Part shown: positions 1 to 64,000 of the stretch, piece after piece
How the letters are laid out: the number at the start of each line of letters is the position of its first letter
How positions within the stretch are numbered: the first letter of the stretch is position 1
Assembly (NCBI GenBank): GCA_031287415.1
Contig: JAITSY010000026.1
Coordinates: 3,503 to 67,502, forward strand
Source: Candidatus Methanorbis basalitermitum
GTDB taxonomy: Archaea; Halobacteriota; Methanomicrobia; Methanomicrobiales; Methanocorpusculaceae
Reading direction: 5' to 3'
DNA length: 64,000 nucleotides
Position numbers and translations under genes: made by a program
The notes under the pieces: model-generated
Seen by the model: the letters and a program-made list of their open reading frames with translations, nothing else
Database searches by the model: none
What the model was told of the DNA's origin: nothing

Positions 1-165
1 CAACACTGCGTACATGCAAACGTACTCATGATTGGTACTACCATCTGCCTTGGTAAAATACTTAACGTATCTGTCGGGAGGCCGTGAGTTTCCAAAAAGA
101 GGATGGCAGGCTTCGCCTGCTTTGCTGCCTTGCATCGCACAATTTGAAAAAACAGATTCAAAAAA

Positions 166-485
166 CGTGAGTCGGAGTAATAAGCCTCCTTCTGTTCGTT
201 GCGGCATTCGGCTAAGCGTCGTACCCGGACCATGGCGTTCAGGCGCCGCACGAAGATCCTGTTCCAACTTGCACCCGCAGGGATTCGCCGTTCCATCGAT
301 CCCTCTACATCAGCGCTCGACGAGTTAGGTACCGTCTCATTGCTCCATAGAGGACGTGTCGTTTCTGTTCCAGAGCCGTGACTCTCGCCACCCGTGCTTG
401 CACACGGCTGCGCTACCTGAATGGTGGGAGGACTTTCCTCAGCGATCCCGAAATGATCACCGTCGGCCGCATGCTCCCTCTCACG
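166..485 (-). ncRNA. rnpB: RNase P RNA
   Basis: Minus strand has the P4 signatures GAGGAAAGTCC near the 5' end and ACAGAAGGAGGCTTA near the 3' end; termini pair (cgtgag...ctcacg); about 320 nt. Confidence 0.93.
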
Positions 486-560
486 CATGAACATATTACC
501 ACCAGCGGATAATGAAGATACTGACACAACAGCTAAATATCCGCCTACCAAACACTCTCG

Positions 561-2320
561 GTGAGACTTAATCATGCAAAAGATAAAGGAAAGTATCTCC
601 TAATTATCGCAGCCGCAGCGGCGGTCCTTCTTGCTGCTGTGTTCTGCCTCGGGCTTGGCGCACCCTCCGACAATCCAGTTACCATTACCATCTTCCATAC
701 CAATGACATGCACGGAAATGTTGCAGACCTCGCCTACGTCGCCGCCCTCAAATCATCCACACCAAACGCACTGCTTGAGGACGCTGGCGACGCAACGCAT
801 GGAGGACTGCTTGCCACCGCAACCAACGGCATAGCTATCATCACGCTGATGAACACCGCAGGATACGATGTCATGACGCTGGGCAACCATGAACTTGAAA
901 AAGGAGTAGCCCATGCAGCAAAACTTGCCGATATTGCCGATTTTCCGGTTTTTTCGGCAAACACCATCTATCTAAACGGCACCACATGCTTGAACAACAG
1001 TGGAAATCTGATTCTCGAGAGCGGCGGGAAACGGATAGGCTTTTTCGGCATTACTACAACGGAGACGAACGTCCCGTACTCAAAGTTCATCTGCACCGAT
1101 GAGATCGCAGCTGCAAAGAATCAGACGCGCCTTCTTAAAGAGATGGGGGTCGATCTGATTGTTACTCTGGTGCACATCGGCAACGCCTCCTCCTCTTCAC
1201 CGACTTCATATCATCTTGCAATGGCAGTCCCCGAAATCGATCTGATCATCGACGACCACAGCCACACAATCATTCAGGACAAAGTCGGCAACACGACGAT
1301 TGTACAGACCGGTGCCTTCCTGCAGAATCTTGGAAGGGTAAACGTCAGCTTCACCAGTGACGGACCGGTGATCGAAACGTCCCTGATTTCGGCAAAAACG
1401 TTAGAGACCAGGACCGTTGATGCGGCATATGTAGAACTGTATAAGAACCGTTCTGACCTATCCTCATATGGGTATGATCGCATAATCGGCAGCTTGACGG
1501 TCGACCTTATAGCAAACACAGACGACGGGACATGGCTTGCCCACATGCAGGAGACGCCGCTTGGGAATCTGGTGACAGACTCCATGCACTGGGATGCAGA
1601 AAAGACCATGGCCGGAACCGCACGCGGAAAACTGCCAGTGGTTGCAGTGGTCAATGGAGGCGGTATACGGGCAGGTCTTGCGGCAGGAAACTGACACTTG
1701 GCGATGCCTACACCCTGCTTCCCTTCAACACATAAGGTTGTTCTTCTGATCGTTTCGCCAACCGAGCTATATGAGGCTCTGGAGAACAGTGTTTCCTGCC
1801 AGATGCTGACGGCAGGTTCCTTCAGATCAGAGGTATGCAGATGAGTCTGTATCCTCAGACAGCTCCTGGCAGCCGGATTGGTTCTATTGAGCTGCTGACG
1901 GCCGGCTTTTGTCCATTGTGTCACGAGGGATCGATGTCGGGAAACAGAAACAATCGATGCTCTCTCCCCTGGGAGCGACTGGATCGCAATGATACGGCAA
2001 CAGAGCTCGTGCTTGCTACCAACAGCTATGTTGCCTCTGGCGCAGAAGGCTATGGTATGTTTGCCAGAAAACATCCCTCTGAGGGGTCGATGGTGGATGC
2101 GGCGGTGTTTGCGGATTATCTGACAGTTTTGACCAAAGAGGGTGGCGGCAGCTTCACCTACTCTGAACCGGAGAAACGGATTCAGACGCCTGGGAACATC
2201 CCGCTGGACGTCCCAGTTTATCGTACCAATATCTCTCCTGCTGAGGAAATGTTTGGTGAGGATCAGTTCTCCCCTATGCAACAGGTAATAGCACTGTATT
2301 CCAATAAAAGAGTACCATGA
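561..2320 (+). pseudogene. Secreted bifunctional metallophosphatase/5'-nucleotidase, frameshifted
   Basis: Signal peptide, HTNDMHG, DAGD, GNHE, ETPLGNLVTD, NGGGIRA; the C-terminal domain continues in other frames (LTLGDAYTLLPFN; ATNSYVASGAEGY); GGHSH is altered to DDHSH. Confidence 0.8.
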
Positions 2321-2892
2321 ATCTCCTGACAGATACAGACGGACAGTTTGCCCTTGCCCGGGCGAGGGCGCTAACTGAGGTGGCGGTGCAGCAAAAGCCT
2401 GCTGCAGAGATCATCTATCCTCCGGAATTTGCCGTTCCACGCGGCGTATTTGTCACGCTGACGAAGTTTGGCGTGTTGCGGGGATGCATGGGGGTTCCCT
2501 ATCCGGTGATGCTTCTGTCCGAGGCGCTGGAAGACGCAGCGGTCTCAGCAGCGGTCCGCGACCCAAGATTTCGGCCGGTCTCTCCCACAGAACTGCCTAA
2601 CATATCCCTTGAAGTGACGGTACTTACCCAACCCGAAGCCCTCATCTGCCAACCAGCCAAACGGCCCGAACATGTGAAGGTTGGCCACCACGGACTGATT
2701 GCAAAAGCCGGCAGCCACAGTGGACTTCTCCTGCCGCAGGTCGCAGCCGAGTACGGCTGGACTCCGACAGAATTTCTCAACCAGACCTGCAGCAAGGCGG
2801 GAATCTCGCCATCCGCATGGCGGGAAAACTCCTGTAGCATCTTTTTGTTTGAAGGGCAAATATTTGCGGAGAAAAAGAGAAGGAAGAGATGA
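2317..2892 (+). CDS. AMMECR1/AmmeMemoRadiSam protein A family (TIGR00296-like)
   Basis: GVFVTL, LRGCMG, DPRF, GLLLPQVA, FEGQIFAE motifs. Confidence 0.9.
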   Translation: MNLLTDTDGQFALARARALTEVAVQQKPAAEIIYPPEFAVPRGVFVTLTKFGVLRGCMGVPYPVMLLSEALEDAAVSAAVRDPRFRPVSPTELPNISLEVTVLTQPEALICQPAKRPEHVKVGHHGLIAKAGSHSGLLLPQVAAEYGWTPTEFLNQTCSKAGISPSAWRENSCSIFLFEGQIFAEKKRRKR

Positions 2893-3018
2893 CCTGCCTG
2901 CAGCTGCAAGCAACATTTCCGTGCGGGGGCAGATATTATCTGGGGGAGGAGAGATACAGGAGTTTAATATCCCTTCTCATCAAATAAGTAATATCTTTTT
3001 CCAGGGGAGATATCCGGG

Positions 3019-4464
3019 ATGGGCATATATTTTGAAGTAATCCACAAAGACATCGCCGGACGCCTCGGCAAACTGAAAGTCGGCGGCAAAATTATCAAAA
3101 CACCGGCACTGTTGCCAGTCGTCAACCCGCATCTGCAGATAATCCATCCGGCAGAGATGAAAAAGCTGGGCATTGAGGGCATCATCACGAATGCCTACAT
3201 CATCTCCAAAAGCGATGAATTTCGGCACCAGGCGCTCGAACGTGGTCTGCACGATCTGCTGGACTTCGACGGACTGATCATGACCGACTCGGGATCATTT
3301 CAGATGTCAGTTTACGGCAGTGTGGACATCACAAATGAGCAGACGCTCTCCTTCCAGCGGGACATCGGCTCGGATATCTGGGTTCCTTTAGACATTCCGA
3401 CGCATCCTGACGCCCCTCGTGGCGAAGTCGCCACCCAGATGGATATCACAATGGACCGCATGCGGGAAGCAAGGACTATCTTCGGCCCGGACGCGCCGAT
3501 TTCAGGGCCAGTGCAGGGTGCGATCTTCGAGGATCTCCGCGAGTCAGCGGGCCGTAGAGTCTCCGGCATGGGCTTTGCCTACTGCCCGATCGGTGCGGTT
3601 GTTCCTTTAATGGAGGCCTACCGGTACCGGGAACTTGTCAATGTTATCCTTGCCGCAAAAAAGGGCCTTAATTCTGGCTCCTGCGTGCACCTGTTTGGTG
3701 CGGGTCATCCGTCGATGTTTGCCCTTGCGGTCGCCCTCGGTTGTGACGTCTTCGACTCGGCAGCCTATGCTCTGTATGCAAAAGAAGGCCGCTACATTAC
3801 GCCGTCCGGCACGCTGAAGCTTGACGAGATGAGTGAACTGCCGTGTGCCTGCCAGATCTGCCGGTCGCATACGGCAGACGAGCTCCGCAAATCACCCGAC
3901 CGCCAGAAACTGCTCGCCTGCCACAATCTCGCCATCACCATGGCTGAGATCTCCCGTGTCCGTGCCGCTGTGCAGGAGGGAACACTCTGGGAACTGGTTG
4001 ACGAACGCTGCCGTGCCCATCCCCGTCTGCTGGACGGCTACCACCGTTTGCTGGAACGTGTCCTCGAACTGAAACACCTTGACCGTGCCACCAAACGCCG
4101 ATTTTTCTATCGGGGTGCAGAATCCTGCGACCGGACGGAGGTAACCCGGTATCATGAGATGATCCCCCGCGTAAAATTGGCAGGAACTGCGCTAATTGAT
4201 GCTGGAGGCCCAATCCCCTCACATTTTCCCGAGATAATCGAGTTCAAGCCTCCGTTCGGTCCAGTGCCCTATGAACTATCCGAAACCTTCCCGGTCGGTC
4301 CCTGTGAGATTCCTTCATGGGACGAGACAATGGTGGCCTGCGGCATCAAAGGCCTCGCCGCCCTTCTCGCAGCCAATACCAGCACCAAAGTTACCATCTC
4401 AACAACCTCCCGCTGGGAGCAGATGTTCCAATCTGCCTTCCCAGACTGCGAGGTCATCACATGA
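3019..4464 (+). CDS. tgtA: Archaeosine tRNA-guanine(15) transglycosylase
   Basis: TPALLPVVNP, MTDSGSFQ, HLFGAGHP, DVFDSAAY, CxCxxC...HN zinc site. Confidence 0.95.
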   Translation: MGIYFEVIHKDIAGRLGKLKVGGKIIKTPALLPVVNPHLQIIHPAEMKKLGIEGIITNAYIISKSDEFRHQALERGLHDLLDFDGLIMTDSGSFQMSVYGSVDITNEQTLSFQRDIGSDIWVPLDIPTHPDAPRGEVATQMDITMDRMREARTIFGPDAPISGPVQGAIFEDLRESAGRRVSGMGFAYCPIGAVVPLMEAYRYRELVNVILAAKKGLNSGSCVHLFGAGHPSMFALAVALGCDVFDSAAYALYAKEGRYITPSGTLKLDEMSELPCACQICRSHTADELRKSPDRQKLLACHNLAITMAEISRVRAAVQEGTLWELVDERCRAHPRLLDGYHRLLERVLELKHLDRATKRRFFYRGAESCDRTEVTRYHEMIPRVKLAGTALIDAGGPIPSHFPEIIEFKPPFGPVPYELSETFPVGPCEIPSWDETMVACGIKGLAALLAANTSTKVTISTTSRWEQMFQSAFPDCEVIT

Positions 4465-6089
4465 GTATCTTCGATGTGAGAATACGTGACGGTCTTGCAA
4501 GAATAGGGGTGCTCCGTGTAGGCGAAGAAGAGATCCGCACACCTGCCGCTGCTGAGACGACAAAACTTTTCCCCTCGCTTCTCTGCCGACCACTCACCAA
4601 TCTACCGCCCTCAGCCTCACTGCCCGACGTGGACGCCTATTATGTACCGGGACATGAACCAGTTGCATTTCATCCGCGGGCCGCCTGTACTGCAGTTTCC
4701 GGTGAAGTAATCCTGATCTCTGGCTGGCACCAGACATTGGGTGACGCCCGCAAATATGCTGAATATCTTTCGGCTGTCCTTGCAGGTACTCCACCGGACA
4801 CTGCCAGGTACGCCCCGGCCTGCGCCCTGCCATCAAATGTTGCGATGCTGATTGCCACCGGCTTTGATCTTTTTGACTACATCGCGGCTGATCTTGCCTC
4901 GATGAGAGGGAGGTTCTGCATGCCAGAAGGAGAATTCAACGCCTCTTATATGAAAAAAGGCATCTGCGGCTGTGAAGGCTGCCGGATGGGAGACCTGCTC
5001 AGTCATAATCGGTTCGCCCTTGATCGGGAAATCACCCTCGTCAAAACATGGATCGAGATGGGCCAGGTACGGGAACTTTTCGAGCAACGGTGCAGACTGC
5101 ACGCTGAACAGGTCAGTCTGCTGCGGCATCTTGACCGATACGTATTCACCGCTGCGGCACTTCCTGTCGTCCGTTCATCACGATTCATGGCAAACTCCGG
5201 CGAGTCCCTGACCCGTCCAGAGATAGCCTTCTTCATGGATCGGGTGATCAATCGTTTTGTTCCTTCGCGAAACGACGTGTGTGTTCTTCTGCCCTGTGCA
5301 GCGCGAAAACCCTACTCCCTGTCAAAAACGCATCAGAGGTTCCAGAAGGTCATCGAAGGACGGGCACACGAGGTTATTATCACCTCGCCATTAGGCGTTG
5401 TTCCCCGCGAACTGGAGCTGATCTACCCGGCGGGCCACTATGATGTGCCGGTCATCGGTTACTGGAACCGCGAGGAGTCGGCAATTCTTGCCAAATATGT
5501 GGCGGCATATCTAACAAAGCACCGGTATAAGCGAGTCATCTGCCATCTTGAAGGCGGGGCAAAAGCTGTTGCTGTTGCTGCTGCGGAAGATGCAGGCATC
5601 ACTCTTGAGTTCAGCTGCATGGATGACCGTCCCTCCTCGCCCGACTCACTGTTGATCTTGGATAATGCGTTAAAGGACTGCCGCAAACAGAGATCAGATC
5701 CCATTCGTGGGATATTTGCCTGGCAGTTCGGCAAACTTGTCGATACGAAAGGCTGGATCACCAAAGGCCGATATCCAAACCAGAAGATCTATGAAAAAAA
5801 ACAGCAGCTTTTCTCCATTGATGCTGCAACCGGCCTGTTGCGCCCAACAATGGGCGGATGGCGGTTTGTTTCCGGCTACCGCGTCACCATCTGCGGGGGA
5901 TTTGTTCCGCAGGGTGACATTCTTGTCCCAGGTGTTGCCGACTGCGACCCAAACATCCGGGAGGGTGACGAGGTGTATGTGATCGGGCCCAGTTATGCTG
6001 CGACCGGCAGAGCAGAGATGAGTGCAGATGAGATGCTCCGTTCCTCCCGCGGCATCGCCGTTCGCGTGCGAAAGACAAAAAAAGATTAG
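4461..6089 (+). CDS. arcS: Archaeosine synthase subunit alpha with C-terminal PUA domain
   Basis: ATG overlaps the tgtA stop; LLPCAARKPYSLSKTH, TSPLGVVPRELE, YDVPV; PUA domain. Confidence 0.9.
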   Translation: MSIFDVRIRDGLARIGVLRVGEEEIRTPAAAETTKLFPSLLCRPLTNLPPSASLPDVDAYYVPGHEPVAFHPRAACTAVSGEVILISGWHQTLGDARKYAEYLSAVLAGTPPDTARYAPACALPSNVAMLIATGFDLFDYIAADLASMRGRFCMPEGEFNASYMKKGICGCEGCRMGDLLSHNRFALDREITLVKTWIEMGQVRELFEQRCRLHAEQVSLLRHLDRYVFTAAALPVVRSSRFMANSGESLTRPEIAFFMDRVINRFVPSRNDVCVLLPCAARKPYSLSKTHQRFQKVIEGRAHEVIITSPLGVVPRELELIYPAGHYDVPVIGYWNREESAILAKYVAAYLTKHRYKRVICHLEGGAKAVAVAAAEDAGITLEFSCMDDRPSSPDSLLILDNALKDCRKQRSDPIRGIFAWQFGKLVDTKGWITKGRYPNQKIYEKKQQLFSIDAATGLLRPTMGGWRFVSGYRVTICGGFVPQGDILVPGVADCDPNIREGDEVYVIGPSYAATGRAEMSADEMLRSSRGIAVRVRKTKKD

Positions 6090-6092
6090 ACG

Positions 6093-6203
6093 TGTCGATT
6101 TTAGAGGAAATATATAAATAAGCTTCAGTTCTCTATTGATATAGACAGATATATTTCAGATTTGAAGAACAATTTCCATTCAAACTGATAATTCCGAAAA
6201 ATT
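6093..6203 (+). repeat. Repeat family A copy 1 (111-bp AT-rich dispersed element)
   Basis: Aligns without gaps to 12103-12213 and to the reverse complement of 22066-22176. Confidence 0.92.
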
Positions 6204-6204
6204 G

Positions 6205-6260
6205 AGTTGCGGGGTTGCTAACCCCCATGCGGGAGCAACTGCCCCGCCAGCCATACAACT
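6205..6260 (+). repeat. TGCA-rich family B-related short element
   Basis: Starts agttgc, ends gccatacaact like family B right ends. Confidence 0.55.
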
Positions 6261-6346
6261 CAAACCGGCTACAGGTAGAGCCGCAATACAATCAATAAGA
6301 TACAACACAACTTCATTATCCCATCAGATCCAATACAGTTCCATTA

Positions 6347-8356
6347 ATGGCATCCGTCGCCGACTATTTCCCGTACCAGTCCTTCCGCAAAAACCAGAAA
6401 GAAATGCTGGAGGCAGCGGCAAAAACCGCTCGGGATGGAGGCATCCTGATGATAGACGCTCCGACCGGCAGCGGCAAGTCAAGCGTCATTGCTTCTCTCC
6501 TTGCCGAGGCAAACGGCAAAAAGATCTTTGTCGCTGTCCGCACCATCTCTCAGCTGCAAATCTTTATCCGGGAACTCGAACTCATCCGACAGAAGAAAAA
6601 GAAAGATCTCAAGTTCGTCTATCTCATCGGTAAAGGAAACATGTGTCCACTCGGAGGCTATGGTGATGTCTATCGCCGGTGCCAGGGTGTCAAGGCCTTT
6701 TCAACAGCTCTCATGCATGAGCGTGCTGACCGCGGCTCAATGATTCCAGCAAAGGACAAAATGATTCTTGAGCAAATCCGCAGGCAGGATCGCGACCACC
6801 CAATGCTCTGCCCATACTTCATCAGCAGCCGCGTCTTCGTGCAGAGCGAGGATGGCGGTCGACGGATGATTCCCTCGCAGGAGATGCGAACGAAGTCCGA
6901 GCAGGCACAGAAGGGAGTTGTCATGCCAGGTGATCTCCATGAGTTTGCCGGAAACGTCTGTCCGTACGATCTTATGCTCTCCGCTGCCCGCGGTGCGGAT
7001 GTTGTCATCCTCAACTACCATCATCTCTTCAGCGACGACATCCGCGAACAATTATACGTGACACTCCAATGCGAACCGGCCGATGTCATGCTGTTATTAG
7101 ACGAGGCCCACAATCTCGGTGATATCGTGCAGGGCATCCAAAGCATCCGTTTAAGTGAGAATGACATTGAAAGCGCCTCATATGAACTTGCCTCCACCCG
7201 AGGAAAAGTTCGTGGAGCAGATGCCGTCCGGCACGTTCTGCCTCGGATTGCGGAGTTCATGAATGGCCTCAAACGCTCCAACGAAGCAGAGGACTGGTTT
7301 GATCCGGCAATTTTCAACCGACTACTCATCAAAGGTTCACTCTACGAAAAATTCGATGGCATCCTCGATGATCTTCTATCGATTAAAGAGACACTTCGCG
7401 AGGCAAGCATTCAGAAAGCAGACTACCGGGAAACAGCAATCGAGCGGCTGTGTGAATTTCTGTTCCGCATCTACCGATCCTCCTCCAATCCGGCATTTCT
7501 TACCATCTACGTCAAGGACGGCGAATTGGTGATCCTTGAGGTCAGAAACATCGACCCAGCCAATCGGTTGCAGGAAATGGTCACGATGCATGCTGCAACC
7601 GTTCTTATCAGCGGAACGCTTGCACCAGTCGAGGCTTACCGGAGCTATTATTTTGGAGAGTTGCCAGTGGCAACTCTTTCACTGCCAAACTCCTTCCCTA
7701 AAGAAAATCGGCTGATTCTCGCAAGCCACGACATCACCACCGCATTCTCGCGGCGGCAGAATACAGTGAACACGCAAGCTATCGTCACCTACATCCTCGC
7801 GTTTGCAAAACTGCCAGGGAACGTTGCAATCTACTTTCCGTCGTACCAGCTCCAGTCACAATTTGCCAAACTCTGCGACGGTAAAATCAGGACCAAACAG
7901 GTGTTCATCGAGCCACGAGAGACTGAGGAAGCGAATGCCGCCCTCAAGGAGTTTGTGCTGTTACCCGCAAAGCGGAAGTCTGGCATTATGTTTGCTGTCT
8001 GCGGCGGTAAGTGGAGTGAAGGTTTAGACTACCGGGGAGACCAACTGACCGCTGCTATGGTGATCGGTCTGCCTCTCGCCCCGTTTACCAGGGTGCGGAG
8101 GATGGTTAACAGCTACTTTTGCCGCAAGTTCGGTGATAACGGAGAGTTCATCGCCTATACGCTCCCTGCAATGAACAAAGCCATGCAAGCGCTTGGCCGC
8201 GTTCTCCGCACCGAGACCGATCGGGGCGTTCTCATTCTCGGCGAGGAACGGTTCTTGGCTCCCGAGATCTTCTCAGGCCTGCCGCCATGGATGAAAGCTG
8301 AACTTCGGGAATGCGATGCTGACACACTTGCCGGAATCCTTGCCAAATGGAAGTGA
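6347..8356 (+). CDS. xpd: XPD/Rad3 Fe-S DNA helicase
   Basis: APTGSGKS, four Fe-S Cys (NMCP, RRCQ, LCPY, VCPY), DEAH, SGTL, SEGLDY, QALGRVLR. Confidence 0.92.
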   Translation: MASVADYFPYQSFRKNQKEMLEAAAKTARDGGILMIDAPTGSGKSSVIASLLAEANGKKIFVAVRTISQLQIFIRELELIRQKKKKDLKFVYLIGKGNMCPLGGYGDVYRRCQGVKAFSTALMHERADRGSMIPAKDKMILEQIRRQDRDHPMLCPYFISSRVFVQSEDGGRRMIPSQEMRTKSEQAQKGVVMPGDLHEFAGNVCPYDLMLSAARGADVVILNYHHLFSDDIREQLYVTLQCEPADVMLLLDEAHNLGDIVQGIQSIRLSENDIESASYELASTRGKVRGADAVRHVLPRIAEFMNGLKRSNEAEDWFDPAIFNRLLIKGSLYEKFDGILDDLLSIKETLREASIQKADYRETAIERLCEFLFRIYRSSSNPAFLTIYVKDGELVILEVRNIDPANRLQEMVTMHAATVLISGTLAPVEAYRSYYFGELPVATLSLPNSFPKENRLILASHDITTAFSRRQNTVNTQAIVTYILAFAKLPGNVAIYFPSYQLQSQFAKLCDGKIRTKQVFIEPRETEEANAALKEFVLLPAKRKSGIMFAVCGGKWSEGLDYRGDQLTAAMVIGLPLAPFTRVRRMVNSYFCRKFGDNGEFIAYTLPAMNKAMQALGRVLRTETDRGVLILGEERFLAPEIFSGLPPWMKAELRECDADTLAGILAKWK

Positions 8357-8363
8357 AAGAGTG

Positions 8364-8891
8364 ATGCAGACAGGTGCGTGCAGTTTTGGGTTGTGGATGG
8401 TGACCATCTCTTGGGAGGGAAACATTGTGTATCAGGTGCATTTCGCCCGTTCCGCCCAGGCAGGGCCGGTGCCCATGCAGTTCACAAAATTTCTTGCAGG
8501 GAGGACCAACAGCTTCCTGCCTCTGATATCGGCGGTGATTGCCGAAAGCAGCACGGCAGCAAGTAGGCAGATGGCAGTCAGTAACCCAGCGGGGTTGCAA
8601 CACTTCCCACTTGGGGACTGCTGCAGTTCAATCTACACCCGAATTTATGCAGCGGTATCGCAGATTCCTTACGGTGAGACGCGGACGTATCGTGAGATCG
8701 CCCTTTCTGCCAGCACGCACCCAAGAGTCGTCGGTAATGCCATGGCGAAAAACCCAACCGCCCTCATTGTCCCCTGCCATCGGGTCATCGCCTCTAACGG
8801 AACACTTGGAGGATTTACCCCCGATTTGCAGATCAAAAAGGATCTTCTGCGGATGGAAGCAGCAAAAAGGCGTACCTTCGGCAAGTCCTGA
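8364..8891 (+). CDS. ogt: Methylated-DNA-protein-cysteine methyltransferase, with a probable internal insertion of about 26 aa
   Basis: IPYGETRTY, RVVGNAM, NP, PCHRV active site. Confidence 0.9.
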   Translation: MQTGACSFGLWMVTISWEGNIVYQVHFARSAQAGPVPMQFTKFLAGRTNSFLPLISAVIAESSTAASRQMAVSNPAGLQHFPLGDCCSSIYTRIYAAVSQIPYGETRTYREIALSASTHPRVVGNAMAKNPTALIVPCHRVIASNGTLGGFTPDLQIKKDLLRMEAAKRRTFGKS

Positions 8892-9009
8892 CCCCAAACA
8901 AAGCGACAAGAGGCAAGCAGCAGTCTACCACATCCAGCTTGAGGATTGTAACAAACGAACATTTATCTTCATATCTGATAATGATATAAATATAGTAGGT
9001 ATCAGAGGC

Positions 9010-10320
9010 ATGGCTGACAATAATAGTGCAGGAGGTCCAAACCGATATCGCAAGCTATCGGGTATCGGCATCTTGAAACGGCTGTTTTCCTGGGATAAGG
9101 TGCAGTATGAGATAGTTCTCGCGGAAAATGAATATCTGGAGATTGCGGGATCACTATCTACCGCCAATAAAAATATCGAACGATTTAAATACGAAATTGC
9201 CGATTTTACCGAAAAACTCGCCAAAGAAATCGCCGCGCATGAACTCCTAAAGGACAGTTACGAAACCAATAGCAAAAACTGGGCTGAGGATGCAGAGTGC
9301 AAAGCTGTCGCCCTCAAAAAACAGCAAATGGCTCTTGAAGCGGAACTTGCAGATGCAATCGGCAGGGGTGCGAAGCTGGAAATCCGTCTTACACAAAAGG
9401 AGTCTGAGTTATCGGAAAAGACCGAATGCTACGACACGCTCACCGCCGAGTACACTGCCCTCCTGCACAAAAAGAATGAGGCCCTTGACCGTCTTGCCTC
9501 CTCCGAAGAAGCTATCAACTGCCTCAATGCAGAGTTCAAGGAGAGGAGCCGCCTGTTTGTGCCAACTATCCATGAACTTACGCGGACAGTTGACTCCGGA
9601 AAGTATCAGCGTGAATGCGATTTAATGGAGATTCATCGTCTCAAGACCATGCTCGATGCCAGCGGGAAGGAGATTGCTTGCTTGACGCAGGAGCTGAACG
9701 CCCTAAAGGACACCAAGAAGCAGATGCTCACCGAGATCAACCGAATGGGATTTGTATCCATTCAGACCGCCTCTGAAAACCGGCAGAAACAGGAGCAGCT
9801 CAAAGAGGAACAGGCAAAACTCGTGAAAGAGATCAATCAGATCAAACAGACAAAGCAGTCCCTTCAGTCTGATCTCTCCGAAAAACAGCAGACACTCTCC
9901 ACATACTCTGCCATCACCGATGAGATCATCAGGGAGTGGAAAATGCACGGTGACCGGACAAAAGCCTGCATCGCCAAAGCGGCAGGTACTATTCCTGCCG
10001 AGGAGAAGTACGGATTCCTTGCCCTGGTGAGCGGTCATCCTGTTGCCTTTGTGGCATTTTCTCCTGCATCGTATGAGGAGCTGAGAGGAGCTGATGCGAT
10101 GGTCCGCGAGGCTGCAAAGAAACTGGCAAACTCCGTTGCATCGATCAACTGCCGCAAGGAAGCATTTGTTGTTGTGCCAGACGAGTGCATGATGTACATC
10201 ACCAAAAGCATGTATGCCTCGCATGTCTGCTCGGTACAGGTTATCACGCCGTCGCAGATTATTGCAGTGGTCCGGATGATCGCCCAGTTTGTGATCTACG
10301 AAAAGACACAGACCAGGTAA
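9010..10320 (+). CDS. Coiled-coil protein with degenerate RmuC-like C-terminal domain (paralog 1)
   Basis: N-terminal RLFSW motif, long heptad region, EAFVVVP...VQVITP shared with the next ORF; ATG at 9010 after an AT-rich promoter region. Confidence 0.7.
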   Translation: MADNNSAGGPNRYRKLSGIGILKRLFSWDKVQYEIVLAENEYLEIAGSLSTANKNIERFKYEIADFTEKLAKEIAAHELLKDSYETNSKNWAEDAECKAVALKKQQMALEAELADAIGRGAKLEIRLTQKESELSEKTECYDTLTAEYTALLHKKNEALDRLASSEEAINCLNAEFKERSRLFVPTIHELTRTVDSGKYQRECDLMEIHRLKTMLDASGKEIACLTQELNALKDTKKQMLTEINRMGFVSIQTASENRQKQEQLKEEQAKLVKEINQIKQTKQSLQSDLSEKQQTLSTYSAITDEIIREWKMHGDRTKACIAKAAGTIPAEEKYGFLALVSGHPVAFVAFSPASYEELRGADAMVREAAKKLANSVASINCRKEAFVVVPDECMMYITKSMYASHVCSVQVITPSQIIAVVRMIAQFVIYEKTQTR

Positions 10321-10450
10321 CTCTTTGCTCTCTGTTCTTTTCCTCAAATTGGAAGCAAAACCGTGGGGCTGCAGCACTTCCCATGCAGGGGTTGCAACGA
10401 ATGCGCATGTATTATCTGATAGGACACCCATACAATTCTCTGATTAGATT

Positions 10451-11947
10451 ATGAGCGATTCGGATAATCTTGGTACCTTCTTCGGAAAGATCCGGAGCGC
10501 CGGGGCGAGAGCACGCCTTTTTTCCTGGAAAAAAATCTGTGATGCAGCCGCTGCCGCCGAAGAGGCATATACGGATCTAGCTGAGACTCTTGCCGTGACA
10601 CAACAGAAACTTGTCGAAACAGAGAACCTTGCCACTTCCCGGGAAGCCGAGATTGGCAGCCTGAGCACCCGTCTTGCCGAGGCAAAATCCTGCAACGATG
10701 ACCTTCACGGCGATATGGACAGCCTTTCCGAAGACCGGCAGATTCTTGAGGACAGGCTCTCCAAGATGACAAAGACTGCATCCGCCAATGCCAATTCCGC
10801 AGAGCAGTGGAAGGCTGCAGAGGGTGCACGCCGAGCAGAGCTTGCCGCCGTACATGACATGTATAAGGAACTGTCCGCCATTCGTGTCAGTCTTTGTACC
10901 GAACGCGATAATCTTGCAGTAGATCTTGCAGCAGAACGCAGTGCCCATCTTGCGGACAATGACCAGGCAAGAATCTTTCGCGATCAGTATCTTTCCCGTG
11001 AGTTGGAGATCGACGGCCTCCGCAAGGATCTCGATGCATCCATAAAGAAGATTGCTGCGCAGCAGGTAGAAATTGATGGTTATGTTGAGGAACGCGATGT
11101 GAAGTACGCAGCTCTTGCAATCGAGGCTGAACGCCTGAACACTCTTGCGGCAAAGCTTGAAGAGGAGAGGAAAGCAACAGAGCTTTCTGCACGTCAGAAT
11201 CTTGTGGAGATCTTTGCAGACCATCCCAACCGTGTCGGTGCGATTTTGGAAAAGGTCTGTGCTGATCTGAATCTTGATCTCAAAACCGAGACAACCTACA
11301 AGGGAAGGTCGCACCCGAACTTTGCGGTGCTGGTCAACAGCAGCTATGTTTTTTTCAATACGGCAGTCCCTGCATCGCTGGATGCTGCTGCCTTCTTTGA
11401 AGAACATGTTGCAGAAATGGCAACCGAATTATTCGAGGCAGCAAAGGAGGACGGCGTCCGCAGCGAGGCATATCTCGTCGTGCCGAATGCGATTGCGGCA
11501 AAGCTTACCGAGTTAGTGTATGTATCCTACCGCTGTACGGTGTTTGTGGTAACCCCCGAGGCGCTCGAGGCCATTGTCCGCACGCTCAAGAGGATTGAGG
11601 AATACGAGTTCACCCGCCAGATTACGCCATTCGAGTTGGATCAGATATGCCGGTTCATCGGTAAGCTGTCCCACATGACCAAGAGAAAGATCGTGCTTGA
11701 TACGTACTTCAGTAATGAGATGCTGGAGATTCTGCAGATGGTCGAGAATCTGCCGACTGATGTTGCGGCTGATGCGGCAGTCTACGAGCGTGAGGTACGG
11801 ATGAATCCGCCTGCCGAACGCGACACTGCGGTTCTGACGGTGCCGTCGCTTTCGGCAAAGGTGCAGAAACTGGAAAAAGCCATGCTTGTCCGGGCAGCTA
11901 CCGAGGCGAGAGAGGTTTCCGAAAAATCAGAGCTTGCAGAAAAATAA
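10451..11947 (+). CDS. Coiled-coil protein with RmuC-like (PD-(D/E)xK fold) C-terminal domain (paralog 2)
   Basis: RLFSW motif, coiled coil, EAYLVVPN...FVVTPEAL, LKRIEEYEF; T-tract after the stop. Confidence 0.75.
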   Translation: MSDSDNLGTFFGKIRSAGARARLFSWKKICDAAAAAEEAYTDLAETLAVTQQKLVETENLATSREAEIGSLSTRLAEAKSCNDDLHGDMDSLSEDRQILEDRLSKMTKTASANANSAEQWKAAEGARRAELAAVHDMYKELSAIRVSLCTERDNLAVDLAAERSAHLADNDQARIFRDQYLSRELEIDGLRKDLDASIKKIAAQQVEIDGYVEERDVKYAALAIEAERLNTLAAKLEEERKATELSARQNLVEIFADHPNRVGAILEKVCADLNLDLKTETTYKGRSHPNFAVLVNSSYVFFNTAVPASLDAAAFFEEHVAEMATELFEAAKEDGVRSEAYLVVPNAIAAKLTELVYVSYRCTVFVVTPEALEAIVRTLKRIEEYEFTRQITPFELDQICRFIGKLSHMTKRKIVLDTYFSNEMLEILQMVENLPTDVAADAAVYEREVRMNPPAERDTAVLTVPSLSAKVQKLEKAMLVRAATEAREVSEKSELAEK

Positions 11948-12102
11948 TTTTTTGTGATAGCAGGAGGCAGGCTGCGTGGCAGCTCTGCTGGGTTGCAACT
12001 TTAGTGTCTTTGGTGCCTAATAGAGTTGAGGAGAGGCTCAGATGAGGGATGAGGGAAGAACACGTGCATTAAAAAGATATTGTGTTTATGCAAAAATGGA
12101 CT

Positions 12103-12213
12103 TATCGGTTTTGGTTATAATATATAAAGGGTTCGTATATCTCTATTGATATAGACGGTTATATTTCAGATTGGAAGAACGGTCCCCATTCAAACTGAGA
12201 ATTCCGAAAAATT
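12103..12213 (+). repeat. Repeat family A copy 2
   Basis: ctctattgatatagac...tttcagattggaagaac...cattcaaactga.aattccgaaaaatt. Confidence 0.92.
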
Positions 12214-12377
12214 ATGAAACTATGTCTCTATATGGTAAGAAATATAATGTTCGCCACCCGCAGGCAGAAAATTTTCATGGAACCTCTCCACAAAACCGCC
12301 TTCCCATCGATCATCATGTTTAAACAATGCGGCATCTCCCCCATCAGTTGCCTAAGTGGAAGAATGGATCAACATCT

Positions 12378-13121
12378 ATGAAGACATCTTCCGACCTGAC
12401 CCCATCAGCTACCGTACCGGCCAACACAGGGAAAATTTTGCAGAAACGTCTCTTCGAACCAACCTATTCCACCGTCCTTTTCGATATGGACAACACACTC
12501 TTCGATTTCATCGCCGCAATGAAACGAGGAGCAGCGGCGGCAGCAGAAGCAGCAGGGGTTGGAACAGGAGACCATCTGCTATCCTATTATCTCCGGTGGA
12601 AGTACCACATTGAAGACCATGCAAACCTGCAGGATTTTATGATAGATCATCACCGGTTCACCGTGGACAACTATCTTGCTGCCATTCGAGCATTCGAAGA
12701 GGCAAAGTTTGCCTGCCTCGCTCCGTACCCGGGTATCCCCAGTCTTCTCGCATCCCTACAGGAAAAAGGATATCGGCTTGGCATCGTCACCGATGCTTAT
12801 GAGTATGCAGCAGCCGAACGCCTGAAACATACCGGCCTTGAAACCTATTTCGACGTTGTTGTCACCTACGATTCAACCGGTTACAAAAAACCGCATCATG
12901 CACCCTTCGAGTACGCCATGAACTTGCTTGGTACCCGGCCGCATGAAACCGTGTACATCGGCGACTCCATCCGCCGCGACATTGAACCTGCCAAGGCTCT
13001 CGGGCTTGCGGCAGTCTACGCTGCATACGGTGACCGGAATTTTTTTGAACAACAGAGATGCTGCCCGTCCCGCGTTATTGCTGTACACAACCCTGACGAA
13101 CTCGGAAAAATCCTGTTGTAG
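12378..13121 (+). CDS. HAD-superfamily hydrolase (start uncertain)
   Basis: FDMDNTL motif I, GIVTD, KKP, YIGDSIRRDI. Confidence 0.88.
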   Translation: MKTSSDLTPSATVPANTGKILQKRLFEPTYSTVLFDMDNTLFDFIAAMKRGAAAAAEAAGVGTGDHLLSYYLRWKYHIEDHANLQDFMIDHHRFTVDNYLAAIRAFEEAKFACLAPYPGIPSLLASLQEKGYRLGIVTDAYEYAAAERLKHTGLETYFDVVVTYDSTGYKKPHHAPFEYAMNLLGTRPHETVYIGDSIRRDIEPAKALGLAAVYAAYGDRNFFEQQRCCPSRVIAVHNPDELGKILL

Positions 13122-13328
13122 AGATTATGCCGAACGTGAGTAATATTTACTATTTTTGGAAGAAATTCCAGCAAAAACGGATCCGGCATAAGGGGAGGGT
13201 GAAGACGGATTTTTTCCTGCGATTAGGCACACCAGCACCATCGATCAGGATGTGCCCGAAGACAAAGGCTACACCTTCCAAAATACCGCCTTAACCATCC
13301 TGCAAAGTCCGATCAAAAAACCTGCCGA

Positions 13329-13480
13329 AGCTGCAACTCTCTGGTAGAGGTTACGCCGACACATCTGCGCAAGCAGCAAACAAGGCTTGGCCTTGCGTCG
13401 TCAACGGCATGCACGCACAATGCAGGGCAATGGGACAAACATCTCACCAGAGCCTGCATACGCACCGCTGCCATGCAACT
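13329..13480 (+). repeat. Repeat family B copy (full length, MITE-like)
   Basis: agctgca...ctggtagaggttacgccgacacatctgcgcaagcagcaa...ccgctgccatgcaact; inverted ends. Confidence 0.88.
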
Positions 13481-13534
13481 ATCCCCTGTGAACACCATAA
13501 CAATTAATCCCCACACACTCCAATAAAAGAATAT

Positions 13535-14527
13535 ATGCTGGATAAATACAAGGGATGCCTCCTCGGCGCAGTACTTGGCGACGCCCTTGGCATGCCCAGT
13601 GAAACCACCGTAAGTCGGTTCATCGGAGCCACCCTCGGATTCAAACGGGCATACAAAGGTCACCCAAACCATGACCTCCTCCCGGGCCAATACACCGATG
13701 ACTCTCAACTCATCCTCATCGCCTCCCGCCTCCTTGCTGAGGCAAACTGGGGTCCTGAACCATACGCAAAAGAACTGCTCCGCACATATACCCTCAACAA
13801 ATTCCGCTACCCTGACGGAACCATCTACGCCGCATGCAAACGCATGAAAAATACTGGTGACCTCACCGGGTCAGGCGTCTCTTCTGACAGTGCAGGATGT
13901 GTCTCCCTTGCTGTACCCTTTGCGCTTGTTTACAAAGACCGCAGAGAGATGGCGCCCAAACTCCTTGAAGCCTGCAATATCACCCATACCCACACCGGAA
14001 CCGGCGCTGCAGCCATAGGTGTCGCACTCATGCTCAATACCCTCATCGAAACAGGCAACACCGACGACGCATATTTAGCCCTCCTCACTGCCGCACAAAA
14101 TATGAACCCCGATCTTGCTTCCCGCATCAACAACGCAGTCCGTATCGAAAGAACCGGTATGCAGATAACTGACGCCCTTGCTGCAATTGGCAACTCTTCC
14201 TCAATCTATCACACCCTCCCCCTCGCAATATTCCTCTGTAAACGCTACAGCGTCCCAGAAGAACTCCTCACCTCCGCGGCAGCATGTGGCGGCAATGCAG
14301 ACACCCTCACGCTCCTCTGCGGAGCATTCTCCGGCGCGCGTTACGGCATCTCCTCCCTCCCGCAGGAACTCCTTGCCAAACTCGAACGAAGAGGCGAGTT
14401 CGAAGCCCTCGCAGAAAAATTCATCGACCCCAAAAAGCCTGAAATTCCCGCGGCAGCAGAAACACCCAACCAAAAACCCTCGAAAAGTCCGGAGAGCATC
14501 TACGACGCCGGCTGGGAACCCGAATAA
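13535..14527 (+). CDS. ADP-ribosylglycohydrolase (DraG/ARH) family protein
   Basis: GCLLGAVLGDALG, GQYTDDSQL, ITHTH, GGNADT, GAFSGARYG. Confidence 0.9.
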   Translation: MLDKYKGCLLGAVLGDALGMPSETTVSRFIGATLGFKRAYKGHPNHDLLPGQYTDDSQLILIASRLLAEANWGPEPYAKELLRTYTLNKFRYPDGTIYAACKRMKNTGDLTGSGVSSDSAGCVSLAVPFALVYKDRREMAPKLLEACNITHTHTGTGAAAIGVALMLNTLIETGNTDDAYLALLTAAQNMNPDLASRINNAVRIERTGMQITDALAAIGNSSSIYHTLPLAIFLCKRYSVPEELLTSAAACGGNADTLTLLCGAFSGARYGISSLPQELLAKLERRGEFEALAEKFIDPKKPEIPAAAETPNQKPSKSPESIYDAGWEPE

Positions 14528-14554
14528 CCCCACGCTTTTTCAAAGCACAGCAGC

Positions 14555-14660
14555 AGTTGCACGCCCCTGATAGAGGTTACGCCGACACATCTGCGCAGGC
14601 AGCAAGTAAGGCATGGCCTTGTGTCGTCGGCGGCGTGTGCGTGCATTGCATGGCAGCGAC
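14555..14660 (+). repeat. Repeat family B copy
   Basis: agttgcacgcccctgatagaggttacgccgacacatctgcgcaggcagcaag, highly similar to the copies at 13329 and 32641. Confidence 0.9.
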
Positions 14661-14685
14661 ACACCGCCTACTTCAAAGCCCCGTA

Positions 14686-15313
14686 AGGTATTTCCGAACT
14701 GCACCGAGAAGAAGTCCGTGGGGAGGAATTCGTCGCAAATCCCGGCTATTTTCCAAGCGGAACAAACCTTGCTGCAGCACCCGTAGCTGACATCGCTGCG
14801 ACTATCATCTACGACTCAAAGAGTGGCATCTCCGGAACGGGTGACTCCATCTCCGAAACCACCCATTATCCGAACATTGCCGGAAACGCCTCCCCGTACA
14901 AAATCACCTCCCACCGGCATCTACCAGAGATGAAACAGGAAGCAGCATGTCTTGGCTCCAAAGCCAGCATCTACTTCACTCCTCATCTACTTCCGGTAAC
15001 CCGGGGAATTATCACCACTGCCCACATCCTCTTTGAAGAACATGTCTCCTTTGACGAAATCAGGCGCCGTTACGACGCCTTCTACAAAAACGAACCCTTC
15101 ATCCGTTTCCAGATCGCAAAACTTGGCGGTGTTCACGGCTCAAATTTCTGCGACATCAACTTCGAACTCGGGGCAGATGGAATGCGGTTTGTCACCATTT
15201 CCGCAATCGATAACCTCATCAAAGGAGTGGAAGGCCAGGCAATCCAGAACATGAATATCATGTGCGGATACACCGAAATCGATGGACTGCAGGTCCCAGG
15301 AATGTTTCCATAG
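14686..15313 (+). pseudogene. argC: N-acetyl-gamma-glutamyl-phosphate reductase, 5'-truncated and frameshifted
   Basis: ISELHREE / VANPGYFP (catalytic Cys of NPGC lost), [41 protein letters not shown]; N-terminal domain missing. Confidence 0.88.
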
Positions 15314-15359
15314 GAACATTCAAGATACATAAAACAGTTATATACATGCTGATATCCAT

Positions 15360-16445
15360 ATGCAGAGTATCTGTACTGTTAAAGGGTTAAAGGCGTCACC
15401 ACATGAGGTGTAAAAGAAGGAAAATACGGCCTTGCACTCATTAAAGCATCCGGAACAGGGGTGGCTGTCTTTACCAGCAACAAAGTCCGTGCACCGGTTA
15501 TTAATCTCATGGCGGAGCGTACCAAACGCGGGAAGCTTGCAGGCATCATTGCAAACGGTGGATGCGCCAACGCCTATACCGGTGAGCGCGGATATGAGGA
15601 TGCCAAGACTATGGCATCCATCGGTTCGGAGGTTCTTGGTATTTCTGAGAAGGAAACCGGCGTTGCCAGCACCGGTGTGATTGGCAGATACCTTGACCTT
15701 AATCTGATCCGCCGCAAGAGCAATCATGACAGCTGACATGGTGCAGAAGCATGCCCTCGTGCAACGGGAAGGTTTTACCATTGCAGGCATCTGCAACGGC
15801 TCGGGAATGATTGCCCCAAATATGGGCACGATGCTTTCCTTCATCTATACGGATGTGGAGGTCTCCGCAGAGCATCTCCATGAGGCACTAAAGACCGCAG
15901 TGAAGCAGGGAGACGCAGCCCTCCTCAAAAGCTGTGGCAAACTCATCTTTTGGCACACGACCTGCTTTGCCAGTAGCCGTGCAGAAGAGCGAGTCGTTCG
16001 TGCTTTCATCTCCGTCCACAACCACACGGTTCAAACTCTTGCGATGCAGACTGCAGCTGACGGCGAGGGGACAACCAAGATGCTTGAGGTACACGGGTCA
16101 AAGGGGCGTGCCGCGAGAAGGACGCCGAAAAGATCGCGCACGTACTGTGATCACATCACCGCTTGTAAAGAGTACGGTGAAGATCCGAATTGGAGCAGAG
16201 TTGTCTGTGCTGCCGGATGCTCGGGTGTTGAGTTTGCGATTGATGAGCTATCTCTTTCGATCGGTGAAAACGGGAGCGAAACTCTGCTTGTGCAAACAGG
16301 CGAGAACACTGCAGACCTCGTGGGGGCGAAGGCAGCGATGGTCGGCAGGCACATGGTATTTACCATTACACTTGAATTCGGCAGGAAAGAGGCGGTTGCA
16401 TGGGGCTGCGATCTGACAGAAAAATACGTGGAGATACATCAACGC
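15360..16445 (+). pseudogene. argJ: Ornithine acetyltransferase, multiple frameshifts and deletions
   Basis: KEGKYGLALI, VFTSNKVRAP, NGGCANAYTG, ASTGVIG, GSGMIAPNMGTML, DGDESTND, DGEGTTK, GEDPNW, AWGCDLT..YV spread over three frames. Confidence 0.92.
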
Positions 16446-16452
16446 AGACACA

Positions 16453-16764
16453 ATGGCCGGTGAGATTGCGGGGCCCCTCAAGGCATTCAAAATGATCTCA
16501 CTGGCTGATGTGGATGGTGTGATGAACAAAGAACAGACAAAGCTGTTTCACCGCCTTACGCTGAAGAAGGTGGACGCTCTGATGGCAGACGGTGCGATCT
16601 CGGGCGGGATGACCCCGAAGCTTGAGGCGAGTGTGAATGCGGTGCGCCACGGTGTCGAGGGTGTTCATGTGGTGAATGGGAATGCTGAGCACAATCTTCT
16701 TCTGGAGCTGTTCACAAACGAGGGTGTGGGGATGATGATTACGGCTTCGATGATCAATTTCTAA
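16453..16764 (+). pseudogene. argB: Acetylglutamate kinase, C-terminal remnant
   Basis: DVDGVM, ISGGMTPKLEA, VHVVNG...LLLELFTNEGVG; N-terminal two thirds absent. Confidence 0.88.
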
Positions 16765-16852
16765 TCTTTTCGCCAAATTGCAGCCAAAAAACGGGGCTGT
16801 TAACGAAAGTGATTTATTTTTGTGATGCGCTATTGTTAGACAAGGTGGTTTC

Positions 16853-17014
16853 ATGGGAGTTATTTGCTCGATTACGCAGAAACGATGTATGGGTAAGGAC
16901 TGTAAGTTCTGGAGAGCGGATGCGATGATAGATAAGAAGGCGGATACGTTTTACGAGCTGGGAACTGGGGAATGTTTGTTTATTAAGGCAGTCAATCATC
17001 TGCTGGCAAAGTAA
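16853..17014 (+). CDS. Small Cys-rich protein (53 aa), not in the ORF track
   Basis: RBS aggtgg, ATG, MGVICSITQKRCMGKDCKFW...GECLFIKAVNHLLAK, TAA followed by a T-tract. Confidence 0.6.
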   Translation: MGVICSITQKRCMGKDCKFWRADAMIDKKADTFYELGTGECLFIKAVNHLLAK

Positions 17015-17346
17015 TTTTTTGTGTTGTAATGTGGAAATACGCCGCCGAGCGGGAGCATACAGAGGAGCTTTGGGACAGATGCGGGCAGCGGCCGCGATCC
17101 GGTATGCCGAGGCTACTTCGCTGTGCGGGGCCCCACTGGCCGCTGCTGCACTGGGCTGCAAAGCCCGCATCACCCACACTTCTATATACCTTATACACCC
17201 AATAATATAGAGTTTAAAGCACTGTGCCCGTTGCAGTGCCGTACACCAGCAAAGTCAAGGGCTTTGCAGCAGATCACAGGAATGTGGCAGAATGTTTGCA
17301 AAAGAAACTCTGAAACGAAAACTGCTGAACCTGAGGTGAATAAAGA

Positions 17347-17931
17347 ATGTCCAAATCAATGTATGGATACGTTCGGGATGCGTGGAAAAGACCCGCAGAC
17401 TCCGGCGTAAAGAAACTCCTCTGGGAGAGAATGCAAATATGGCGCCGTCAGGGAGCTGTTGTCCGCCTTGAGCACCCGACCCGCATTGACCGGGCCCACG
17501 CACTCGGCTACAAAGCGAAGCCGGGCATCATCATTGTCCGCGCCTCCATCCGCCGCGGCGGCCGCAGAAAGCCGCGTTACATCCGCGGACGCAGAACCAA
17601 CCGCATGGGAATGCGCAAAGCTACTCCCGGAAAGAACCTGCAAAGCATTGCAGAAGAGCGTGCTGCAGACCGCTACCCCAACATGGAAGTCTTAAACTCC
17701 TACTGGGTTGGGCAGGATGGAAAACACAAATACTTCGAGGTCATTCTCGTTGACCGCAGCAGCCCCGAGGTTCTTTCCTGCAAAAATCTGGCCTGGGTTG
17801 CAAACACCCGAGGTCGCGTCTACCGCGGAAAATCCTCCGCAGGTAGAAAAGGACGCGGACTCCGCAGCCGTGGGAGGGGCACGGAAAAGTGCCGTCCAAG
17901 CATCCGTTCGCATAAAAGCCAGGGAAAATAA
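17347..17931 (+). CDS. rpl15e: 50S ribosomal protein L15e
   Basis: [31 protein letters not shown]. Confidence 0.97.
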
Positions 17932-17948
17932 ACCTGTCTTTATTCATT

Positions 17949-18596
17949 ATGATCACCGACGCCTGTGTGTTTACAAACCAGGATTCGGCCGCCACGCCGC
18001 GGCGCCTGGTCCTTACCGCGAAGTCCTGCTGCATATCCCGCGTGATTCTCTGCGGCAATGCTGCTGACGTTCCTGCATCATATGCGGGAGTGACCACTCT
18101 TCGCGGAAAAATCATCGGCAAACAAAACAGCAGAACATTTCCAGACGCCGTCAGAACAAGTCCAAAAGGATGCGTTGTTATGGTAAGTGCCGGAGAAAAC
18201 AGTTTTAACCGGATTGCAGTCAGCACCAAAGGCGTGCATCTTTTAACCAACATTGCCGATCTCCCCAAAGGCGGCTTTGACCACGTCACTGCAAAGATGG
18301 CGGCTGACCATATCACTGGGGTGGTACTGGATCTGTCCTGCATTATCCATCCCAGAAGTCGGCGGACGGCCCTCTTGCGGTATGCGGAGATTCTTCTTTT
18401 GCAGCGGAAGTACCATTTCCCGCTCGTCATCGCAAGCGGAGCAGAGGACCTCTTCGGCATCAAAAACGTTGCCGAAACGATCGCACTCTGCTCGCTCTTT
18501 GGTATGACGCGGGCCGAGGTGTATGCAGCCCAGAACAGTCTGGATGCAGTACTGTCTCCATCGATGCCCGTGACCATTGTCGTCGTGGAGCCATGA
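17949..18596 (+). CDS. rnp3: RNase P protein component 3 (Rpp30)
   Basis: Position in the conserved operon; NRIAV, FDHVTAKMAA, PLVIASGA. Confidence 0.85.
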   Translation: MITDACVFTNQDSAATPRRLVLTAKSCCISRVILCGNAADVPASYAGVTTLRGKIIGKQNSRTFPDAVRTSPKGCVVMVSAGENSFNRIAVSTKGVHLLTNIADLPKGGFDHVTAKMAADHITGVVLDLSCIIHPRSRRTALLRYAEILLLQRKYHFPLVIASGAEDLFGIKNVAETIALCSLFGMTRAEVYAAQNSLDAVLSPSMPVTIVVVEP

Positions 18597-19042
18597 GGTC
18601 GCTCCTACCGACCCTTCGGGAAAACCGTCGGTATATCCTCGTGAAAATCACCGGGGAATTTGACAAGATGCCGCCACAAAAGGAGATCTATCAGAGAGTC
18701 CGCGATGCCGCAGCAGATCTGTTCGGTGACGTGGGTTCTGCAAAAATGCATATCGCGATTGCCTGGTCGGAAGGTGAACATGCTATCATCCGGTGCAGCA
18801 GAGGATGCGAACAGGAGACAATCGCAGCCATCGCGGTAATCACAAAGTTCTGCGGTGCGGCAGCAGTGTTTCGGACAGTGGCGGTGTCCGGAACTCTGCA
18901 TGGCGCAAAAACTCATGTTAAAATCACCTGTTGGGATACGGAGGCCCTGCCAGGCTATCAGTGCTCCGGCAGAAAGGTTGACAGTCTCACAGGTAATAAC
19001 ACACATAAATATCTCACACGAGATGATATACATAAGGAATAA
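18593..19042 (+). CDS. rnp2: RNase P protein component 2 (Pop5)
   Basis: PTLRENRRYI, LFGDVG, VSGTL. Confidence 0.88.
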   Translation: MRSLLPTLRENRRYILVKITGEFDKMPPQKEIYQRVRDAAADLFGDVGSAKMHIAIAWSEGEHAIIRCSRGCEQETIAAIAVITKFCGAAAVFRTVAVSGTLHGAKTHVKITCWDTEALPGYQCSGRKVDSLTGNNTHKYLTRDDIHKE

Positions 19043-19044
19043 TC

Positions 19045-19872
19045 ATGCAGCCACAACAATATCAGATGGGAGGCTACGATCGTGCTATTACGATGTTTTC
19101 TCCCGACGGGCGCTTATATCAGGTAGAATACGCTCGCGAAGCAGTGAAACGCGGAACAACTGCTGTCGGCATCAAATGTGGGATCGGGGTCGTCCTCCTC
19201 GTCGACAAACGTGTCAGTTCCCGTCTTCTGGAACCCTCGTCCATCGAGAAAATTTTCAGAATTGACGAACACATCGGTGTTGCCACCTCGGGTCTTGTCG
19301 GCGATGCTCGGGCACTGGTTGACCGTGCGAGAATCGATGCACAGATTAACCGCGTCAGCTACGGCGAATCTATCGATGTGGAAACCCTTGCAAAGAAGCT
19401 CTGCGACCACATGCAGACCTATACGTTGTTCGGCGGCGCCCGTCCGTATGGAACCGCACTGCTGATTGCAGGTGTGGAGACTGATGCAGACGGTACGCGC
19501 TACCGGCTTTTTGAGACGGATCCATCAGGAACACTGCTTGAGTACACGGCAACTGGCATCGGCATAGGAAGACCGGCGGTTATGAAGCTCTTTGAGGCTG
19601 AGTACAGGGACAATCTTACTGCTGAAGAGACGATTGATCTCGGTCTGAAGGCACTGCACACCGCAACAGAAGGAAAGTTCGATGTGAACACGGTTGAGAT
19701 CGGCGTTGCAGGCACCTATGTTGCCAAGAAACGGACATCCAAAAAGATTGAGCCTCCGGCCGGGCCCGAGACGGTACTACTGCCATTTAGAATACTCAAC
19801 AACGAGGAGGTCAAAGCAGCTGTCGTAAAGTTTTCCAAGGCACATGCCAAGGGTGCGAAGCTGGATGGGTGA
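19045..19872 (+). CDS. psmA: Proteasome subunit alpha
   Basis: GYDRAITMFSPDGRLYQVEYAREAV. Confidence 0.97.
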   Translation: MQPQQYQMGGYDRAITMFSPDGRLYQVEYAREAVKRGTTAVGIKCGIGVVLLVDKRVSSRLLEPSSIEKIFRIDEHIGVATSGLVGDARALVDRARIDAQINRVSYGESIDVETLAKKLCDHMQTYTLFGGARPYGTALLIAGVETDADGTRYRLFETDPSGTLLEYTATGIGIGRPAVMKLFEAEYRDNLTAEETIDLGLKALHTATEGKFDVNTVEIGVAGTYVAKKRTSKKIEPPAGPETVLLPFRILNNEEVKAAVVKFSKAHAKGAKLDG

Positions 19873-19880
19873 AGATAGTC

Positions 19881-20585
19881 ATGATTTCGCTCGATGCTGC
19901 TGTAACGGCACGGTTGGAGACACACGGGCTGAAATTTGAGATTTTGGTCGACCCAGAACTTGCTGACAGGATGCGCCAAGGAGACGAGAACATTGCTATC
20001 GAAGATGTCATTGCCACACAGTATGTATATGAAAACGCTGCCCACGGTGACAAATCACCGGAGGAGGATCTACTAAAGGCGTTTAAAACCACAAACTTTG
20101 AGGATATTGCAAAGCAGCTCATCCTCAAAGGAGAGATCCACTTAACGACCGAACAGCGCCGCAGTTTAACTGAGGAGAAGCGCCGCCGCGTCATCAACTT
20201 CATCTCCCGCAATGCAGTAAATCCGCAGACTGGATTTCCACATCCAGCAGCAAGAATCAAGTTGGCGCTTGAAGGGGTGCGGATCAACTTCGATCCGTTC
20301 AGATCGGTGGACGAACTGGTAAAGGAAACGGTAAAGGCTCTGCGGCCTATCCTTCCGATTCGATTTGAGGAGCGCAAAATTGCCGTGCGATTTCCGATGG
20401 ATTTTGCCACCAGGGCATTTGGGGCGGTCTCCGGAGCGGCATATGTTACGGTGGAAAAGAACGAGTGGCAGAACGACGGTTCGTGGATCTGTGTTGCCAA
20501 GATCCCCGCAGGAATGCAGGAGGAGTTTTTCAGCCTGGCAAATCATGTGGCAAAGGGCGATGCCCAGATCAAGATTTTAGAATAA
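19881..20585 (+). CDS. Ribosome maturation factor SBDS/Sdo1
   Basis: KFEILVDP, GEIHLTTEQRR, NPQTGFPHP, IPAGMQ. Confidence 0.95.
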   Translation: MISLDAAVTARLETHGLKFEILVDPELADRMRQGDENIAIEDVIATQYVYENAAHGDKSPEEDLLKAFKTTNFEDIAKQLILKGEIHLTTEQRRSLTEEKRRRVINFISRNAVNPQTGFPHPAARIKLALEGVRINFDPFRSVDELVKETVKALRPILPIRFEERKIAVRFPMDFATRAFGAVSGAAYVTVEKNEWQNDGSWICVAKIPAGMQEEFFSLANHVAKGDAQIKILE

Positions 20586-20635
20586 GATTAAATCCCCTAA
20601 GAACCAAAGATAAGAGATATTTCTGAGGAAGATTC

Positions 20636-20953
20636 ATGGCACCCAAGAGTAAACACGCAGCAAAGGGACGGGTTACCGGCAGTTCCGGACGATTTGGTCC
20701 GCGATATGGTCGTTTCAATCGCAAAATGGTAAATGAGAGTGAGAAGATCTCCCGCGCAAAACACCTATGCCCGATGTGTGACACTGTGGCAGTCAAACGT
20801 GCCGGAACCGGCATCTGGAAGTGCAAGAAGTGTGGATATAAATATGCAGGTGGTGCATATGTTCCGCAGACCCCAGCCTTAAAAATCGTTCTTCGTTCCA
20901 TTGAGACCAAGGGAGTGGAACAAAATGGTCAGTTACAAGTGCGCCCGTTGTAA
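20636..20953 (+). CDS. rpl37ae: 50S ribosomal protein L37ae
   Basis: [27 protein letters not shown]. Confidence 0.95.
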
Positions 20954-21056
20954 GCAAACTGTTGAAATTGACGCAAATGTCCGTTGTCCCTACTGTGGAC
21001 ACCGTATTCTCTTTAAGGTGCGTGGGGCCGGAACGAAAGTGTTAAAAGCCAGATGA
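20925..21056 (+). CDS. rpoP: RNA polymerase subunit P (Rpo12), not in the ORF track
   Basis: [33 protein letters not shown]; canonical position. Confidence 0.93.
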
Positions 21057-21454
21057 CCCTCGTAACTTCGTCGCGCAAACCGTCACCGGAAGTGCGCAAG
21101 CTCGCAAAGGAGATCGCCTTTGCGCTTGATCTCCCGTATGTTCAGCGGGGAAAAACCGGTCTTCGGAGGATGGATGCTGAAGATTCGGTAATCATTTTTC
21201 TGTCCAGTGCAAAGCGCGGTGGCCAGATATTTGCTCTGACGGTGAAAGGTCAGATTGTTTTTTCCATGCTGATTACCAACGTAGTAACGAGCAGGCGGAC
21301 AGAGCCATTCCATCACGGTTTTGTTATCCGGGAGCATGAGTTATATGATGTGCTGTCGCCGCATTTTCCGGTGATATTTGATGTGGATGCGCTTGGCCCG
21401 ATTGTGTTTTCCGGCACACAAAAGATGCAGTACATCCTGCAGGTTATGGTATGA
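21053..21454 (+). CDS. Short Brix/Imp4-like ribosome biogenesis protein
   Basis: VTSSRKPS...QRGK start; conserved position after rpoP. Confidence 0.7.
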
Positions 21455-21687
21455 CGGCAACGCATGCAGCCGAGTTCCGGTTCGAGTGCCCATATGCGGA
21501 GATGATGTATGCAGTGCTCGCGCCAGAGGCAGACTCATATCCAAGAGAAAGGTCGCGGGTGCATCTCTCCCATGATAGGTGTTCTGTGACACTGTTTGTA
21601 GAGGCTGAGGACACAGCAGCCCTCCGGGCATCGCTCAATATGTGGCTACGCCTGGTAAATGTGTGCAAAGAAGTATTGGAGTTGTAA
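21451..21687 (+). CDS. pcc1: KEOPS subunit Pcc1
   Basis: EAEDTAALRASLNMWLRLV. Confidence 0.9.
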   Translation: MTATHAAEFRFECPYAEMMYAVLAPEADSYPRERSRVHLSHDRCSVTLFVEAEDTAALRASLNMWLRLVNVCKEVLEL

Positions 21688-21689
21688 AA

Positions 21690-22067
21690 ATGGCAAACCC
21701 ACAGGCGGGCATTTCCCCGCAAATTCAGCAGCAGCTGGCAATGTTTCAGCAGATTCAGCAACAACAGCAGCAGGTATCTTCCCAGAAGATGCAGTATGAG
21801 ATGACGCTTCGCGAGACCAAACGTGCCCTTGAGGAACTCAGCACCGCAGCAGAGGATACGGCTGTGTTCTTTTCAGCAGGTTCGATTCTGATCCAGAAAA
21901 AAAAGGGTGCAGTTGCAGCAGATCTTCAGGAGAGGATCGATTCGGTGGAGCTTCGGGTAGGTTCTCTTGACAAGCAGGAGAAGGCAATGACTGCAAAAGC
22001 AAGCCAACTGCAAAAACAGATTCAGGATGCACTCGCCATCCAAGGCGGTGGACAGGCTGCCCAATAA
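21690..22067 (+). CDS. pfdB: Prefoldin beta subunit
   Basis: Gln-rich helix, ALEEL, AGSILI hairpin; operon position. Confidence 0.92.
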   Translation: MANPQAGISPQIQQQLAMFQQIQQQQQQVSSQKMQYEMTLRETKRALEELSTAAEDTAVFFSAGSILIQKKKGAVAADLQERIDSVELRVGSLDKQEKAMTAKASQLQKQIQDALAIQGGGQAAQ

Positions 22068-22176
22068 TTTCTCGGAATTATCAGTTTGAATGGGAATTGT
22101 TCTTCAAATCTGAAATATAACAGCCTATATCAATAGAGAACGAAGAAACATCTATATATTACCACTAAAACCGATA
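22066..22176 (-). repeat. Repeat family A copy 3
   Basis: Reverse-complement match to copies 1 and 2; abuts the pfdB stop codon. Confidence 0.92.
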
Positions 22177-22298
22177 GGTTTATAATTTTTTCTGTTCTAT
22201 GGATAAGATTTCATCATCACAGCCAAATTTCGCACCAGTTTCGCGTTTTTCCATACTGCAATACACAGACATTTCCCCCAAACAGGTACGAAAAGATA

Positions 22299-22371
22299 CG
22301 CTCAAGTCGGAATTCGAATCCGAGTCGATGCCGTGACAGGGCATCATGATAGGCCACTACACTACTTGAGC
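22299..22371 (-). tRNA. tRNA-Asp(GUC)
   Basis: gctcaag/cttgagc acceptor stem, anticodon arm gatgcc-ctGTCac-ggcatc, ttcgaat T-loop. Confidence 0.95.
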
Positions 22372-22404
22372 ACAAGAAATTTCTGACTGCGGTCACGAAA
22401 ATGA

Positions 22405-22510
22405 TCCCGACTCCCGGATTCGAACCGGGGACATCGCGGTAGCCGCGCAGTATGCCCGCAGACATGAATCTTACTACAGCCGCGCACTCTACCATCTGAG
22501 TTAAGTCGGG
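22405..22510 (-). tRNA. tRNA-Tyr(GUA) with an intron of about 33 nt at 37/38
   Basis: C1-G72 acceptor cccgact/agtcggg, cgcgg-ctGTAg[intron]a-ccgcg, ggttcgaatcc. Confidence 0.92.
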
Positions 22511-22805
22511 ATGACTGCTCTAATAACAATGCTGTTTTCAGATATAAACATGACGCTTCGCGTGATATTACGCATAAAAAAGGGCTTACTTCGGTTATCT
22601 GGGACCTGGCGATATGATCGGCGTTTTTGGAACGGCAGAGAAATCAGCAGTACTGAGTTTCCCTGGTTCTCATTTTTTATCAAGCCAATTTTCTGCAGGT
22701 CGATAGGCAGGCGGGATGACATTCCAGTATCATGTTGTTTTTGGCATACATCCCTCGGGAACAGGCTGCCTGATACCGGGTATCTCTATCATTCCGTTTT
22801 CGAAT

Positions 22806-22918
22806 ATAGTTTTGAAATTATCAGTTTGAATGGGAACTGTTCTTCAAATCTGAAATATAACAGTCAATATCAATAGAGAATAAAGAAATAAAGAGATAGT
22901 GAGTAACTAAAACCGATA
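22806..22918 (-). repeat. Repeat family A copy 4
   Basis: Reverse-complement match with a 2-nt insertion in the variable part. Confidence 0.9.
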
Positions 22919-23019
22919 ATTCCATACATATGCCTTAACATCCAAAATAAGATCGCCCATCTCAAAAAACGAAGAAAAATCACGAAAAAATACCATTTTG
23001 GTCTTTTGCTTGCGGTCAC

Positions 23020-23400
23020 GGCCGTAGTAACGTGTATCGCGCCTGCGGTGACGCTGTCAGGAAACCCGCCGACCCTGTAAAAGCAGGATACAGCTTTGGC
23101 GGCGGGTATACGGATAAGGCCTCTGCACGAGGGCATGGAACTTCGGCAACCCTATTCGGGGAGACATGCCCCTGCATGCCAAATGGATCCCGGGAGGAAC
23201 AGTGACACCAGCTCCCATGGCGACCAAAGAACCTGCAGTGAAACCGCCCGAAGCATCAGCGGTGCCGACTGCGCAGCCCGTGCCCACCCCATCAGGCACC
23301 TCTACACCTCCAACTAAGACTCCAAACACCACGCGCGATTCGACATGGCCCACCAAGCTACTGGCAGCGGGCGTACTGATCCGAGAAAGAGACAGAGCAC
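23020..23400 (+). pseudogene. Remnant of a cell-surface protein (InlB B/Listeria-Bacteroides repeat, Pro/Thr linker, decayed C-terminal anchor)
   Basis: KPADPVKAGYSFGG.YTD then, after a frameshift, WNFGNPIRGDMPLHAKW; PT-rich linker; TKTP...LLAAGVLIRER; no start or signal peptide. Confidence 0.7.
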
Positions 23401-23529
23401 TCTTCTTCTGCACCTTTTTCAGAAACTATCCAGTGAAATCCCTGGCAGACAGGAATCACGCTTTTGGCATCCCCTATCCAGGCTGGAAAAACACTGACAA
23501 TCCGTCTGCGGTGACCCGTCATCTCTTAA

Positions 23530-23580
23530 GCTGCAAAACAAAAGGCTTTGCAGCCCTGCGAGACAACGAAGTCGCACGGC
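23530..23580 (-). repeat. Repeat family C (GCTGCAAAGCC hairpin)
   Basis: Reverse complement gcgacttcgttgtctcgcagggctgcaaagcc matches the 56807-56857 copy. Confidence 0.8.
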
Positions 23581-23661
23581 ACTTCCAGGCACGGGCTTTG
23601 TCGTGCGCCCTGATCAATACATGCATGGAGAAAAATTCATAGTTGTCTGGCACCATCTCTC

Positions 23662-23934
23662 ATGCAAATGACCAAATACGGATTTGCAGTGATCGCTTGC
23701 CCAAAATGCAGGCAGATGCAGGTTACCAATCTCGCGCACGCGACAAAAACCTGTGCCTGCGGAAACAAAATGCATCTGGCAAAGGCAAAGCTCCTTGTCA
23801 TCTGTGATTCGGCTGATAGAGCAAGGGATGCACTCAGAACGCTTGCCACACCAGGAAACGCTGATTTTGTGTCAGCCGCGCGAATACGATGTTTTTCACT
23901 TGTCAAAGAGACGTGGAAAAAAGACATGGACTGA
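23662..23934 (+). CDS. Small zinc-ribbon protein (DUF1922-like)
   Basis: VIACPKC...KTCACG. Confidence 0.6.
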   Translation: MQMTKYGFAVIACPKCRQMQVTNLAHATKTCACGNKMHLAKAKLLVICDSADRARDALRTLATPGNADFVSAARIRCFSLVKETWKKDMD

Positions 23935-23940
23935 AAATAA

Positions 23941-24204
23941 TCAGTCAAGCGGGACTGCTTCAAGAACGGAAACAAGTTCCCATATGCGGGTGCGGGCATA
24001 CACTGGCATGTTCGGATCGTTGCTGATCTCATCTATCAATGACAGGGCATCGGCCGCACGAAGACCGGTGGTCTTCCTTTCATCAAGAAGTAATGTTTTT
24101 GTTTCATTTGCAACGCGGCGGATGTTGCGGGGAATTGTATTGTCCTCGCTGATTGCCTGAAGCATCATCACACACTGTTTAATCATATTTTCCGGGCTTG
24201 CCAT
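23941..24204 (-). CDS. UPF0147 family protein
   Basis: [28 protein letters not shown]. Confidence 0.93.
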
Positions 24205-24339
24205 GGTAAAAATCCCTCCTGAAGCTGGGGTACCCTGCGGAACAGGATAACGACCCCCAAAACTATGTTTTAGATTAGAGTGTCCACAGTGATAAAGGAT
24301 GCCATCTATATGTGCCGAGCGAAATACTACTATTGTATC

Positions 24340-24777
24340 ATGAATGAAGATGCACGAAAACCCGATGAGATTATGGCCGAGTATCTTCTTGGCGGTGCCA
24401 AGATGCTAGCAGAACTATGTCCAACATGCAGGGCACCGATGTTTGAGGTGCAGGGTAAACACATGTGTGTGGTCTGTGCGGAGCGTCCAAGCGGTGCAAG
24501 TACCGCATCATCAGCATCGGCAAGCCCGGTGGAAAAAGTGGTGGTTGCTGCTGATGGGAAGAACGGGCTGCCAGACACCCTGCAGGTGATCACACCGAAG
24601 TATGCGGCTGCCCGCATGACAACGGTCCCGGTTTCCGGAGAGATTCATGCACGGTTTGACGCTCTGATTCTGCAGTTCTGCGCGCGTGCAGAAAATGAGC
24701 CGGATCCCGCACGCTGCCTGTCGTATATGGAGTGCATCAGAACCGCAGCGGAAGCGCGGACGATACTGAACCGCTGA
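24340..24777 (+). CDS. UPF0148/autoantigen p27-like zinc-ribbon protein
   Basis: [24 protein letters not shown]...CVVC. Confidence 0.85.
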
Positions 24778-24820
24778 AACAATGGTTTTAAAGAAACAGG
24801 CCCTCATACAAAATAGAGAC

Positions 24821-25360
24821 ATGAAGGTAATCGGTGTTGTCGGTTATCCAGCAAGTGGAAAGGGTGAATTTTCCAACATTGCCGAAAAACTCGGCATTCC
24901 GGTTGTGGTAATGGGAGATCTGATCCGGCGGCGGGTGACTGCCGCGGGCCTTGCCATCACCGATGAGAATACAGGAGCAGAAGCCCGCAGACTCCGTGAG
25001 AGATTTGGTATGGAGGCGGTTGCGATACTGACCGCAGAGGAGATTCGCAAGCAGGGTGCGAATGTAGTAGTGATCGATGGTATCCGGGGCGATGCCGAAG
25101 TCCGCTACTTTCAGTCGATGTTTGCAGACTTCCGGCTCGTGGCAATTGAGGCTGCCTTTGCAGTGCGTCTTGGGAGAATGCAGTCGCGAGGCAGAAGCGA
25201 TGATACGGTCACCGCCGAAGGCCTGATAAGACGGGATGAGCGGGAAAACTCGTTCGGCCTTGCGACGGCGATGGCTCTTGCACAGACGCATCTTGGGAAC
25301 GAGCCCACACTGGAGGCATATGAGGCAACGGTGAGAAGGTTTTTTGCGGAGGGAGTATGA
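24821..25360 (+). CDS. UPF0200 nucleotide kinase (dephospho-CoA kinase-like)
   Basis: GYPASGKG P-loop, MGDLIR, IDGIRG, RGRSDD, RDERE. Confidence 0.85.
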   Translation: MKVIGVVGYPASGKGEFSNIAEKLGIPVVVMGDLIRRRVTAAGLAITDENTGAEARRLRERFGMEAVAILTAEEIRKQGANVVVIDGIRGDAEVRYFQSMFADFRLVAIEAAFAVRLGRMQSRGRSDDTVTAEGLIRRDERENSFGLATAMALAQTHLGNEPTLEAYEATVRRFFAEGV

Positions 25361-26136
25361 AGGTGTATTTTGCGTCATCACGATGTTCTCTCAAAAATCC
25401 AGAGAGCTGGGTTGCAGGGATTGCGGATGCTGGATTTGATGGATGGGAGATATCCATGGATGGCTGGTTCCACGGCGTTGGGGATATCCCGCGGCAGTTT
25501 CCGAGTATCAAGAAGATGCTCAAAGAGACAGGACTTGAGTCGTCAGTGCATCTGCCGTTTTCGGGTCTGAATCCGGCATCACTGAATGCGGACATCTGGA
25601 ACACCACAGTGAGCCAGCTTTCTGCCTGCATCGATCATGCAGCAGAACTTGCGGACACCATTGTATTGCATCCAGGGTACCTTGAGCCGAACGGACGGGA
25701 AGTAACGTCTGTGGCATGGAACCATCACAAAAAGGCGTTGATCAGGCTTGGAGAAGCTGCAGAGCGTGCCGGGGTCATAGTGGCGATAGAGAATATGCCG
25801 AATCTTGCGGATTTTTACTGCCGCGATCCGTATGAACTGGCTGGATTTGCGGACGAAGTGCCGGAGATCAGCATAACGTTTGATGTGGGGCATGCACACA
25901 CGAATGACAATCTGGATGTGTTCTGCAGAGTGGTGCTGCCGCGGGCAGACCATCTTCACATCCATGACAACTACGGCAAATACGATGAGCATCTCCCACT
26001 TGGAAATGGATCTATCGACTGGAAGAAGATCATGCCGAAGATCAAGGCAGGCTATCAAGGAGATATCATGGTGGTTGAGGGGAGGACCCCGGCGGAAGGG
26101 ATGATCAGTCTGCATCTGATTCAGGAGTGGTTTTGA
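25357..26136 (+). CDS. Sugar phosphate isomerase/AP endonuclease 2 TIM-barrel protein
   Basis: HLPF..LNPAS, HPG, ENMP, DVGHAH, HIHDN...DEHLPLG. Confidence 0.85.
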   Translation: MKVYFASSRCSLKNPESWVAGIADAGFDGWEISMDGWFHGVGDIPRQFPSIKKMLKETGLESSVHLPFSGLNPASLNADIWNTTVSQLSACIDHAAELADTIVLHPGYLEPNGREVTSVAWNHHKKALIRLGEAAERAGVIVAIENMPNLADFYCRDPYELAGFADEVPEISITFDVGHAHTNDNLDVFCRVVLPRADHLHIHDNYGKYDEHLPLGNGSIDWKKIMPKIKAGYQGDIMVVEGRTPAEGMISLHLIQEWF

Positions 26137-27081
26137 ATGGTGGGCGGCGAAACACTGTTTGTATATTTCCTTGGGACAGCCGGGGCACTGCCGACACCAA
26201 ACAGGAATCCGTCCTGCATTATGGTCCGCCGGGGATCGGATACACTGCTCTTCGACTGCGGAGAAGGTGCACAGCAGCAGATGATGCGGGCGAAAACTGG
26301 GTTTGCAGTGAACGCAATCTTTGTGACGCACTGGCATGCAGATCATTATCTAGGTATCTTCGGTCTGGTGGAGACGATGACGTTCTGCGGAAGGACCGAA
26401 CCGTTGACGATCTATGGCCCGCCTGGTGTTGTCGGGTTTGTTGAGATAATTCACCGGCTGACCCCGAGAATTCCGTTTGTTCTGCATGCAACAGAGGTTG
26501 CCGACAGGGATGTGATGCTGTTTGCCGGCTACTCGGTGGTAGCATTTAAGACGTATCACGGCATCGACAGTGTGGGCTATGTGCTGGAGGAGGATATGCG
26601 GCCTGGTAGGTTCAATCGGGATGCTGCACTTGCGCTTGGTGTTCCTCCCGGTCCACTGTTCGGCAGACTGCAACGAGGCGAAACGGTGCAGATCATCCGC
26701 GGTGATGCAGAGGAGGTTTGGGTGACGCCGGATCAGGTGATGGGCAGTCGCCGTCGTGGCAGAAAAATTGTGTACACCGGCGATACTCGTCCGGTGAAGA
26801 ACAAAAATGATCTTCTGGAAGGAGCAGACCTGTTGATTCACGAGGCAACGTTTGCTGAGGACGAAGGGCAGGCCCGGGCAAAGGAGGTTTGGCACTCCAC
26901 GGCACTCGAAGCGGGAATGCTTGCCGCTGCTGCTCATTCGAGGATTTTGGCATTGGTGCACTTCAGTTCACGCTACACGACGGCGGCTGGCCATATACAG
27001 GATGCGAAGGCGTGCTTCAACGGTGAGGTCATTGCACCGGCAGATCTGGTGATGATTGAGATTCCGTTCCCGAGTGAGTAA
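26137..27081 (+). CDS. rnz: Ribonuclease Z
   Basis: LGTAG..P, DCGEG, THWHADH, GVPPGP exosite, YTGDT, HEATF, HFSSRY. Confidence 0.96.
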   Translation: MVGGETLFVYFLGTAGALPTPNRNPSCIMVRRGSDTLLFDCGEGAQQQMMRAKTGFAVNAIFVTHWHADHYLGIFGLVETMTFCGRTEPLTIYGPPGVVGFVEIIHRLTPRIPFVLHATEVADRDVMLFAGYSVVAFKTYHGIDSVGYVLEEDMRPGRFNRDAALALGVPPGPLFGRLQRGETVQIIRGDAEEVWVTPDQVMGSRRRGRKIVYTGDTRPVKNKNDLLEGADLLIHEATFAEDEGQARAKEVWHSTALEAGMLAAAAHSRILALVHFSSRYTTAAGHIQDAKACFNGEVIAPADLVMIEIPFPSE

Positions 27082-27131
27082 GATGACGGGATAATATCCG
27101 GTATTGAAACATAAAGCATGCGAAAAATACA

Positions 27132-27188
27132 AGTTGCATGGCAGCGAAACCCGCTGTGTTAGCGTAATCTCTATTAGGGGCATGCAGC
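27132..27188 (-). repeat. Repeat family B short copy between convergent rnz and hypF
   Basis: Reverse complement gctgcatgcccctaatagagattacgc...tcgctgccatgcaact has both conserved ends. Confidence 0.8.
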
Positions 27189-27269
27189 AACTCCCTGTTT
27201 GCTATCCGATAATTTTGGGGCTGCAGCACCTGAATTTTTTGGGGGCAGGGCACGTCTTTTGTCCGCGCA

Positions 27270-29504
27270 TTACAACTTCCCAGCCTTTGATCGTGCACCT
27301 GCCATTACCACCTGACCACAGGAGATGCACCCATCACCAAATGGATACCGCGGATTAATCAGACAGGGAACTCCCGCATCCCCAAGCACTGCAAAAATCG
27401 TCTCTCGGATCGAACGGTTGATTGCAACACCGCCCGAAAGTGCCGCTTTCGGTACACCCATTTGATTGCAGGAACGGATAGCCAGTTCTGCAATACCCTG
27501 GGAAAGAGCAGTCTGCACCGACGCTGCTACATCCTCTTTCCGCATGCCGCGCGCAAGCATCGCACGCCCCTCTCTGAGAAGCTCGGATGTCATAAGCACA
27601 TCTCCTCTGCCCTCCCCGGCGCAAATTCGCACATCCATCGGCTGCGGTGTGCCACGGGCCGCATGGGCCTCTAGAACCATCGACGGTTCCCCATCATACG
27701 TCCGCTCGCAGCAGATGCCAAGGAGTGCCGCCACCGCATCCAGCGCCCGTCCCATTGAGGTTGTCGCCGGGCAGTTGAACTTCTGTGCGGTCTGTTGCGA
27801 GAGAATTCGCAGAGCCGCCTCATTCCAGCCGCGGCTTCTCAGCAGCTCCAGCGTAGCGTCATCGGGAAGAATGCCGTAAAGCATTCGCTCTGGAAACCGC
27901 GCCGCAAGGTCGCCGCCCGGCATCAACACCTGTTCCAGATGTCCAGTCCGGGTGTAACCATCCTCCGGGGACCCCGTCAAAATTTCCCCGCCCCAGATCG
28001 TCGCATCACTTCCGTACCCCACTCCGTCAATCGCAATCCCCACAACCTCCTCCGTCGTCACTGAAGCGATATGCGCCTGGTGATGCTGCACGGGGCAGAG
28101 TGCCGCTCCATAATCTTCTGCTAATTCACGGGCAACTTTTGTACTGAAAAACTGCGGATGGAGATCATGGGCAATAATATCTGGCTTAGCTCCGGTAAGA
28201 TCCGTCAGCTTTGCAATCGTCTCCTTCAGATACAGAGCAGTCGGAAGATTGCGGATATTACCGATATGCGGCGACGTCACCACAAACCCTCCCTTATAGA
28301 TGGTTGCATTTGCATTCAGCTCGGGACCGACCCCGAGGATCTGTGCAGCTCCGAGGTCCATTGCAGTTCGAAGCGGTGCAAGGCCGCGCGACAGCCGAAT
28401 AATACACCCATCACGGACAACCGAGTCATCACACCGGTTAGCAATCTTGCGGTCGTGTGACAAAATAAACTCCGCCGTGCCACCCATCCGTTCGACAACA
28501 TATGAAGTTTCCGTAATCATTGGTATCCCGGACGCATTCGCACTCGTCATCACCAGCAGAGGATGCTCCAGCCGTTCAAACAGCAGGTGATGCAGACCCG
28601 TGTACGGCAGCATCACTCCCAGATTGTGCAGCTCCGAGAGATCAAAATGTGCCGCAGGCTCCAGCTTGTCCAGAACCATTATTGGATGCACGGGTCCAGT
28701 GAGCATCTCCCGCTCCACATCCGTCAGCGGCACCACATATGCAGAAAGCGACTCGGGTTTTATCATTACCGCAAGAGACTGGTGCAACCGTCCAAGCAAC
28801 TGTTTCAGGCGGGATGCCTGCTCCTCCACACAGCAGAGGTGAAAGCCACCAACTCCGCGAACCGCAACAATATGTCCCGCATCAAGTAGTTCTGCTGTCT
28901 TTGCAATTGGATCCTGGGTTTCTACCAGAATCCCTGCCCCTGTCATCAGAGAGAGTTCCGGTCCGCATGCTGCGCAGCAAATCGTTTGGGCATGGTGCCG
29001 CCGATTTCCTGGATTGCCGTAATCTGCAAGACAATCCTCGCACGGAGGATATGCATTCATCGATATTCGCTCCCGATCGTAGGGCACCGCATGGATGATG
29101 CTGTACCGCGGGCCGCAGTCGGTACATGACGTTGCCCAGTAGCCGTGATATCGGCTCTTTGGATCCAGAATATCCTCCAAACATTTGTCGCAGGTTGCAA
29201 TGTCCGCCGGGATGAATCCGGTTCGTGCCCCATCTGCGCTTGGTAGAATCGAAAAATTCTGCGGGATTATCGTTCCCACCGGCAGCGGTTCGACCGTCAC
29301 CACGTCGATGATCGACATCTTCGGCCCCTGGGAAACCGTCTCGCAGAACTCATCAAACCGGTCACCGCAGGCGGTGATCTCCACTTCGCTCCCATGGTTG
29401 ATCACCGTGCCGCGTACGCCGAACTGCACGGCTGTTGCATATACAAACGGGCGGAACCCCACGCCCTGAACAACACCGCGCAAAATGATTCTGCCGCAAT
29501 ACAT
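27270..29504 (-). CDS. hypF: Hydrogenase maturation carbamoyltransferase HypF
   Basis: GVVQGVGFRPF, zinc fingers, GGFHL, DDSV, HDLHP, QHHQAH, DGVGYG. Confidence 0.96.
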   Translation of the reverse strand: MYCGRIILRGVVQGVGFRPFVYATAVQFGVRGTVINHGSEVEITACGDRFDEFCETVSQGPKMSIIDVVTVEPLPVGTIIPQNFSILPSADGARTGFIPADIATCDKCLEDILDPKSRYHGYWATSCTDCGPRYSIIHAVPYDRERISMNAYPPCEDCLADYGNPGNRRHHAQTICCAACGPELSLMTGAGILVETQDPIAKTAELLDAGHIVAVRGVGGFHLCCVEEQASRLKQLLGRLHQSLAVMIKPESLSAYVVPLTDVEREMLTGPVHPIMVLDKLEPAAHFDLSELHNLGVMLPYTGLHHLLFERLEHPLLVMTSANASGIPMITETSYVVERMGGTAEFILSHDRKIANRCDDSVVRDGCIIRLSRGLAPLRTAMDLGAAQILGVGPELNANATIYKGGFVVTSPHIGNIRNLPTALYLKETIAKLTDLTGAKPDIIAHDLHPQFFSTKVARELAEDYGAALCPVQHHQAHIASVTTEEVVGIAIDGVGYGSDATIWGGEILTGSPEDGYTRTGHLEQVLMPGGDLAARFPERMLYGILPDDATLELLRSRGWNEAALRILSQQTAQKFNCPATTSMGRALDAVAALLGICCERTYDGEPSMVLEAHAARGTPQPMDVRICAGEGRGDVLMTSELLREGRAMLARGMRKEDVAASVQTALSQGIAELAIRSCNQMGVPKAALSGGVAINRSIRETIFAVLGDAGVPCLINPRYPFGDGCISCGQVVMAGARSKAGKL

Positions 29505-29581
29505 TTACTCACTTAAAAACCATTATAGAACCACGGACAATATAAGTGTAGGGTTTCTGCATCAGAACTCCGGAGAAGACC

Positions 29582-30389
29582 ATGCCCGCCAATCCCGTAG
29601 CAAATATGCTTAGAAACAAGCGTGAGACCACACGCATCCGGATCCTTGTCAGAGTCGCAGAGCACCAGCCATCCATCCACCTGCAGGAGATAGCCGAAAA
29701 ACGTGGCGTCATCCCCCAAGATATCTCAGAATACGTCCGCGATCTTGCCGAAGAGGGCTTCATCGGTGCTGAAGGCCGGGGACACTACTATGTCACCCAT
29801 AAGGGGGTTGAATGGGTGCTTAACAATGCCGGGGTCCCCAAAACCTATGCCCAGCATGTTTGCCGTGATATCATCCATCAGGTTACCACCAGGGCAGTAA
29901 TTGCCAATTCCGATCTGAAAGCTGACGATTCCATTGACGTTTACACGAAGGGCGTGTGACTGTATGCCAGCAGCAAGCCGCAGACGGCGATGGACAAGGT
30001 TAATTACGGGCACAAATGCCGGCAGGGACGTGGGTGTTGCCAGGATTGCCAGTATCATTGACCACACCGAAGGCAAAACTGATGTGGCCAAAGACCAGCA
30101 GATTGAATGCGGAGAATATAGACTGAACCCGGAAGAGAACCTTCGTCCATTGGTAAAAGAAGCGAATTTTGTTGGTGCGATCAGCCTTGAGGTATACCTT
30201 GCACGCAAAATGGTCAGTGTCACTCCTGACTGTTCATTTGGTGCACGGGAAGGCACCATTGAGGCCGTGTTCCACGATATGCGCTACCTCACTCTCATCG
30301 TCGACGAAGAGTTCATCGACTTCCTCAAACGACTTGAGACAGCCGGTCTCTCTACACAATACACGAACTGGTGGGTCAATAAATGGTAA
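29582..30389 (+). pseudogene. Winged-helix (MarR/Crp-like) conserved archaeal regulator, frameshifted
   Basis: HTH QEIAEKRGVIPQDISEY, GRGHYYVT.KGVEW; split into 29582-29959 and 29934-30389 with apparent deletions. Confidence 0.75.
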
Positions 30390-32656
30390 CCGTTGTTCAA
30401 CCCTATAAAAAAGGGTACAAGGTCTATTTTTGTGATGATGCAAAGAGCGGCAGAATAAAACACGTCGGTACCGTTGAGCTTGAGGAGACCAGCAAAGGTA
30501 TCCGGCCTTCGGAGTTTTTCGTCCGGAGGCCTGGGGCCTCCCACGCACAAAAGACACCGACCAAAGAATTCATCACGGTGCTTCGGGCAAACGGCGTGGT
30601 TCAGCTCACCGAAACACTGCCGGCATTTCAGGATTTTCTGCGGAGCATGCAGATTTCGTGGGAGAAGATTATCCTCTGCCGCACCTGTATGTTTGACGAC
30701 CGGTTGACTCCAATGACCGAAGTGACCCGCATCAAGTACGGACAAGAGTATGTCTGTCTTGACTGCGCAAAGCGCGAACTCCGCCGTGAACTTGCCCACA
30801 TCAAACGGCCCGGCAGGCGGACCCAGATGCACATCGAGGGCCTCCTTGAGGAGTACCGCGACCTTGACATGGTGCTTGCGATTCTCCAGCCGGAGTCACT
30901 TGATACCAAAAAAACGATGTTCGACCGGCTCGATGCCCATGAGCAGACACCGACGGAACGACTCGAAAACCTGCCGCTTCCCCGTGAATTCATCGATGTC
31001 TGCGGAATTGAGACTCTCATGCCTGCACAGCAGTGTGCGGTTGAAGCAGGACTTCTGTTCGGAAAAGATCTTCTCGTGGTTGCCGCAACCGCATCCGGAA
31101 AGACCTTCATCGGTGAGATGGCAGGACTCAAAAACTATCTTGAAAAGCGGGGACGCATGTTCTTTTTGGTACCGCTCGTTGCTCTGGCAAATCAGAAGTA
31201 TGATCGCTTTTCTAAGAAATACGAAGGGCTTGCCACAACCTCGGTAATGACCGGGATTTCCCGTGTCAATCTGCCGGAAACTCGGCCAGTCGGCAACCGG
31301 GGTTCGAGTGGCGGTATTGTAGTAGGAACGTATGAAGGAGTTGACAACCTTCTCCGAAAGGGTACGGGCCTGCACAACATCGGGACTGTTGTCATCGACG
31401 AGGTGCAGATGCTCGAATATCCCGAACGCGGCCATCGACTTGATGGCCTCATCGCCAGACTAAAGTATATCGCCCCCAAAGCCCAGTTCCTCTATCTCTC
31501 TGCAACGATCGGGTCACCGCATCTACTAGCCAAAAAACTCGAGGCAACGCTGGTCTCGTATGCGGATCGCCCCGTTGCGCTTGAGCGGCACCTCATCTTC
31601 ACGGAAAAGGACGCGAAGGTCCCCTACATCAAAAAACTGGTCTTTGAGGAGTACAACAAGATTTCATCGAAGGGCTATCGCGGTCAGAGCATTATTTTCA
31701 CGAATGCTCGCAGCCGCTGCCACACCGTGGCGGATGCGATTGGAAAACAGGCAATGCCGTACCATGCGGGTCTTACCTCACATGAGCGACGGGCTGTTGA
31801 GAAGCAGTTTGAGGGGGGAAAACTTGCCTGCGTTGTCACGACCGCGGCTCTTGCGGCAGGTGTTGATTTTCCGGCATCACAGGTGATCTTTGATGCTCTT
31901 GCGATGGGGATTACCTGGCTAACCGTGCAGGAGTTCCATCAGATGATGGGACGTGCCGGCCGCCCAGATTTCCATGATCTTGGCCGTGTGGTAATCCTCG
32001 CTGAGCCAGGCGCCTCATATTCGCGTGATACAAAACTTACCGAGGAGGAGGTTGCCATCCGTCTGCTGAAGGGTGACGTGGAGGAGGTTGCTCCGATGTA
32101 TGAGATTGAGGAGACCTCTGAAGAGTTCGCTGCAAACGCGGTGATTTGCCGGGGTAGTGCGGCGGACATTGTGAAAACCGGTGCGATGATGGTTGGTTGC
32201 GGCGAGGATCCGCTGCCGGATCTTCTGTGGCATAAGCTCATCCGCAAGAGCGGTGGAGTTCTTGAGCTTTCTCCTCTCGGCCACGTGATGGCCGAGCAGT
32301 TCATCGGCATAGAAAAACTGCTGGAAATCGACCGGCTGGTCCGGGTGATGGATGATCCGTTAGAACTGATCGCCGAGATCGAATGTTCCGGAGAGGAACG
32401 TGACAAGGAAAAACGGCGTACCGGCCGAAAATCTGCAGAAAAGGAAGAATCGGACTGGATGGCCGGAAAGAAATCAGCCAAAATGAAGCCGCGAAGTGAC
32501 GCACCCCTTGCAAGGGTAATTGAGAGAGAAGCAGCCACTACAACAAAGAAACACGAACACAATCGGAAGGGGCAATCCAGCAAGAGCGACACGAAGAGGA
32601 AACTCCTGCATGGACACAAAGAAACCGCTGCAGATGCAAAAGCTGCACGCCTCTGA
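30383..32656 (+). CDS. Ski2-like DEAD/DEAH helicase (ASH-Ski2 type)
   Basis: N-terminal CxxC/CxxC, ATASGKT, DEVQ, SAT, QMMGRAGRP. Confidence 0.88.
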   Translation: MVTVVQPYKKGYKVYFCDDAKSGRIKHVGTVELEETSKGIRPSEFFVRRPGASHAQKTPTKEFITVLRANGVVQLTETLPAFQDFLRSMQISWEKIILCRTCMFDDRLTPMTEVTRIKYGQEYVCLDCAKRELRRELAHIKRPGRRTQMHIEGLLEEYRDLDMVLAILQPESLDTKKTMFDRLDAHEQTPTERLENLPLPREFIDVCGIETLMPAQQCAVEAGLLFGKDLLVVAATASGKTFIGEMAGLKNYLEKRGRMFFLVPLVALANQKYDRFSKKYEGLATTSVMTGISRVNLPETRPVGNRGSSGGIVVGTYEGVDNLLRKGTGLHNIGTVVIDEVQMLEYPERGHRLDGLIARLKYIAPKAQFLYLSATIGSPHLLAKKLEATLVSYADRPVALERHLIFTEKDAKVPYIKKLVFEEYNKISSKGYRGQSIIFTNARSRCHTVADAIGKQAMPYHAGLTSHERRAVEKQFEGGKLACVVTTAALAAGVDFPASQVIFDALAMGITWLTVQEFHQMMGRAGRPDFHDLGRVVILAEPGASYSRDTKLTEEEVAIRLLKGDVEEVAPMYEIEETSEEFAANAVICRGSAADIVKTGAMMVGCGEDPLPDLLWHKLIRKSGGVLELSPLGHVMAEQFIGIEKLLEIDRLVRVMDDPLELIAEIECSGEERDKEKRRTGRKSAEKEESDWMAGKKSAKMKPRSDAPLARVIEREAATTTKKHEHNRKGQSSKSDTKRKLLHGHKETAADAKAARL

Positions 32657-32738
32657 TAGGGATTACACCAGCACATCTGCGCAAGCTGCAAGCAAGAGGC
32701 ACTTGGCCTTGCGTCGTCAGCGGCGTGCACGTGCAACT
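32641..32738 (+). repeat. Repeat family B copy overlapping the helicase stop codon
   Basis: agctgcacgcctcTGAtagggattacaccagcacatctgcgcaag...gtgcaact. Confidence 0.88.
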
Positions 32739-33073
32739 GTACTGCGCTGTACAGACGCGTTGAAGGAAATAGTTGTGCGCAAAAAACGAGAAGCTGCCTC
32801 TTATATCCCTGTGCCCAAACGAAGGATGAACGATGAACGGGATGCAGCTGAGGCCGGCTTGGCAAGGATTATCTTCTTCGCGGGCGATCGTGCTACCAGC
32901 AGTACACAGTCTGCCCATGGCGCCTGCCATGCTCTCTCCTTCCTGTTTCCAAAACCAGGGAGTTGGCGTCCTGCGTAGACGACAATGTCAGCAGCTTTGC
33001 GGGTGTTGTGCACCAAATGGGTTAGCGGCCGCGCATCACAACCTTTTTTTTGTTTGGTTTCCCTAACTTTAAT

Positions 33074-33835
33074 ATGCGAATATGCTGCGCCCAAATTACC
33101 CAAATGTGGAATGACGTGAGGACTGCATTTGTACTGGCCGAGGAGGCCGTGTTACGCGCGGTGAGTGCTGATGCAGAGCTGGTGGTATTTTCGGAGCAGT
33201 ATGCAACTGGCTGGAGGGTTAATGGATGCATATCGGAAAAGGTAACGGGCACAGAGGTGAAGGAGCAGTGGCTTTCCCTCGCCCGTGAACATGGAGTTGC
33301 TGTTGTTGGTTCGTATATGCGAGAACTGCCTCATGGCCTGCCGCAGAATGCTATGCTTGTGGCAGGGCCGGACGGCGAAGTGATTACCGAGTATGCAAAG
33401 ATCCATCTGTTTGCCCCGGGCGGGGAGAAGAAGCGGTACACACCAGGCGATATGCCTGTGAGTTTTTCATACAAGGGTGTGACATTTGGATGTGCGATCT
33501 GTTTTGATCTGCTGTTCCCAGAACTGTTCCGCGATTACCTACGATCAGGGTGTGAATGTATGCTGGTGCAGGCAGCATGGCCTGCGGCACGGGTTGCAGA
33601 CTGGGAGCTGCTACTTCGCGTACGGGCACTGGAGAATCGAGGGTATGTGGTTGCAGCGGGATGCCTTGGATATGATTCCATCTCCGAGACGGAGTATTCG
33701 GGGCGCGGGGTCGTTTGCGATCCAGAGGGGAGGATTGTGGCGGATGCAGGGGGGTTTGTGGGAGGGTGCTGTGCTGAGGTTGATGGGGAGGCAGTGCGGG
33801 AGCTGCGGGAGAGGTGGGGGATATGGCCGGAGTAA
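33074..33835 (+). CDS. Nitrilase/carbon-nitrogen hydrolase
   Basis: VFSEQY, YAKIHLF, AICFDL.FPE (E-K-C triad), RALEN. Confidence 0.88.
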   Translation: MRICCAQITQMWNDVRTAFVLAEEAVLRAVSADAELVVFSEQYATGWRVNGCISEKVTGTEVKEQWLSLAREHGVAVVGSYMRELPHGLPQNAMLVAGPDGEVITEYAKIHLFAPGGEKKRYTPGDMPVSFSYKGVTFGCAICFDLLFPELFRDYLRSGCECMLVQAAWPAARVADWELLLRVRALENRGYVVAAGCLGYDSISETEYSGRGVVCDPEGRIVADAGGFVGGCCAEVDGEAVRELRERWGIWPE

Positions 33836-33868
33836 TGCTGTATCACATTATGAAAAGTGCGAGAATCA

Positions 33869-35077
33869 ATGCCTGCTGACAATATTAGTACCATCCTCAT
33901 TGTAAGTGCCCATTTTTATCCTGTGATAGGAGGGACGCCTACACATACACATTATCTCTGTACAGCTCTTTCCGAGTTGGGGAAAGACGTACATCTGATT
34001 ACTGCAGGCGGTGATGCCCCGATTACCGATGAGGGTGCAGAGCATGACGCACATCTGCGTTATACACTGCATCGTATCCCTACCAACGGCAAGTACAAAC
34101 AGGATATCTCCTTTCTTTGGCGTATCCGAAAAGAACTTCCAACATATATTGCTCAGCTGCATCCTGATATTGTGAATGTCTCTACCGGTAACTTTGTGCC
34201 GCTGGTATTGAGATTTGCTGCTGTAGATGATGTTCCTATTGTATATACAGTACATAATGTTCCACCTGAAGAACATCCCTTCAGACACTCATTTGGCACT
34301 GATACCGTAACATCTGTCATTCGGAGGGTGTACTTTTCGGGGATAGGTATACTTGCAAGGCTGACTGTGAGATTTGGTAAGTACTGTTCTCTGATTTGTG
34401 TGAGTGAAAATACTAAGCGTAAGCTTATTCTTATGGGTGCCAACTCCAAAAAAATCCATGTTGTGGGCAATGGCATCTCCGTTCCGTCAAATGTGTATGA
34501 AAATGACAGGGCATTTGGTACTGGAACGGTAAACATTCTAACCGTCGCCGGAGTCATTGAACATAAGGGGCAGCTGGATATGGTCTATGCTATGAAGAAC
34601 ATTGCTTCAGAGATCCCGTCTGCCAAATATTATATCGTAGGTCCCATCCGTTCAGTGGGATATCGAGATCGTATTATTTCAGCTGCAAAGGAGCTGGGTA
34701 TTGAAGGTTCTGTAATTATCACTGGTGAAGTTACCAGTGAAGAATTGGAAAAATACTATCATTCTTGTGATATCTACGTTCAACCCTCATATCAGGAGGG
34801 TTTCTGCATTGCTATTCTGGATGCAATGATCCGGGGCAAACCTGTTATCGGGACAGATGTTGGTGAAATCGCGAAGTTTGTTGCGGATGGGCGCGGCATT
34901 CTTCTAAAGCAGCCGAGTGTGCAGGATATCTCCTCGGCTGTATTGCGGTATGTCCGCGATCCAGGGTTCCGCGTTTCATCAAGCTTGATGAGCAAAAATT
35001 TCGTGGAAAAACATTACAGCTGGAAAAAAATCGGTGCTGACACATTGAACGTGTATGCTGCAGCAAAAAATCGGTAG
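33869..35077 (+). CDS. GT4 family glycosyltransferase
   Basis: FYPVIGG, HKG, PSYQEGFCIAILDAM, PVIGTDVG. Confidence 0.9.
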   Translation: MPADNISTILIVSAHFYPVIGGTPTHTHYLCTALSELGKDVHLITAGGDAPITDEGAEHDAHLRYTLHRIPTNGKYKQDISFLWRIRKELPTYIAQLHPDIVNVSTGNFVPLVLRFAAVDDVPIVYTVHNVPPEEHPFRHSFGTDTVTSVIRRVYFSGIGILARLTVRFGKYCSLICVSENTKRKLILMGANSKKIHVVGNGISVPSNVYENDRAFGTGTVNILTVAGVIEHKGQLDMVYAMKNIASEIPSAKYYIVGPIRSVGYRDRIISAAKELGIEGSVIITGEVTSEELEKYYHSCDIYVQPSYQEGFCIAILDAMIRGKPVIGTDVGEIAKFVADGRGILLKQPSVQDISSAVLRYVRDPGFRVSSSLMSKNFVEKHYSWKKIGADTLNVYAAAKNR

Positions 35078-35078
35078 T

Positions 35079-36434
35079 TTAGTGTTTTCGTGCGAAGTCA
35101 TCGTCAATTCTTACGATGTCGTCTTCGGTCAAATATTCTCCATCCTGTATTTCGATTACCTCCAGAGGGATTAATCCAGGGTTTGATAACCGATGCTTTA
35201 TTCCTTGTGGGATGAAGGTACTTTCTCCATTACGTACAAAGAAGGTAGCATCTTCATTTGTAACCTGTGCTGTTCCGCTTACGACCACCCAATGTTCATT
35301 TCTGTGATGGTGATACTGCAGTGAGAGACGGCTTTTTGGGTTGATGGTGAGACGCTTGATCAGGTAGGTTGTCCCACGCAGAAGAATCGTATATTGTCCC
35401 CAAGGCCGGTGAACAGCAGCGTGTGCGTTTGCACGTTCGTCTCCCGCTTTTTGAAGAAGAGAGGTTAGTTTTCCTACATATTGGGACTGATTTCTCGGGC
35501 AGACCAAAAGGCAGTCGGGAGTGTCAATGATTGCGGTATCTGACAGGCCGATTGTTGCAACAAGACGATCAGAGATGATGAGATTATTTTGTCCGTCGAG
35601 GGTAAGATACTCTCCATGGACAACGTTTCCCAATTTGTCTTTTTCGTTTACTGAGTAGAGCGCATCAAAGTTACCTACGTCGTTCCACTCTACTGCTAAC
35701 GGGACAACGACAGCTCTTTTCGTTTTTTCCATGATGCCATAATCGATGGAGATTTTGGGTGTCTGTTCGTATGATTCCGGGATTGGGCGGCTGAAGGATT
35801 TTGCCACATCTGGAGCGCATTTTTGCAGTTCCTCCATGAAAATGTCTGCTGTAAAACAGTACATCCCCGAGTTCCAGAGATATCCTTCTCTTACGTATTT
35901 TTTTGCCAGAGACAGACTCGGTTTTTCCGCAAAGGTATCTATCAGGCACCCATTCCCGCATGGTGTTCCTGGCAGAATATATCCATATCCTATCTGGGGT
36001 GACAGGGGGGGTACGCCGAATGCGACCAGATGATCTTTCGCGAGGTTTTTCGCTGCTTGAATTGCATTTTTGTAGGTCTCGTGGTCGTTAACCAGCTGAT
36101 CGGATGGGAGTACGAGTATTTTTGCAGTTGTGTTTATTTTCCGAATGCAGGTAACCGCATAGGTGATTGCAGGAAGCGTGTTTTTTTCGCAGGGTTCTAA
36201 AAGAATATGACCCCCAGCATCAATCTGGCTCAACTGATCCACAACAAGATACTGCTGGATCTCATTGGTGACGATGTAAATTTCCTCTGGTTGGGAAAAA
36301 ATGAGTGCACGTTTGATGGTTTTCTGGAAAAGAGACTCCTTATGAAATAATGGAAGAAATTGTTTCGGATAGGTGGTTCTGCTAAGGGGAAAGAGGCGGG
36401 TCCCAGAACCTCCGGCAAGGATTATAGTGTACAT
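35079..36434 (-). CDS. manC: Mannose-1-phosphate guanylyltransferase/mannose-6-phosphate isomerase
   Basis: ILAGGSGTRLFPLSR..YPKQF, WNSG, SIDYGIME, RPWG, SLQYHHHR.EHW. Confidence 0.94.
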   Translation of the reverse strand: MYTIILAGGSGTRLFPLSRTTYPKQFLPLFHKESLFQKTIKRALIFSQPEEIYIVTNEIQQYLVVDQLSQIDAGGHILLEPCEKNTLPAITYAVTCIRKINTTAKILVLPSDQLVNDHETYKNAIQAAKNLAKDHLVAFGVPPLSPQIGYGYILPGTPCGNGCLIDTFAEKPSLSLAKKYVREGYLWNSGMYCFTADIFMEELQKCAPDVAKSFSRPIPESYEQTPKISIDYGIMEKTKRAVVVPLAVEWNDVGNFDALYSVNEKDKLGNVVHGEYLTLDGQNNLIISDRLVATIGLSDTAIIDTPDCLLVCPRNQSQYVGKLTSLLQKAGDERANAHAAVHRPWGQYTILLRGTTYLIKRLTINPKSRLSLQYHHHRNEHWVVVSGTAQVTNEDATFFVRNGESTFIPQGIKHRLSNPGLIPLEVIEIQDGEYLTEDDIVRIDDDFARKH

Positions 36435-36448
36435 ATCTCACCTACATT

Positions 36449-37522
36449 TTATTTATCCAATGATAAGGGTTCTTTTTCCCATCCATCCTTCAGGATACAT
36501 TTGGATCTTTCTGGTCCTTGTTTATATTTTTTTGTTTTTAACCACCATCCTAATGCAAGTGGGTGATACTTCCTAAATCGTGGAAACAGTCCAAGTTTTC
36601 TTAGCCACGCAGATACTTTTAGACCATAGTAATATTTTGATCCGAATTGAACATGTTCAAGAAAATGCAGTTTATCGAGGATATGATTGGGTTCAATTGC
36701 GTCTGGGTGTATCAATATTTTTGGGGTTAGTGCCTTTGTTTCCCGAAATAATATCGTTGTATCTCCAAAACTATGGACTCCAAGAAGACCTATGTTAGAT
36801 ATGAGATTTGTGGATGGTACGATGCAAAGTCCGGCGTTTTTTGTCACTGCATATGTCCATTGTATCGCCCATACATCTGGTTTTTCCAGTTGATAGACTC
36901 TATCTAAATTGTACATCATATATTCCCGGTATTCGGGAACTGCATCGTAGTATGTATCATGCAAAACATGGAAGTAGTTTTGCGGCCAATCGGATATTGC
37001 AATATCAAACGATTCCCATGCCCGTTTCCACGTTGCCCACCCCCAAATCCATGCGCCGCGGGAAAAATGGTAACTCTCATTGTACCTGTCTGCACGTGAA
37101 TTTAAACTTTCACCAGAGATAAGCATAACCGGTGTGTTGTTACGATATTTTTGTAACATTTCTTTACAAAATACAAAAAAATCGGGATGGGGCAGGCAAT
37201 CATCCTCAAGGATGATCGCCTCGTCTTCTGTTTCAAATATCCATGAAATCGCCGAGCATATGGCCTTTCCACATCCTATATTTTTGTCTAAAAAATGGGT
37301 ATGCAGTTCACACTCCCAATCAATTTGTTTCACAATATCCCGTGTTTCCCGACACAGAATATCCTCCCCAACCCGTTCGGGGCGGGGTCCATCAGCTGAC
37401 ACATATAATTTTGCAGGCTTTCTTTGTTTTATTTGATCAAAGACTTGTTGTGCAGTATCTTGTCGATTGAATATGAGAAAAAGAATAGGTACGCTGAATT
37501 GTGCATCATTCACCGGTTTCAC
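36449..37522 (-). CDS. Nucleotide-diphospho-sugar transferase (GT-A fold)
   Basis: PILFLIFNR, ADGPR, NIGCG, IILEDD, WGWATWKRAW, NLISNIG; AT-rich. Confidence 0.85.
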   Translation of the reverse strand: MKPVNDAQFSVPILFLIFNRQDTAQQVFDQIKQRKPAKLYVSADGPRPERVGEDILCRETRDIVKQIDWECELHTHFLDKNIGCGKAICSAISWIFETEDEAIILEDDCLPHPDFFVFCKEMLQKYRNNTPVMLISGESLNSRADRYNESYHFSRGAWIWGWATWKRAWESFDIAISDWPQNYFHVLHDTYYDAVPEYREYMMYNLDRVYQLEKPDVWAIQWTYAVTKNAGLCIVPSTNLISNIGLLGVHSFGDTTILFRETKALTPKILIHPDAIEPNHILDKLHFLEHVQFGSKYYYGLKVSAWLRKLGLFPRFRKYHPLALGWWLKTKKYKQGPERSKCILKDGWEKEPLSLDK

Positions 37523-37713
37523 CTTGCTGCTCCCGGGTCCTCTGCTGAACCTCAGAGGGGAGACTCTATCCTATACGTTGCTTTCGTCCTATACATTACT
37601 CTTATGGGCCGGTCTGTTTTCCGGATCATTCGTCCCATCAACCCCGATCTGCGGTGTTGGCCATCGATGGTTTCGTTGCTTTGCTGGCTGTACCGGACGC
37701 AGTGTCCGGAACG

Positions 37714-38163
37714 TTAATCGTAGATATGGGGTTCGTCAATCTTCTCGTATGCGACGAGCTCACTTTTGGCAAAGTGGATACCGATTTCCCGATCTGCACT
37801 TGTGGGGGAGTCTGCTGCGTGGATGACATTCTTGCCGATTGAAAGAGCGTAGTCCCCGCGGACGGTACCGGGTGCGGCCTCTGCGGGGTTTGTTGCGCCG
37901 TTCATTTTGCGGACGGTGGCAACGACGTTCTCGCCCTCAAGCACGAATCGAAAAACGGGACCGGAGGTGATGTATGCCTTCATACCTGGGAAAAACGGCT
38001 TTGCCTGGTGTTCCTCATAGTGCTTGTCCACAATTGCTTCCGGAAGGATACCGAACTTTGCTGCAACGATCTTGAAGCCTTTCATCTCGAAACGGGAAAG
38101 AATCCCGCCTGCAAGACCCCGCTGGATGCCGTCCGGCTTGATCATAACAAAGGTGCGTTCCAT
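37714..38163 (-). CDS. ndk: Nucleoside diphosphate kinase
   Basis: MERTFVMIKPDG, GATNP, PGTVRGD, NVIHAADS. Confidence 0.97.
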   Translation of the reverse strand: MERTFVMIKPDGIQRGLAGGILSRFEMKGFKIVAAKFGILPEAIVDKHYEEHQAKPFFPGMKAYITSGPVFRFVLEGENVVATVRKMNGATNPAEAAPGTVRGDYALSIGKNVIHAADSPTSADREIGIHFAKSELVAYEKIDEPHIYD

Positions 38164-38167
38164 GGCT

Positions 38168-38359
38168 TTACTCCTTGCCGCGTGCCTTGCGACCGGCTGC
38201 TGTCCAAGCAACACGGCGCGGGATACGGCCGAGCTTGTAGCCGCTCTGGCATTTGGAGGAACAGAAGTAAAAAACTGCACCATCCTTTCTGACGAACAGC
38301 TTGCCTGTCCCGGGTTCAAGCTGTTTGCCACAGTAACTGCAGGTATAGATTTCGACCAT
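38168..38359 (-). CDS. rpl24e: 50S ribosomal protein L24e
   Basis: CSYCG..LEPGTG, FCSSKC, PRRVAWT. Confidence 0.97.
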
Positions 38360-38366
38360 TTCAAAT

Positions 38367-38576
38367 TCACCGTCTTGAGAGCTTCTTTGCTTCGCGTTCT
38401 GTTTCAAGGAGCATCAGAATGTCACCCTCGCGAATTGGACCAACGGTGTTGCGGGTGATAATCCGCCCCTTGTTCGGGCCATCAAGTACACGGCACTTGA
38501 TCTGGGCTGCCTCTCCGTGCATACCAGTACGGTTGACGACTTCAATGATTTCTGCTGGCGTTGCATCATCAAGCAT
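38367..38576 (-). CDS. rps28e: 30S ribosomal protein S28e
   Basis: [24 protein letters not shown]. Confidence 0.97.
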
Positions 38577-38580
38577 GTAT

Positions 38581-38949
38581 TTATCCTCTGAGTGCTTTAA
38601 CCTGGTTTACAAGGGTCTCCACGATTTCCTTGCCCTTGCCTGTTTTTACAATTGCAACCGCGGTACAGCCGACATCAATGCCGCACGCAGCGCCGATGTC
38701 TGCCTGCTTATTGATAAAAACGAACGGGATCTTTTTTTCGTCTGCAAGTCCAGGGATGTGCATAACGATCTCTTCGGGTGTAACATCAGCACCAATGAGG
38801 ACAAGGGCTGCGGTTCCGTGCTCGACAGCTTTTGTTGCCTCGTTGGCGCCTTTCTTAATCTTTCCTGTTTCGCGTGCAAGCTCAAGAGCTTCAAGTGCTT
38901 TGTTCTGAAGTTCTTCTGGGATTTCAAACATCTGGTAAATCTTTGCCAT
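38581..38949 (-). CDS. rpl7ae: 50S ribosomal protein L7Ae
   Basis: [21 protein letters not shown]. Confidence 0.97.
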
Positions 38950-38985
38950 AATGACTCACTTCACTCGGGACAGTTTTAAGACCAT

Positions 38986-39005
38986 CCGTCATCGCTCATC
39001 AGCGG
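38986..39005 (-). promoter_or_regulatory. Putative K-turn/K-loop L7Ae autoregulatory site in the rpl7ae 5' UTR
   Basis: Minus strand ccg-CTGATGA-gcg-ATGA-cgg, about 37 nt upstream of the ATG. Confidence 0.65.
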
Positions 39006-39114
39006 CGCTGTTGGTAAAAGTAACAGACCGTTGCTGGCGTAACGATATATATGGCGTGACTCCGGCATAAAGGTTTTGAAAAAACCACGTTAGCTGCTCC
39101 GACAGTGAAATACT

Positions 39115-39399
39115 CACGTTGTCTTAGGAGAGCTGGCTACCCGGGAAACTAGCCGAGATTCCATGTGTCTGTGTCCCAATTGTGACGCTAAACTGAAAAA
39201 CAGCACCAATAATGTTGCACGCGAAGCCCTCACCCAAATTGACGGAGACGATCAGACCACCTCCCCAGAAATAGCCATAAAATCCAGGTGCGCAATGAAT
39301 TCCATGGGCTCACCTATTTTACAAAGACACCATGCCCAGCTCAAAGCAGCAATGAAGACCTTTGAGGGGGAACATGGATTGGAGGAGCAAACTCCCTGA
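39115..39399 (+). pseudogene. HNH-like C-terminal gene remnant
   Basis: MCLCPNCDAKLK resembles the LCPNCH HNH signature; no upstream body. Confidence 0.4.
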
Positions 39400-39518
39400 C
39401 TCTCCACCCTTTTCATCTCGCTGATTCTATTGATGTGACGACTGATTTTCTGTCTCGCATCAACAAGCTCCGACTTGCGGCCGTAGAAGTCTTAGAAGGC
39501 AACTAAGTACACCATGAT

Positions 39519-39586
39519 TATGTGAAGATACCCGTGATGTTCCCATGTGTATGTGAAGATACCCGTGATGTTCCCATGTGTATGTG
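39519..39586. repeat. Perfect 31-bp tandem duplication
   Basis: tatgtgaagatacccgtgatgttcccatgtg twice, then tatgtg. Confidence 0.95.
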
Positions 39587-39874
39587 GGAGCGGTATATGG
39601 AGAACCATTTACCCATTCACATCTGTTTTATCGGCAGGTTCGGCGAAAAAAGAGGTTGTGCCGGCTGCCTGGCGGATGCCTCGGGCCATGCACACGAAAT
39701 AATCGGCTGCCTATTACCCCACCACACCAGATTGACCGGGGTCATCGCGTTCTCACGGCCTAAGTTCGCGGGAGATATTCGGAGTGCTCACTGAATGTTG
39801 TGCCGGTGTGGTACAGCATTGAAAGCCCGCACACGGAAAACCCATTTGCTCTCCCTGTCAACAGTTATAGTACC

Positions 39875-40282
39875 ATGCCGCTCTCAGCCCAGACCAAAAC
39901 CCAGATTACCAATCTCCTACTTGCGTACCAGACTGCCTACAACCGTCACGACCCAGAAGCCCTCGCAAAAAACCTTGCAACAGACATCATCATGTACGGC
40001 TGCCGCACTGGCGAGTTCATCTCAGGCCGCGAGAACTTCATCACCATGGTGACAAAAAATATCTCCCGTTACAAAATCGACGGCATCCTGCTTGGTGAAC
40101 CGGAGATCAAAGGCGATGGCATCGTCGCCTGGATTTCAGCTGAATGCATCCTCCTAAGTACATCTGGCAGCGGTGCGGTGCATGAAACACCCTCCCGTTT
40201 CACCGCCGTCCTCCGAGGCACCGGCCATGCATGGGAGTTCGTCCAGATCCATATGTCGCTCGGCTATCCGTACCATGAATAG
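39875..40282 (+). CDS. NTF2/SnoaL-like protein
   Basis: AYNRHD, GDGIVAW, RFTAVL...WEFVQIHMS. Confidence 0.85.
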   Translation: MPLSAQTKTQITNLLLAYQTAYNRHDPEALAKNLATDIIMYGCRTGEFISGRENFITMVTKNISRYKIDGILLGEPEIKGDGIVAWISAECILLSTSGSGAVHETPSRFTAVLRGTGHAWEFVQIHMSLGYPYHE

Positions 40283-40434
40283 ATCTGTCTGGTGCAGACA
40301 TGATACCTTTTCCTGCCGGTGCCGTCTGCATTTCCTGCCACTGAACCGCTCTTCTCGCCATGTTGCATTTAGTTGACAATATTTATATTCGAGAATGGCT
40401 TATATATCAGAGTACATAAGTGCAAAACACCCAG

Positions 40435-40508
40435 GGACTCGTGGTCTAGTAGGCTATGACGTCGCCTTGACATGGCGGAGATCAAGGGTTCGACTCCCTT
40501 CGGGTCCA
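40435..40508 (+). tRNA. tRNA-Val(GAC)
   Basis: ggactcg/cgggtcc acceptor, tcgcc-ttGACat-ggcgg, gttcgac; TATA-like ttatatat upstream. Confidence 0.94.
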
Positions 40509-40532
40509 TTTTATAGCTATTTTTTGAAATGA

Positions 40533-40598
40533 AGTTGCATGACAGCGAAACCCACGGCCCTGGAATGCACTGTACACCAATTTCAGAGGCGTGTAGCT
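40533..40598 (-). repeat. Repeat family B copy downstream of tRNA-Val
   Basis: Reverse complement agctacacgcctctga...tttcgctgtcatgcaact. Confidence 0.75.
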
Positions 40599-40850
40599 AT
40601 TGAAAACAGGACCGCTAAGATTCGGATCCGTGATGACCCGTTGGAACCTCCGCCATTCAAGAAAGATGGACCCTGCAGCGACGCTGCCTGGCATCGTAGA
40701 GCAGCTTCTTCGGCAACGTACCGCACGCTGCCTGCGGCTGGCATTGGATCTGCCGAAATATGCATTCTTCGGGGGAAGGGCTAATATCTCGAAGAAAATT
40801 GGCAAAGGAATATATACATCAACTGCTGATGCCAATATCACCTATCACAT

Positions 40851-42182
40851 ATGAAGATTGAGATAATCCATTCCACCATCGATATTGCCGGGACCAACAT
40901 CCGTACTGCCATGGACAGCCTAATCCAAACACCCCCTACGGGGGGATGGCCACTTTTTACTAAAAATACCGTGACCTTTCGGGAATGTCCGGATCGCATC
41001 ATCAATGCAACAGATGCCATCACTGATCCTGATGCAGAGCTGATCATCTTCCTCGCTCGTCATGCAAGCGTCAATCCGGTTCCAGTGCTGACGGTGCATC
41101 CTGCGGGCAACTTCGCTACCGCAGACTTGGGCGGAAACCCTCGCGAACTTGGCACTGCCGCACCTTTGTGGATGCGTGCGGTTCTCCGCAATCAGCAGAA
41201 GTATGTTCCGGAGGGATTCCGCGTTTCGTACGAGATTACCCATCATGGTCCCACAAATATCCATGCCCCGTACTTCTTCGTCGAAGTCGGCAGTACGGAA
41301 ATCGAATGGCGCAATGAACAGGCAGCCCACGCCGCAGCAAAAAGTATTTTGATGGCCGACCCGGGAAATGACAAAATCATCCCCCTGATCAGCTTTGGCG
41401 GGACCCATTATGCAGTGAGGCAGACCGCAATCGCTTTAGAAACACAAGGAGCCTTTGGCCACATGATGCATACCAGGAACATCGGGGATGCGGACGCGGG
41501 TATGGTCCGGCAGATGATCGAAAAAAGCGGTGCCATTGTCGCACACATCGATAAAAAGGCCATGTCCAGGCTGGAAGCCACACACATAGAGGGAGTGCTG
41601 CGCGAACTAGGTATCTCTGAAGTGACAGAAGGGGATCTCCACCGGATCGGGGCCCTACCATGGAACGTTTGGACCGCGTTTGCTGCGTTTGCCAAAGATA
41701 TAGATCCTACAGCAAAACTGTTTCCTCACGGAAAGATTGGCGGGAGTGAACCTGCCTCAATAGTTCTGCCCAAGGATCTCTTCTGTGAGGCGTTCGACGG
41801 CAACGAAGCAGAACTTTTTGTCGCACTTGATCGGATCGGCGGGGTATTTCATGCAACCGACAGGAATGGGAGGGTTCTCCCGGTCTTGCTGACAACGTCT
41901 GACAGGCGGCATGAGATAGCAGGTGATTTAATAGCTTTATCAATCCAACAAATAATATATACACAGGGTGCCGCAGTGGAAGGTGATCGGATCATCATAA
42001 CCCGTCGGCAGTTTGATGCCCGACTCGCACGCACGCAGGGCGTCCTGTCTGGTCCGTTGTTTGGAAAACTTGCCGCAGGTGAATCTGTGACGCTTCCAGA
42101 CGGCAGAACGGTCACACCGGAGATGGTGACAAAAACGGTCCAGTCCACCATCCATATCCCGGGATTGGAGAATTACTCATGA
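40851..42182 (+). CDS. dtdA: D-aminoacyl-tRNA deacylase (archaeal DTD2) with C-terminal extension
   Basis: [38 protein letters not shown]. Confidence 0.92.
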
Positions 42183-43474
42183 GATCAATCGTAGAAGAAG
42201 CACTATCACGCAAGCGATTTGCAGAGACTGCACGCGACAACAACGCAGTCTCCGCCATATATGACGCAGAGGATGAAGTAGAACTCACCCCCCACCGCAG
42301 TGAACAGGCAGATTCAGAACACACCCCGGAGTCGATCAGCGTTGCTATTCCGGCCTCAAAACAGAAAATCGATTTTTCCAGCCAGTACAAATACACACCA
42401 CCGGCACAAGATCACATGGATGACGATGGCGAATTTGATGACATTCTTGAATCGCTGAAAACGAAAATCACCGTCGTCGGCTGCGGCGGTGGAGGGTCAA
42501 ACACGGTTGCCCGCATCTTTGACGAAGGTGTTGAGGGTGCGGAGATCTACGCACTGAACACCGATGCTCAGCACCTCTCGATGCTCCGCGGCCGTGTTGG
42601 CAAGCGGATTCTGATCGGACGCCAGACGACGAAGGGACTTGGTGCAGGTGCAATGCCGCAACGCGGTGAGGAGGCCGCACTGGAGAGCGAGGACATGATC
42701 CGCCAGGCTATCGGCGGATCGAATATGGTGTTTGTGACGGCTGGTCTTGGCGGCGGTACAGGAACTGGCAGCGCACCGATTGTTGCAAAAATTGCAAAAG
42801 AGGTCGGTGCCCTGACAATTGCAGTTGTTACACTCCCATTTACCAGTGAAAGTGCTACCCGCATGGAAAATGCGGAGATCGGTCTTGAACGGCTTCGCGA
42901 GGTCGCGGATACGGTGATCGTTATTCCAAACGATCGGATATTGGAGGTTGTTCCTCGTCTGCCACTCTCCCAGGCATTCAAAGTTGCTGATGAAGTACTC
43001 ATGCGCGCGGTGAAGGGCATCACAGAACTGATTACCCTGCCGGGTCTGGTGAACCTTGACTTTGCGGATGTCCGCACTGTCATGGAACAGGGGGGGATTG
43101 CAATGATCGGTATGGGCGAGTCCGACAGCGAGGACAAGGCAACTGATTCGATTAAGAAGGCCCTGCGTTCCCCGTTGCTGGATGTTGATATCACCGGTGC
43201 GACTGCAGCACTCATCAATGTTATTGGCGGTCCCGACATGACGATGTTTGAAGCCGAGGGTGTAGTGCAGGAGGTTTATCAGCGGATAGACCCGGGCGCA
43301 CGGATTATCTGGGGAGTTCAAGTTGATCCGGAGATGGAAGGCCGCATGCGCACGATGCTTATCGTGACGGGTGTGCAGTCCCCACAAATTTATGGTAAAC
43401 AGGAGCAAACATATATGGCGCAACAATCAAATTTGGTCCAGAAATCCAAGTTCGAGATTGACTTCCTGAGGTGA
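42179..43474 (+). CDS. ftsZ: Cell division protein FtsZ
   Basis: [30 protein letters not shown]. Confidence 0.98.
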
Positions 43475-43734
43475 ATATATTGGCAGCAGATGAAAAAAAT
43501 ACTAAAAAAAAGGCAGCTTTTTCGCCTATAAATGCAAAGATACCGAGGGATTCCCAACAGAGCATCTCTGAGTTCTTCCACAAATATTTGCGTGTGTTAA
43601 AACTTGCGCGCAGACCATCAAAGGATGAATTTTTCAAGATCTCGGCGGTTGCTGCAGCAGGTATTGCAATCATCGGGATTCTCGGTTTTGGCATATATCT
43701 GGTGTACCACTATCTACTCCTATCTCTCCTATAA
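43471..43734 (+). CDS. secE: Protein translocase SecE/Sec61-gamma
   Basis: [16 protein letters not shown] plus a TM helix. Confidence 0.92.
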
Positions 43735-43742
43735 GTGGGACC

Positions 43743-44219
43743 ATGACTGATTCAGAGTTTGGTAACAACTACTACATAATCAAGACGACGTCCAAGCACG
43801 AGCGGACAGTTGCAGATAATATCCGCGAGGCTGTTGTGAATAACATGGTGGACGTTGTCGTAACAGCAGTAGTGGTGCCGGAGGACATTAAGGGGTATGT
43901 TTTTGTGGAAAGTCCCGAGGAGCATGCACGTATTGAGGAGCTGGTGGAGACGATTGCGCACGCACGGGTTGTTTTAAAAAACGAGACGTCATTGGAGGAG
44001 ATCAAGCATTTCCTTGTACCAAAGCCTGCGGTCTCGGGTATTGAGGAAGGTACGATTGTTGAGCTGATTGCAGGGCCTTTCAAGGGTGAGAAAGCAGTGG
44101 TCAAGCGCGTGGATCATACGAAGGAAGAAGTCACCGTTGAGCTGTATGAATCAATTGTGCCAATTCCGATTACTGTGCGCGGCGACAATGTGCGCGTGAT
44201 AGAGCGCAACCACGAGTGA
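43743..44219 (+). CDS. spt5: Transcription elongation factor Spt5
   Basis: KGYVFVE, GPFKGEKA KOW motif. Confidence 0.96.
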   Translation: MTDSEFGNNYYIIKTTSKHERTVADNIREAVVNNMVDVVVTAVVVPEDIKGYVFVESPEEHARIEELVETIAHARVVLKNETSLEEIKHFLVPKPAVSGIEEGTIVELIAGPFKGEKAVVKRVDHTKEEVTVELYESIVPIPITVRGDNVRVIERNHE

Positions 44220-44338
44220 TTCTCCTCTTTTTTTGGAATTGTTACAACCAAGCCCATTAGATTTATGTTGTCATACGTCGACGTTACTAAACCAATGTTA
44301 GGCGAGTCTTTGACTTTGCGCTGACATACGGTGATACA

Positions 44339-44812
44339 ATGGCAGAAACTGTCGAGGTACTGATACCCGGCGGCAGAGCAACTGCAGGACCACCACTTGG
44401 TCCAGCCCTGGGTCCCCTTGGGATCAACGTGAAGGCAGTCGTTGATGACATAAACAAAAAGACTGCCGAGTTCAATGGCATGTCTGTTCCGGTTACGGTT
44501 ACAGTCGATGACAAGAAAAACGTCACGTTAACAGTCGGGATTCCTCCAACAACCGCACTTGTTATGAAAGAAGCGGGTGTTGAGAAGGGATCCGGCACCC
44601 CGAATACTCAGGCAGTTGGTAATCTGCCGCTTGAAGCTGTCATTCGCATTGCAAAAATGAAGATGGGGAGTATGCTTTCCTACGACCTCAAGAATGCGGT
44701 CATGGAAGTCATAGGCACCTGTGTCTCTGTTGGTATAACCATCGACGGCAAGACGGCAAAAGCCGCAATTGCCGCAGTCAATGCGGGCGAGTACGACGCA
44801 CAACTTGCATAA
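44339..44812 (+). CDS. rpl11: 50S ribosomal protein L11
   Basis: GGRATAGPPLGPALGPLG. Confidence 0.98.
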   Translation: MAETVEVLIPGGRATAGPPLGPALGPLGINVKAVVDDINKKTAEFNGMSVPVTVTVDDKKNVTLTVGIPPTTALVMKEAGVEKGSGTPNTQAVGNLPLEAVIRIAKMKMGSMLSYDLKNAVMEVIGTCVSVGITIDGKTAKAAIAAVNAGEYDAQLA

Positions 44813-44885
44813 AGTCAGTGTGATGCTTCAAACGGGCAGCGGAGTGAAATATTCTCCGCGAAAAATGTACAGTTGTAGAGAACAA

Positions 44886-44926
44886 CCATAGGAGATCTGT
44901 TTGGAAAAACCGGTCGAAAACTATGG
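44886..44926 (+). promoter_or_regulatory. Putative L1-binding mRNA leader structure
   Basis: ccatag-GAG...GAAAA-ctatgg stem with asymmetric loop, overlapping the RBS ggagg. Confidence 0.6.
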
Positions 44927-44939
44927 AGGCTTCATCATA

Positions 44940-45581
44940 ATGGTTGAAAAGACCCAAATTATCAGCGCTGTTGCGGCAGCAATGGAGCAAGCGCCCAAAA
45001 GAAAGTTCCGGGAGAGTATCGATATTACTATCAACCTCAAGCATGTGGACATGGCGCAGCCCAAAAACCGTATTGATGAGACGATTCTTCTGCCACAGGC
45101 AATAGGCGTCAAAAAGATCGCAGTCTTGGGTAAGGGAGATATTGTTTCCCAGGCTCGTAACGCAGATGTCGATATTATTATCGGTCCTGAAGAAATTGAG
45201 CGCTTGGGAGGTGCCCCGCGTGAGGCACGCAAACTCGCAGGTCAGTATGACTACTTCCTTGCAGAGACTGCGGTCATGCCGCTTGTTGGTCGCTGGCTTG
45301 GTCAAAGACTCGGTCCCCGCGGTAAGATGCCACAGCCGATTTCAATGGGCCAGAACATTACACCGATCGTTGAACGTCTTCAAAACTCTGTGAAGGTGCG
45401 ATCTAAGGACAGACTAAACATGTCTGTCAAGATCGGCACCACGGCGATGGCTGTGGAGGCAGTTGCTGAAAACATAGATGCGGTCTTAAAGAGAGTGCTC
45501 GGAAGACTCGAAAACGGCGAACTAAACATTCGTTCCGTCTATGTCAAGACTACGATGGGTCCCGCTGTGAAGGTGATGTAG
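44940..45581 (+). CDS. rpl1: 50S ribosomal protein L1
   Basis: RKFRESIDI, LGPRGKMP, VKTTMGP. Confidence 0.97.
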   Translation: MVEKTQIISAVAAAMEQAPKRKFRESIDITINLKHVDMAQPKNRIDETILLPQAIGVKKIAVLGKGDIVSQARNADVDIIIGPEEIERLGGAPREARKLAGQYDYFLAETAVMPLVGRWLGQRLGPRGKMPQPISMGQNITPIVERLQNSVKVRSKDRLNMSVKIGTTAMAVEAVAENIDAVLKRVLGRLENGELNIRSVYVKTTMGPAVKVM

Positions 45582-45583
45582 AC

Positions 45584-46429
45584 ATGGCAACTTATACCCA
45601 CCACCTTCCTGCGTGGAAACGTGAAGAAGTTGAAGGAATTGTGGAGAACGCAGGCAGGCATGAGCTTGTCGGCCTGGTTAATATCTACGGTATTCCCGCA
45701 AGACAGTTCCAACAGATTCGCAGGAATCTGCACGGCAGTGCAATTGTGAAAGTTGCAAGAAACACGCTTGTTGAGCATGCATTCAATGAGCTTGGCGGCT
45801 ATTTCATAAATCTGAACAGCCACGTGAGTAAGTACTCTGCACTTATCTTCGCCGACGGCAATCCGTTCAAGCTGTTCAAGGCTCTTGAGCAGACGAAAAC
45901 GAAGCGCGCTGCAAAGGCAGGTGAGATCACTCCCGAGGATATTGTTGTTCTCGCAGGACCTACGTCTTTCAAGCCAGGCCCGATCGTCGGAGAGCTGCAA
46001 CAGGCAGGCATCCCAGCAGCTATTGACGGTGGCAAGGTCAAAATTAAGGAGACCAAGACGGTTGTAAAGGCAGATCAGGCTGTCAACAAGAAACAGGCCA
46101 ATGTTCTGGCAAAACTTGATATCAAGCCGATGCCAGTTGGTCTGTCACTTCTTGCCGTCTGCTACGAAGGCGAGATTTATCTACCGGACGTCCTCGGTGT
46201 TGATGAAGAAGCATACAAGGCACAGATCATTCTTGCAGCCCTGCAGGGATTCAACCTTGCAATCAATGCTGCAATTCCGACCTCATGCCCGCAGGTGACT
46301 GAGGCTCAGATTGCAAAGGCCGTCCGTGAGGCACGCAACCTTGGCGTGGAGACTCCTATCTACGAGCCGGGTGTCATCGAGATGATCATCAGCAAGGCAT
46401 ATAGACAAGCAAACGCCCTGAAGGCATAA
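45584..46429 (+). CDS. rpl10: 50S ribosomal protein L10/P0
   Basis: [26 protein letters not shown]. Confidence 0.96.
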
Positions 46430-46442
46430 GCCAGCACAGCAA

Positions 46443-46499
46443 AGCTGTGTTGCGTTGCAGGGCGAACACACGGTAAAACCATGCGTTTGCCATGCAACT
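46443..46499 (+). repeat. Repeat family B-related element between rpl10 and rpl12
   Basis: gcgttgcagggc...ttgccatgcaact right end. Confidence 0.65.
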
Positions 46500-46526
46500 T
46501 TATCATACAAAATAGGTGAAGGTAAC

Positions 46527-46841
46527 ATGGAGTATATTTATGCAGCTCTATTAGTTCACTCCGCAGGAAAGACTGTGGATGAAGAATCGGTTAAGGCAGT
46601 TCTCTCTGCCGCAGGTATCGCAGTTGACGACTTCCGGGTAAAGGCCCTTATCGCAGCACTTGACGGTGTTGACATCGAGGGGGCAATCTCCAAGGCAACA
46701 GTAGCCCCAATTGCAGTTGCAGCAGCAGGTGCATCGGCACCGGCAGTAACCGTTGCAGTAGAGGAGGTAGCAGCACCGGAAGAGAGCAAGGAGGAAGAGG
46801 AAGAGAACGCCATGGCAGGCCTCGGGGCACTCTTCGGATAA
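46527..46841 (+). CDS. rpl12: 50S ribosomal protein L12/P1
   Basis: MEYIYAALL...acidic tail GLGALFG. Confidence 0.97.
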
Positions 46842-46957
46842 ACTCGAGTTCTCTCATACAAGAGATACTTCGACTGCCGTAGCAGTTTTTTGCGGCATTA
46901 TCTCTATTTTTCTAAAAATCTGTTGCTGCAATTCGCTTGGAGTTGTGACTTTTGCAA

Positions 46958-47096
46958 AGTTGCATGGTGGCGGGACGATTGCGCATCTGGCGGGATGTTT
47001 GTCCCGCGGCCCTGCAATGGCTGCACGTGGAACACGTGCAACCTACTGCACGCCGCCAACTGTGTCCGGCATAACCTCTATCAGAGGCATGCAACC
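46958..47096 (-). repeat. Repeat family B full-length copy
   Basis: Reverse complement ggttgcatgcctctgatagaggttatgccggacaca...tgcagggccgcgggacaaacatc...ccatgcaact. Confidence 0.88.
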
Positions 47097-47316
47097 GTAG
47101 CAGTATATTTCATGGTTATGCAAACCAGATCGCAGAAATCACCTTTGAGATCAACCGCAAAAGATCGAAACCCACATGAGGAAATACTGATGTGCTGGAA
47201 AAAAACCTGTACTGTCCAAAATCCTTATCCCGGAATGGCTCAACAATAAAATATCATCATTTTCAGCAAACACGTTTATATCCTTAAACATCAGATGATT
47301 GGGAAGTGGTGAAAAA

Positions 47317-48534
47317 GTGAAGAGAAATATCAGCGTTAAGCATCTCTCCCAAACCCCGATCGAAAAACAGAAAGTCGAACTTGTCGAACGTAAATGCATC
47401 GGCCATCCGGACAGTCTTGCAGACGGTGTTGCAGAGGCAGTTTCCCGCGCACTCTGCAAGGAATATAGGGCAGAGTGTGACGGCGGCGTTCTCCATCATA
47501 ACACAGATCAAGGCGAAGTAGTTGCAGGAGAATCCGCGCCGGCCTTCGGCGGCGGAAAGATCATTAAGCCGATCTACTTCCTTCTGACCGGAAGAGCAAC
47601 CCGCACGTTCGGAGACAAGGTCTTTGCAACCGATGCAATCGCCATTACCGCTGCGCGCGAGTATCTCAAGACCACGATCCCGACCATCAATATGGACCGC
47701 GACATCATCGTCGACTGCCGCATGGGTTCCGGCTCCACCGATCTCTGTGAGGTGTTCAGTACGAAAAAAGGACACACTGCGATTCCACGTGCAAATGATA
47801 CTTCCTTTGGCGTCGGTCACGCACCATTTTCCCAGGTTGAGAAAGTTGTTCTTGGTCTTGACGACTACATCGCTCGGGAATTTCGCCCCAAGAATCCGAT
47901 GCTCGGCTATGACATCAAGCTGATGGGTCTTCGCGAGATCAACACTATAACGATAACCGTTGCAGCTGCAATAATTGATCGCCACTGCTCTGGCATCTCT
48001 GACTACGTTGAGATGAAGGAAAAGATGGAGGAGTCCTTCACAAAGGTGGCCAAGAAGTACACCGACCGTAAAGTCAAAGTTGCGATCAACACCGCAGATA
48101 TCATCCGAAAGAAGACGAACTCGGTATTCCTGACAGTGAACGGAACATCTGCCGAGATGGGTGATGATGGATCCGTGGGACGCGGCAACCGTTGCAATGG
48201 TCTGATCACGCCGAATCGTCCGATGTCGATGGAGGCAACATCCGGAAAGAACCCGATCAATCACATCGGCAAGATTTACAACCTGCTTGCAACCGAGATT
48301 GCCCGTGGGGCTTGCCAGAAAGTTGACGGCATTGAGGAGATGTATGTCCGCCTGCTGTCTCAAATCGGCCATCCTATCGATTATCCCCTTATTGCAAGTG
48401 TGCAGTGCGTCACCAAGCGTGGTTATGATTTCAGGGGGTATCAGTCTGAGGTTGAGGACATCGTCAACCATCACCTCGAAAACATCACAGACATCACCCG
48501 CCAAGTAATCGATGGCAAATTAAAGACCTTCTAA
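47317..48534 (+). CDS. mat: Archaeal S-adenosylmethionine synthetase
   Basis: VERKCIGHPDS, HHNTD, ANDTSFG, GTSAEMGDDG, GKNPINHIGKIYN. Confidence 0.96.
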   Translation: MKRNISVKHLSQTPIEKQKVELVERKCIGHPDSLADGVAEAVSRALCKEYRAECDGGVLHHNTDQGEVVAGESAPAFGGGKIIKPIYFLLTGRATRTFGDKVFATDAIAITAAREYLKTTIPTINMDRDIIVDCRMGSGSTDLCEVFSTKKGHTAIPRANDTSFGVGHAPFSQVEKVVLGLDDYIAREFRPKNPMLGYDIKLMGLREINTITITVAAAIIDRHCSGISDYVEMKEKMEESFTKVAKKYTDRKVKVAINTADIIRKKTNSVFLTVNGTSAEMGDDGSVGRGNRCNGLITPNRPMSMEATSGKNPINHIGKIYNLLATEIARGACQKVDGIEEMYVRLLSQIGHPIDYPLIASVQCVTKRGYDFRGYQSEVEDIVNHHLENITDITRQVIDGKLKTF

Positions 48535-48548
48535 AGCAGGCCTAACTC

Positions 48549-49352
48549 ATCCAAAATCCGGCTTGCCATCCCAAACAAGGGGACGGATTGGATCCTTCAA
48601 TGATCTGATGCACAAGTCGGGTATTCAGCTTCTGATGAGTAAGCCAACCTGCTGATAGCAAAGACAGTGGATCCGCAGATCGAGGTGCTGTTTGTCAGAC
48701 TGATTGATATCCGCGAGTAACGTGGCAAAGGATGTTGCTGACATTGGGTTATCGGTGATGATATGGTTGTGCGGAGCGCAATGTAGACGTGTGGAGGTAC
48801 TGCAGTATCAGACGTTCGGATCTACGCGGCTTGTTCTTGCGATTCCAGAGAAGTCGCCGGTTCGTTCTCTTGTGGATCTGAATGGTCTGCGGGTGGCAAC
48901 GGAATTTCCTGGCATCTGTCAGAGGTTCTTTGCGGATACCGGGGTTGATGTGACGCAGATTGAAGTGAGTGGTACATGCAAGGCCGCACCGCAGCTTGGT
49001 GTTGCGGGTGCAATTGTGGATCTGACATCGCCATGGGTGATGCTTGAAATCAACAAATTGCGGGTTGTGTAAAAGAGTCTCGCAAGTATACAACGAATGT
49101 GATCACAAGCCGCACGACACTCCGCAGCAAACACGAAAATATAGCGGAGATTCAGCTTGCGTCAGAGAGTGTGATTTCGGCAAGAGACCAGTGCTATCTA
49201 ATGCTGATTGTTAATTGGGGTGATGATGTCTGCAGCCAGATTTCGGGTCTTGACGACCCGACAATTATGGAGATTGCCGAGGATCAAACTCTTTGGCGAT
49301 GCATGTAGTAATCCAAAAATGGAGAGTGTATCGGTTGATCAGTATGCTAAAG
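48549..49352 (+). pseudogene. hisG: ATP phosphoribosyltransferase, frameshifted and 3'-truncated
   Basis: IRLAIPNKG, VLFVR..DI, FGSTRLVLAIP, RVATEFP, VSGTC.AAPQLGVA.AIVDLTS, ESVISARDQCYLM, GL..PTIM in several frames. Confidence 0.9.
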
Positions 49353-49353
49353 C

Positions 49354-49409
49354 GCAGTGCTGCACGGGGAACACGTGTAACGCTGCAAGCATTCCGCTGC
49401 CATGCAACT
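49354..49409 (+). repeat. Repeat family B partial copy at the hisG truncation point
   Basis: acgctgcaagcattccgctgccatgcaact matches the 55442-55522 copy. Confidence 0.82.
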
Positions 49410-49427
49410 ATCAAAAAATTCTAATAA

Positions 49428-50399
49428 TCAGACGCGATCGGCCGCCGCAGCAAACGCCTTTGCGCATGCCACACGCCCGAACAGCTTCAGCATCCACCTT
49501 TCCTTCCAGCCGTACGAAAAGCTCCCGCCAGACGCATGCGGATGGCCGCCACCATTGAACTGTCGCGCAATCAGATGGCTCACCGGAGCAACACTCCGCA
49601 GAGAGAATTTCCCGGTATCAAACACTAAAAGCTCCATATCGCATCCAAGTTCCCTGCGGGCTGCTGCCGCGGTTTCGCTCGGATATCCGTAAGCAGGCAT
49701 GACGGCAAGCATATATTTTCCGCAGAAGAGCTTTGCATGCCTGATGCTCTTTTGTATGCAGACATCCTTGTCCCGCTCTATCTCTGCAAATATCTGCGAC
49801 ACCTCATCATCGATGAGAAAACCCTGTGCAAGCTTATCGCGGATCAGCTCAAGATTCTGCCGCTTCGACGTCACTATCCCCAGAACCGCAGATCGCGGAT
49901 CCTTATGCTCCCACAGATCATAGTCGCAGATAACGCGGGCAACCTCGACAGCTACCGCGTTTCCCACCGCAACTGCCCGGCAGACGACAGCCGCCGCACA
50001 GCAACTCACATCAACCACTAAAGACAGCACAAACGGCTGGATACGTGCCATCTCTTCCTCCGTCCACGCGTGATGATCATACCACCAAATCCTCCACCCG
50101 GCAGCATTTGCTTTGCGGATCTGATCTTCTATCCCGTTCTGGTATCCAAGATCCGAAATGATCAGCGTATCTCCCTTTCCATTGCAGCTGCCAATTTGTG
50201 CAACAAACCAGCCAAACCGGTTCACCGAAGAAAACAGCGTAAAGATTTCCCCGCCAAACACCATTCGGCAGATAGCATCCGATCCTGCCGCATCCAGATC
50301 ATTGTGTGTTAAATGCAAGATGTTCGTCGTCCTGGAGAGGATGTTCTCCCGGAGACTCTGTTTTTTTTCAGCGGTTTTATTTCGCAGATGTAGATGCAT
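49428..50399 (-). CDS. DHH family phosphoesterase
   Basis: THNDLDAAG, ISDLG, YDHH, DYDLW, GGGHPHASG. Confidence 0.9.
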   Translation of the reverse strand: MHLHLRNKTAEKKQSLRENILSRTTNILHLTHNDLDAAGSDAICRMVFGGEIFTLFSSVNRFGWFVAQIGSCNGKGDTLIISDLGYQNGIEDQIRKANAAGWRIWWYDHHAWTEEEMARIQPFVLSLVVDVSCCAAAVVCRAVAVGNAVAVEVARVICDYDLWEHKDPRSAVLGIVTSKRQNLELIRDKLAQGFLIDDEVSQIFAEIERDKDVCIQKSIRHAKLFCGKYMLAVMPAYGYPSETAAAARRELGCDMELLVFDTGKFSLRSVAPVSHLIARQFNGGGHPHASGGSFSYGWKERWMLKLFGRVACAKAFAAAADRV

Positions 50400-50493
50400 T
50401 GGTTACTATATTGCCTCTCCAGCAAGATAAGACAGCAGGATTATGAATAAATATCCTTATATAATTCTCAGACTAACGTTAATAATATTTAAT

Positions 50494-50566
50494 GCCTTTA
50501 TAGCTCAGTTGGGAGAGCGCCAGACTGAAGATCTGGTTGTCCCCGGTTCAATTCCGGGTGAAGGCA
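50494..50566 (+). tRNA. tRNA-Phe(GAA)
   Basis: gccttta/tgaaggc acceptor, ccaga-ctGAAga-tctgg, ggttcaattcc. Confidence 0.96.
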
Positions 50567-50602
50567 TGGATTTCCGAAATTATGGCAAATATCGAGGATG
50601 AT

Positions 50603-50652
50603 CTGCATGGCAACGGAACCCACCACACCACGTAAGTGGAATGCTTGCAGCT
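50603..50652 (-). repeat. Repeat family B-related partial copy at the ATPase truncation point
   Basis: Reverse complement gctgcaagcattcc...ttccgttgccatgcag. Confidence 0.65.
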
Positions 50653-50659
50653 CTGGCGA

Positions 50660-52141
50660 GATGCTTGTTTCGCTGCCTCCATTGGATGGGGCCTGAGGGT
50701 ATCTGCAAAGATGATGCAGCCCGCGTAGCTTCCGCCGCCCGCTACATAGATTACAGTTTCGACCGGGACACTTTCCGGAACAGAAATACCTGCCTCGGTA
50801 AGCAATTTTGCGTTTCCAGCAGAAACAATCGTCTCTCTGATATCAGTGGAAACTTCCTGGCCGGCTATTTCCACCACATGTTTAAAATACCGTCACGAAC
50901 GGTTGGTTTTCCGTATGGCCTCGCAGATGGAGAGGGCAAGCGGGTGTAGTACTCATGCTTTCGACGACCGCAGCATACTCAAAAAACTGATCTCTGGTGA
51001 TCCCGTTTTCAGGTCGGATGTCTTCTATGCAGAATGTACCCGTGGTGAAAGTGCCAGTTTTGTCAAACACAACTGTTTCCTCCCGTACGAGAGCCTCGAG
51101 GTAATTTTTCCTTTGGTTGAGGAGGCTGTTTCGGGATGCACCACCAATCCCTCCGCAGAAACTTGAAGAAACGGAAATGACCAGAGTACACGGGCAGGAA
51201 ACCGCGAGGAGGAGGGGGCACGGCAAACCCAGTCCGGTGAAGGGTTCACCGAAGATAATCGTTGGAAAAACAGCAATAGCTGCTGCGATATCCACAACGA
51301 TCGGAGTGTAGTATCTGGCAAAGGTAGTGATGAGATTATCGATATTTGCTTTTTTCGCGACTGCGCTTTCGATGAGATCAAGAATACGGGCGACAATGGA
51401 CTCGCGGTAGGTTCGAAAGACTCGGGCGCAGAGGAAACCTAAGAGGTTGATGCATCCGCTAACAACCTCGTCCCCTTCAACCAGTGGGATAGGGGGCAGC
51501 GGCTCGCCGGTAAGCGAAACGGGGTTCTGCTCAGACGAACCGTCGATGATGATTCCATCAAACGGTACGCGTTTTCTGGGTTTGATGATGATCTCACCGT
51601 CCGCTTTGAGTTCATTTGAATCGATCTCAATGAGGCTGCCGCCCGGTTCGAGGTTGGCATGATCCGGCCGAATGTTCGTGAGTTGTGCAATGGATTTGCG
51701 GGATTTGCTGACAGCGCAGCTTTGGCAAAATACCTCAACCAGGTAGAAGAGCATAACGGCTACAGCTTCGGGGTACTCGCCAAGAAAAAAGCGCCGATGA
51801 TGGCAATACTCATTAGGAAGTTTTCGTCGAAGATATTTCCCTGTACGATGTTTTTTGCCCGCAAAACTACCTCGCAGCCGATGATCGTGTAGGCTATGAG
51901 GTAAAGGACGAGGAGGGAACTCTGGTTTTCGATGAGACCCGCCCGCTGAATAAGGAGTATGCAGAGGAAGAGCACAAAGGTGATACTTATCCGCAGGAGT
52001 ATTTTGCTCTGTTTTTTTGAAAAATTGGCAGGGATACTGCTGATGCATTCCGTTTTTTTTTTGATACCGCATTCCTTGAGTGAAGCGCAGCGGTACATTC
52101 AAAGCTTTCGCGTCTGAAGGTTTTTTCAGGATGCATTCCAT
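50660..52141 (-). pseudogene. Heavy-metal (Cd/Zn) P1B-type ATPase, frameshifted and truncated
   Basis: FDENFLMSIA, EYPEAVAVMLFY, LTGEP, FARYYTP, SCPCTLVIS, FDKTGT across frames; GDGIND and C-terminal TMs absent. Confidence 0.88.
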
Positions 52142-52415
52142 GGTTGCTTGAGTATCTAATGGCCGTTTGAAGAAATAATGTAAAAAGTGATAAACGGAGG
52201 AAAACTGGGGTCATGCTGTCTGCCCCATAGCTGCCTTTCAGAAATTATTGACCGTTTTGACCTTCTTGGTCCATTTGCGCTCACGGGTTTCCAAGATTTT
52301 GACACATTGCAGTTCTATAAATTAGTTCCGTACAGGAATATTTGTCTGAACGAATTATTTAAATAAAACATAATGCTTACGTATAGTAAATAAGAATTAT
52401 AGGTGGTATATCCAA

Positions 52416-54863
52416 ATGACCGATCCAGTCACTCTTTCCTTAATTGTACAGGAGGCAGACCGCAGCGATGCAGGACGTGGATACGCAAGAATCAACAACG
52501 ACACCATGACCAAGCTCGGCGTTGACTCTGGCGACTTCGTCAAGATCACCGGTAAGCGACCGGGCGTTGCTAAGGTCATGCGTTCCAGTGTAAGCGGTTC
52601 GGGCGGCATTGCAATAGACGGCGACACTCGTCATGCTGCAGGCGCTGGCATCGGTGACACCGTGACGATTGAGAAGACCGAACCTCAGACCGCAACCCAG
52701 ATCACCGTTCAACCCGCAGCCCAGAACATCAAACTCGACAGTCGCCGGCTGGAGCAGTACATAGTGCAGCACTACGCCGGGAAGCCGATCGCCAAAGGTC
52801 AGATCATCTCTATCCCTCTCGCGACCCAGACCCGATCCGAAGATCCGTTCTTTTCCGGATGGGGCGGTTTCGCCAGCTACAGCACCGAATATTATGCGTT
52901 CGTGGTCTCCGACATTAGTCCTGGCGACATTGCCATCGTCGGATCGAAGACCGCCGTCCACTATAAAGACTCAGTGTACAAAGGCGGCGATGCACCGAAA
53001 GGAAAATCTGCCGGAAACATTCACTACGAAGACATCGGCGGTCTCGGTCGTGAACTCTCTCAAGTTCGGGAGATGATTGAGTATCCTCTCCGCCACCCCG
53101 AGGTATTTGAGAGACTCGGCATTGAACCGCCCAAAGGCGTCCTCCTTTATGGTCCGCCTGGTACTGGCAAGACTCTGATAGCAAGAGCCGTCGCCAATGA
53201 GGCTGGCGCATACTTTGACACCATCTCAGGTCCTGAGATTATGTCGAAGTACTATGGTGATTCCGAGGAAAAACTCCGCGACATCTTCCAGAAGGCTGAG
53301 GAAAATGCCCCAGCAATCCTCTTCATCGACGAGATAGATTCCATCGCCCCGAAGCGAGACGAGTCCAAAGGAGAGATGGAACGCCGAATTGTTGCCCAGC
53401 TTCTGTCCTTAATGGACGGCTTAAAGAGCCGCGGCAAGGTCATCGTGATTGCGGCAACCAACCTACCGGATTCCATTGATCCTGCTCTGCGTCGCGGTGG
53501 CAGGTTCGACCGTGAAATCGAGATAGGTGTACCGGACAAAGAAGGGAGAAGGGAAATTCTCCAGATTCATTCCAGAAATGTTCCGCTCTCCGAGAACGCC
53601 GATCTCAACAAGTACGCAAGCACAACCCACGGATTTGTGGGCGCTGACCTTGCTCTGGTGGTCAAAGAGGCTGCAATGCATGCATTGCGCCGCGAGTTTC
53701 CGGGCATGAACCCTGATGAAGCCATCTCAAAAGAGAGACTTGAAGGCCTGATGGTCACAGCCGAGGACTTTGAGACAGCCTTAAAGATGGTGCAGCCATC
53801 CGCAATGCGGGAAGTACTTGTCGAAGTGCCGGACATTCACTGGTCGGATATCGGCGGTCTTGACGACGTTAAAGAAGAGCTCCGACAGGCGGTTGAATGG
53901 CCATTGAAGTATGCGGATGTGTACAAACAGTTCGCCACCAAATCTCCAAAGGGATTCCTGTTGTTCGGTCCACCAGGAACCGGCAAGACGCTGCTTGCAA
54001 AAGCGGTTGCCAACGAGTCAGAATGTAATTTCATTGCGGTGAAGGGGCCAGAACTGATGTCGAAGTGGGTCGGTGAGTCTGAAAAGGGCGTGCGGGAGAT
54101 TTTCCGGAAAGCCAAGCTTGCATCCCCGTCAATCATTTTCTTCGATGAGATCGATTCTGTCGTCCCCCGCAGAGGAAGCTATGAAGGTTCGGCTCATGTG
54201 ACCGAGAGCGTAGTCAGCCAGTTCCTAACCGAGCTTGACGGTCTTGAAGAGTTGAAGAGCGTCGTGGTCATTGGTGCAACGAATCGTCCAGATTTGATTG
54301 ATCCGGCACTATTAAGACCAGGACGACTGGAGCAGCACATCTTTGTGCCGCCATCTGACGAGGAAGGCAGAAAACAGATATTTGAGGTATACCTGAAAGG
54401 TGTCAGAGATATGCTTGCAGATGATCTGAACGTTGACGAAATGGTTGCCGAAACCGATGGATTCGGGGGTGCGGACATCGAGGCTCTCGTCCGTGAGGCA
54501 AAGATGGTTGCCATCCGTGAGTTTGTGCGGGCAATGGCGGGCCGCGAAGCACAGGACATCTCGCTTGCGGTCAGCAGCGTGAAGATCTACAAACACCATT
54601 TCAATGAGGCGTTAAAGCGGATCCACCCGTCATTGGACAGGGAAGGACGCAGGAATGCAGAGCGGGACTCCTGGCCGTACAGGTTCAACGAGGAGGAGAG
54701 GGTTATTCTGAACAAGGCGCTGACCACGCTGAAGATGGCCGAGTACAAGTCCAATGAGAATGAAGGGGTGAAGGAAAAGCTTGCCAAACTTGACAAGCTG
54801 CTGATGAGCCATCAGAAAGATTTTAGCGTAATCAAAGAAATAATTAAAAATGTAGAAAACTGA
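52416..54863 (+). CDS. cdc48: CDC48/VAT AAA+ ATPase
   Basis: Two AAA modules [13 protein letters not shown]-domain DAGRGYAR. Confidence 0.96.
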
Positions 54864-54907
54864 GGTAGAGGGATTTTTTGCCAGGGTTTTTTTGGATGTG
54901 AAACGTA

Positions 54908-55342
54908 ATGCCGGAGTTGCCAGACGATGCCTACAAGGATCTGATGGATATTATTCACCAGATTATCACAGCTCACGCTTCCGGCGATGCTGAGGAGAAG
55001 TTTTCACCAATTATGGGAGTAAAGTTTGTTCTCGACGGAGGCACGATCCATCTTGCCCCCATCAATCCTCAGCCAAGGACGGTTCCCATCGAGGTGTTTG
55101 AGGACGCTGGAACCATAATTATTCAGACGGAGTTGCCGCAGGAGTGTCCGGATGATTTCTTTATCGCATATAGGGATGGAAAACTGCAGCTGAGCGCGGG
55201 AGTACGCCGCGAGTATTCTGCGATAATTCCTGTTGCAGAGATTGATCCGTCGCTTACCGAGACGCATCTGCACAATGGTGTTCTTGAGATAGTCTGTTTC
55301 AAGAAGATTGAAAGCACGCCCCTCCCGGAGAAGGAAGAATGA
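54908..55342 (+). CDS. Hsp20/alpha-crystallin-like protein
   Basis: IEVFE...ELP, LHNGVLEI; adjacent to cdc48. Confidence 0.7.
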   Translation: MPELPDDAYKDLMDIIHQIITAHASGDAEEKFSPIMGVKFVLDGGTIHLAPINPQPRTVPIEVFEDAGTIIIQTELPQECPDDFFIAYRDGKLQLSAGVRREYSAIIPVAEIDPSLTETHLHNGVLEIVCFKKIESTPLPEKEE

Positions 55343-55441
55343 GATTTTTTCTTTTTTTGGCGTACTTTTTTGAGGGAAAAGTGATTGTTCTGCTCCTGTT
55401 TTCTGATATTTTTAACACCCCGTATCACGCAGACATAAGAT

Positions 55442-55522
55442 AGATGCATGGCAGCGGAACGCTTGCAGCGTTGCGTGTGGAACACGTGCAACCACTGCAC
55501 ATCTCTATTAGGGGTGTGCAAC
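55442..55522 (-). repeat. Repeat family B copy
   Basis: Reverse complement gttgcacacccctaatagagatgtgcagtggttgcacgtgttccac...ccgctgccatgcatct. Confidence 0.85.
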
Positions 55523-55626
55523 AAATCCCAATGAATATCTATTTCAAAATTAGTTGACATATCATTAAATGGTGTGTGGATGGGTAAACGGCGAATTATT
55601 ACATTGCGGGAAGGACGGCGGATAAG

Positions 55627-56748
55627 ATGAAGATACTCTTTGCCGTCTGTGGAGAAGGGCTGGGTCATGCATCACGTTCGGCGAAACTCGCCGCATATCT
55701 TGAACTGCACGGCCACAGTTGTTCCTTTGCCTCCTATGGAAAAGCGTACGACTTTATTCAAAGACAGGGAAATTTTCCAGTATTTGCAATCAGTCGCGAA
55801 GTTACTCTGGGCGGAAATAACGGTTTGTTCAGTCTGGCAAAAACACTGTGGCTCTCAAAAACAGTCCTTTTTTCCCTTTTGCATTCGTGCTGCGACATTC
55901 GCCGAATTCTCCGAGAGAACAGCTTTGACATTCTGGTTGCCGACACCATGTATGCGGCAGGATTCGCAGCAAAATCCCTCGGAATTCCAGGAGTATTCAT
56001 AACAAATCAGAACACGTTTGCCCCAGCAGCAAATCCAACCGCAGTATACTGGCAGATTCTCAACAGGATAGTACAACACTATCTTCAAACAGTTCCTGAA
56101 GCAGTGCTTGTCCCGGACTTCCCTCCACCAGATACAGTAAGCATTTATAATTTTACTATTTCCGCGGCGGAAATGAAACACTATCATTTTGTCGGCCCTA
56201 TCTTGGACAGGGATCTTTCCGACATCTCTACAGTGTCGGAAACGATTTTTACAAGTTTTGGCGGGGAGTCGTTCAAACTTCCTATCTATACCATGCTTCG
56301 CGACATTGCAGACACTATGCCTGACCGGCAGTTTGAGGTTTTCTCCACAACGCCGGGTCTTCCCAAGAGCACGGAGAATTTCCAGACATTTGGATATGTG
56401 CCGGATATTCTGCCATATCTGGCAAAAGCCAGGGCAGCAGTTTTGCACGGCGGGCTGACCACTCTGCAGGAAGCACTTTTCTATGGAAAACCTATTGTCA
56501 TGATCATTGATCCTTATCATCCAGAACAGTGGAACAACGCAAGAAAGATAGAAGAGATGCAGGCAGGGATTTTAATCCGTGGTGATCTCATGACAAAAGA
56601 ACTGCTTGAGGATGCGATTTACAGTGCGCTTCAGATGCATCCCCCTGATATGAAGCAGCGTTTCTCCTCAGAAAACGGACGGGAACAGATCTGCCTGGTT
56701 CTGGAGAAAATAGGGGAAAAGGAGAATTGCAACGTTTCCAGAAAGTAG
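55627..56748 (+). CDS. GT28/MurG-like glycosyltransferase (MJ1255-like)
   Basis: CGEGLGHASR, VPDFPPP, VGPI, HGGLTTLQEAL, EQWNNA. Confidence 0.87.
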   Translation: MKILFAVCGEGLGHASRSAKLAAYLELHGHSCSFASYGKAYDFIQRQGNFPVFAISREVTLGGNNGLFSLAKTLWLSKTVLFSLLHSCCDIRRILRENSFDILVADTMYAAGFAAKSLGIPGVFITNQNTFAPAANPTAVYWQILNRIVQHYLQTVPEAVLVPDFPPPDTVSIYNFTISAAEMKHYHFVGPILDRDLSDISTVSETIFTSFGGESFKLPIYTMLRDIADTMPDRQFEVFSTTPGLPKSTENFQTFGYVPDILPYLAKARAAVLHGGLTTLQEALFYGKPIVMIIDPYHPEQWNNARKIEEMQAGILIRGDLMTKELLEDAIYSALQMHPPDMKQRFSSENGREQICLVLEKIGEKENCNVSRK

Positions 56749-56806
56749 CTGCCTTGACGATCGGGCAGCGCCTGCGGATCTTTGTGTTTCCCTGACAGGC
56801 TTAAAT

Positions 56807-56857
56807 GGCAGGCGACTCCGTTGCCTCGCCGGGCTGCAAAGCCCTTGGCTTTGCAGC
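56807..56857 (+). repeat. Repeat family C copy
   Basis: gcgactccgttgcctcgccgg-gctgcaaagcc-ctt-ggctttgcagc hairpin. Confidence 0.8.
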
Positions 56858-56923
56858 ATAATCCACATTCCAGACAGACCCTACCCTTCATTACCCAACC
56901 CGCCAATATTCTAATCACAACCC

Positions 56924-59191
56924 ATGCTCTACGTCAGCCACCCGAATATTCCACCGAACACCATCGAAGAACGTACCTATCAGACCAGCATTTCCCGCCA
57001 TGCCCTTGAGGGAAACACGCTTGTCGTGCTCCCAACCGGTATGGGAAAGACGGCAGTTGCCCTCCGAGTGGCGGCCGAACGGCAGGACTCCGGAAAAATT
57101 CTGATGCTTGCCCCGACCAAACCGCTGGTCGAACAGCACTTTCGCTACTTTTCCAAAAACCTGCGGCTCGATGAAGGCGGCGTTGTCATGTTCACCGGCA
57201 GCAATCCACCGGCAAAGCGTATCGGACTCTGGAAACAGGCAAGTCTCTGCATCTCAACACCAGAGGTCATCAAAAACGATCTGATCGCCGAACGCTACTC
57301 GCTTCGCGATGTTTCGCTTCTGATTGTGGACGAGTGCCACAGGACGGTCGGTAATTATGCGTATGTGTTCATCTCCGAACGCTATACCGCAACCGCGGAC
57401 CATCCGCTCGTTCTCGGCATGACGGCATCGCCCGGTTCCGACCCAGAGATGGTTGCCGAGATATGCGGGCATCTTTCCATCGGCATTGTTGAGAGCCGCA
57501 TCGAAACCGATGCTGATGTCAGGCCCTATGTGCACGAGCGGGAGATCGAGTATCGGACCGTCGATCTTCCAGAAGATCTCTGGCTTGCCTTGAGCGTGTT
57601 AAATGGCATGATCGAGGACCGACTGACAATTCTTGCCGAGCTTGGGTATCGGGTGCCACACCGCGGGAAACTGTCGATGAAAGCCCTCAACGGCGTGCTG
57701 GCACAAATTCAGAGCAGGATGCAACAGCGGGACCGCACCGCCTACACCGCCATTTCAGTCCATGCTGAGCTGATGAAGCTCAAGCATGGGGTCACGATGG
57801 CCGAGTCGCAGGGAACAACCACCCTCAAATCCTATCTCACCCGACTAGAGACTGAGGGAACGTCAGGCACCGGAAGCAAGGCGAGCAGCCGCATCTATGC
57901 TGACGAACGGTTCAAACGGTTGTTGTCCCTTGCAGATGCCTGGAAAAGAGAACTTCATCCAAAGGCGGGAGAGGTGGTCCGGATCGTCTGCGACCAGCTA
58001 AGGGAAGACCCCGAATCTCGGATCATTGTGTTTGCCACCTACCGCGATGGCGTGTCGATGCTCGTGAACCATCTGGCGGATGCAGGAATCCCTGCCCTCC
58101 GGTTTGTGGGTCAGGCATCCCGTGATGCGGAGAAGGGGTTATCACAGAAGGAGCAGATAGAAGCTATCCACCAGTTCCGCGACGGCGAGTTCCAGGTCCT
58201 GGTGGCGACGTCCGTTGGGGAGGAAGGACTGGATATTCCGTCCACCGATCTGGTTATCTTTTATGAAGCGGTGCCGTCGGAAGTGCGGAGCATTCAACGG
58301 AAAGGCCGGACCGGCAGGAACTCATCGGGCAAGATCATTGTGCTGATTACAAAGGGAACAACCGACGAGACGTTCCACTGGGTGAGCACCAGTCGTGAAA
58401 AACAGATGCAGAAAGGCGTCAAGGCGATGCGGGACGGCAGGGTCCCGCAAACTGCTCCGGATCCGGTGAATCCTCAACTGACGCTTGCGGACGCAGTGAT
58501 TTGCACTGCCGCATCGTCGGCTTTTTCAGATAGTGCGGCGGAACGGCCTGCCGTTGTCATCGACAACCGGGAGATGTCCTCGAAGGTTGCGGAGCATCTC
58601 AGCAACCTCGGAGCAAAGATTACACTTACGGCTCTGGCGACCGGCGATTATGCAATCGGCGATCGGGTTCTTGTCGAACGGAAGACAGTTCAAGATTTCA
58701 TGGATACTCTTGTCGACCGAGACCTCTTCGGACAGATTCGAGAGCTTGCGGAATCGGCAATGCGGCCTGTACTGATCGTAGAGGGCGGATCGATTGCGGA
58801 TCTCTACGATCTGCGCAACATCCACCCGAATGCGATCCGCAACGCGCTTGCCTCGATTGCGGTAGATTTTGATGTGTCGCTGGTATTTACGAAGGATGCA
58901 GGGGAGACAGCAGACATACTGTATGCGTTCGCACGTCGGGAAATGGGCGAGGCGAAAGCTGAACGAGGCTTCCACCACCATAAGTCGGCGAGATCTGGAA
59001 GAGAGAAACTTGAGTATATTCTGACCGCCGTTCCCGAGGTCGGGCCGAAAACTGCCCGAGAAATTCTTACGGCGTTTGGTACACTGCGGCGGGTGTTTGC
59101 CGCATCGACAGGGGAGCTGATGCAGGTGAAGGGAGTTGGCGAAAAGACGGCGGGCGGCATTGTGAACGCGGCAGAGAAACAGTATGAGTGA
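56924..59191 (+). CDS. hef: Hef helicase-nuclease (FANCM/ERCC4)
   Basis: PTGMGKT, DECH, EEGLDIP, QRKGRTGR, ERKT..D nuclease, HhH. Confidence 0.95.
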   Translation: MLYVSHPNIPPNTIEERTYQTSISRHALEGNTLVVLPTGMGKTAVALRVAAERQDSGKILMLAPTKPLVEQHFRYFSKNLRLDEGGVVMFTGSNPPAKRIGLWKQASLCISTPEVIKNDLIAERYSLRDVSLLIVDECHRTVGNYAYVFISERYTATADHPLVLGMTASPGSDPEMVAEICGHLSIGIVESRIETDADVRPYVHEREIEYRTVDLPEDLWLALSVLNGMIEDRLTILAELGYRVPHRGKLSMKALNGVLAQIQSRMQQRDRTAYTAISVHAELMKLKHGVTMAESQGTTTLKSYLTRLETEGTSGTGSKASSRIYADERFKRLLSLADAWKRELHPKAGEVVRIVCDQLREDPESRIIVFATYRDGVSMLVNHLADAGIPALRFVGQASRDAEKGLSQKEQIEAIHQFRDGEFQVLVATSVGEEGLDIPSTDLVIFYEAVPSEVRSIQRKGRTGRNSSGKIIVLITKGTTDETFHWVSTSREKQMQKGVKAMRDGRVPQTAPDPVNPQLTLADAVICTAASSAFSDSAAERPAVVIDNREMSSKVAEHLSNLGAKITLTALATGDYAIGDRVLVERKTVQDFMDTLVDRDLFGQIRELAESAMRPVLIVEGGSIADLYDLRNIHPNAIRNALASIAVDFDVSLVFTKDAGETADILYAFARREMGEAKAERGFHHHKSARSGREKLEYILTAVPEVGPKTAREILTAFGTLRRVFAASTGELMQVKGVGEKTAGGIVNAAEKQYE

Positions 59192-59368
59192 CGGGGGTAG
59201 CCCCTGTTGCCATCGGCTTCATCTCTCTGAGTTCACTGCTCAGCCAGTTACAGAATAAAGAGATCCATCCCATGAAATATCTTATCACCAATCCGGCCAA
59301 ATAGCGTGCTTAAGCATGGCCTCGCCGTGTGCGTTTTTGATCAGTTCTCTCCGTAAGGATTAAACCCA

Positions 59369-60076
59369 TCATTTTTTGGATCCCGCAGCGTTTGCCACCG
59401 TCGGCAGATGGGCTGCAATCTCCCCGATCATTTCGGCCGGGAAACCAGCAACCATCTCTTCATCAGCAATACCGGAGAACTTTCGGGAGCCGTCACAACC
59501 CAGGGAAAAGTTTGGTTTGCCGCTCAGAACAACATAGGCGGTTGCATCCGAGCACATCGACTGAACGCCGGAGAACCGCGGGTAAATACTTCCACCGAGT
59601 CGATAAAGCGTAGTCTGGGCAAGCTTGAGCATCGCTTTCGGTTTGGCAAACAGCAAAACGGCACTCGGAGAGAACTCCGCCTTCCCCAGTGGAGCGTACA
59701 CGGTTGCATACGTTTCCTGCGGAAGATTCGGCACATTTTCCATCGTCCGGCGACTTGAAGCCACAGACTCGTACTTACCCAGTCTATAGTAATGCTCGCC
59801 GGACGCAAGTGTGGCACCCTTCACACGAAGACCAAGGGCCCAGGCACCGCCGCTGCATTGATGCTTTGCATCAGTTGCGTAGAACACTCTTCCTTCACGG
59901 GCGAGGGAGATCATCTTGCAGTGGCGGACAGTCTCCCCAATCTCAGGAATGCCGGTTGGGATCTGATCCGGCGAGGTTGCTATCTTCACCGCAACGGGTG
60001 ATCCAGAAAGATCCAGATAATCTTCGAGTACAACAGAAATTTTTGCAAAATTTGAGACCGATCTCAGTCCGTCCAT
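59369..60076 (-). CDS. DUF169 family protein
   Basis: PVAVK, RHC.MI..AR, C.GGA.ALG, QS.CSD, SLGCDGSR. Confidence 0.85.
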   Translation of the reverse strand: MDGLRSVSNFAKISVVLEDYLDLSGSPVAVKIATSPDQIPTGIPEIGETVRHCKMISLAREGRVFYATDAKHQCSGGAWALGLRVKGATLASGEHYYRLGKYESVASSRRTMENVPNLPQETYATVYAPLGKAEFSPSAVLLFAKPKAMLKLAQTTLYRLGGSIYPRFSGVQSMCSDATAYVVLSGKPNFSLGCDGSRKFSGIADEEMVAGFPAEMIGEIAAHLPTVANAAGSKK

Positions 60077-60243
60077 GTTTGGACATAGGGGATGCAATTA
60101 TATAATCATTTCTTTTTTTGTGATACTGTGCAGAAGGCAATCATCCCCAAAAATAAGCCACATGCGGATATCTAGAGGCATCATACTGGTTTTGAAATCA
60201 GGCAGACAGAAACAATCACTATTAAGCAAAAACAGCAAAAAAG

Positions 60244-61062
60244 TCAGAGAAGACGGAGTTTTTGCTCAACTTTTTCAAAAAAACTCCGACCGACATCCAA
60301 AAACAGCGCAGGTTCCCGCGATTTCCACACCCTCAGTGAAACCTCCTCCTCAATCTCATGCTGCACCTGACCATCAAGCACCAGCTGGGCAGGCTTGCTG
60401 CTCACCAGCTGCACCTCAATCTCGCTTCGAGATGAAATCAGATGCGGTCGCGAAGACAGCATAAATGGAGCAAGCGGCACCAAAACAAACGCCTCAATAA
60501 GTGGATCCACAATCGGTCCGCCTGCACTCATTGCATAGGCTGTCGAACCGGTCGGCGTTCCAATAATCAGACCATCCGCACGGAACTCCCCCATCTTTTC
60601 ACCGTCAACGAACGTCTCAAACTGCAGCATCTTTGCAGGACGCGACGTCACAATCACCGCCTCATTCAGAGCCGAACCGAGAGGATTTCCATCATGCTCG
60701 ATTGATATCCGCATCCGCGGTGCAACTGCAAGTGGCAGTGCAAGCTGCGACAAAACATCACCCGCGTGTTCCCGCTCCAAGTCCGTCAAAAACCCTATCC
60801 TGCCCTGATTCACCCCAACAATTGGAATCTGCCGGAGAAGCATCCGCACCGCACGAAGTACACTCCCGTCACCGCCAAACACCACAACCAGATCTGCAGA
60901 AAACGAAAGCGACGACAACGAGACCCCATCATACCCAAGCTCAGCAGCAACTGAATTCTCATAAACAACCTCATGCCCCGTATCAGTCAGCATCCAGCCA
61001 AGCGACTGCGCCAACTCAATAGGATCTTTCAGATCCACCCGGGAAACAATACAGATCTTCAT
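60244..61062 (-). CDS. NAD kinase
   Basis: GGDGSVL, GRIGFL, ALNE, DGLIIGTPTGSTAYAMSAGGP. Confidence 0.94.
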   Translation of the reverse strand: MKICIVSRVDLKDPIELAQSLGWMLTDTGHEVVYENSVAAELGYDGVSLSSLSFSADLVVVFGGDGSVLRAVRMLLRQIPIVGVNQGRIGFLTDLEREHAGDVLSQLALPLAVAPRMRISIEHDGNPLGSALNEAVIVTSRPAKMLQFETFVDGEKMGEFRADGLIIGTPTGSTAYAMSAGGPIVDPLIEAFVLVPLAPFMLSSRPHLISSRSEIEVQLVSSKPAQLVLDGQVQHEIEEEVSLRVWKSREPALFLDVGRSFFEKVEQKLRLL

Positions 61063-61853
61063 CAGGACCTCAGATACTCAATCACTTTTCGGTGGATCAC
61101 TCGATTCGTTGCGACAAGACATCGGCCGGAAACAACATTATCTGGAAATTCGACTGGACTCCCGTCCGGAGATGACACACGACCTCTCGCCTCCTGACAA
61201 ATCAGAATACCCGCCGCAGCATCCGTTACGCGGAGGGTACTGCGCATATCCACAAACCCGTCCAACCTCCCGCAAGCCACGTAGCACAGTTCAAGAGCGG
61301 ATGCACCCAGAAGACGCCATCGCCGGATCTTGTGGCCGAGTTGCATCACCCGTGTCACATCAAACTTCTTCGCATACACACTCATCGCCGAGTGGTCCAG
61401 CATAGCCTCAGTTGACACCCGAATTGGTTTGCCATTCAAAAATGCCCCTTCCCCACGGACAGCGGTAAATGTTTCGCCGTTGGCAATATTTTTCACATAT
61501 CCTGCGATCACTTTTGCACCATCGGATAACGCAATCGACAAAGCATAAAAGGGAATGCCCGACACCGCATTGAACGTCCCATCCACCGGATCCAGATAGG
61601 CGATATCTACCTCACCGCCAATATCAACCATCCCGGTCTCCTCCGAAAGAAGCGACCGACAGATCTTCCGTTCCTGAAACACCGATAGTACCAGATCCTC
61701 GGCAACCCGATCGATGCGGTCCGTCGGCGTGTTGTCTGCACCAATACAGAGCACCTCGCCTCCGTACTCAGTCCCGATCATTGGAGCAAGCTCCTTTGCC
61801 ATGCGGACACCGACCTCATCACACACAGAAAGAAACTGAACCGGCGTTACCAT
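61062..61853 (-). CDS. Bifunctional inositol monophosphatase/fructose-1,6-bisphosphatase
   Basis: SEE, LDPVDGTFN, GASALELCYVA.G, DAAAG. Confidence 0.92.
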   Translation of the reverse strand: MVTPVQFLSVCDEVGVRMAKELAPMIGTEYGGEVLCIGADNTPTDRIDRVAEDLVLSVFQERKICRSLLSEETGMVDIGGEVDIAYLDPVDGTFNAVSGIPFYALSIALSDGAKVIAGYVKNIANGETFTAVRGEGAFLNGKPIRVSTEAMLDHSAMSVYAKKFDVTRVMQLGHKIRRWRLLGASALELCYVACGRLDGFVDMRSTLRVTDAAAGILICQEARGRVSSPDGSPVEFPDNVVSGRCLVATNRVIHRKVIEYLRS

Positions 61854-61979
61854 AACCAATATCTATATTAGTGCAGGACCCTCATGAAATCAGCGGTAGG
61901 GGAAAACACCTCAACCGATCATGCTCTCTGTCACAACACTCATAAACAATCACCTCATATAATAGTCAGAGTTACTATC

Positions 61980-62360
61980 ATGAAGGAACAAACAGAAGTT
62001 GGTAAGCTCAAGGAAGGCCGCTACGTTGTCGTTGACGATGAGCCATGCAAAATCCAGAGCATCGCAATCTCCAAACCGGGAAAGCACGGAGCAGCAAAAG
62101 CAAGAATCGACGTTGTTGGTATTTTCGATGGCCAGAAACGTTCCGTTGTATCACCAACCTCCACAACCATTTATACACCTATCGTCGAGCGTAAGACAGG
62201 ACAAATCCTGACCATCGCAGGAAACGTTGTTACGTTCATGGATATGAAGGATTTCAACAACTTCGAACTCGTTGTTGAGGATGCCATCGCCGCAACCTTC
62301 CAGCCGGCTCAGGAGGTTCCCTACATCGAATCCCTCGGAAAGCGCAAGCTTGACCTCTGA
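61980..62360 (+). CDS. eif5a: Translation factor aIF-5A
   Basis: SKPGKHGAAK hypusination loop. Confidence 0.97.
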   Translation: MKEQTEVGKLKEGRYVVVDDEPCKIQSIAISKPGKHGAAKARIDVVGIFDGQKRSVVSPTSTTIYTPIVERKTGQILTIAGNVVTFMDMKDFNNFELVVEDAIAATFQPAQEVPYIESLGKRKLDL

Positions 62361-62367
62361 GACCACA

Positions 62368-63231
62368 ATGATGACTGTGCAATCTTTCTCAAACACCCTT
62401 TTTGCAGATGCCGAAAGTCCCTATCGCGATGCAGCATATGTCATTTTCGGCGCTCCTTTCGACGGAACAACATCATTCAGGGCAGGAACACGCGACGCAC
62501 CGGTTGCAATCCGTGCTGCCTCTTACAATTTCGAGACCTATCTGCCGTATTATGATGTCAATATGCTGGACATTCCCTTCCATGATATGGGAGATATGTA
62601 CTGCGACGTCCTGCCCAATCTTGTGGCAGATCAGGTGGAGAGTGTGGTTTCATCTCTGCAAAAGGACAAGAAAATTCCGGTAATGATCGGGGGTGAACAC
62701 TCGATCACGGTTGGTGCGGTTCGGGCACTCAGGCCCAGATGGTACATCGTCTGCGATGCCCATCTCGATCTGAAGGATGAGTTCCGCGGCTCACCCTTTA
62801 ATCATGATTGTGTCACGGCACGCGTCGCAGAAACCGTGAAAAAAATCATCATCATCGGTCCGCGCAGCGGTATCCGCGAGGAATTTGCTGAGGCACGCGA
62901 AAAATATCTGCTCTATACAGCAGATGATGTCTTTGAACGCGGCATGACAGAGATTCTTGATGAGATTGCAGGTCTAATCGGGGATGATTCGGTATATCTC
63001 TCAATCGATGCGGATGCCATTGACTGCTGCATAACGCCCGGACTTGGAACGCCAGAACCATTCGGGTTGACACCGAGAGATATTCAGTCGGTCATCAAAC
63101 GGATTGCAAAGAATGTTGTTGGATTCGATTATGTTGAGGTGCTTCCCACCGATGCCGGGGAGACAGCGATCGTCGCGGCGCATCTGATTCGGGAGTTCAT
63201 TGCGGAACACTATCATGCCCGCAGTGGATAA
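62368..63231 (+). CDS. speB: Agmatinase
   Basis: GGEHSIT, DAHLD, SIDADAID, GTPEPFG. Confidence 0.93.
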   Translation: MMTVQSFSNTLFADAESPYRDAAYVIFGAPFDGTTSFRAGTRDAPVAIRAASYNFETYLPYYDVNMLDIPFHDMGDMYCDVLPNLVADQVESVVSSLQKDKKIPVMIGGEHSITVGAVRALRPRWYIVCDAHLDLKDEFRGSPFNHDCVTARVAETVKKIIIIGPRSGIREEFAEAREKYLLYTADDVFERGMTEILDEIAGLIGDDSVYLSIDADAIDCCITPGLGTPEPFGLTPRDIQSVIKRIAKNVVGFDYVEVLPTDAGETAIVAAHLIREFIAEHYHARSG

Positions 63232-63334
63232 GTGCTATCCCCGCAGACTATTTTTCCGATGCGGTTTTTTGCCTCTAAAAAGGAGATGATGAACCGATTT
63301 TTTGGCAGGTTGTCTTATGACTGCAAAAAATGAA

Positions 63335-63400
63335 GGCTGCACACCTCTGATAGAGGTGTGCAGCGTTGCAGGGCAACGGGTTCCCGGCCGCCATGCAACT
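63335..63400 (+). repeat. Repeat family B copy with a perfect 13-bp hairpin
   Basis: gctgcacacctct-gat-agaggtgtgcagc...ccgccatgcaact. Confidence 0.87.
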
Positions 63401-63541
63401 GATGGTACCCAACCGTTGAAATTACTATTCACTCTCAGGTTGAACACCCAACTGCTCGCGGCATCTCAGAGTCAACAACCCCATATGCCTGCCACTTGCA
63501 TTATCAAAACTCATAAAAACTCACACACCAATTCATATATC

Positions 63542-63721
63542 ATGAAAGAAAAAATTCTAGATATCGCTGTCGGGGTCTCAGCCCTGATAGTGTTCAGCAT
63601 TTTGCTGTTCGTTTTGCCAAATGTCATGCCCGTAACATACGGCTACATTAGTGCATTAATTCTTTTTATCGGGTATCTGACTGTTGCAGGCCTGACGATC
63701 ATTAAGAAGACCATCACCTGA
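63542..63721 (+). CDS. Small two-TM membrane protein
   Basis: MKEKILDIAVG..., two hydrophobic helices. Confidence 0.7.
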   Translation: MKEKILDIAVGVSALIVFSILLFVLPNVMPVTYGYISALILFIGYLTVAGLTIIKKTIT

Positions 63722-63921
63722 ACGTCACCTGGAAAAAAACATGACGGAAGGGTATCGCTTTGTAAAAATCTATATCTGAGTGTCTTCCCATATTTCAGCA
63801 TACATCCAATTAGAAAGATATCACTTTGCAGGAACATATAGCTGATCTTTGCCACAATTTCATATCAATGGAATATCATTTTCGGGGAGAGCTAATTCTG
63901 CAAGCATTTTGCTTGTAACCA

Positions 63922-63954
63922 TTGCATGGCAGCGGGTTCCACTGCCATACAACT
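63922..63954. repeat. Family B right-end doublet (REP-like palindrome)
   Basis: ttgcatggcagcgg-gtt-ccactgccatacaa. Confidence 0.7.
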
Positions 63955-64000
63955 ATGTACGGAAGGGCCCTGCGTTGGATAGTCTCCATGGATTCGCATA

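Follow-up and report, generated by a model that had tools for sequence, protein, structure and literature searches.

What is the short AT-rich repeat that occurs four times in the 64,000-nucleotide window analysed here? An earlier note on this DNA described a four-copy family in two pairs, to be read as a non-autonomous, hairpin-ended mobile element of the IS200/IS605-derived type, as a small RNA or as a chromosomal site. The four homologous AT-rich copies were indeed found at the claimed places and on the claimed strands, and they scored far above chance with a family HMM (E 1e-28 to 1e-35). However, when this HMM was run against the 1.16-Mb Methanocorpusculum-like genome (G000), it recovered 109 copies at E≤1e-5 and 113 at 1e-3, whereas the reversed-genome control gave a single match (E 2.5). 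Further copies, which the note had suggested looking for, are therefore plentiful, and the family is not one of two pairs. With one copy per ~10.7 kb across G000 (in total ~1.1% of the assembly), four copies in 64 kb represent the ordinary density. We conclude that the repeat is almost certainly a 110-bp MITE, composed of an IS1595 left end, ~11 transposase codons and a right TIR, which was likely copied in trans about 110 times and is now likely immobile.

This conclusion begins with the ends of the element. The boundaries first assigned were ~6 bp off, the last 7 bases of the copies as then drawn belonging to the target duplication or flank, and the true length is 110 bp. Contrary to the claim of 'no clear TIR', the consensus carries a 21-bp imperfect TIR (17/21 matches), which had been overlooked because the first 6 bp were omitted and are decayed in copies 1 and 3. 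Identity between the two flanks was maximal at k=8 (0.506 versus 0.389 when shuffled, z 6.4, with 0/500 shuffles as high); at other k from 2 to 13, z was ≤2.8. An 8-bp target duplication with at most one mismatch was present in 14/83 copies against 1.0 expected, and a clear duplication was absent from 69/83. These duplications are AT-rich, and the targets have the form A-WWnnnnWW-T. Almost all copies (108/109) are intergenic, and the element has no intact ORF, with at most 17 codons in the transposase frame. It is thus short, bounded by TIRs, flanked by a duplication of fixed length, dispersed in many copies and missing from empty orthologous sites, as MITEs are. An interrupted 10-bp inverted-repeat stem does exist near the right end, as the note had drawn it, and would suit an IS200/IS605-derived element moved by a Y1 transposase. 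However, IS200/IS605 elements are not known to have TIRs or target duplications, both of which are present here; the element is collinear with IS1595 left ends and codons, and its stem shows no covariation. That derivation is next to impossible in our judgement, although the broader idea of a non-autonomous mobile element stands.

The parentage of the MITE was read from transposase remnants in the same genome. A tblastn search returned 32 transposase loci in G000, including some spurious or contig-end duplicates; PF12762 was matched 15 times, and PF12760 was matched on N-terminal pieces. The first ~93 bp of the MITE correspond to the left end of an IS1595-family element, followed by the opening ~11 codons of the transposase. 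Positions 1-93 aligned to the transposase left end with z≥4 at 18/20 loci bearing an N-terminus, codon 1 was in register with MITE position 60 in 17/20 remnants, and the consensus frame reads LLYFRFEELFP, compared with MLYKEFEELFP or LLYLEFEEMFP in IS remnants. The 'TATA box' of the earlier description probably marks the place of the parent transposase promoter. The longest open transposase frame in G000 spans 189 aa of ~300, and an intact transposase was not found in this 74%-complete assembly. Because the exact left end and the right end of the MITE never occur together on one IS remnant of the assembly, the exact parent can be approached only from siblings of 60-70% similarity; neither a parent nor further copies appeared in scans of metagenome contigs, which may lack records near the window, or in a plasmid search. 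Intact relatives in bacteria share these features, having CGGAATTATC-type ends and target duplications of 8 bp. TIRs starting CGG(A/T)ATTAT together with a perfect 8-bp duplication were found at 4/18 same-clade bacterial/archaeal loci (L051, L057, L058 and L060), and L063, of the same transposase clade, had a TIR matching at 19/20 and a duplication matching at 6/8. We propose that IS1595-type elements entered the lineage, probably from bacteria; that an internal deletion would have fused codon ~11-14 with the right end, possibly via short microhomology; and that an IS1595 transposase would have inserted the copies at the targets described above, where the 8-bp duplication is observed.

The IS1595 family is described as making an 8-bp target duplication and encoding a single transposase with an N-terminal zinc ribbon (PF12760) and a DDE domain (PF12762) (PMC8101967). 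The MITE likewise has 8-bp duplications and the G000 remnants carry both domains; unlike IS1595 elements, the MITE is non-autonomous, measures 110 bp and retains only ~11 codons. The family comprises the ISPna2, ISH4, IS1016, IS1595, ISSod11, ISNwi and ISNha5 groups, and we take the ends here, CGGnnTT/ggnnatTAT, to be similar to the ISNha5/ISNwi1 group motifs. An IS1595-type MITE has been reported in Haloquadratum walsbyi (partner ISHwa6, 165 bp, 7 copies, IR 25, DR 8), and similarity between MITEs and partners was mostly limited to the IRs, according to that source (PMC3852290). Both elements are archaeal, short, of the IS1595 family and flanked by an 8-bp DR; compared by description, ours belongs to another host order, has ~15 times as many copies and shares a long interior with its parent, including coding sequence, rather than mostly the IRs. 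Ours is probably a new IS1595 MITE, set apart from the one of H. walsbyi by description. No report of this MITE, or of any IS1595 MITE in Methanocorpusculum, was found in a literature search that lay outside subscription papers and ISfinder, and transposons, MITEs, repeats and synteny are all absent as terms from the main text of a 2026 preprint on the genus (10.64898/2026.05.13.724943). MITEs and rearrangements driven by mobile elements are already known, including the haloarchaeal IS1595 MITE and hybrid target duplications; what is added is a MITE whose anatomy records the way it was pared down from its parent.

The distribution of the family bears on whether it could instead be native to the host, as a chromosomal site or non-coding RNA with no transposon origin. 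The intergenic position of 108/109 copies and the internal dyads would fit such a site, but the MITE was not found by blastn in any of 40 relatives (0/40), nor at E≤1 in the whole 1.83 Mb of G044 or in 393 kb of G004. Empty orthologous sites, the comparison suggested in the earlier note, are present in G044/G004 for C25:21380, C26:32652 and window copy 3, the G004 checks as second reference covering 393 kb of ~2 Mb. An Rfam scan of the window returned only RNase P and three tRNAs, leaving the MITE unmatched, and the MITE holds transposase codons. Orientation relative to flanking genes showed no bias (26 versus 23, p 0.78) and the stem showed no covariation; neither the chromosomal-site nor the small-RNA reading gained support, although the unexpected conservation of positions 45-110 (see below) leaves each a small probability. 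We consider a native origin very improbable and return to the IS1595-derived MITE. The PF12762 transposase family was found in 0/44 genus genomes, and the IS1595 radiation is probably bacteria-derived and specific to the lineage of this one Methanocorpusculum-like genome.

The copies are ~85% identical to the consensus and 76% identical to one another on average, and with one contig-end overlap set aside the closest pair reaches 91%, so that no young pair exists. Only 2/378 variant pairs were linked at p<0.001 in a test for subfamily structure, and the 3' variants were unlinked except for one pair (p 0.03). The copies likely spread in a single old burst and have since persisted almost only in intergenic DNA, leaving ~110 dated, neutral-looking markers with which mutation can be studied in this uncultured archaeon. 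The IS/MITE bursts described in host-restricted bacteria, such as the Cardinium MITE and those of anglerfish symbionts, are similar in their high-copy MITE, broken transposases and host-associated genome with pseudogenes, but G000, putatively host-associated, is a methanogenic archaeon. The case usefully illustrates how transposons erode the genome of a methanogen, by a mechanism that is not new.

Table 1. Positions in the window of the four MITE copies and of the parts of copy 3
Feature	Position	Strand	Remarks
MITE copy 1	6087..6196	+	110 bp; flanking 8-mers 5/8 alike
MITE copy 2	12097..12206	+	110 bp; flanking 8-mers 3/8 alike
MITE copy 3	22073..22182	-	110 bp; 92% identity to consensus
MITE copy 4	22813..22924	-	112 bp; flanking 8-mers 4/8 alike
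Left TIR of copy 3	22162..22182	-	element positions 1-21; decayed at its first bases
Remnant of transposase codons 1-11, copy 3	22091..22123	-	element positions 60-92
Right TIR of copy 3	22073..22093	-	element positions 90-110
Left 8-bp target duplication of copy 3	22183..22190	-	7/8 match to 22065-22072
Right 8-bp target duplication of copy 3	22065..22072	-	partner of 22183..22190

The neighbours of the four copies (Table 1) were largely as previously named. An xpd-like helicase and ogt were identified between copies 1 and 2, but for the gene called RmuC-like there no family of Pfam or NCBIfam passed the cut-off, and the only matches were weak ones to SMC/coiled-coil proteins. The tRNA pair consists of tRNA-Asp and an intron-containing tRNA-Tyr, and arcS was also identified. 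Copies 1 and 3 had been placed directly after stop codons; copy 3 does follow the prefoldin-beta stop, whereas copy 1 begins with the arcS stop itself, which is now formed by its first 3 bases. Copy 3 sits in a T-tract 3' of prefoldin beta, and the corresponding site in G004 is empty. Copy 2 is located at a synteny break relative to G004, G009, G042 and G044. At the site of copy 4, G004 has an aldehyde-dehydrogenase-like ORF (named by reading its translation) that is missing here.

Synteny with the relatives also recorded what happened after insertion. Six pairs of left and right flanks from different MITE copies are adjacent in G044. One is a single copy interrupted by a younger IS; the other five match at 8, 8, 8, 7 and 6 of 8 positions, a sum reached by 0/200000 random draws, with distance cut-offs set after the first synteny-break results were known. 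Two of the five are adjacent in G004 as well. Since five target duplications are split between copies whose flanks adjoin in G044, rearrangements ran through the copies; at least five can thus be read directly from the split duplications, and homologous recombination or transposase may have produced them. Breaks occurred at 65/87 MITE junctions versus 217/457 other junctions (gap-matched odds ratio 2.2, p 0.005). No enrichment was seen for breaks in which both of the ends that adjoin in the reference carry a MITE (17 versus 12.5, p 0.10), and exact left/right 8-mer matches sought genome-wide without synteny numbered 14, not above the level suggested by reverse-complement controls (10 and 10). 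Even where the MITE is absent, background rearrangement is frequent, with 66 breaks per 272 kb (0.24/kb) between G004 and G044; between G000 and G044 the rate is 0.32/kb. Collinear MITE sites also have eroded duplications (2, 3, 4, 5, 5, 5 and 8 of 8), indicating that decay, besides flank swapping, accounts for many lost duplications. In Halobacterium salinarum, 'hybrid TSDs', that is, split target duplications, mark inversions triggered by mobile elements, including around MITEHsal3 (PMC7002104). There, the copies were young and near-identical and the strains belonged to one species, whereas the rearranged pairs in G000 are old (71-84% identical) and the reference relatives stand at ~80% DNA identity, G004 at 81%. 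Replicative inversion was considered and rejected, the rearranged pairs sharing 1-3 variants against a background mean of 2.0.

The sole feature with potential for surprise is uneven decay. Divergence was 0.107 at positions 45-110 versus 0.206 at 1-44, the difference holding when A/T sites (p 3e-4) or G/C sites (p 4e-5) were taken alone, and A/T sites in the stem diverged less than other 3' sites (0.059 versus 0.107, p 0.008). Neutral decay alone would not predict this twofold difference. A MITE whose positions 45-110 (the transposase ribosome-binding region, first codons and right end) were kept by selection, for example as a binding site of a host protein or a source of antisense RNA damping IS1595 transposase mRNAs, would account for it, and the conserved part would coincide with the mRNA portion of the parent. 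Yet among 820 stem cells across copies 3 changes were compensatory and 74 broke a pair, covariation was seen in 0/22 pairs within the four window copies, the predicted folding of the 3' part was weak (z -0.7), and there was no orientation bias. With 110 redundant copies, selection on any single one would presumably be weak, and gene conversion among flank-exchanging copies, or a local difference in mutation rate, would yield an equal pattern. A check for context-dependent mutation behind the asymmetry met fourfold sites that were ~51% different, that is, saturated. Copies truncated at the 5' side outnumber the opposite kind 17-to-3, in part because younger IS have inserted into the AT-rich box. 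Selection on the 3' part therefore appears unlikely. Slightly less probable still is the wider scenario that, after an IS1595 invasion from bacteria, this putatively host-associated methanogen underwent chromosome reshuffling by the copies, and selection or concerted evolution kept the mRNA-matching 3' two-thirds of ~110 of them as a dispersed element that acts against the transposase by antisense or binds a protein.

Two further roles were considered and rejected. With genes called by a hexamer-based ORF caller, convergent gaps made up 28/92 of the gaps with a MITE versus 103/486 of the others (gaps ≥150 bp); this mild excess is expected for tolerated insertions and, with no orientation bias, did not favour a promoter or terminator. 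Nor was the MITE a favoured landing pad of younger IS, as 13/51 termini lay near a copy, a number expected from target-like sites (p 0.31).

All four copies of the repeat picked out in the earlier note are present in the window, and they belong to a family (family A) that recurs in the host genome assembly, G000 (1,162,173 bp in 33 contigs, 74% complete, with the window on contig C30), whose SBDS protein has its best named matches in Methanocorpusculum, at up to 88% identity. Using an HMM built from the four window copies with one iteration, we found 109 copies in G000 at E<=1e-5 and 113 at 1e-3, with 83 near full length; the reversed genome, used as a control, gave a single match (E 2.5). With 109 copies genome-wide, or one per ~10.7 kb, the two pairs seen initially are no denser than usual. 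Called ORFs exclude 108 of the 109. Window pieces also matched run X1, labelled termite gut metagenome, with zero differences over 185-457 bases; as this run may be the source data of the assembly, the match lends no independent support.

The consensus is 110 bp long and, where the earlier note saw no clear terminal inverted repeat (TIR), it bears a pair of them that match at 17 of 21 bases and start CGGA(C/A)TTATC. When duplication lengths of k=2-13 were tested on the 83 copies with shuffled pairings as a control, flank identity peaked at k=8 only (0.506 vs 0.389 shuffled, z 6.4). An 8-bp duplication with at most one mismatch was found in 14 copies versus 1.0 expected, and the distribution was bimodal: these 14 match at 7-8 of 8 positions, and the others resemble background. 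The flanks are AT-rich over 9 bp on both sides, and the target is therefore A-WWnnnnWW-T. In several copies (for example, C18:5995, C8:57842 and C23:1065), long (TA)n runs have expanded the AT-rich box (positions 24-31). Copy 1 begins with three bases (6087-6089), decayed from the TIR start, that now form the arcS stop codon; arcS of the relative G042 has its own stop at the equivalent place.

Locations of family-A copies and of younger IS1595-type elements
Feature	Location
MITE copy 1	window 6087-6196
MITE copy 2	window 12097-12206
MITE copy 3	window 22073-22182
MITE copy 4	window 22813-22924
Younger IS1595-type family	contig starts, e.g. C10, C26, C29, C30, C33, C7; contig ends C12, C13, C22, C23, C27
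58-bp palindromic MITE	C14:5879-5936; C9:29678-29735; C27:83989-84046; C32:200-257

G000 contains 15 matches to PF12762 (DDE_Tnp_IS1595), N-terminal transposase pieces matching PF12760, and 32 loci by tblastn, some spurious or contig-end duplicates; none of these loci has an intact frame, the longest being 189 of about 300 aa. MITE positions 1-93 are collinear with the IS left ends: of the 20 loci having an N-terminus, 18 align at z>=4 and 17 place codon 1 of the transposase at MITE position 60. The MITE frame reads LLYFRFEELFP, compared with MLYKEFEELFP and LLYLEFEEMFP in the IS remnants. Given this collinearity, the TATA-like stretch noted earlier probably occupies the position expected of the transposase promoter, and the hairpin noted with it is the first codons pairing with the right end. 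Among the loci of the same transposase clade, 4 of 18 checked start with TIRs CGG(A/T)ATTAT and have perfect 8-bp AT-rich duplications; these four carry passenger DNA 3' of the transposase. The exact parent bearing both family-A ends was not found in the G000 assembly or the metagenome contigs scanned. The CGG-type ends resemble the group-level motifs of ISNha5 and ISNwi1. The closest full-length transposase homologues share 52-66% identity and are bacterial where named, only 8 of 400 other genomes of the phylum have matches (29-39%), and PF12762 was found in 0 of 44 congeners; best hits and distribution suggest a bacterial origin for these IS1595-type elements. Eight-base-pair duplications, a zinc ribbon and a DDE domain are features of the IS1595 family (PMC8101967).

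The alternative reading as a small RNA gained no support: no Rfam family matched, and among 820 stem cells 3 were compensatory versus 74 broken, the remainder being unchanged (705), one-side-kept (28), double-broken (3) or gapped (7). No orientation bias of the copies was found. Divergence over positions 45-110 is half that over 1-44 in both base classes; the context-mutation test of this asymmetry was saturated, and gene conversion, local mutation rate and selection are candidate causes. At the middle base of C-W-G triplets (positions 61, 72, 85 and 100), many copies exchange T and A or carry a G, for example 36 of 82 at position 61, while adjacent bases are nearly invariant; this may be a mutational signature or an old polymorphism.

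Family A was detected by blastn in 0 of 40 relatives and by HMM neither in whole G044 nor in 393 kb of G004, both relatives. Orthologous sites are empty at C25:21380 and C26:32652, and for window copy 3 in G004, where the T-tract occurs once. The copies average 85% identity to the consensus and 76% pairwise, the nearest pair reaches 91% (leaving aside one contig-end overlap), and variants are almost unlinked; there is no young pair, and the copies probably spread in an old, star-like burst. A literature search outside ISfinder found no report of this element. An archaeal IS1595 MITE is on record from Haloquadratum walsbyi (PMC3852290); it measures 165 bp, whereas family A measures 110 bp, and both have 8-bp duplications. 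Family A is a new (as judged outside ISfinder), old, lineage-specific, high-copy IS1595-family MITE.

Another IS1595-type family, younger and with ends CGGAATGATACC, is also present; its copies are near-identical, and they have collapsed at many contig ends. Its own 58-bp MITE is a nearly perfect palindrome (56/58), and the 6 full copies of this MITE are 96-100% identical. One family-A copy (C13 end/C7 start) is split by this younger IS, with a perfect 8-bp duplication.

Synteny with G044 is broken at 65 of 87 junctions with a family-A copy versus 217 of 457 others (gap-matched odds ratio 2.2, p 0.005), and 7 of 13 copies with a clear duplication are collinear with G044 versus 11 of 55 without (p 0.03). 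Six pairs of left and right flanks from different copies are adjacent in G044: one is the single copy cut by the younger IS, and the other five match at 8, 8, 8, 7 and 6 of 8 positions, a sum reached in 0 of 200000 random draws, with cut-offs picked after a first look. Three of the five are inverted, 4-14 kb apart on the same contig, and two recur against G004. At least five rearrangements ran through family-A copies on this direct evidence, resembling Halobacterium, in which split ('hybrid') duplications mark MGE- and MITE-triggered rearrangement (PMC7002104; MITE biology is reviewed in PMC10969869). The MITE is nevertheless behind some, not most, of the reshuffling, because background rearrangement is high (0.24 breaks/kb between G004 and G044, where family A is absent, versus 0.32 for G000 and G044 and 0.31 for G000 and G004), breaks with a MITE at both ends show no enrichment (17 vs 12.5, p 0.10) and eroded duplications occur at collinear sites too. 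Window copy 2 lies at a synteny break next to a HAD gene, around which four relatives (G004, G009, G042 and G044) are collinear with one another; copies 1 and 4 lie where relatives hold extra DNA.

A separate GC-rich palindromic REP-like family occupies window positions about 23040-23190 and ~150 other G000 segments, occurs in the same four relatives and has break-rich junctions as well (72/108). Within window 14930-16764, argC, argJ and argB are truncated frames only, far under family cut-offs, and a ~130-bp segment is inverted relative to four relatives; arginine biosynthesis looks pseudogenised. G004 carries two ORFs, named from translation, that the window largely lacks: one, small and membrane-protein-like, follows prefoldin beta (22190-22300), and the other, long and aldehyde-dehydrogenase-like, follows tRNA-Tyr (22540-23610).

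What the first reader, a model, noticed from the sequence alone, without database searches (positions are those of the whole stretch)
8550..8627. Probable in-frame repeat insertion inside the DNA-repair gene ogt
Seen: the segment STAASRQMAVSNPAGLQHFPLGDCCS (about 78 bp) lies just before the IYTRIY..IPYGET helix. Its DNA carries repeat-like blocks: ggcagcaagta as in the 14555 copy, and ggggttgcaac plus gcarcacttccca as in the intergenic element near 10366-10399. The frame and PCHRV site are intact. Established: Rickettsia palindromic elements insert in frame into proteins. Inference, from my recollection that related Ogt proteins have a short linker here: the same peptide-donating behaviour in an archaeon.
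Basis: partly seen in the sequence, partly recalled or inferred. Interest (0 to 1): 0.72.

Follow-up and report, generated by a model that had tools for sequence, protein, structure and literature searches.

The report
Repeat-donated peptides in methanogen enzymes
A 78-base copy of a scattered hairpin repeat family, found in this genome and in none of the related genomes searched, sits in frame inside the DNA-repair gene ogt of a methanogen. It likely adds a floppy 26-residue loop without breaking the enzyme, and relatives of the repeat sit in frame in five other intact genes, as is known from Rickettsia.

Summary
Confirmed and extended. ogt (8364-8891) carries exactly 78 extra bases (best bounds 8547-8624), absent from 25 of 25 orthologues aligned. 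The insert belongs to a small, diverged subfamily of a genome-wide family of about 300 GC-rich hairpin repeats: profiles trained without it find it at E 1e-6 to 4e-5 (reversed genome: best E 4.5). The commonest module occurs 93 times here and in 0 of 53 other genomes of the family. The frame, the PCHR site, dN/dS (about 0.1) and the fold look intact; the insert is predicted as a disordered inter-domain linker. A comparison with a relative found five more frame-preserving copies in intact genes, among them 67 residues in the only isopentenyl phosphate kinase found. No target duplication or mobilising enzyme was found; roughly a quarter of orthologous genes are broken. Translation is not shown, and no independent read covers the insert. 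The phenomenon is known from Rickettsia and already reported for an archaeon (M. jannaschii, Suyama 2005). This scan noted it before on other DNA (DPANN archaea; a modular family in another termite-gut methanogen). I found no description of this family.

The parts
8364..8891 (+). ogt, O6-methylguanine-DNA methyltransferase, 175 aa (149 without the insert); frame open
   Evidence: Pfam PF01035; TIGR00589 82.1 bits vs cut-off 46.4; fold matches solved Ogt structures; start by alignment
8547..8624 (+). 78-nt in-frame repeat copy (subfamily C), residues 62-87; 6-nt terminal inverted repeat at 8548-8553 and 8619-8624; inner hairpins
   Evidence: 78-nt gap in 8 of 8 relatives; profile hits E 1.4e-6 and 3.9e-5; fold; pLDDT below 50 at residues 64-87
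8772..8783 (+). PCHR active-site motif (Cys138), intact
   Evidence: invariant in the 40-sequence alignment
10352..10401 (+). intergenic subfamily-C copy (short form), 70% alike to the insert over 50 columns
13312..13486 (+). intergenic copy of the abundant GC-rich family (modules A and B)
14542..14663 (+). intergenic copy of the abundant GC-rich family; shares an 11-mer with the insert; bridged by an identical contig of run X1
32615..32738 (+). family copy in the 3' tail of a DEAD/DEAH helicase gene; brings stop codons and cuts the frame short (757 aa; the relative's stop-to-stop frame is 903 aa)

Best explanation
The 78 bases are a diverged copy of a lineage-specific, likely non-autonomous mobile hairpin repeat that lies in frame in the linker between the two domains of Ogt, where it is likely translated as a disordered 26-residue loop that leaves the enzyme working. 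Shown: the segment is new to this lineage, is repeat-derived, keeps the frame, and lies just before the first helix of the catalytic domain. About 300 GC-rich copies built from short TGCA-bounded hairpin modules are spread through the genome, almost all between genes. Of 10 copies inside orthologous gene stretches, 6 keep the frame in otherwise intact genes and 4 sit in broken or truncated ones. Inferred: copies insert more or less at random and without target duplication; selection removes nearly all that hit genes; the few survivors are frame-preserving and tolerated rather than useful; weak selection in a host-associated, eroding genome let them fix. The mobiliser is unknown. A route without target duplication (HUH/Y1-type, as proposed for REPs, or recombination-mediated copying) is more likely than DDE transposition, and the enzyme may lie in the missing quarter of the genome or be lost.
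For: Insert absent from all orthologues aligned. Profile from 10 other copies: E 1.4e-6, reversed genome best E 4.5. Profile from 11 further copies not picked by direct likeness to the insert: E 3.9e-5, reversed genome best E 5.9. Shared left arm and right hairpin in a 12-copy alignment. Module B: 93 matches here, 0 of 53 other family genomes; 1 stretch in genome contigs, 0 in viral and 0 in metagenome contigs. Only 9 of 302 GC-rich copies lie in orthologous gene stretches, against 178 if random. About 0.11 of intergenic copy/frame combinations would keep a frame (71 cores), whereas 6 of 10 in-gene copies do. 0 of 24 insertions on the relative's side match the repeat profiles, against 5 of 11 here. 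ogt dN/dS is 0.06-0.11 against five relatives (dS saturated for two more), versus 0.05-0.17 among relatives, and the private changes are mostly conservative. AlphaFold gives both domains at pLDDT about 80-94 and only 64-87 below 50; the model matches solved Ogt structures. No excess of flanking direct repeats: 4.2% vs 3.4% in shuffled pairs. No Y1 transposase found.
Against: No read or contig from another run covers the insert, and both database copies of the protein lie on a contig of the same length as this one. No expression or activity data. The insert is only 57-81% alike to its nearest copies. It had no pairwise hit at E below 0.001 and does not fold better than shuffles (z -0.66; -1.2). 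It scores unremarkably under 5th- and 6th-order models of the abundant family (top 4-5% of coding windows). The second profile's members were recruited by the first, whose seeds were chosen by likeness to the insert, so it is not fully independent. Low pLDDT is expected for any segment without aligned relatives. dN/dS averages over the whole branch and cannot see a recent loss of function. ogt has 10 private changes at 84 otherwise invariant sites, more than any of the 7 relatives (1-8). Five other insert-bearing genes rank at the 80th-92nd percentile of dN/dS among intact genes.
Confidence: 0.8

Rival explanations
1. The insert is repeat-derived, but ogt is already dispensable or dead: the copy landed in a gene released from selection, and the open frame is luck.
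For: 198 to 259 of 838 orthologous loci are broken, against 53 of 795 in the reverse control. The neighbouring repair gene addA is hit and broken. ogt has the most private changes of 8 sequences.
Against: No stop or frameshift in ogt; dN/dS about 0.1, like intact genes (median 0.09) and unlike broken genes (0.23). Every position invariant among 39 relatives, PCHR included, is kept. Frame-preserving copies also sit in the only IPK found, so tolerance in working genes is plausible here.
Confidence: 0.12
2. The segment is a unique insertion (local slippage or captured DNA) whose likeness to the repeats is chance in a TGCA-rich genome.
For: Modest identity to the copies; no pairwise hit at E below 0.001; shared 10-mer not enriched.
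Against: 0 of 300 shuffles reach its score; two profiles give E 1e-6 and 4e-5; both ends coincide with the family's ends; no duplication of flanking ogt sequence is visible.
Confidence: 0.04
3. The insert is an assembly artefact of a low-coverage metagenome assembly (a repeat stitched into the gene).
For: Single assembly; no independent cover.
Against: The insert has no near-identical copy from which a misjoin could draw. Six insertions are exact multiples of 3 without stops. Contigs of run X1 match the window without indels and bridge three intergenic copies (X1 may be the source sample).
Confidence: 0.02
4. The insert is cut out of the RNA like an archaeal intron, so the protein is of normal length.
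For: The ends can pair in a short stem. A 67-residue addition to a probably essential kinase is a large burden.
Against: All six copies in intact genes are multiples of 3 and free of stops, which removal would not require (about 0.11 each by chance). Copies occur in both orientations. No Rfam match in 8300-14800. A bulge-helix-bulge motif was not tested formally.
Confidence: 0.02

Closest known systems
Rickettsia palindromic elements (RPE; Ogata et al. 2000, 2002, as summarised in passages of PMC2229807 and PMC10969869; originals not read)
   Same: Lineage-specific dispersed palindromic repeats, mostly intergenic, some in frame inside unrelated conserved genes; host-associated, eroding genome; mobiliser unknown; DNA-repair genes among the targets (PMC3733652 notes this for intragenic REPs).
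   Different: Archaeal host. Copies are mosaics of short hairpin modules, 27-201 nt in genes, not one 105-146 bp stem-loop with about 12 bp inverted ends. No conserved peptide: six different peptides, both orientations. Only about 2% of copies are in frame in genes, against nearly half for the first RPE set. Translation and activity, shown for RPE-bearing Gmk, are untested here.
Palindromic coding repeats of Methanocaldococcus jannaschii (Suyama et al. 2005; seen only as the citing sentence in PMC2229807)
   Different: Different order and habitat. Module B has no exact match in any other archaeal genome of genome contigs. The sequences were not compared directly, as the paper is not held.
REP / BIME / REP-dimer mosaics (PMC3733652, passages)
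   Same: Short hairpins that combine into dimers and mosaics; intragenic cases encode 20-30 residues; the CGTC class lacks a dedicated transposase.
   Different: The ends here are TGCA-type. No Y1/RAYT-type transposase was found in this 74% complete genome.
MITEs, including an AT-rich repeat family in this same genome
   Same: Small, non-coding, multi-copy, with inverted ends.
   Different: Inverted ends are about 6 nt rather than 15-30, and no target duplication is detected. The 15 IS1595 transposase matches in the genome may serve the separate AT-rich family instead (inferred, not tested).

Membership tests
Ogt / MGMT | PF01035 / TIGR00589 above cut-off, PCHR motif, two-domain fold | tested here: met
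Ogt / MGMT | methyl transfer from O6-methylguanine to the active Cys | not testable with these tools
   needs an assay
RPE | dispersed multi-copy family confined to one lineage | tested here: met
   302 GC-rich copies; module B in 0 of 53 other family genomes
RPE | in-frame insertion into unrelated conserved protein genes | tested here: met
   6 genes, each gap confirmed in 4-8 relatives
RPE | 105-146 bp long stem-loop with about 12 bp terminal inverted repeat | tested here: not met
   ogt copy is 78 nt with 6-nt ends, fold z -0.66; family cores median 70 nt, median z -2.9
RPE | copies encode a conserved peptide | tested here: not met
   six unrelated peptides of 9-67 aa in both orientations
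RPE | sequence homology to RPE families | not tested
   no RPE sequence was available; Rfam gave no match in 8300-14800
RPE | insert translated and host enzyme active | not testable with these tools
   RNA runs X4 and X5 do not cover ogt
MITE | 15-30 bp terminal inverted repeats | tested here: not met
   about 6 nt
MITE | target-site duplication | tested here: not met
   3 of 71 cores have a flanking repeat of 4 nt or more, shuffled pairs 3.4%; 0-2 nt at the in-gene junctions. Old copies may have lost it.
MITE | autonomous partner with matching ends | tested here: inconclusive
   IS1595 remnants present; no candidate recognised among 102 ORFs without a match in the relative (read by eye); genome 74% complete
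REP/REPIN with RAYT | Y1 (RAYT-type) transposase in the genome | tested here: inconclusive
   PF01797 not found in a 74% complete genome
REP/REPIN with RAYT | GTAG or CGTC tag at one end | not tested
   not counted; the ends seen are TGCA-type

The most novel reading that the evidence does not exclude
A self-assembling, modular hairpin repeat that moves without target duplication and without a known transposase has overrun one eroding termite-gut methanogen lineage. It has written new 9-67-residue loops into working enzymes, including a probably essential lipid-pathway kinase, which makes it an archaeal parallel of Rickettsia in lifestyle, genome decay and protein remodelling, driven by an undescribed mobility route.
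Probability: 0.2. Interest if true: 0.72.

Novelty: new variant of a known kind. Interest (0 to 1): 0.46.

Why it matters
How proteins gain new internal segments is a standing question, and selfish palindromes that donate peptides have few documented cases. This genome offers six clean natural pairs: the same enzyme with and without a 9-67-residue repeat-derived loop. Ogt and isopentenyl phosphate kinase both have simple assays and solved relatives, so tolerance can be measured directly. It also ties the phenomenon to genome erosion in a host-associated archaeon. The principle is not new, the mobiliser is unknown, and everything rests on one assembly, which caps the interest.

Tried and rejected
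Genome self-BLAST at E 0.001 gave the insert no cover, so membership needed profiles. Markov models of the abundant family were suggestive at order 3-4 (top 0.3-0.6% of coding windows) but not at order 5-6. Iterating the profile drifted into the abundant family by round 4 (103 members; output cut), so the subfamily cannot be counted sharply (23-28 hits at E 0.5). The insert folds no better than shuffles. Reads: five termite-gut runs hold part of 7800-9600 (shares 0.06-0.21); none covers 8401-8782, and no empty-site allele of any copy was seen; lack of cover proves nothing. An exact subfamily-C pattern was absent from 5 of 5 close relatives. Mobiliser searches: PF01797 none; module B absent from viral and metagenome contigs. 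Target duplication was tested and not found. One candidate (C26:105672) was dropped because it lies in a shadow frame downstream of TFB. Two further lineage-specific insertions match no repeat profile and are left unassigned: aglB 39 nt (gap in 5 of 5 relatives) and a DUF5803 gene 54 nt. I first counted ipk as broken; some searches showed a clean 201-nt in-frame insertion. In one search, ogt and the decarboxylase fell out of the dN/dS table because of saturation and were redone (decarboxylase with 2 of 5 relatives). Literature: searches found no description of this family; one search gave no paper on repeats in this genus. Most subscription papers are not searched, and Ogata 2002 was not held. 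Supplements were not opened; those of the bioRxiv preprint are closed and might list this genome's pseudogene load.

Full report
Observation. The window is G000:C30:3503-67502 of a 1.16-Mb, 33-contig genome, 74% complete. The closest named homologues are labelled Methanocorpusculum, Methanorbis or Methanocorpusculaceae. Near-identical pieces lie in termite-gut runs. The gene at 8364-8891 is Ogt: PF01035, TIGR00589 above cut-off, fold matches to solved Ogt structures. Against 25 orthologues aligned it has exactly 26 extra residues before the first helix of the catalytic domain (4 of 30 loci were missed by my filter). The same holds for 39 homologues aligned out of 119 listed. At DNA level the gap is 78 nt in 8 of 8 close relatives. 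The segment's coding score is in the lowest 0.6% of 7,783 coding windows.

Is it a repeat? The genome is rich in repeats: 469 elements, 302 of them GC-rich, 54.6 kb in all. They fall into AT-rich and GC-rich groups. The GC-rich ones are mosaics of short hairpin modules bounded by TGCA-type ends. The insert had no hit in a self-BLAST at E 0.001. Against intergenic DNA its best score was reached by 0 of 300 shuffles and 3 of 300 coding windows, and the hits defined a minor subfamily (C). A profile from 10 such copies, without the insert, found it at E 1.4e-6 over 8557-8625; the reversed genome gave at best E 4.5. A second profile from 11 copies recruited by the first found it at E 3.9e-5 (reversed best 5.9). 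This second test is only partly independent. A 12-copy alignment shows a shared left arm and right hairpin around a core of variable length. The insert's ends match the family's ends at 8547 and 8624, with a 6-nt inverted repeat. Identity to the nearest copies is 57-81%, so the copy is old or the family is loose. It does not fold better than shuffles (z -0.66), while family cores do (median z -2.9).

Distribution. Module B matches 93 times here and in 0 of 53 other genomes of the family. It matches one stretch, in a bacterium, in genome contigs, and none in viral or metagenome contigs. In 1.58 Mb of relative G033 the six profiles gave 0-4 hits each, against 23-410 here. The family is specific to this lineage among the genomes searched.

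Other genes. Of 838 orthologous loci defined against G033, 10 contain a copy. Six keep the frame in otherwise intact genes: ogt (78 nt), hypoxanthine phosphoribosyltransferase (27), an Orn/Lys/Arg decarboxylase (111), a TPR protein (78), an AddB-like nuclease (81; gene cut by the contig end) and isopentenyl phosphate kinase (201). Names come; each gap was confirmed in 4-8 relatives. The kinase is the only over-cut-off IPK match in the genome, lies directly before a gene I recall as IPP isomerase, and splits cleanly into two parts that both align to solved IPKs. That IPK is needed for archaeal lipid synthesis is recalled. Four copies lie in broken or truncated genes: MoaA-like, BioB-like, AddA-like and a helicase tail. 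In an unbiased gap scan of 810 pairs, 5 of 11 insertions here matched the repeat profiles, against 0 of 24 on the G033 side. The TPR and ipk copies were in some training sets; the profile without them gave E 0.068 and 0.032. Only 9 of 302 GC-rich copies lie in orthologous stretches, against 178 if random, and about 0.11 of intergenic copy/frame combinations would keep a frame. By rough arithmetic about 20 frame-preserving copies would be expected if these were neutral, and 6 are seen, so most in-frame hits are also purged.

Is Ogt alive? All positions invariant among the relatives are kept. dN/dS is 0.06-0.11 against five relatives, similar to values among relatives and to intact genes genome-wide (median 0.09; broken genes 0.23). 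AlphaFold models both domains confidently and only residues 64-87 below pLDDT 50, though a segment without aligned relatives scores low regardless. Against this: 10 private changes at 84 conserved sites (relatives 1-8), and no expression data.

Genome context. 259 of 838 loci (198 by a strict rule) carry stops or frameshifts, against 53 of 795 in the reverse control. Internal stops (345) outnumber frameshifts (118), and 112 loci have two or more lesions, which points to real decay rather than sequencing error. A 2026 preprint (10.64898/2026.05.13.724943; passages only) notes that Methanorbis lives in termites and millipedes, possibly in protist-rich niches. It discusses why ciliate-associated Methanocorpusculum resist genome reduction and does not mention repeats.

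Mechanism. No target duplication: 3 of 71 cores vs 3.4% in shuffled pairs, and 0-2 nt at in-gene junctions. No Y1 transposase. IS1595 remnants exist (15 matches, several with stops); I infer that they belong with the AT-rich family. I commit to a non-autonomous hairpin repeat that spread without duplication, by an HUH-like or recombination route (inferred), was filtered by selection on frame and protein fold, and fixed under weak selection. Confidence is 0.8 for the whole reading and lower for the route.

Known systems. It works like the Rickettsia palindromic elements (passages of PMC2229807, PMC10969869, PMC3733652) but fails RPE membership on size, long stem and conserved peptide, and fails MITE membership on inverted-repeat length and duplication. 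PMC2229807 states that archaeal repeats with open frames fused into protein genes were reported by Suyama et al. 2005, so the archaeal aspect is not new; I saw only the citing sentence. Searches found no description of this family. Earlier notes of this scan report similar in-frame hairpins in DPANN archaea and a modular hairpin family in another termite-gut methanogen (unchecked AI notes); this genome had no notes.

Verdict. A real in-frame repeat insertion, one of six in an eroding methanogen genome; a new variant of a known kind; interest 0.46.

Noticed in passing
G000:C32:8436-8636 (L122): 201-nt (67-aa) in-frame subfamily-C copy, reverse orientation, in the only isopentenyl phosphate kinase found; absent in 4 of 4 relatives. 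The element's first 9 bases resemble the relatives' sequence at the site (8 of 9). A stronger case than ogt.
   Followed up: yes
G000:C2:428-454, C10:37665-37775, C17:26931-27008, C33:36620-36700: In-frame repeat copies in hypoxanthine phosphoribosyltransferase (9 aa), an Orn/Lys/Arg decarboxylase (37 aa), a TPR protein (26 aa) and an AddB-like nuclease (27 aa).
   Followed up: yes
G000:C16:20691-20729 (L121) and C25:25319-25372 (L123): Lineage-specific in-frame insertions in the oligosaccharyltransferase AglB (13 aa) and a DUF5803 protein (18 aa); no match to the repeat profiles, so the origin is open.
   Followed up: partly
whole genome G000: 24-31% of 838 orthologous loci are broken (control 7%): heavy pseudogenisation in a termite-gut member of this family, suggestive of a host-restricted or intracellular life.
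   Followed up: partly
window 6060-6213, 12064-12251, 22057-22208, 22778-22940: A second, AT-rich repeat family (about 105 copies in the genome), possibly derived from the IS1595-type elements whose remnants are present (15 matches).
   Followed up: partly
window 32615-32738: A repeat copy cuts short the tail of a DEAD/DEAH helicase gene.
   Followed up: yes
window 14930-16764: Fragmented ORFs that look like arginine-biosynthesis genes (names recalled); a kinase-family match at C30:19901-20242 has an internal TGA.
   Followed up: no
window 9010-10320 and 10451-11947: Two adjacent long proteins without Pfam match, apparently coiled-coil-rich and similar in layout, flanked by repeat copies.
   Followed up: no
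G000:C26 near 105672-105713 (L120): A subfamily-C-like piece between the TFB gene and what looks like a tRNA gene (not scanned); not coding.
   Followed up: partly
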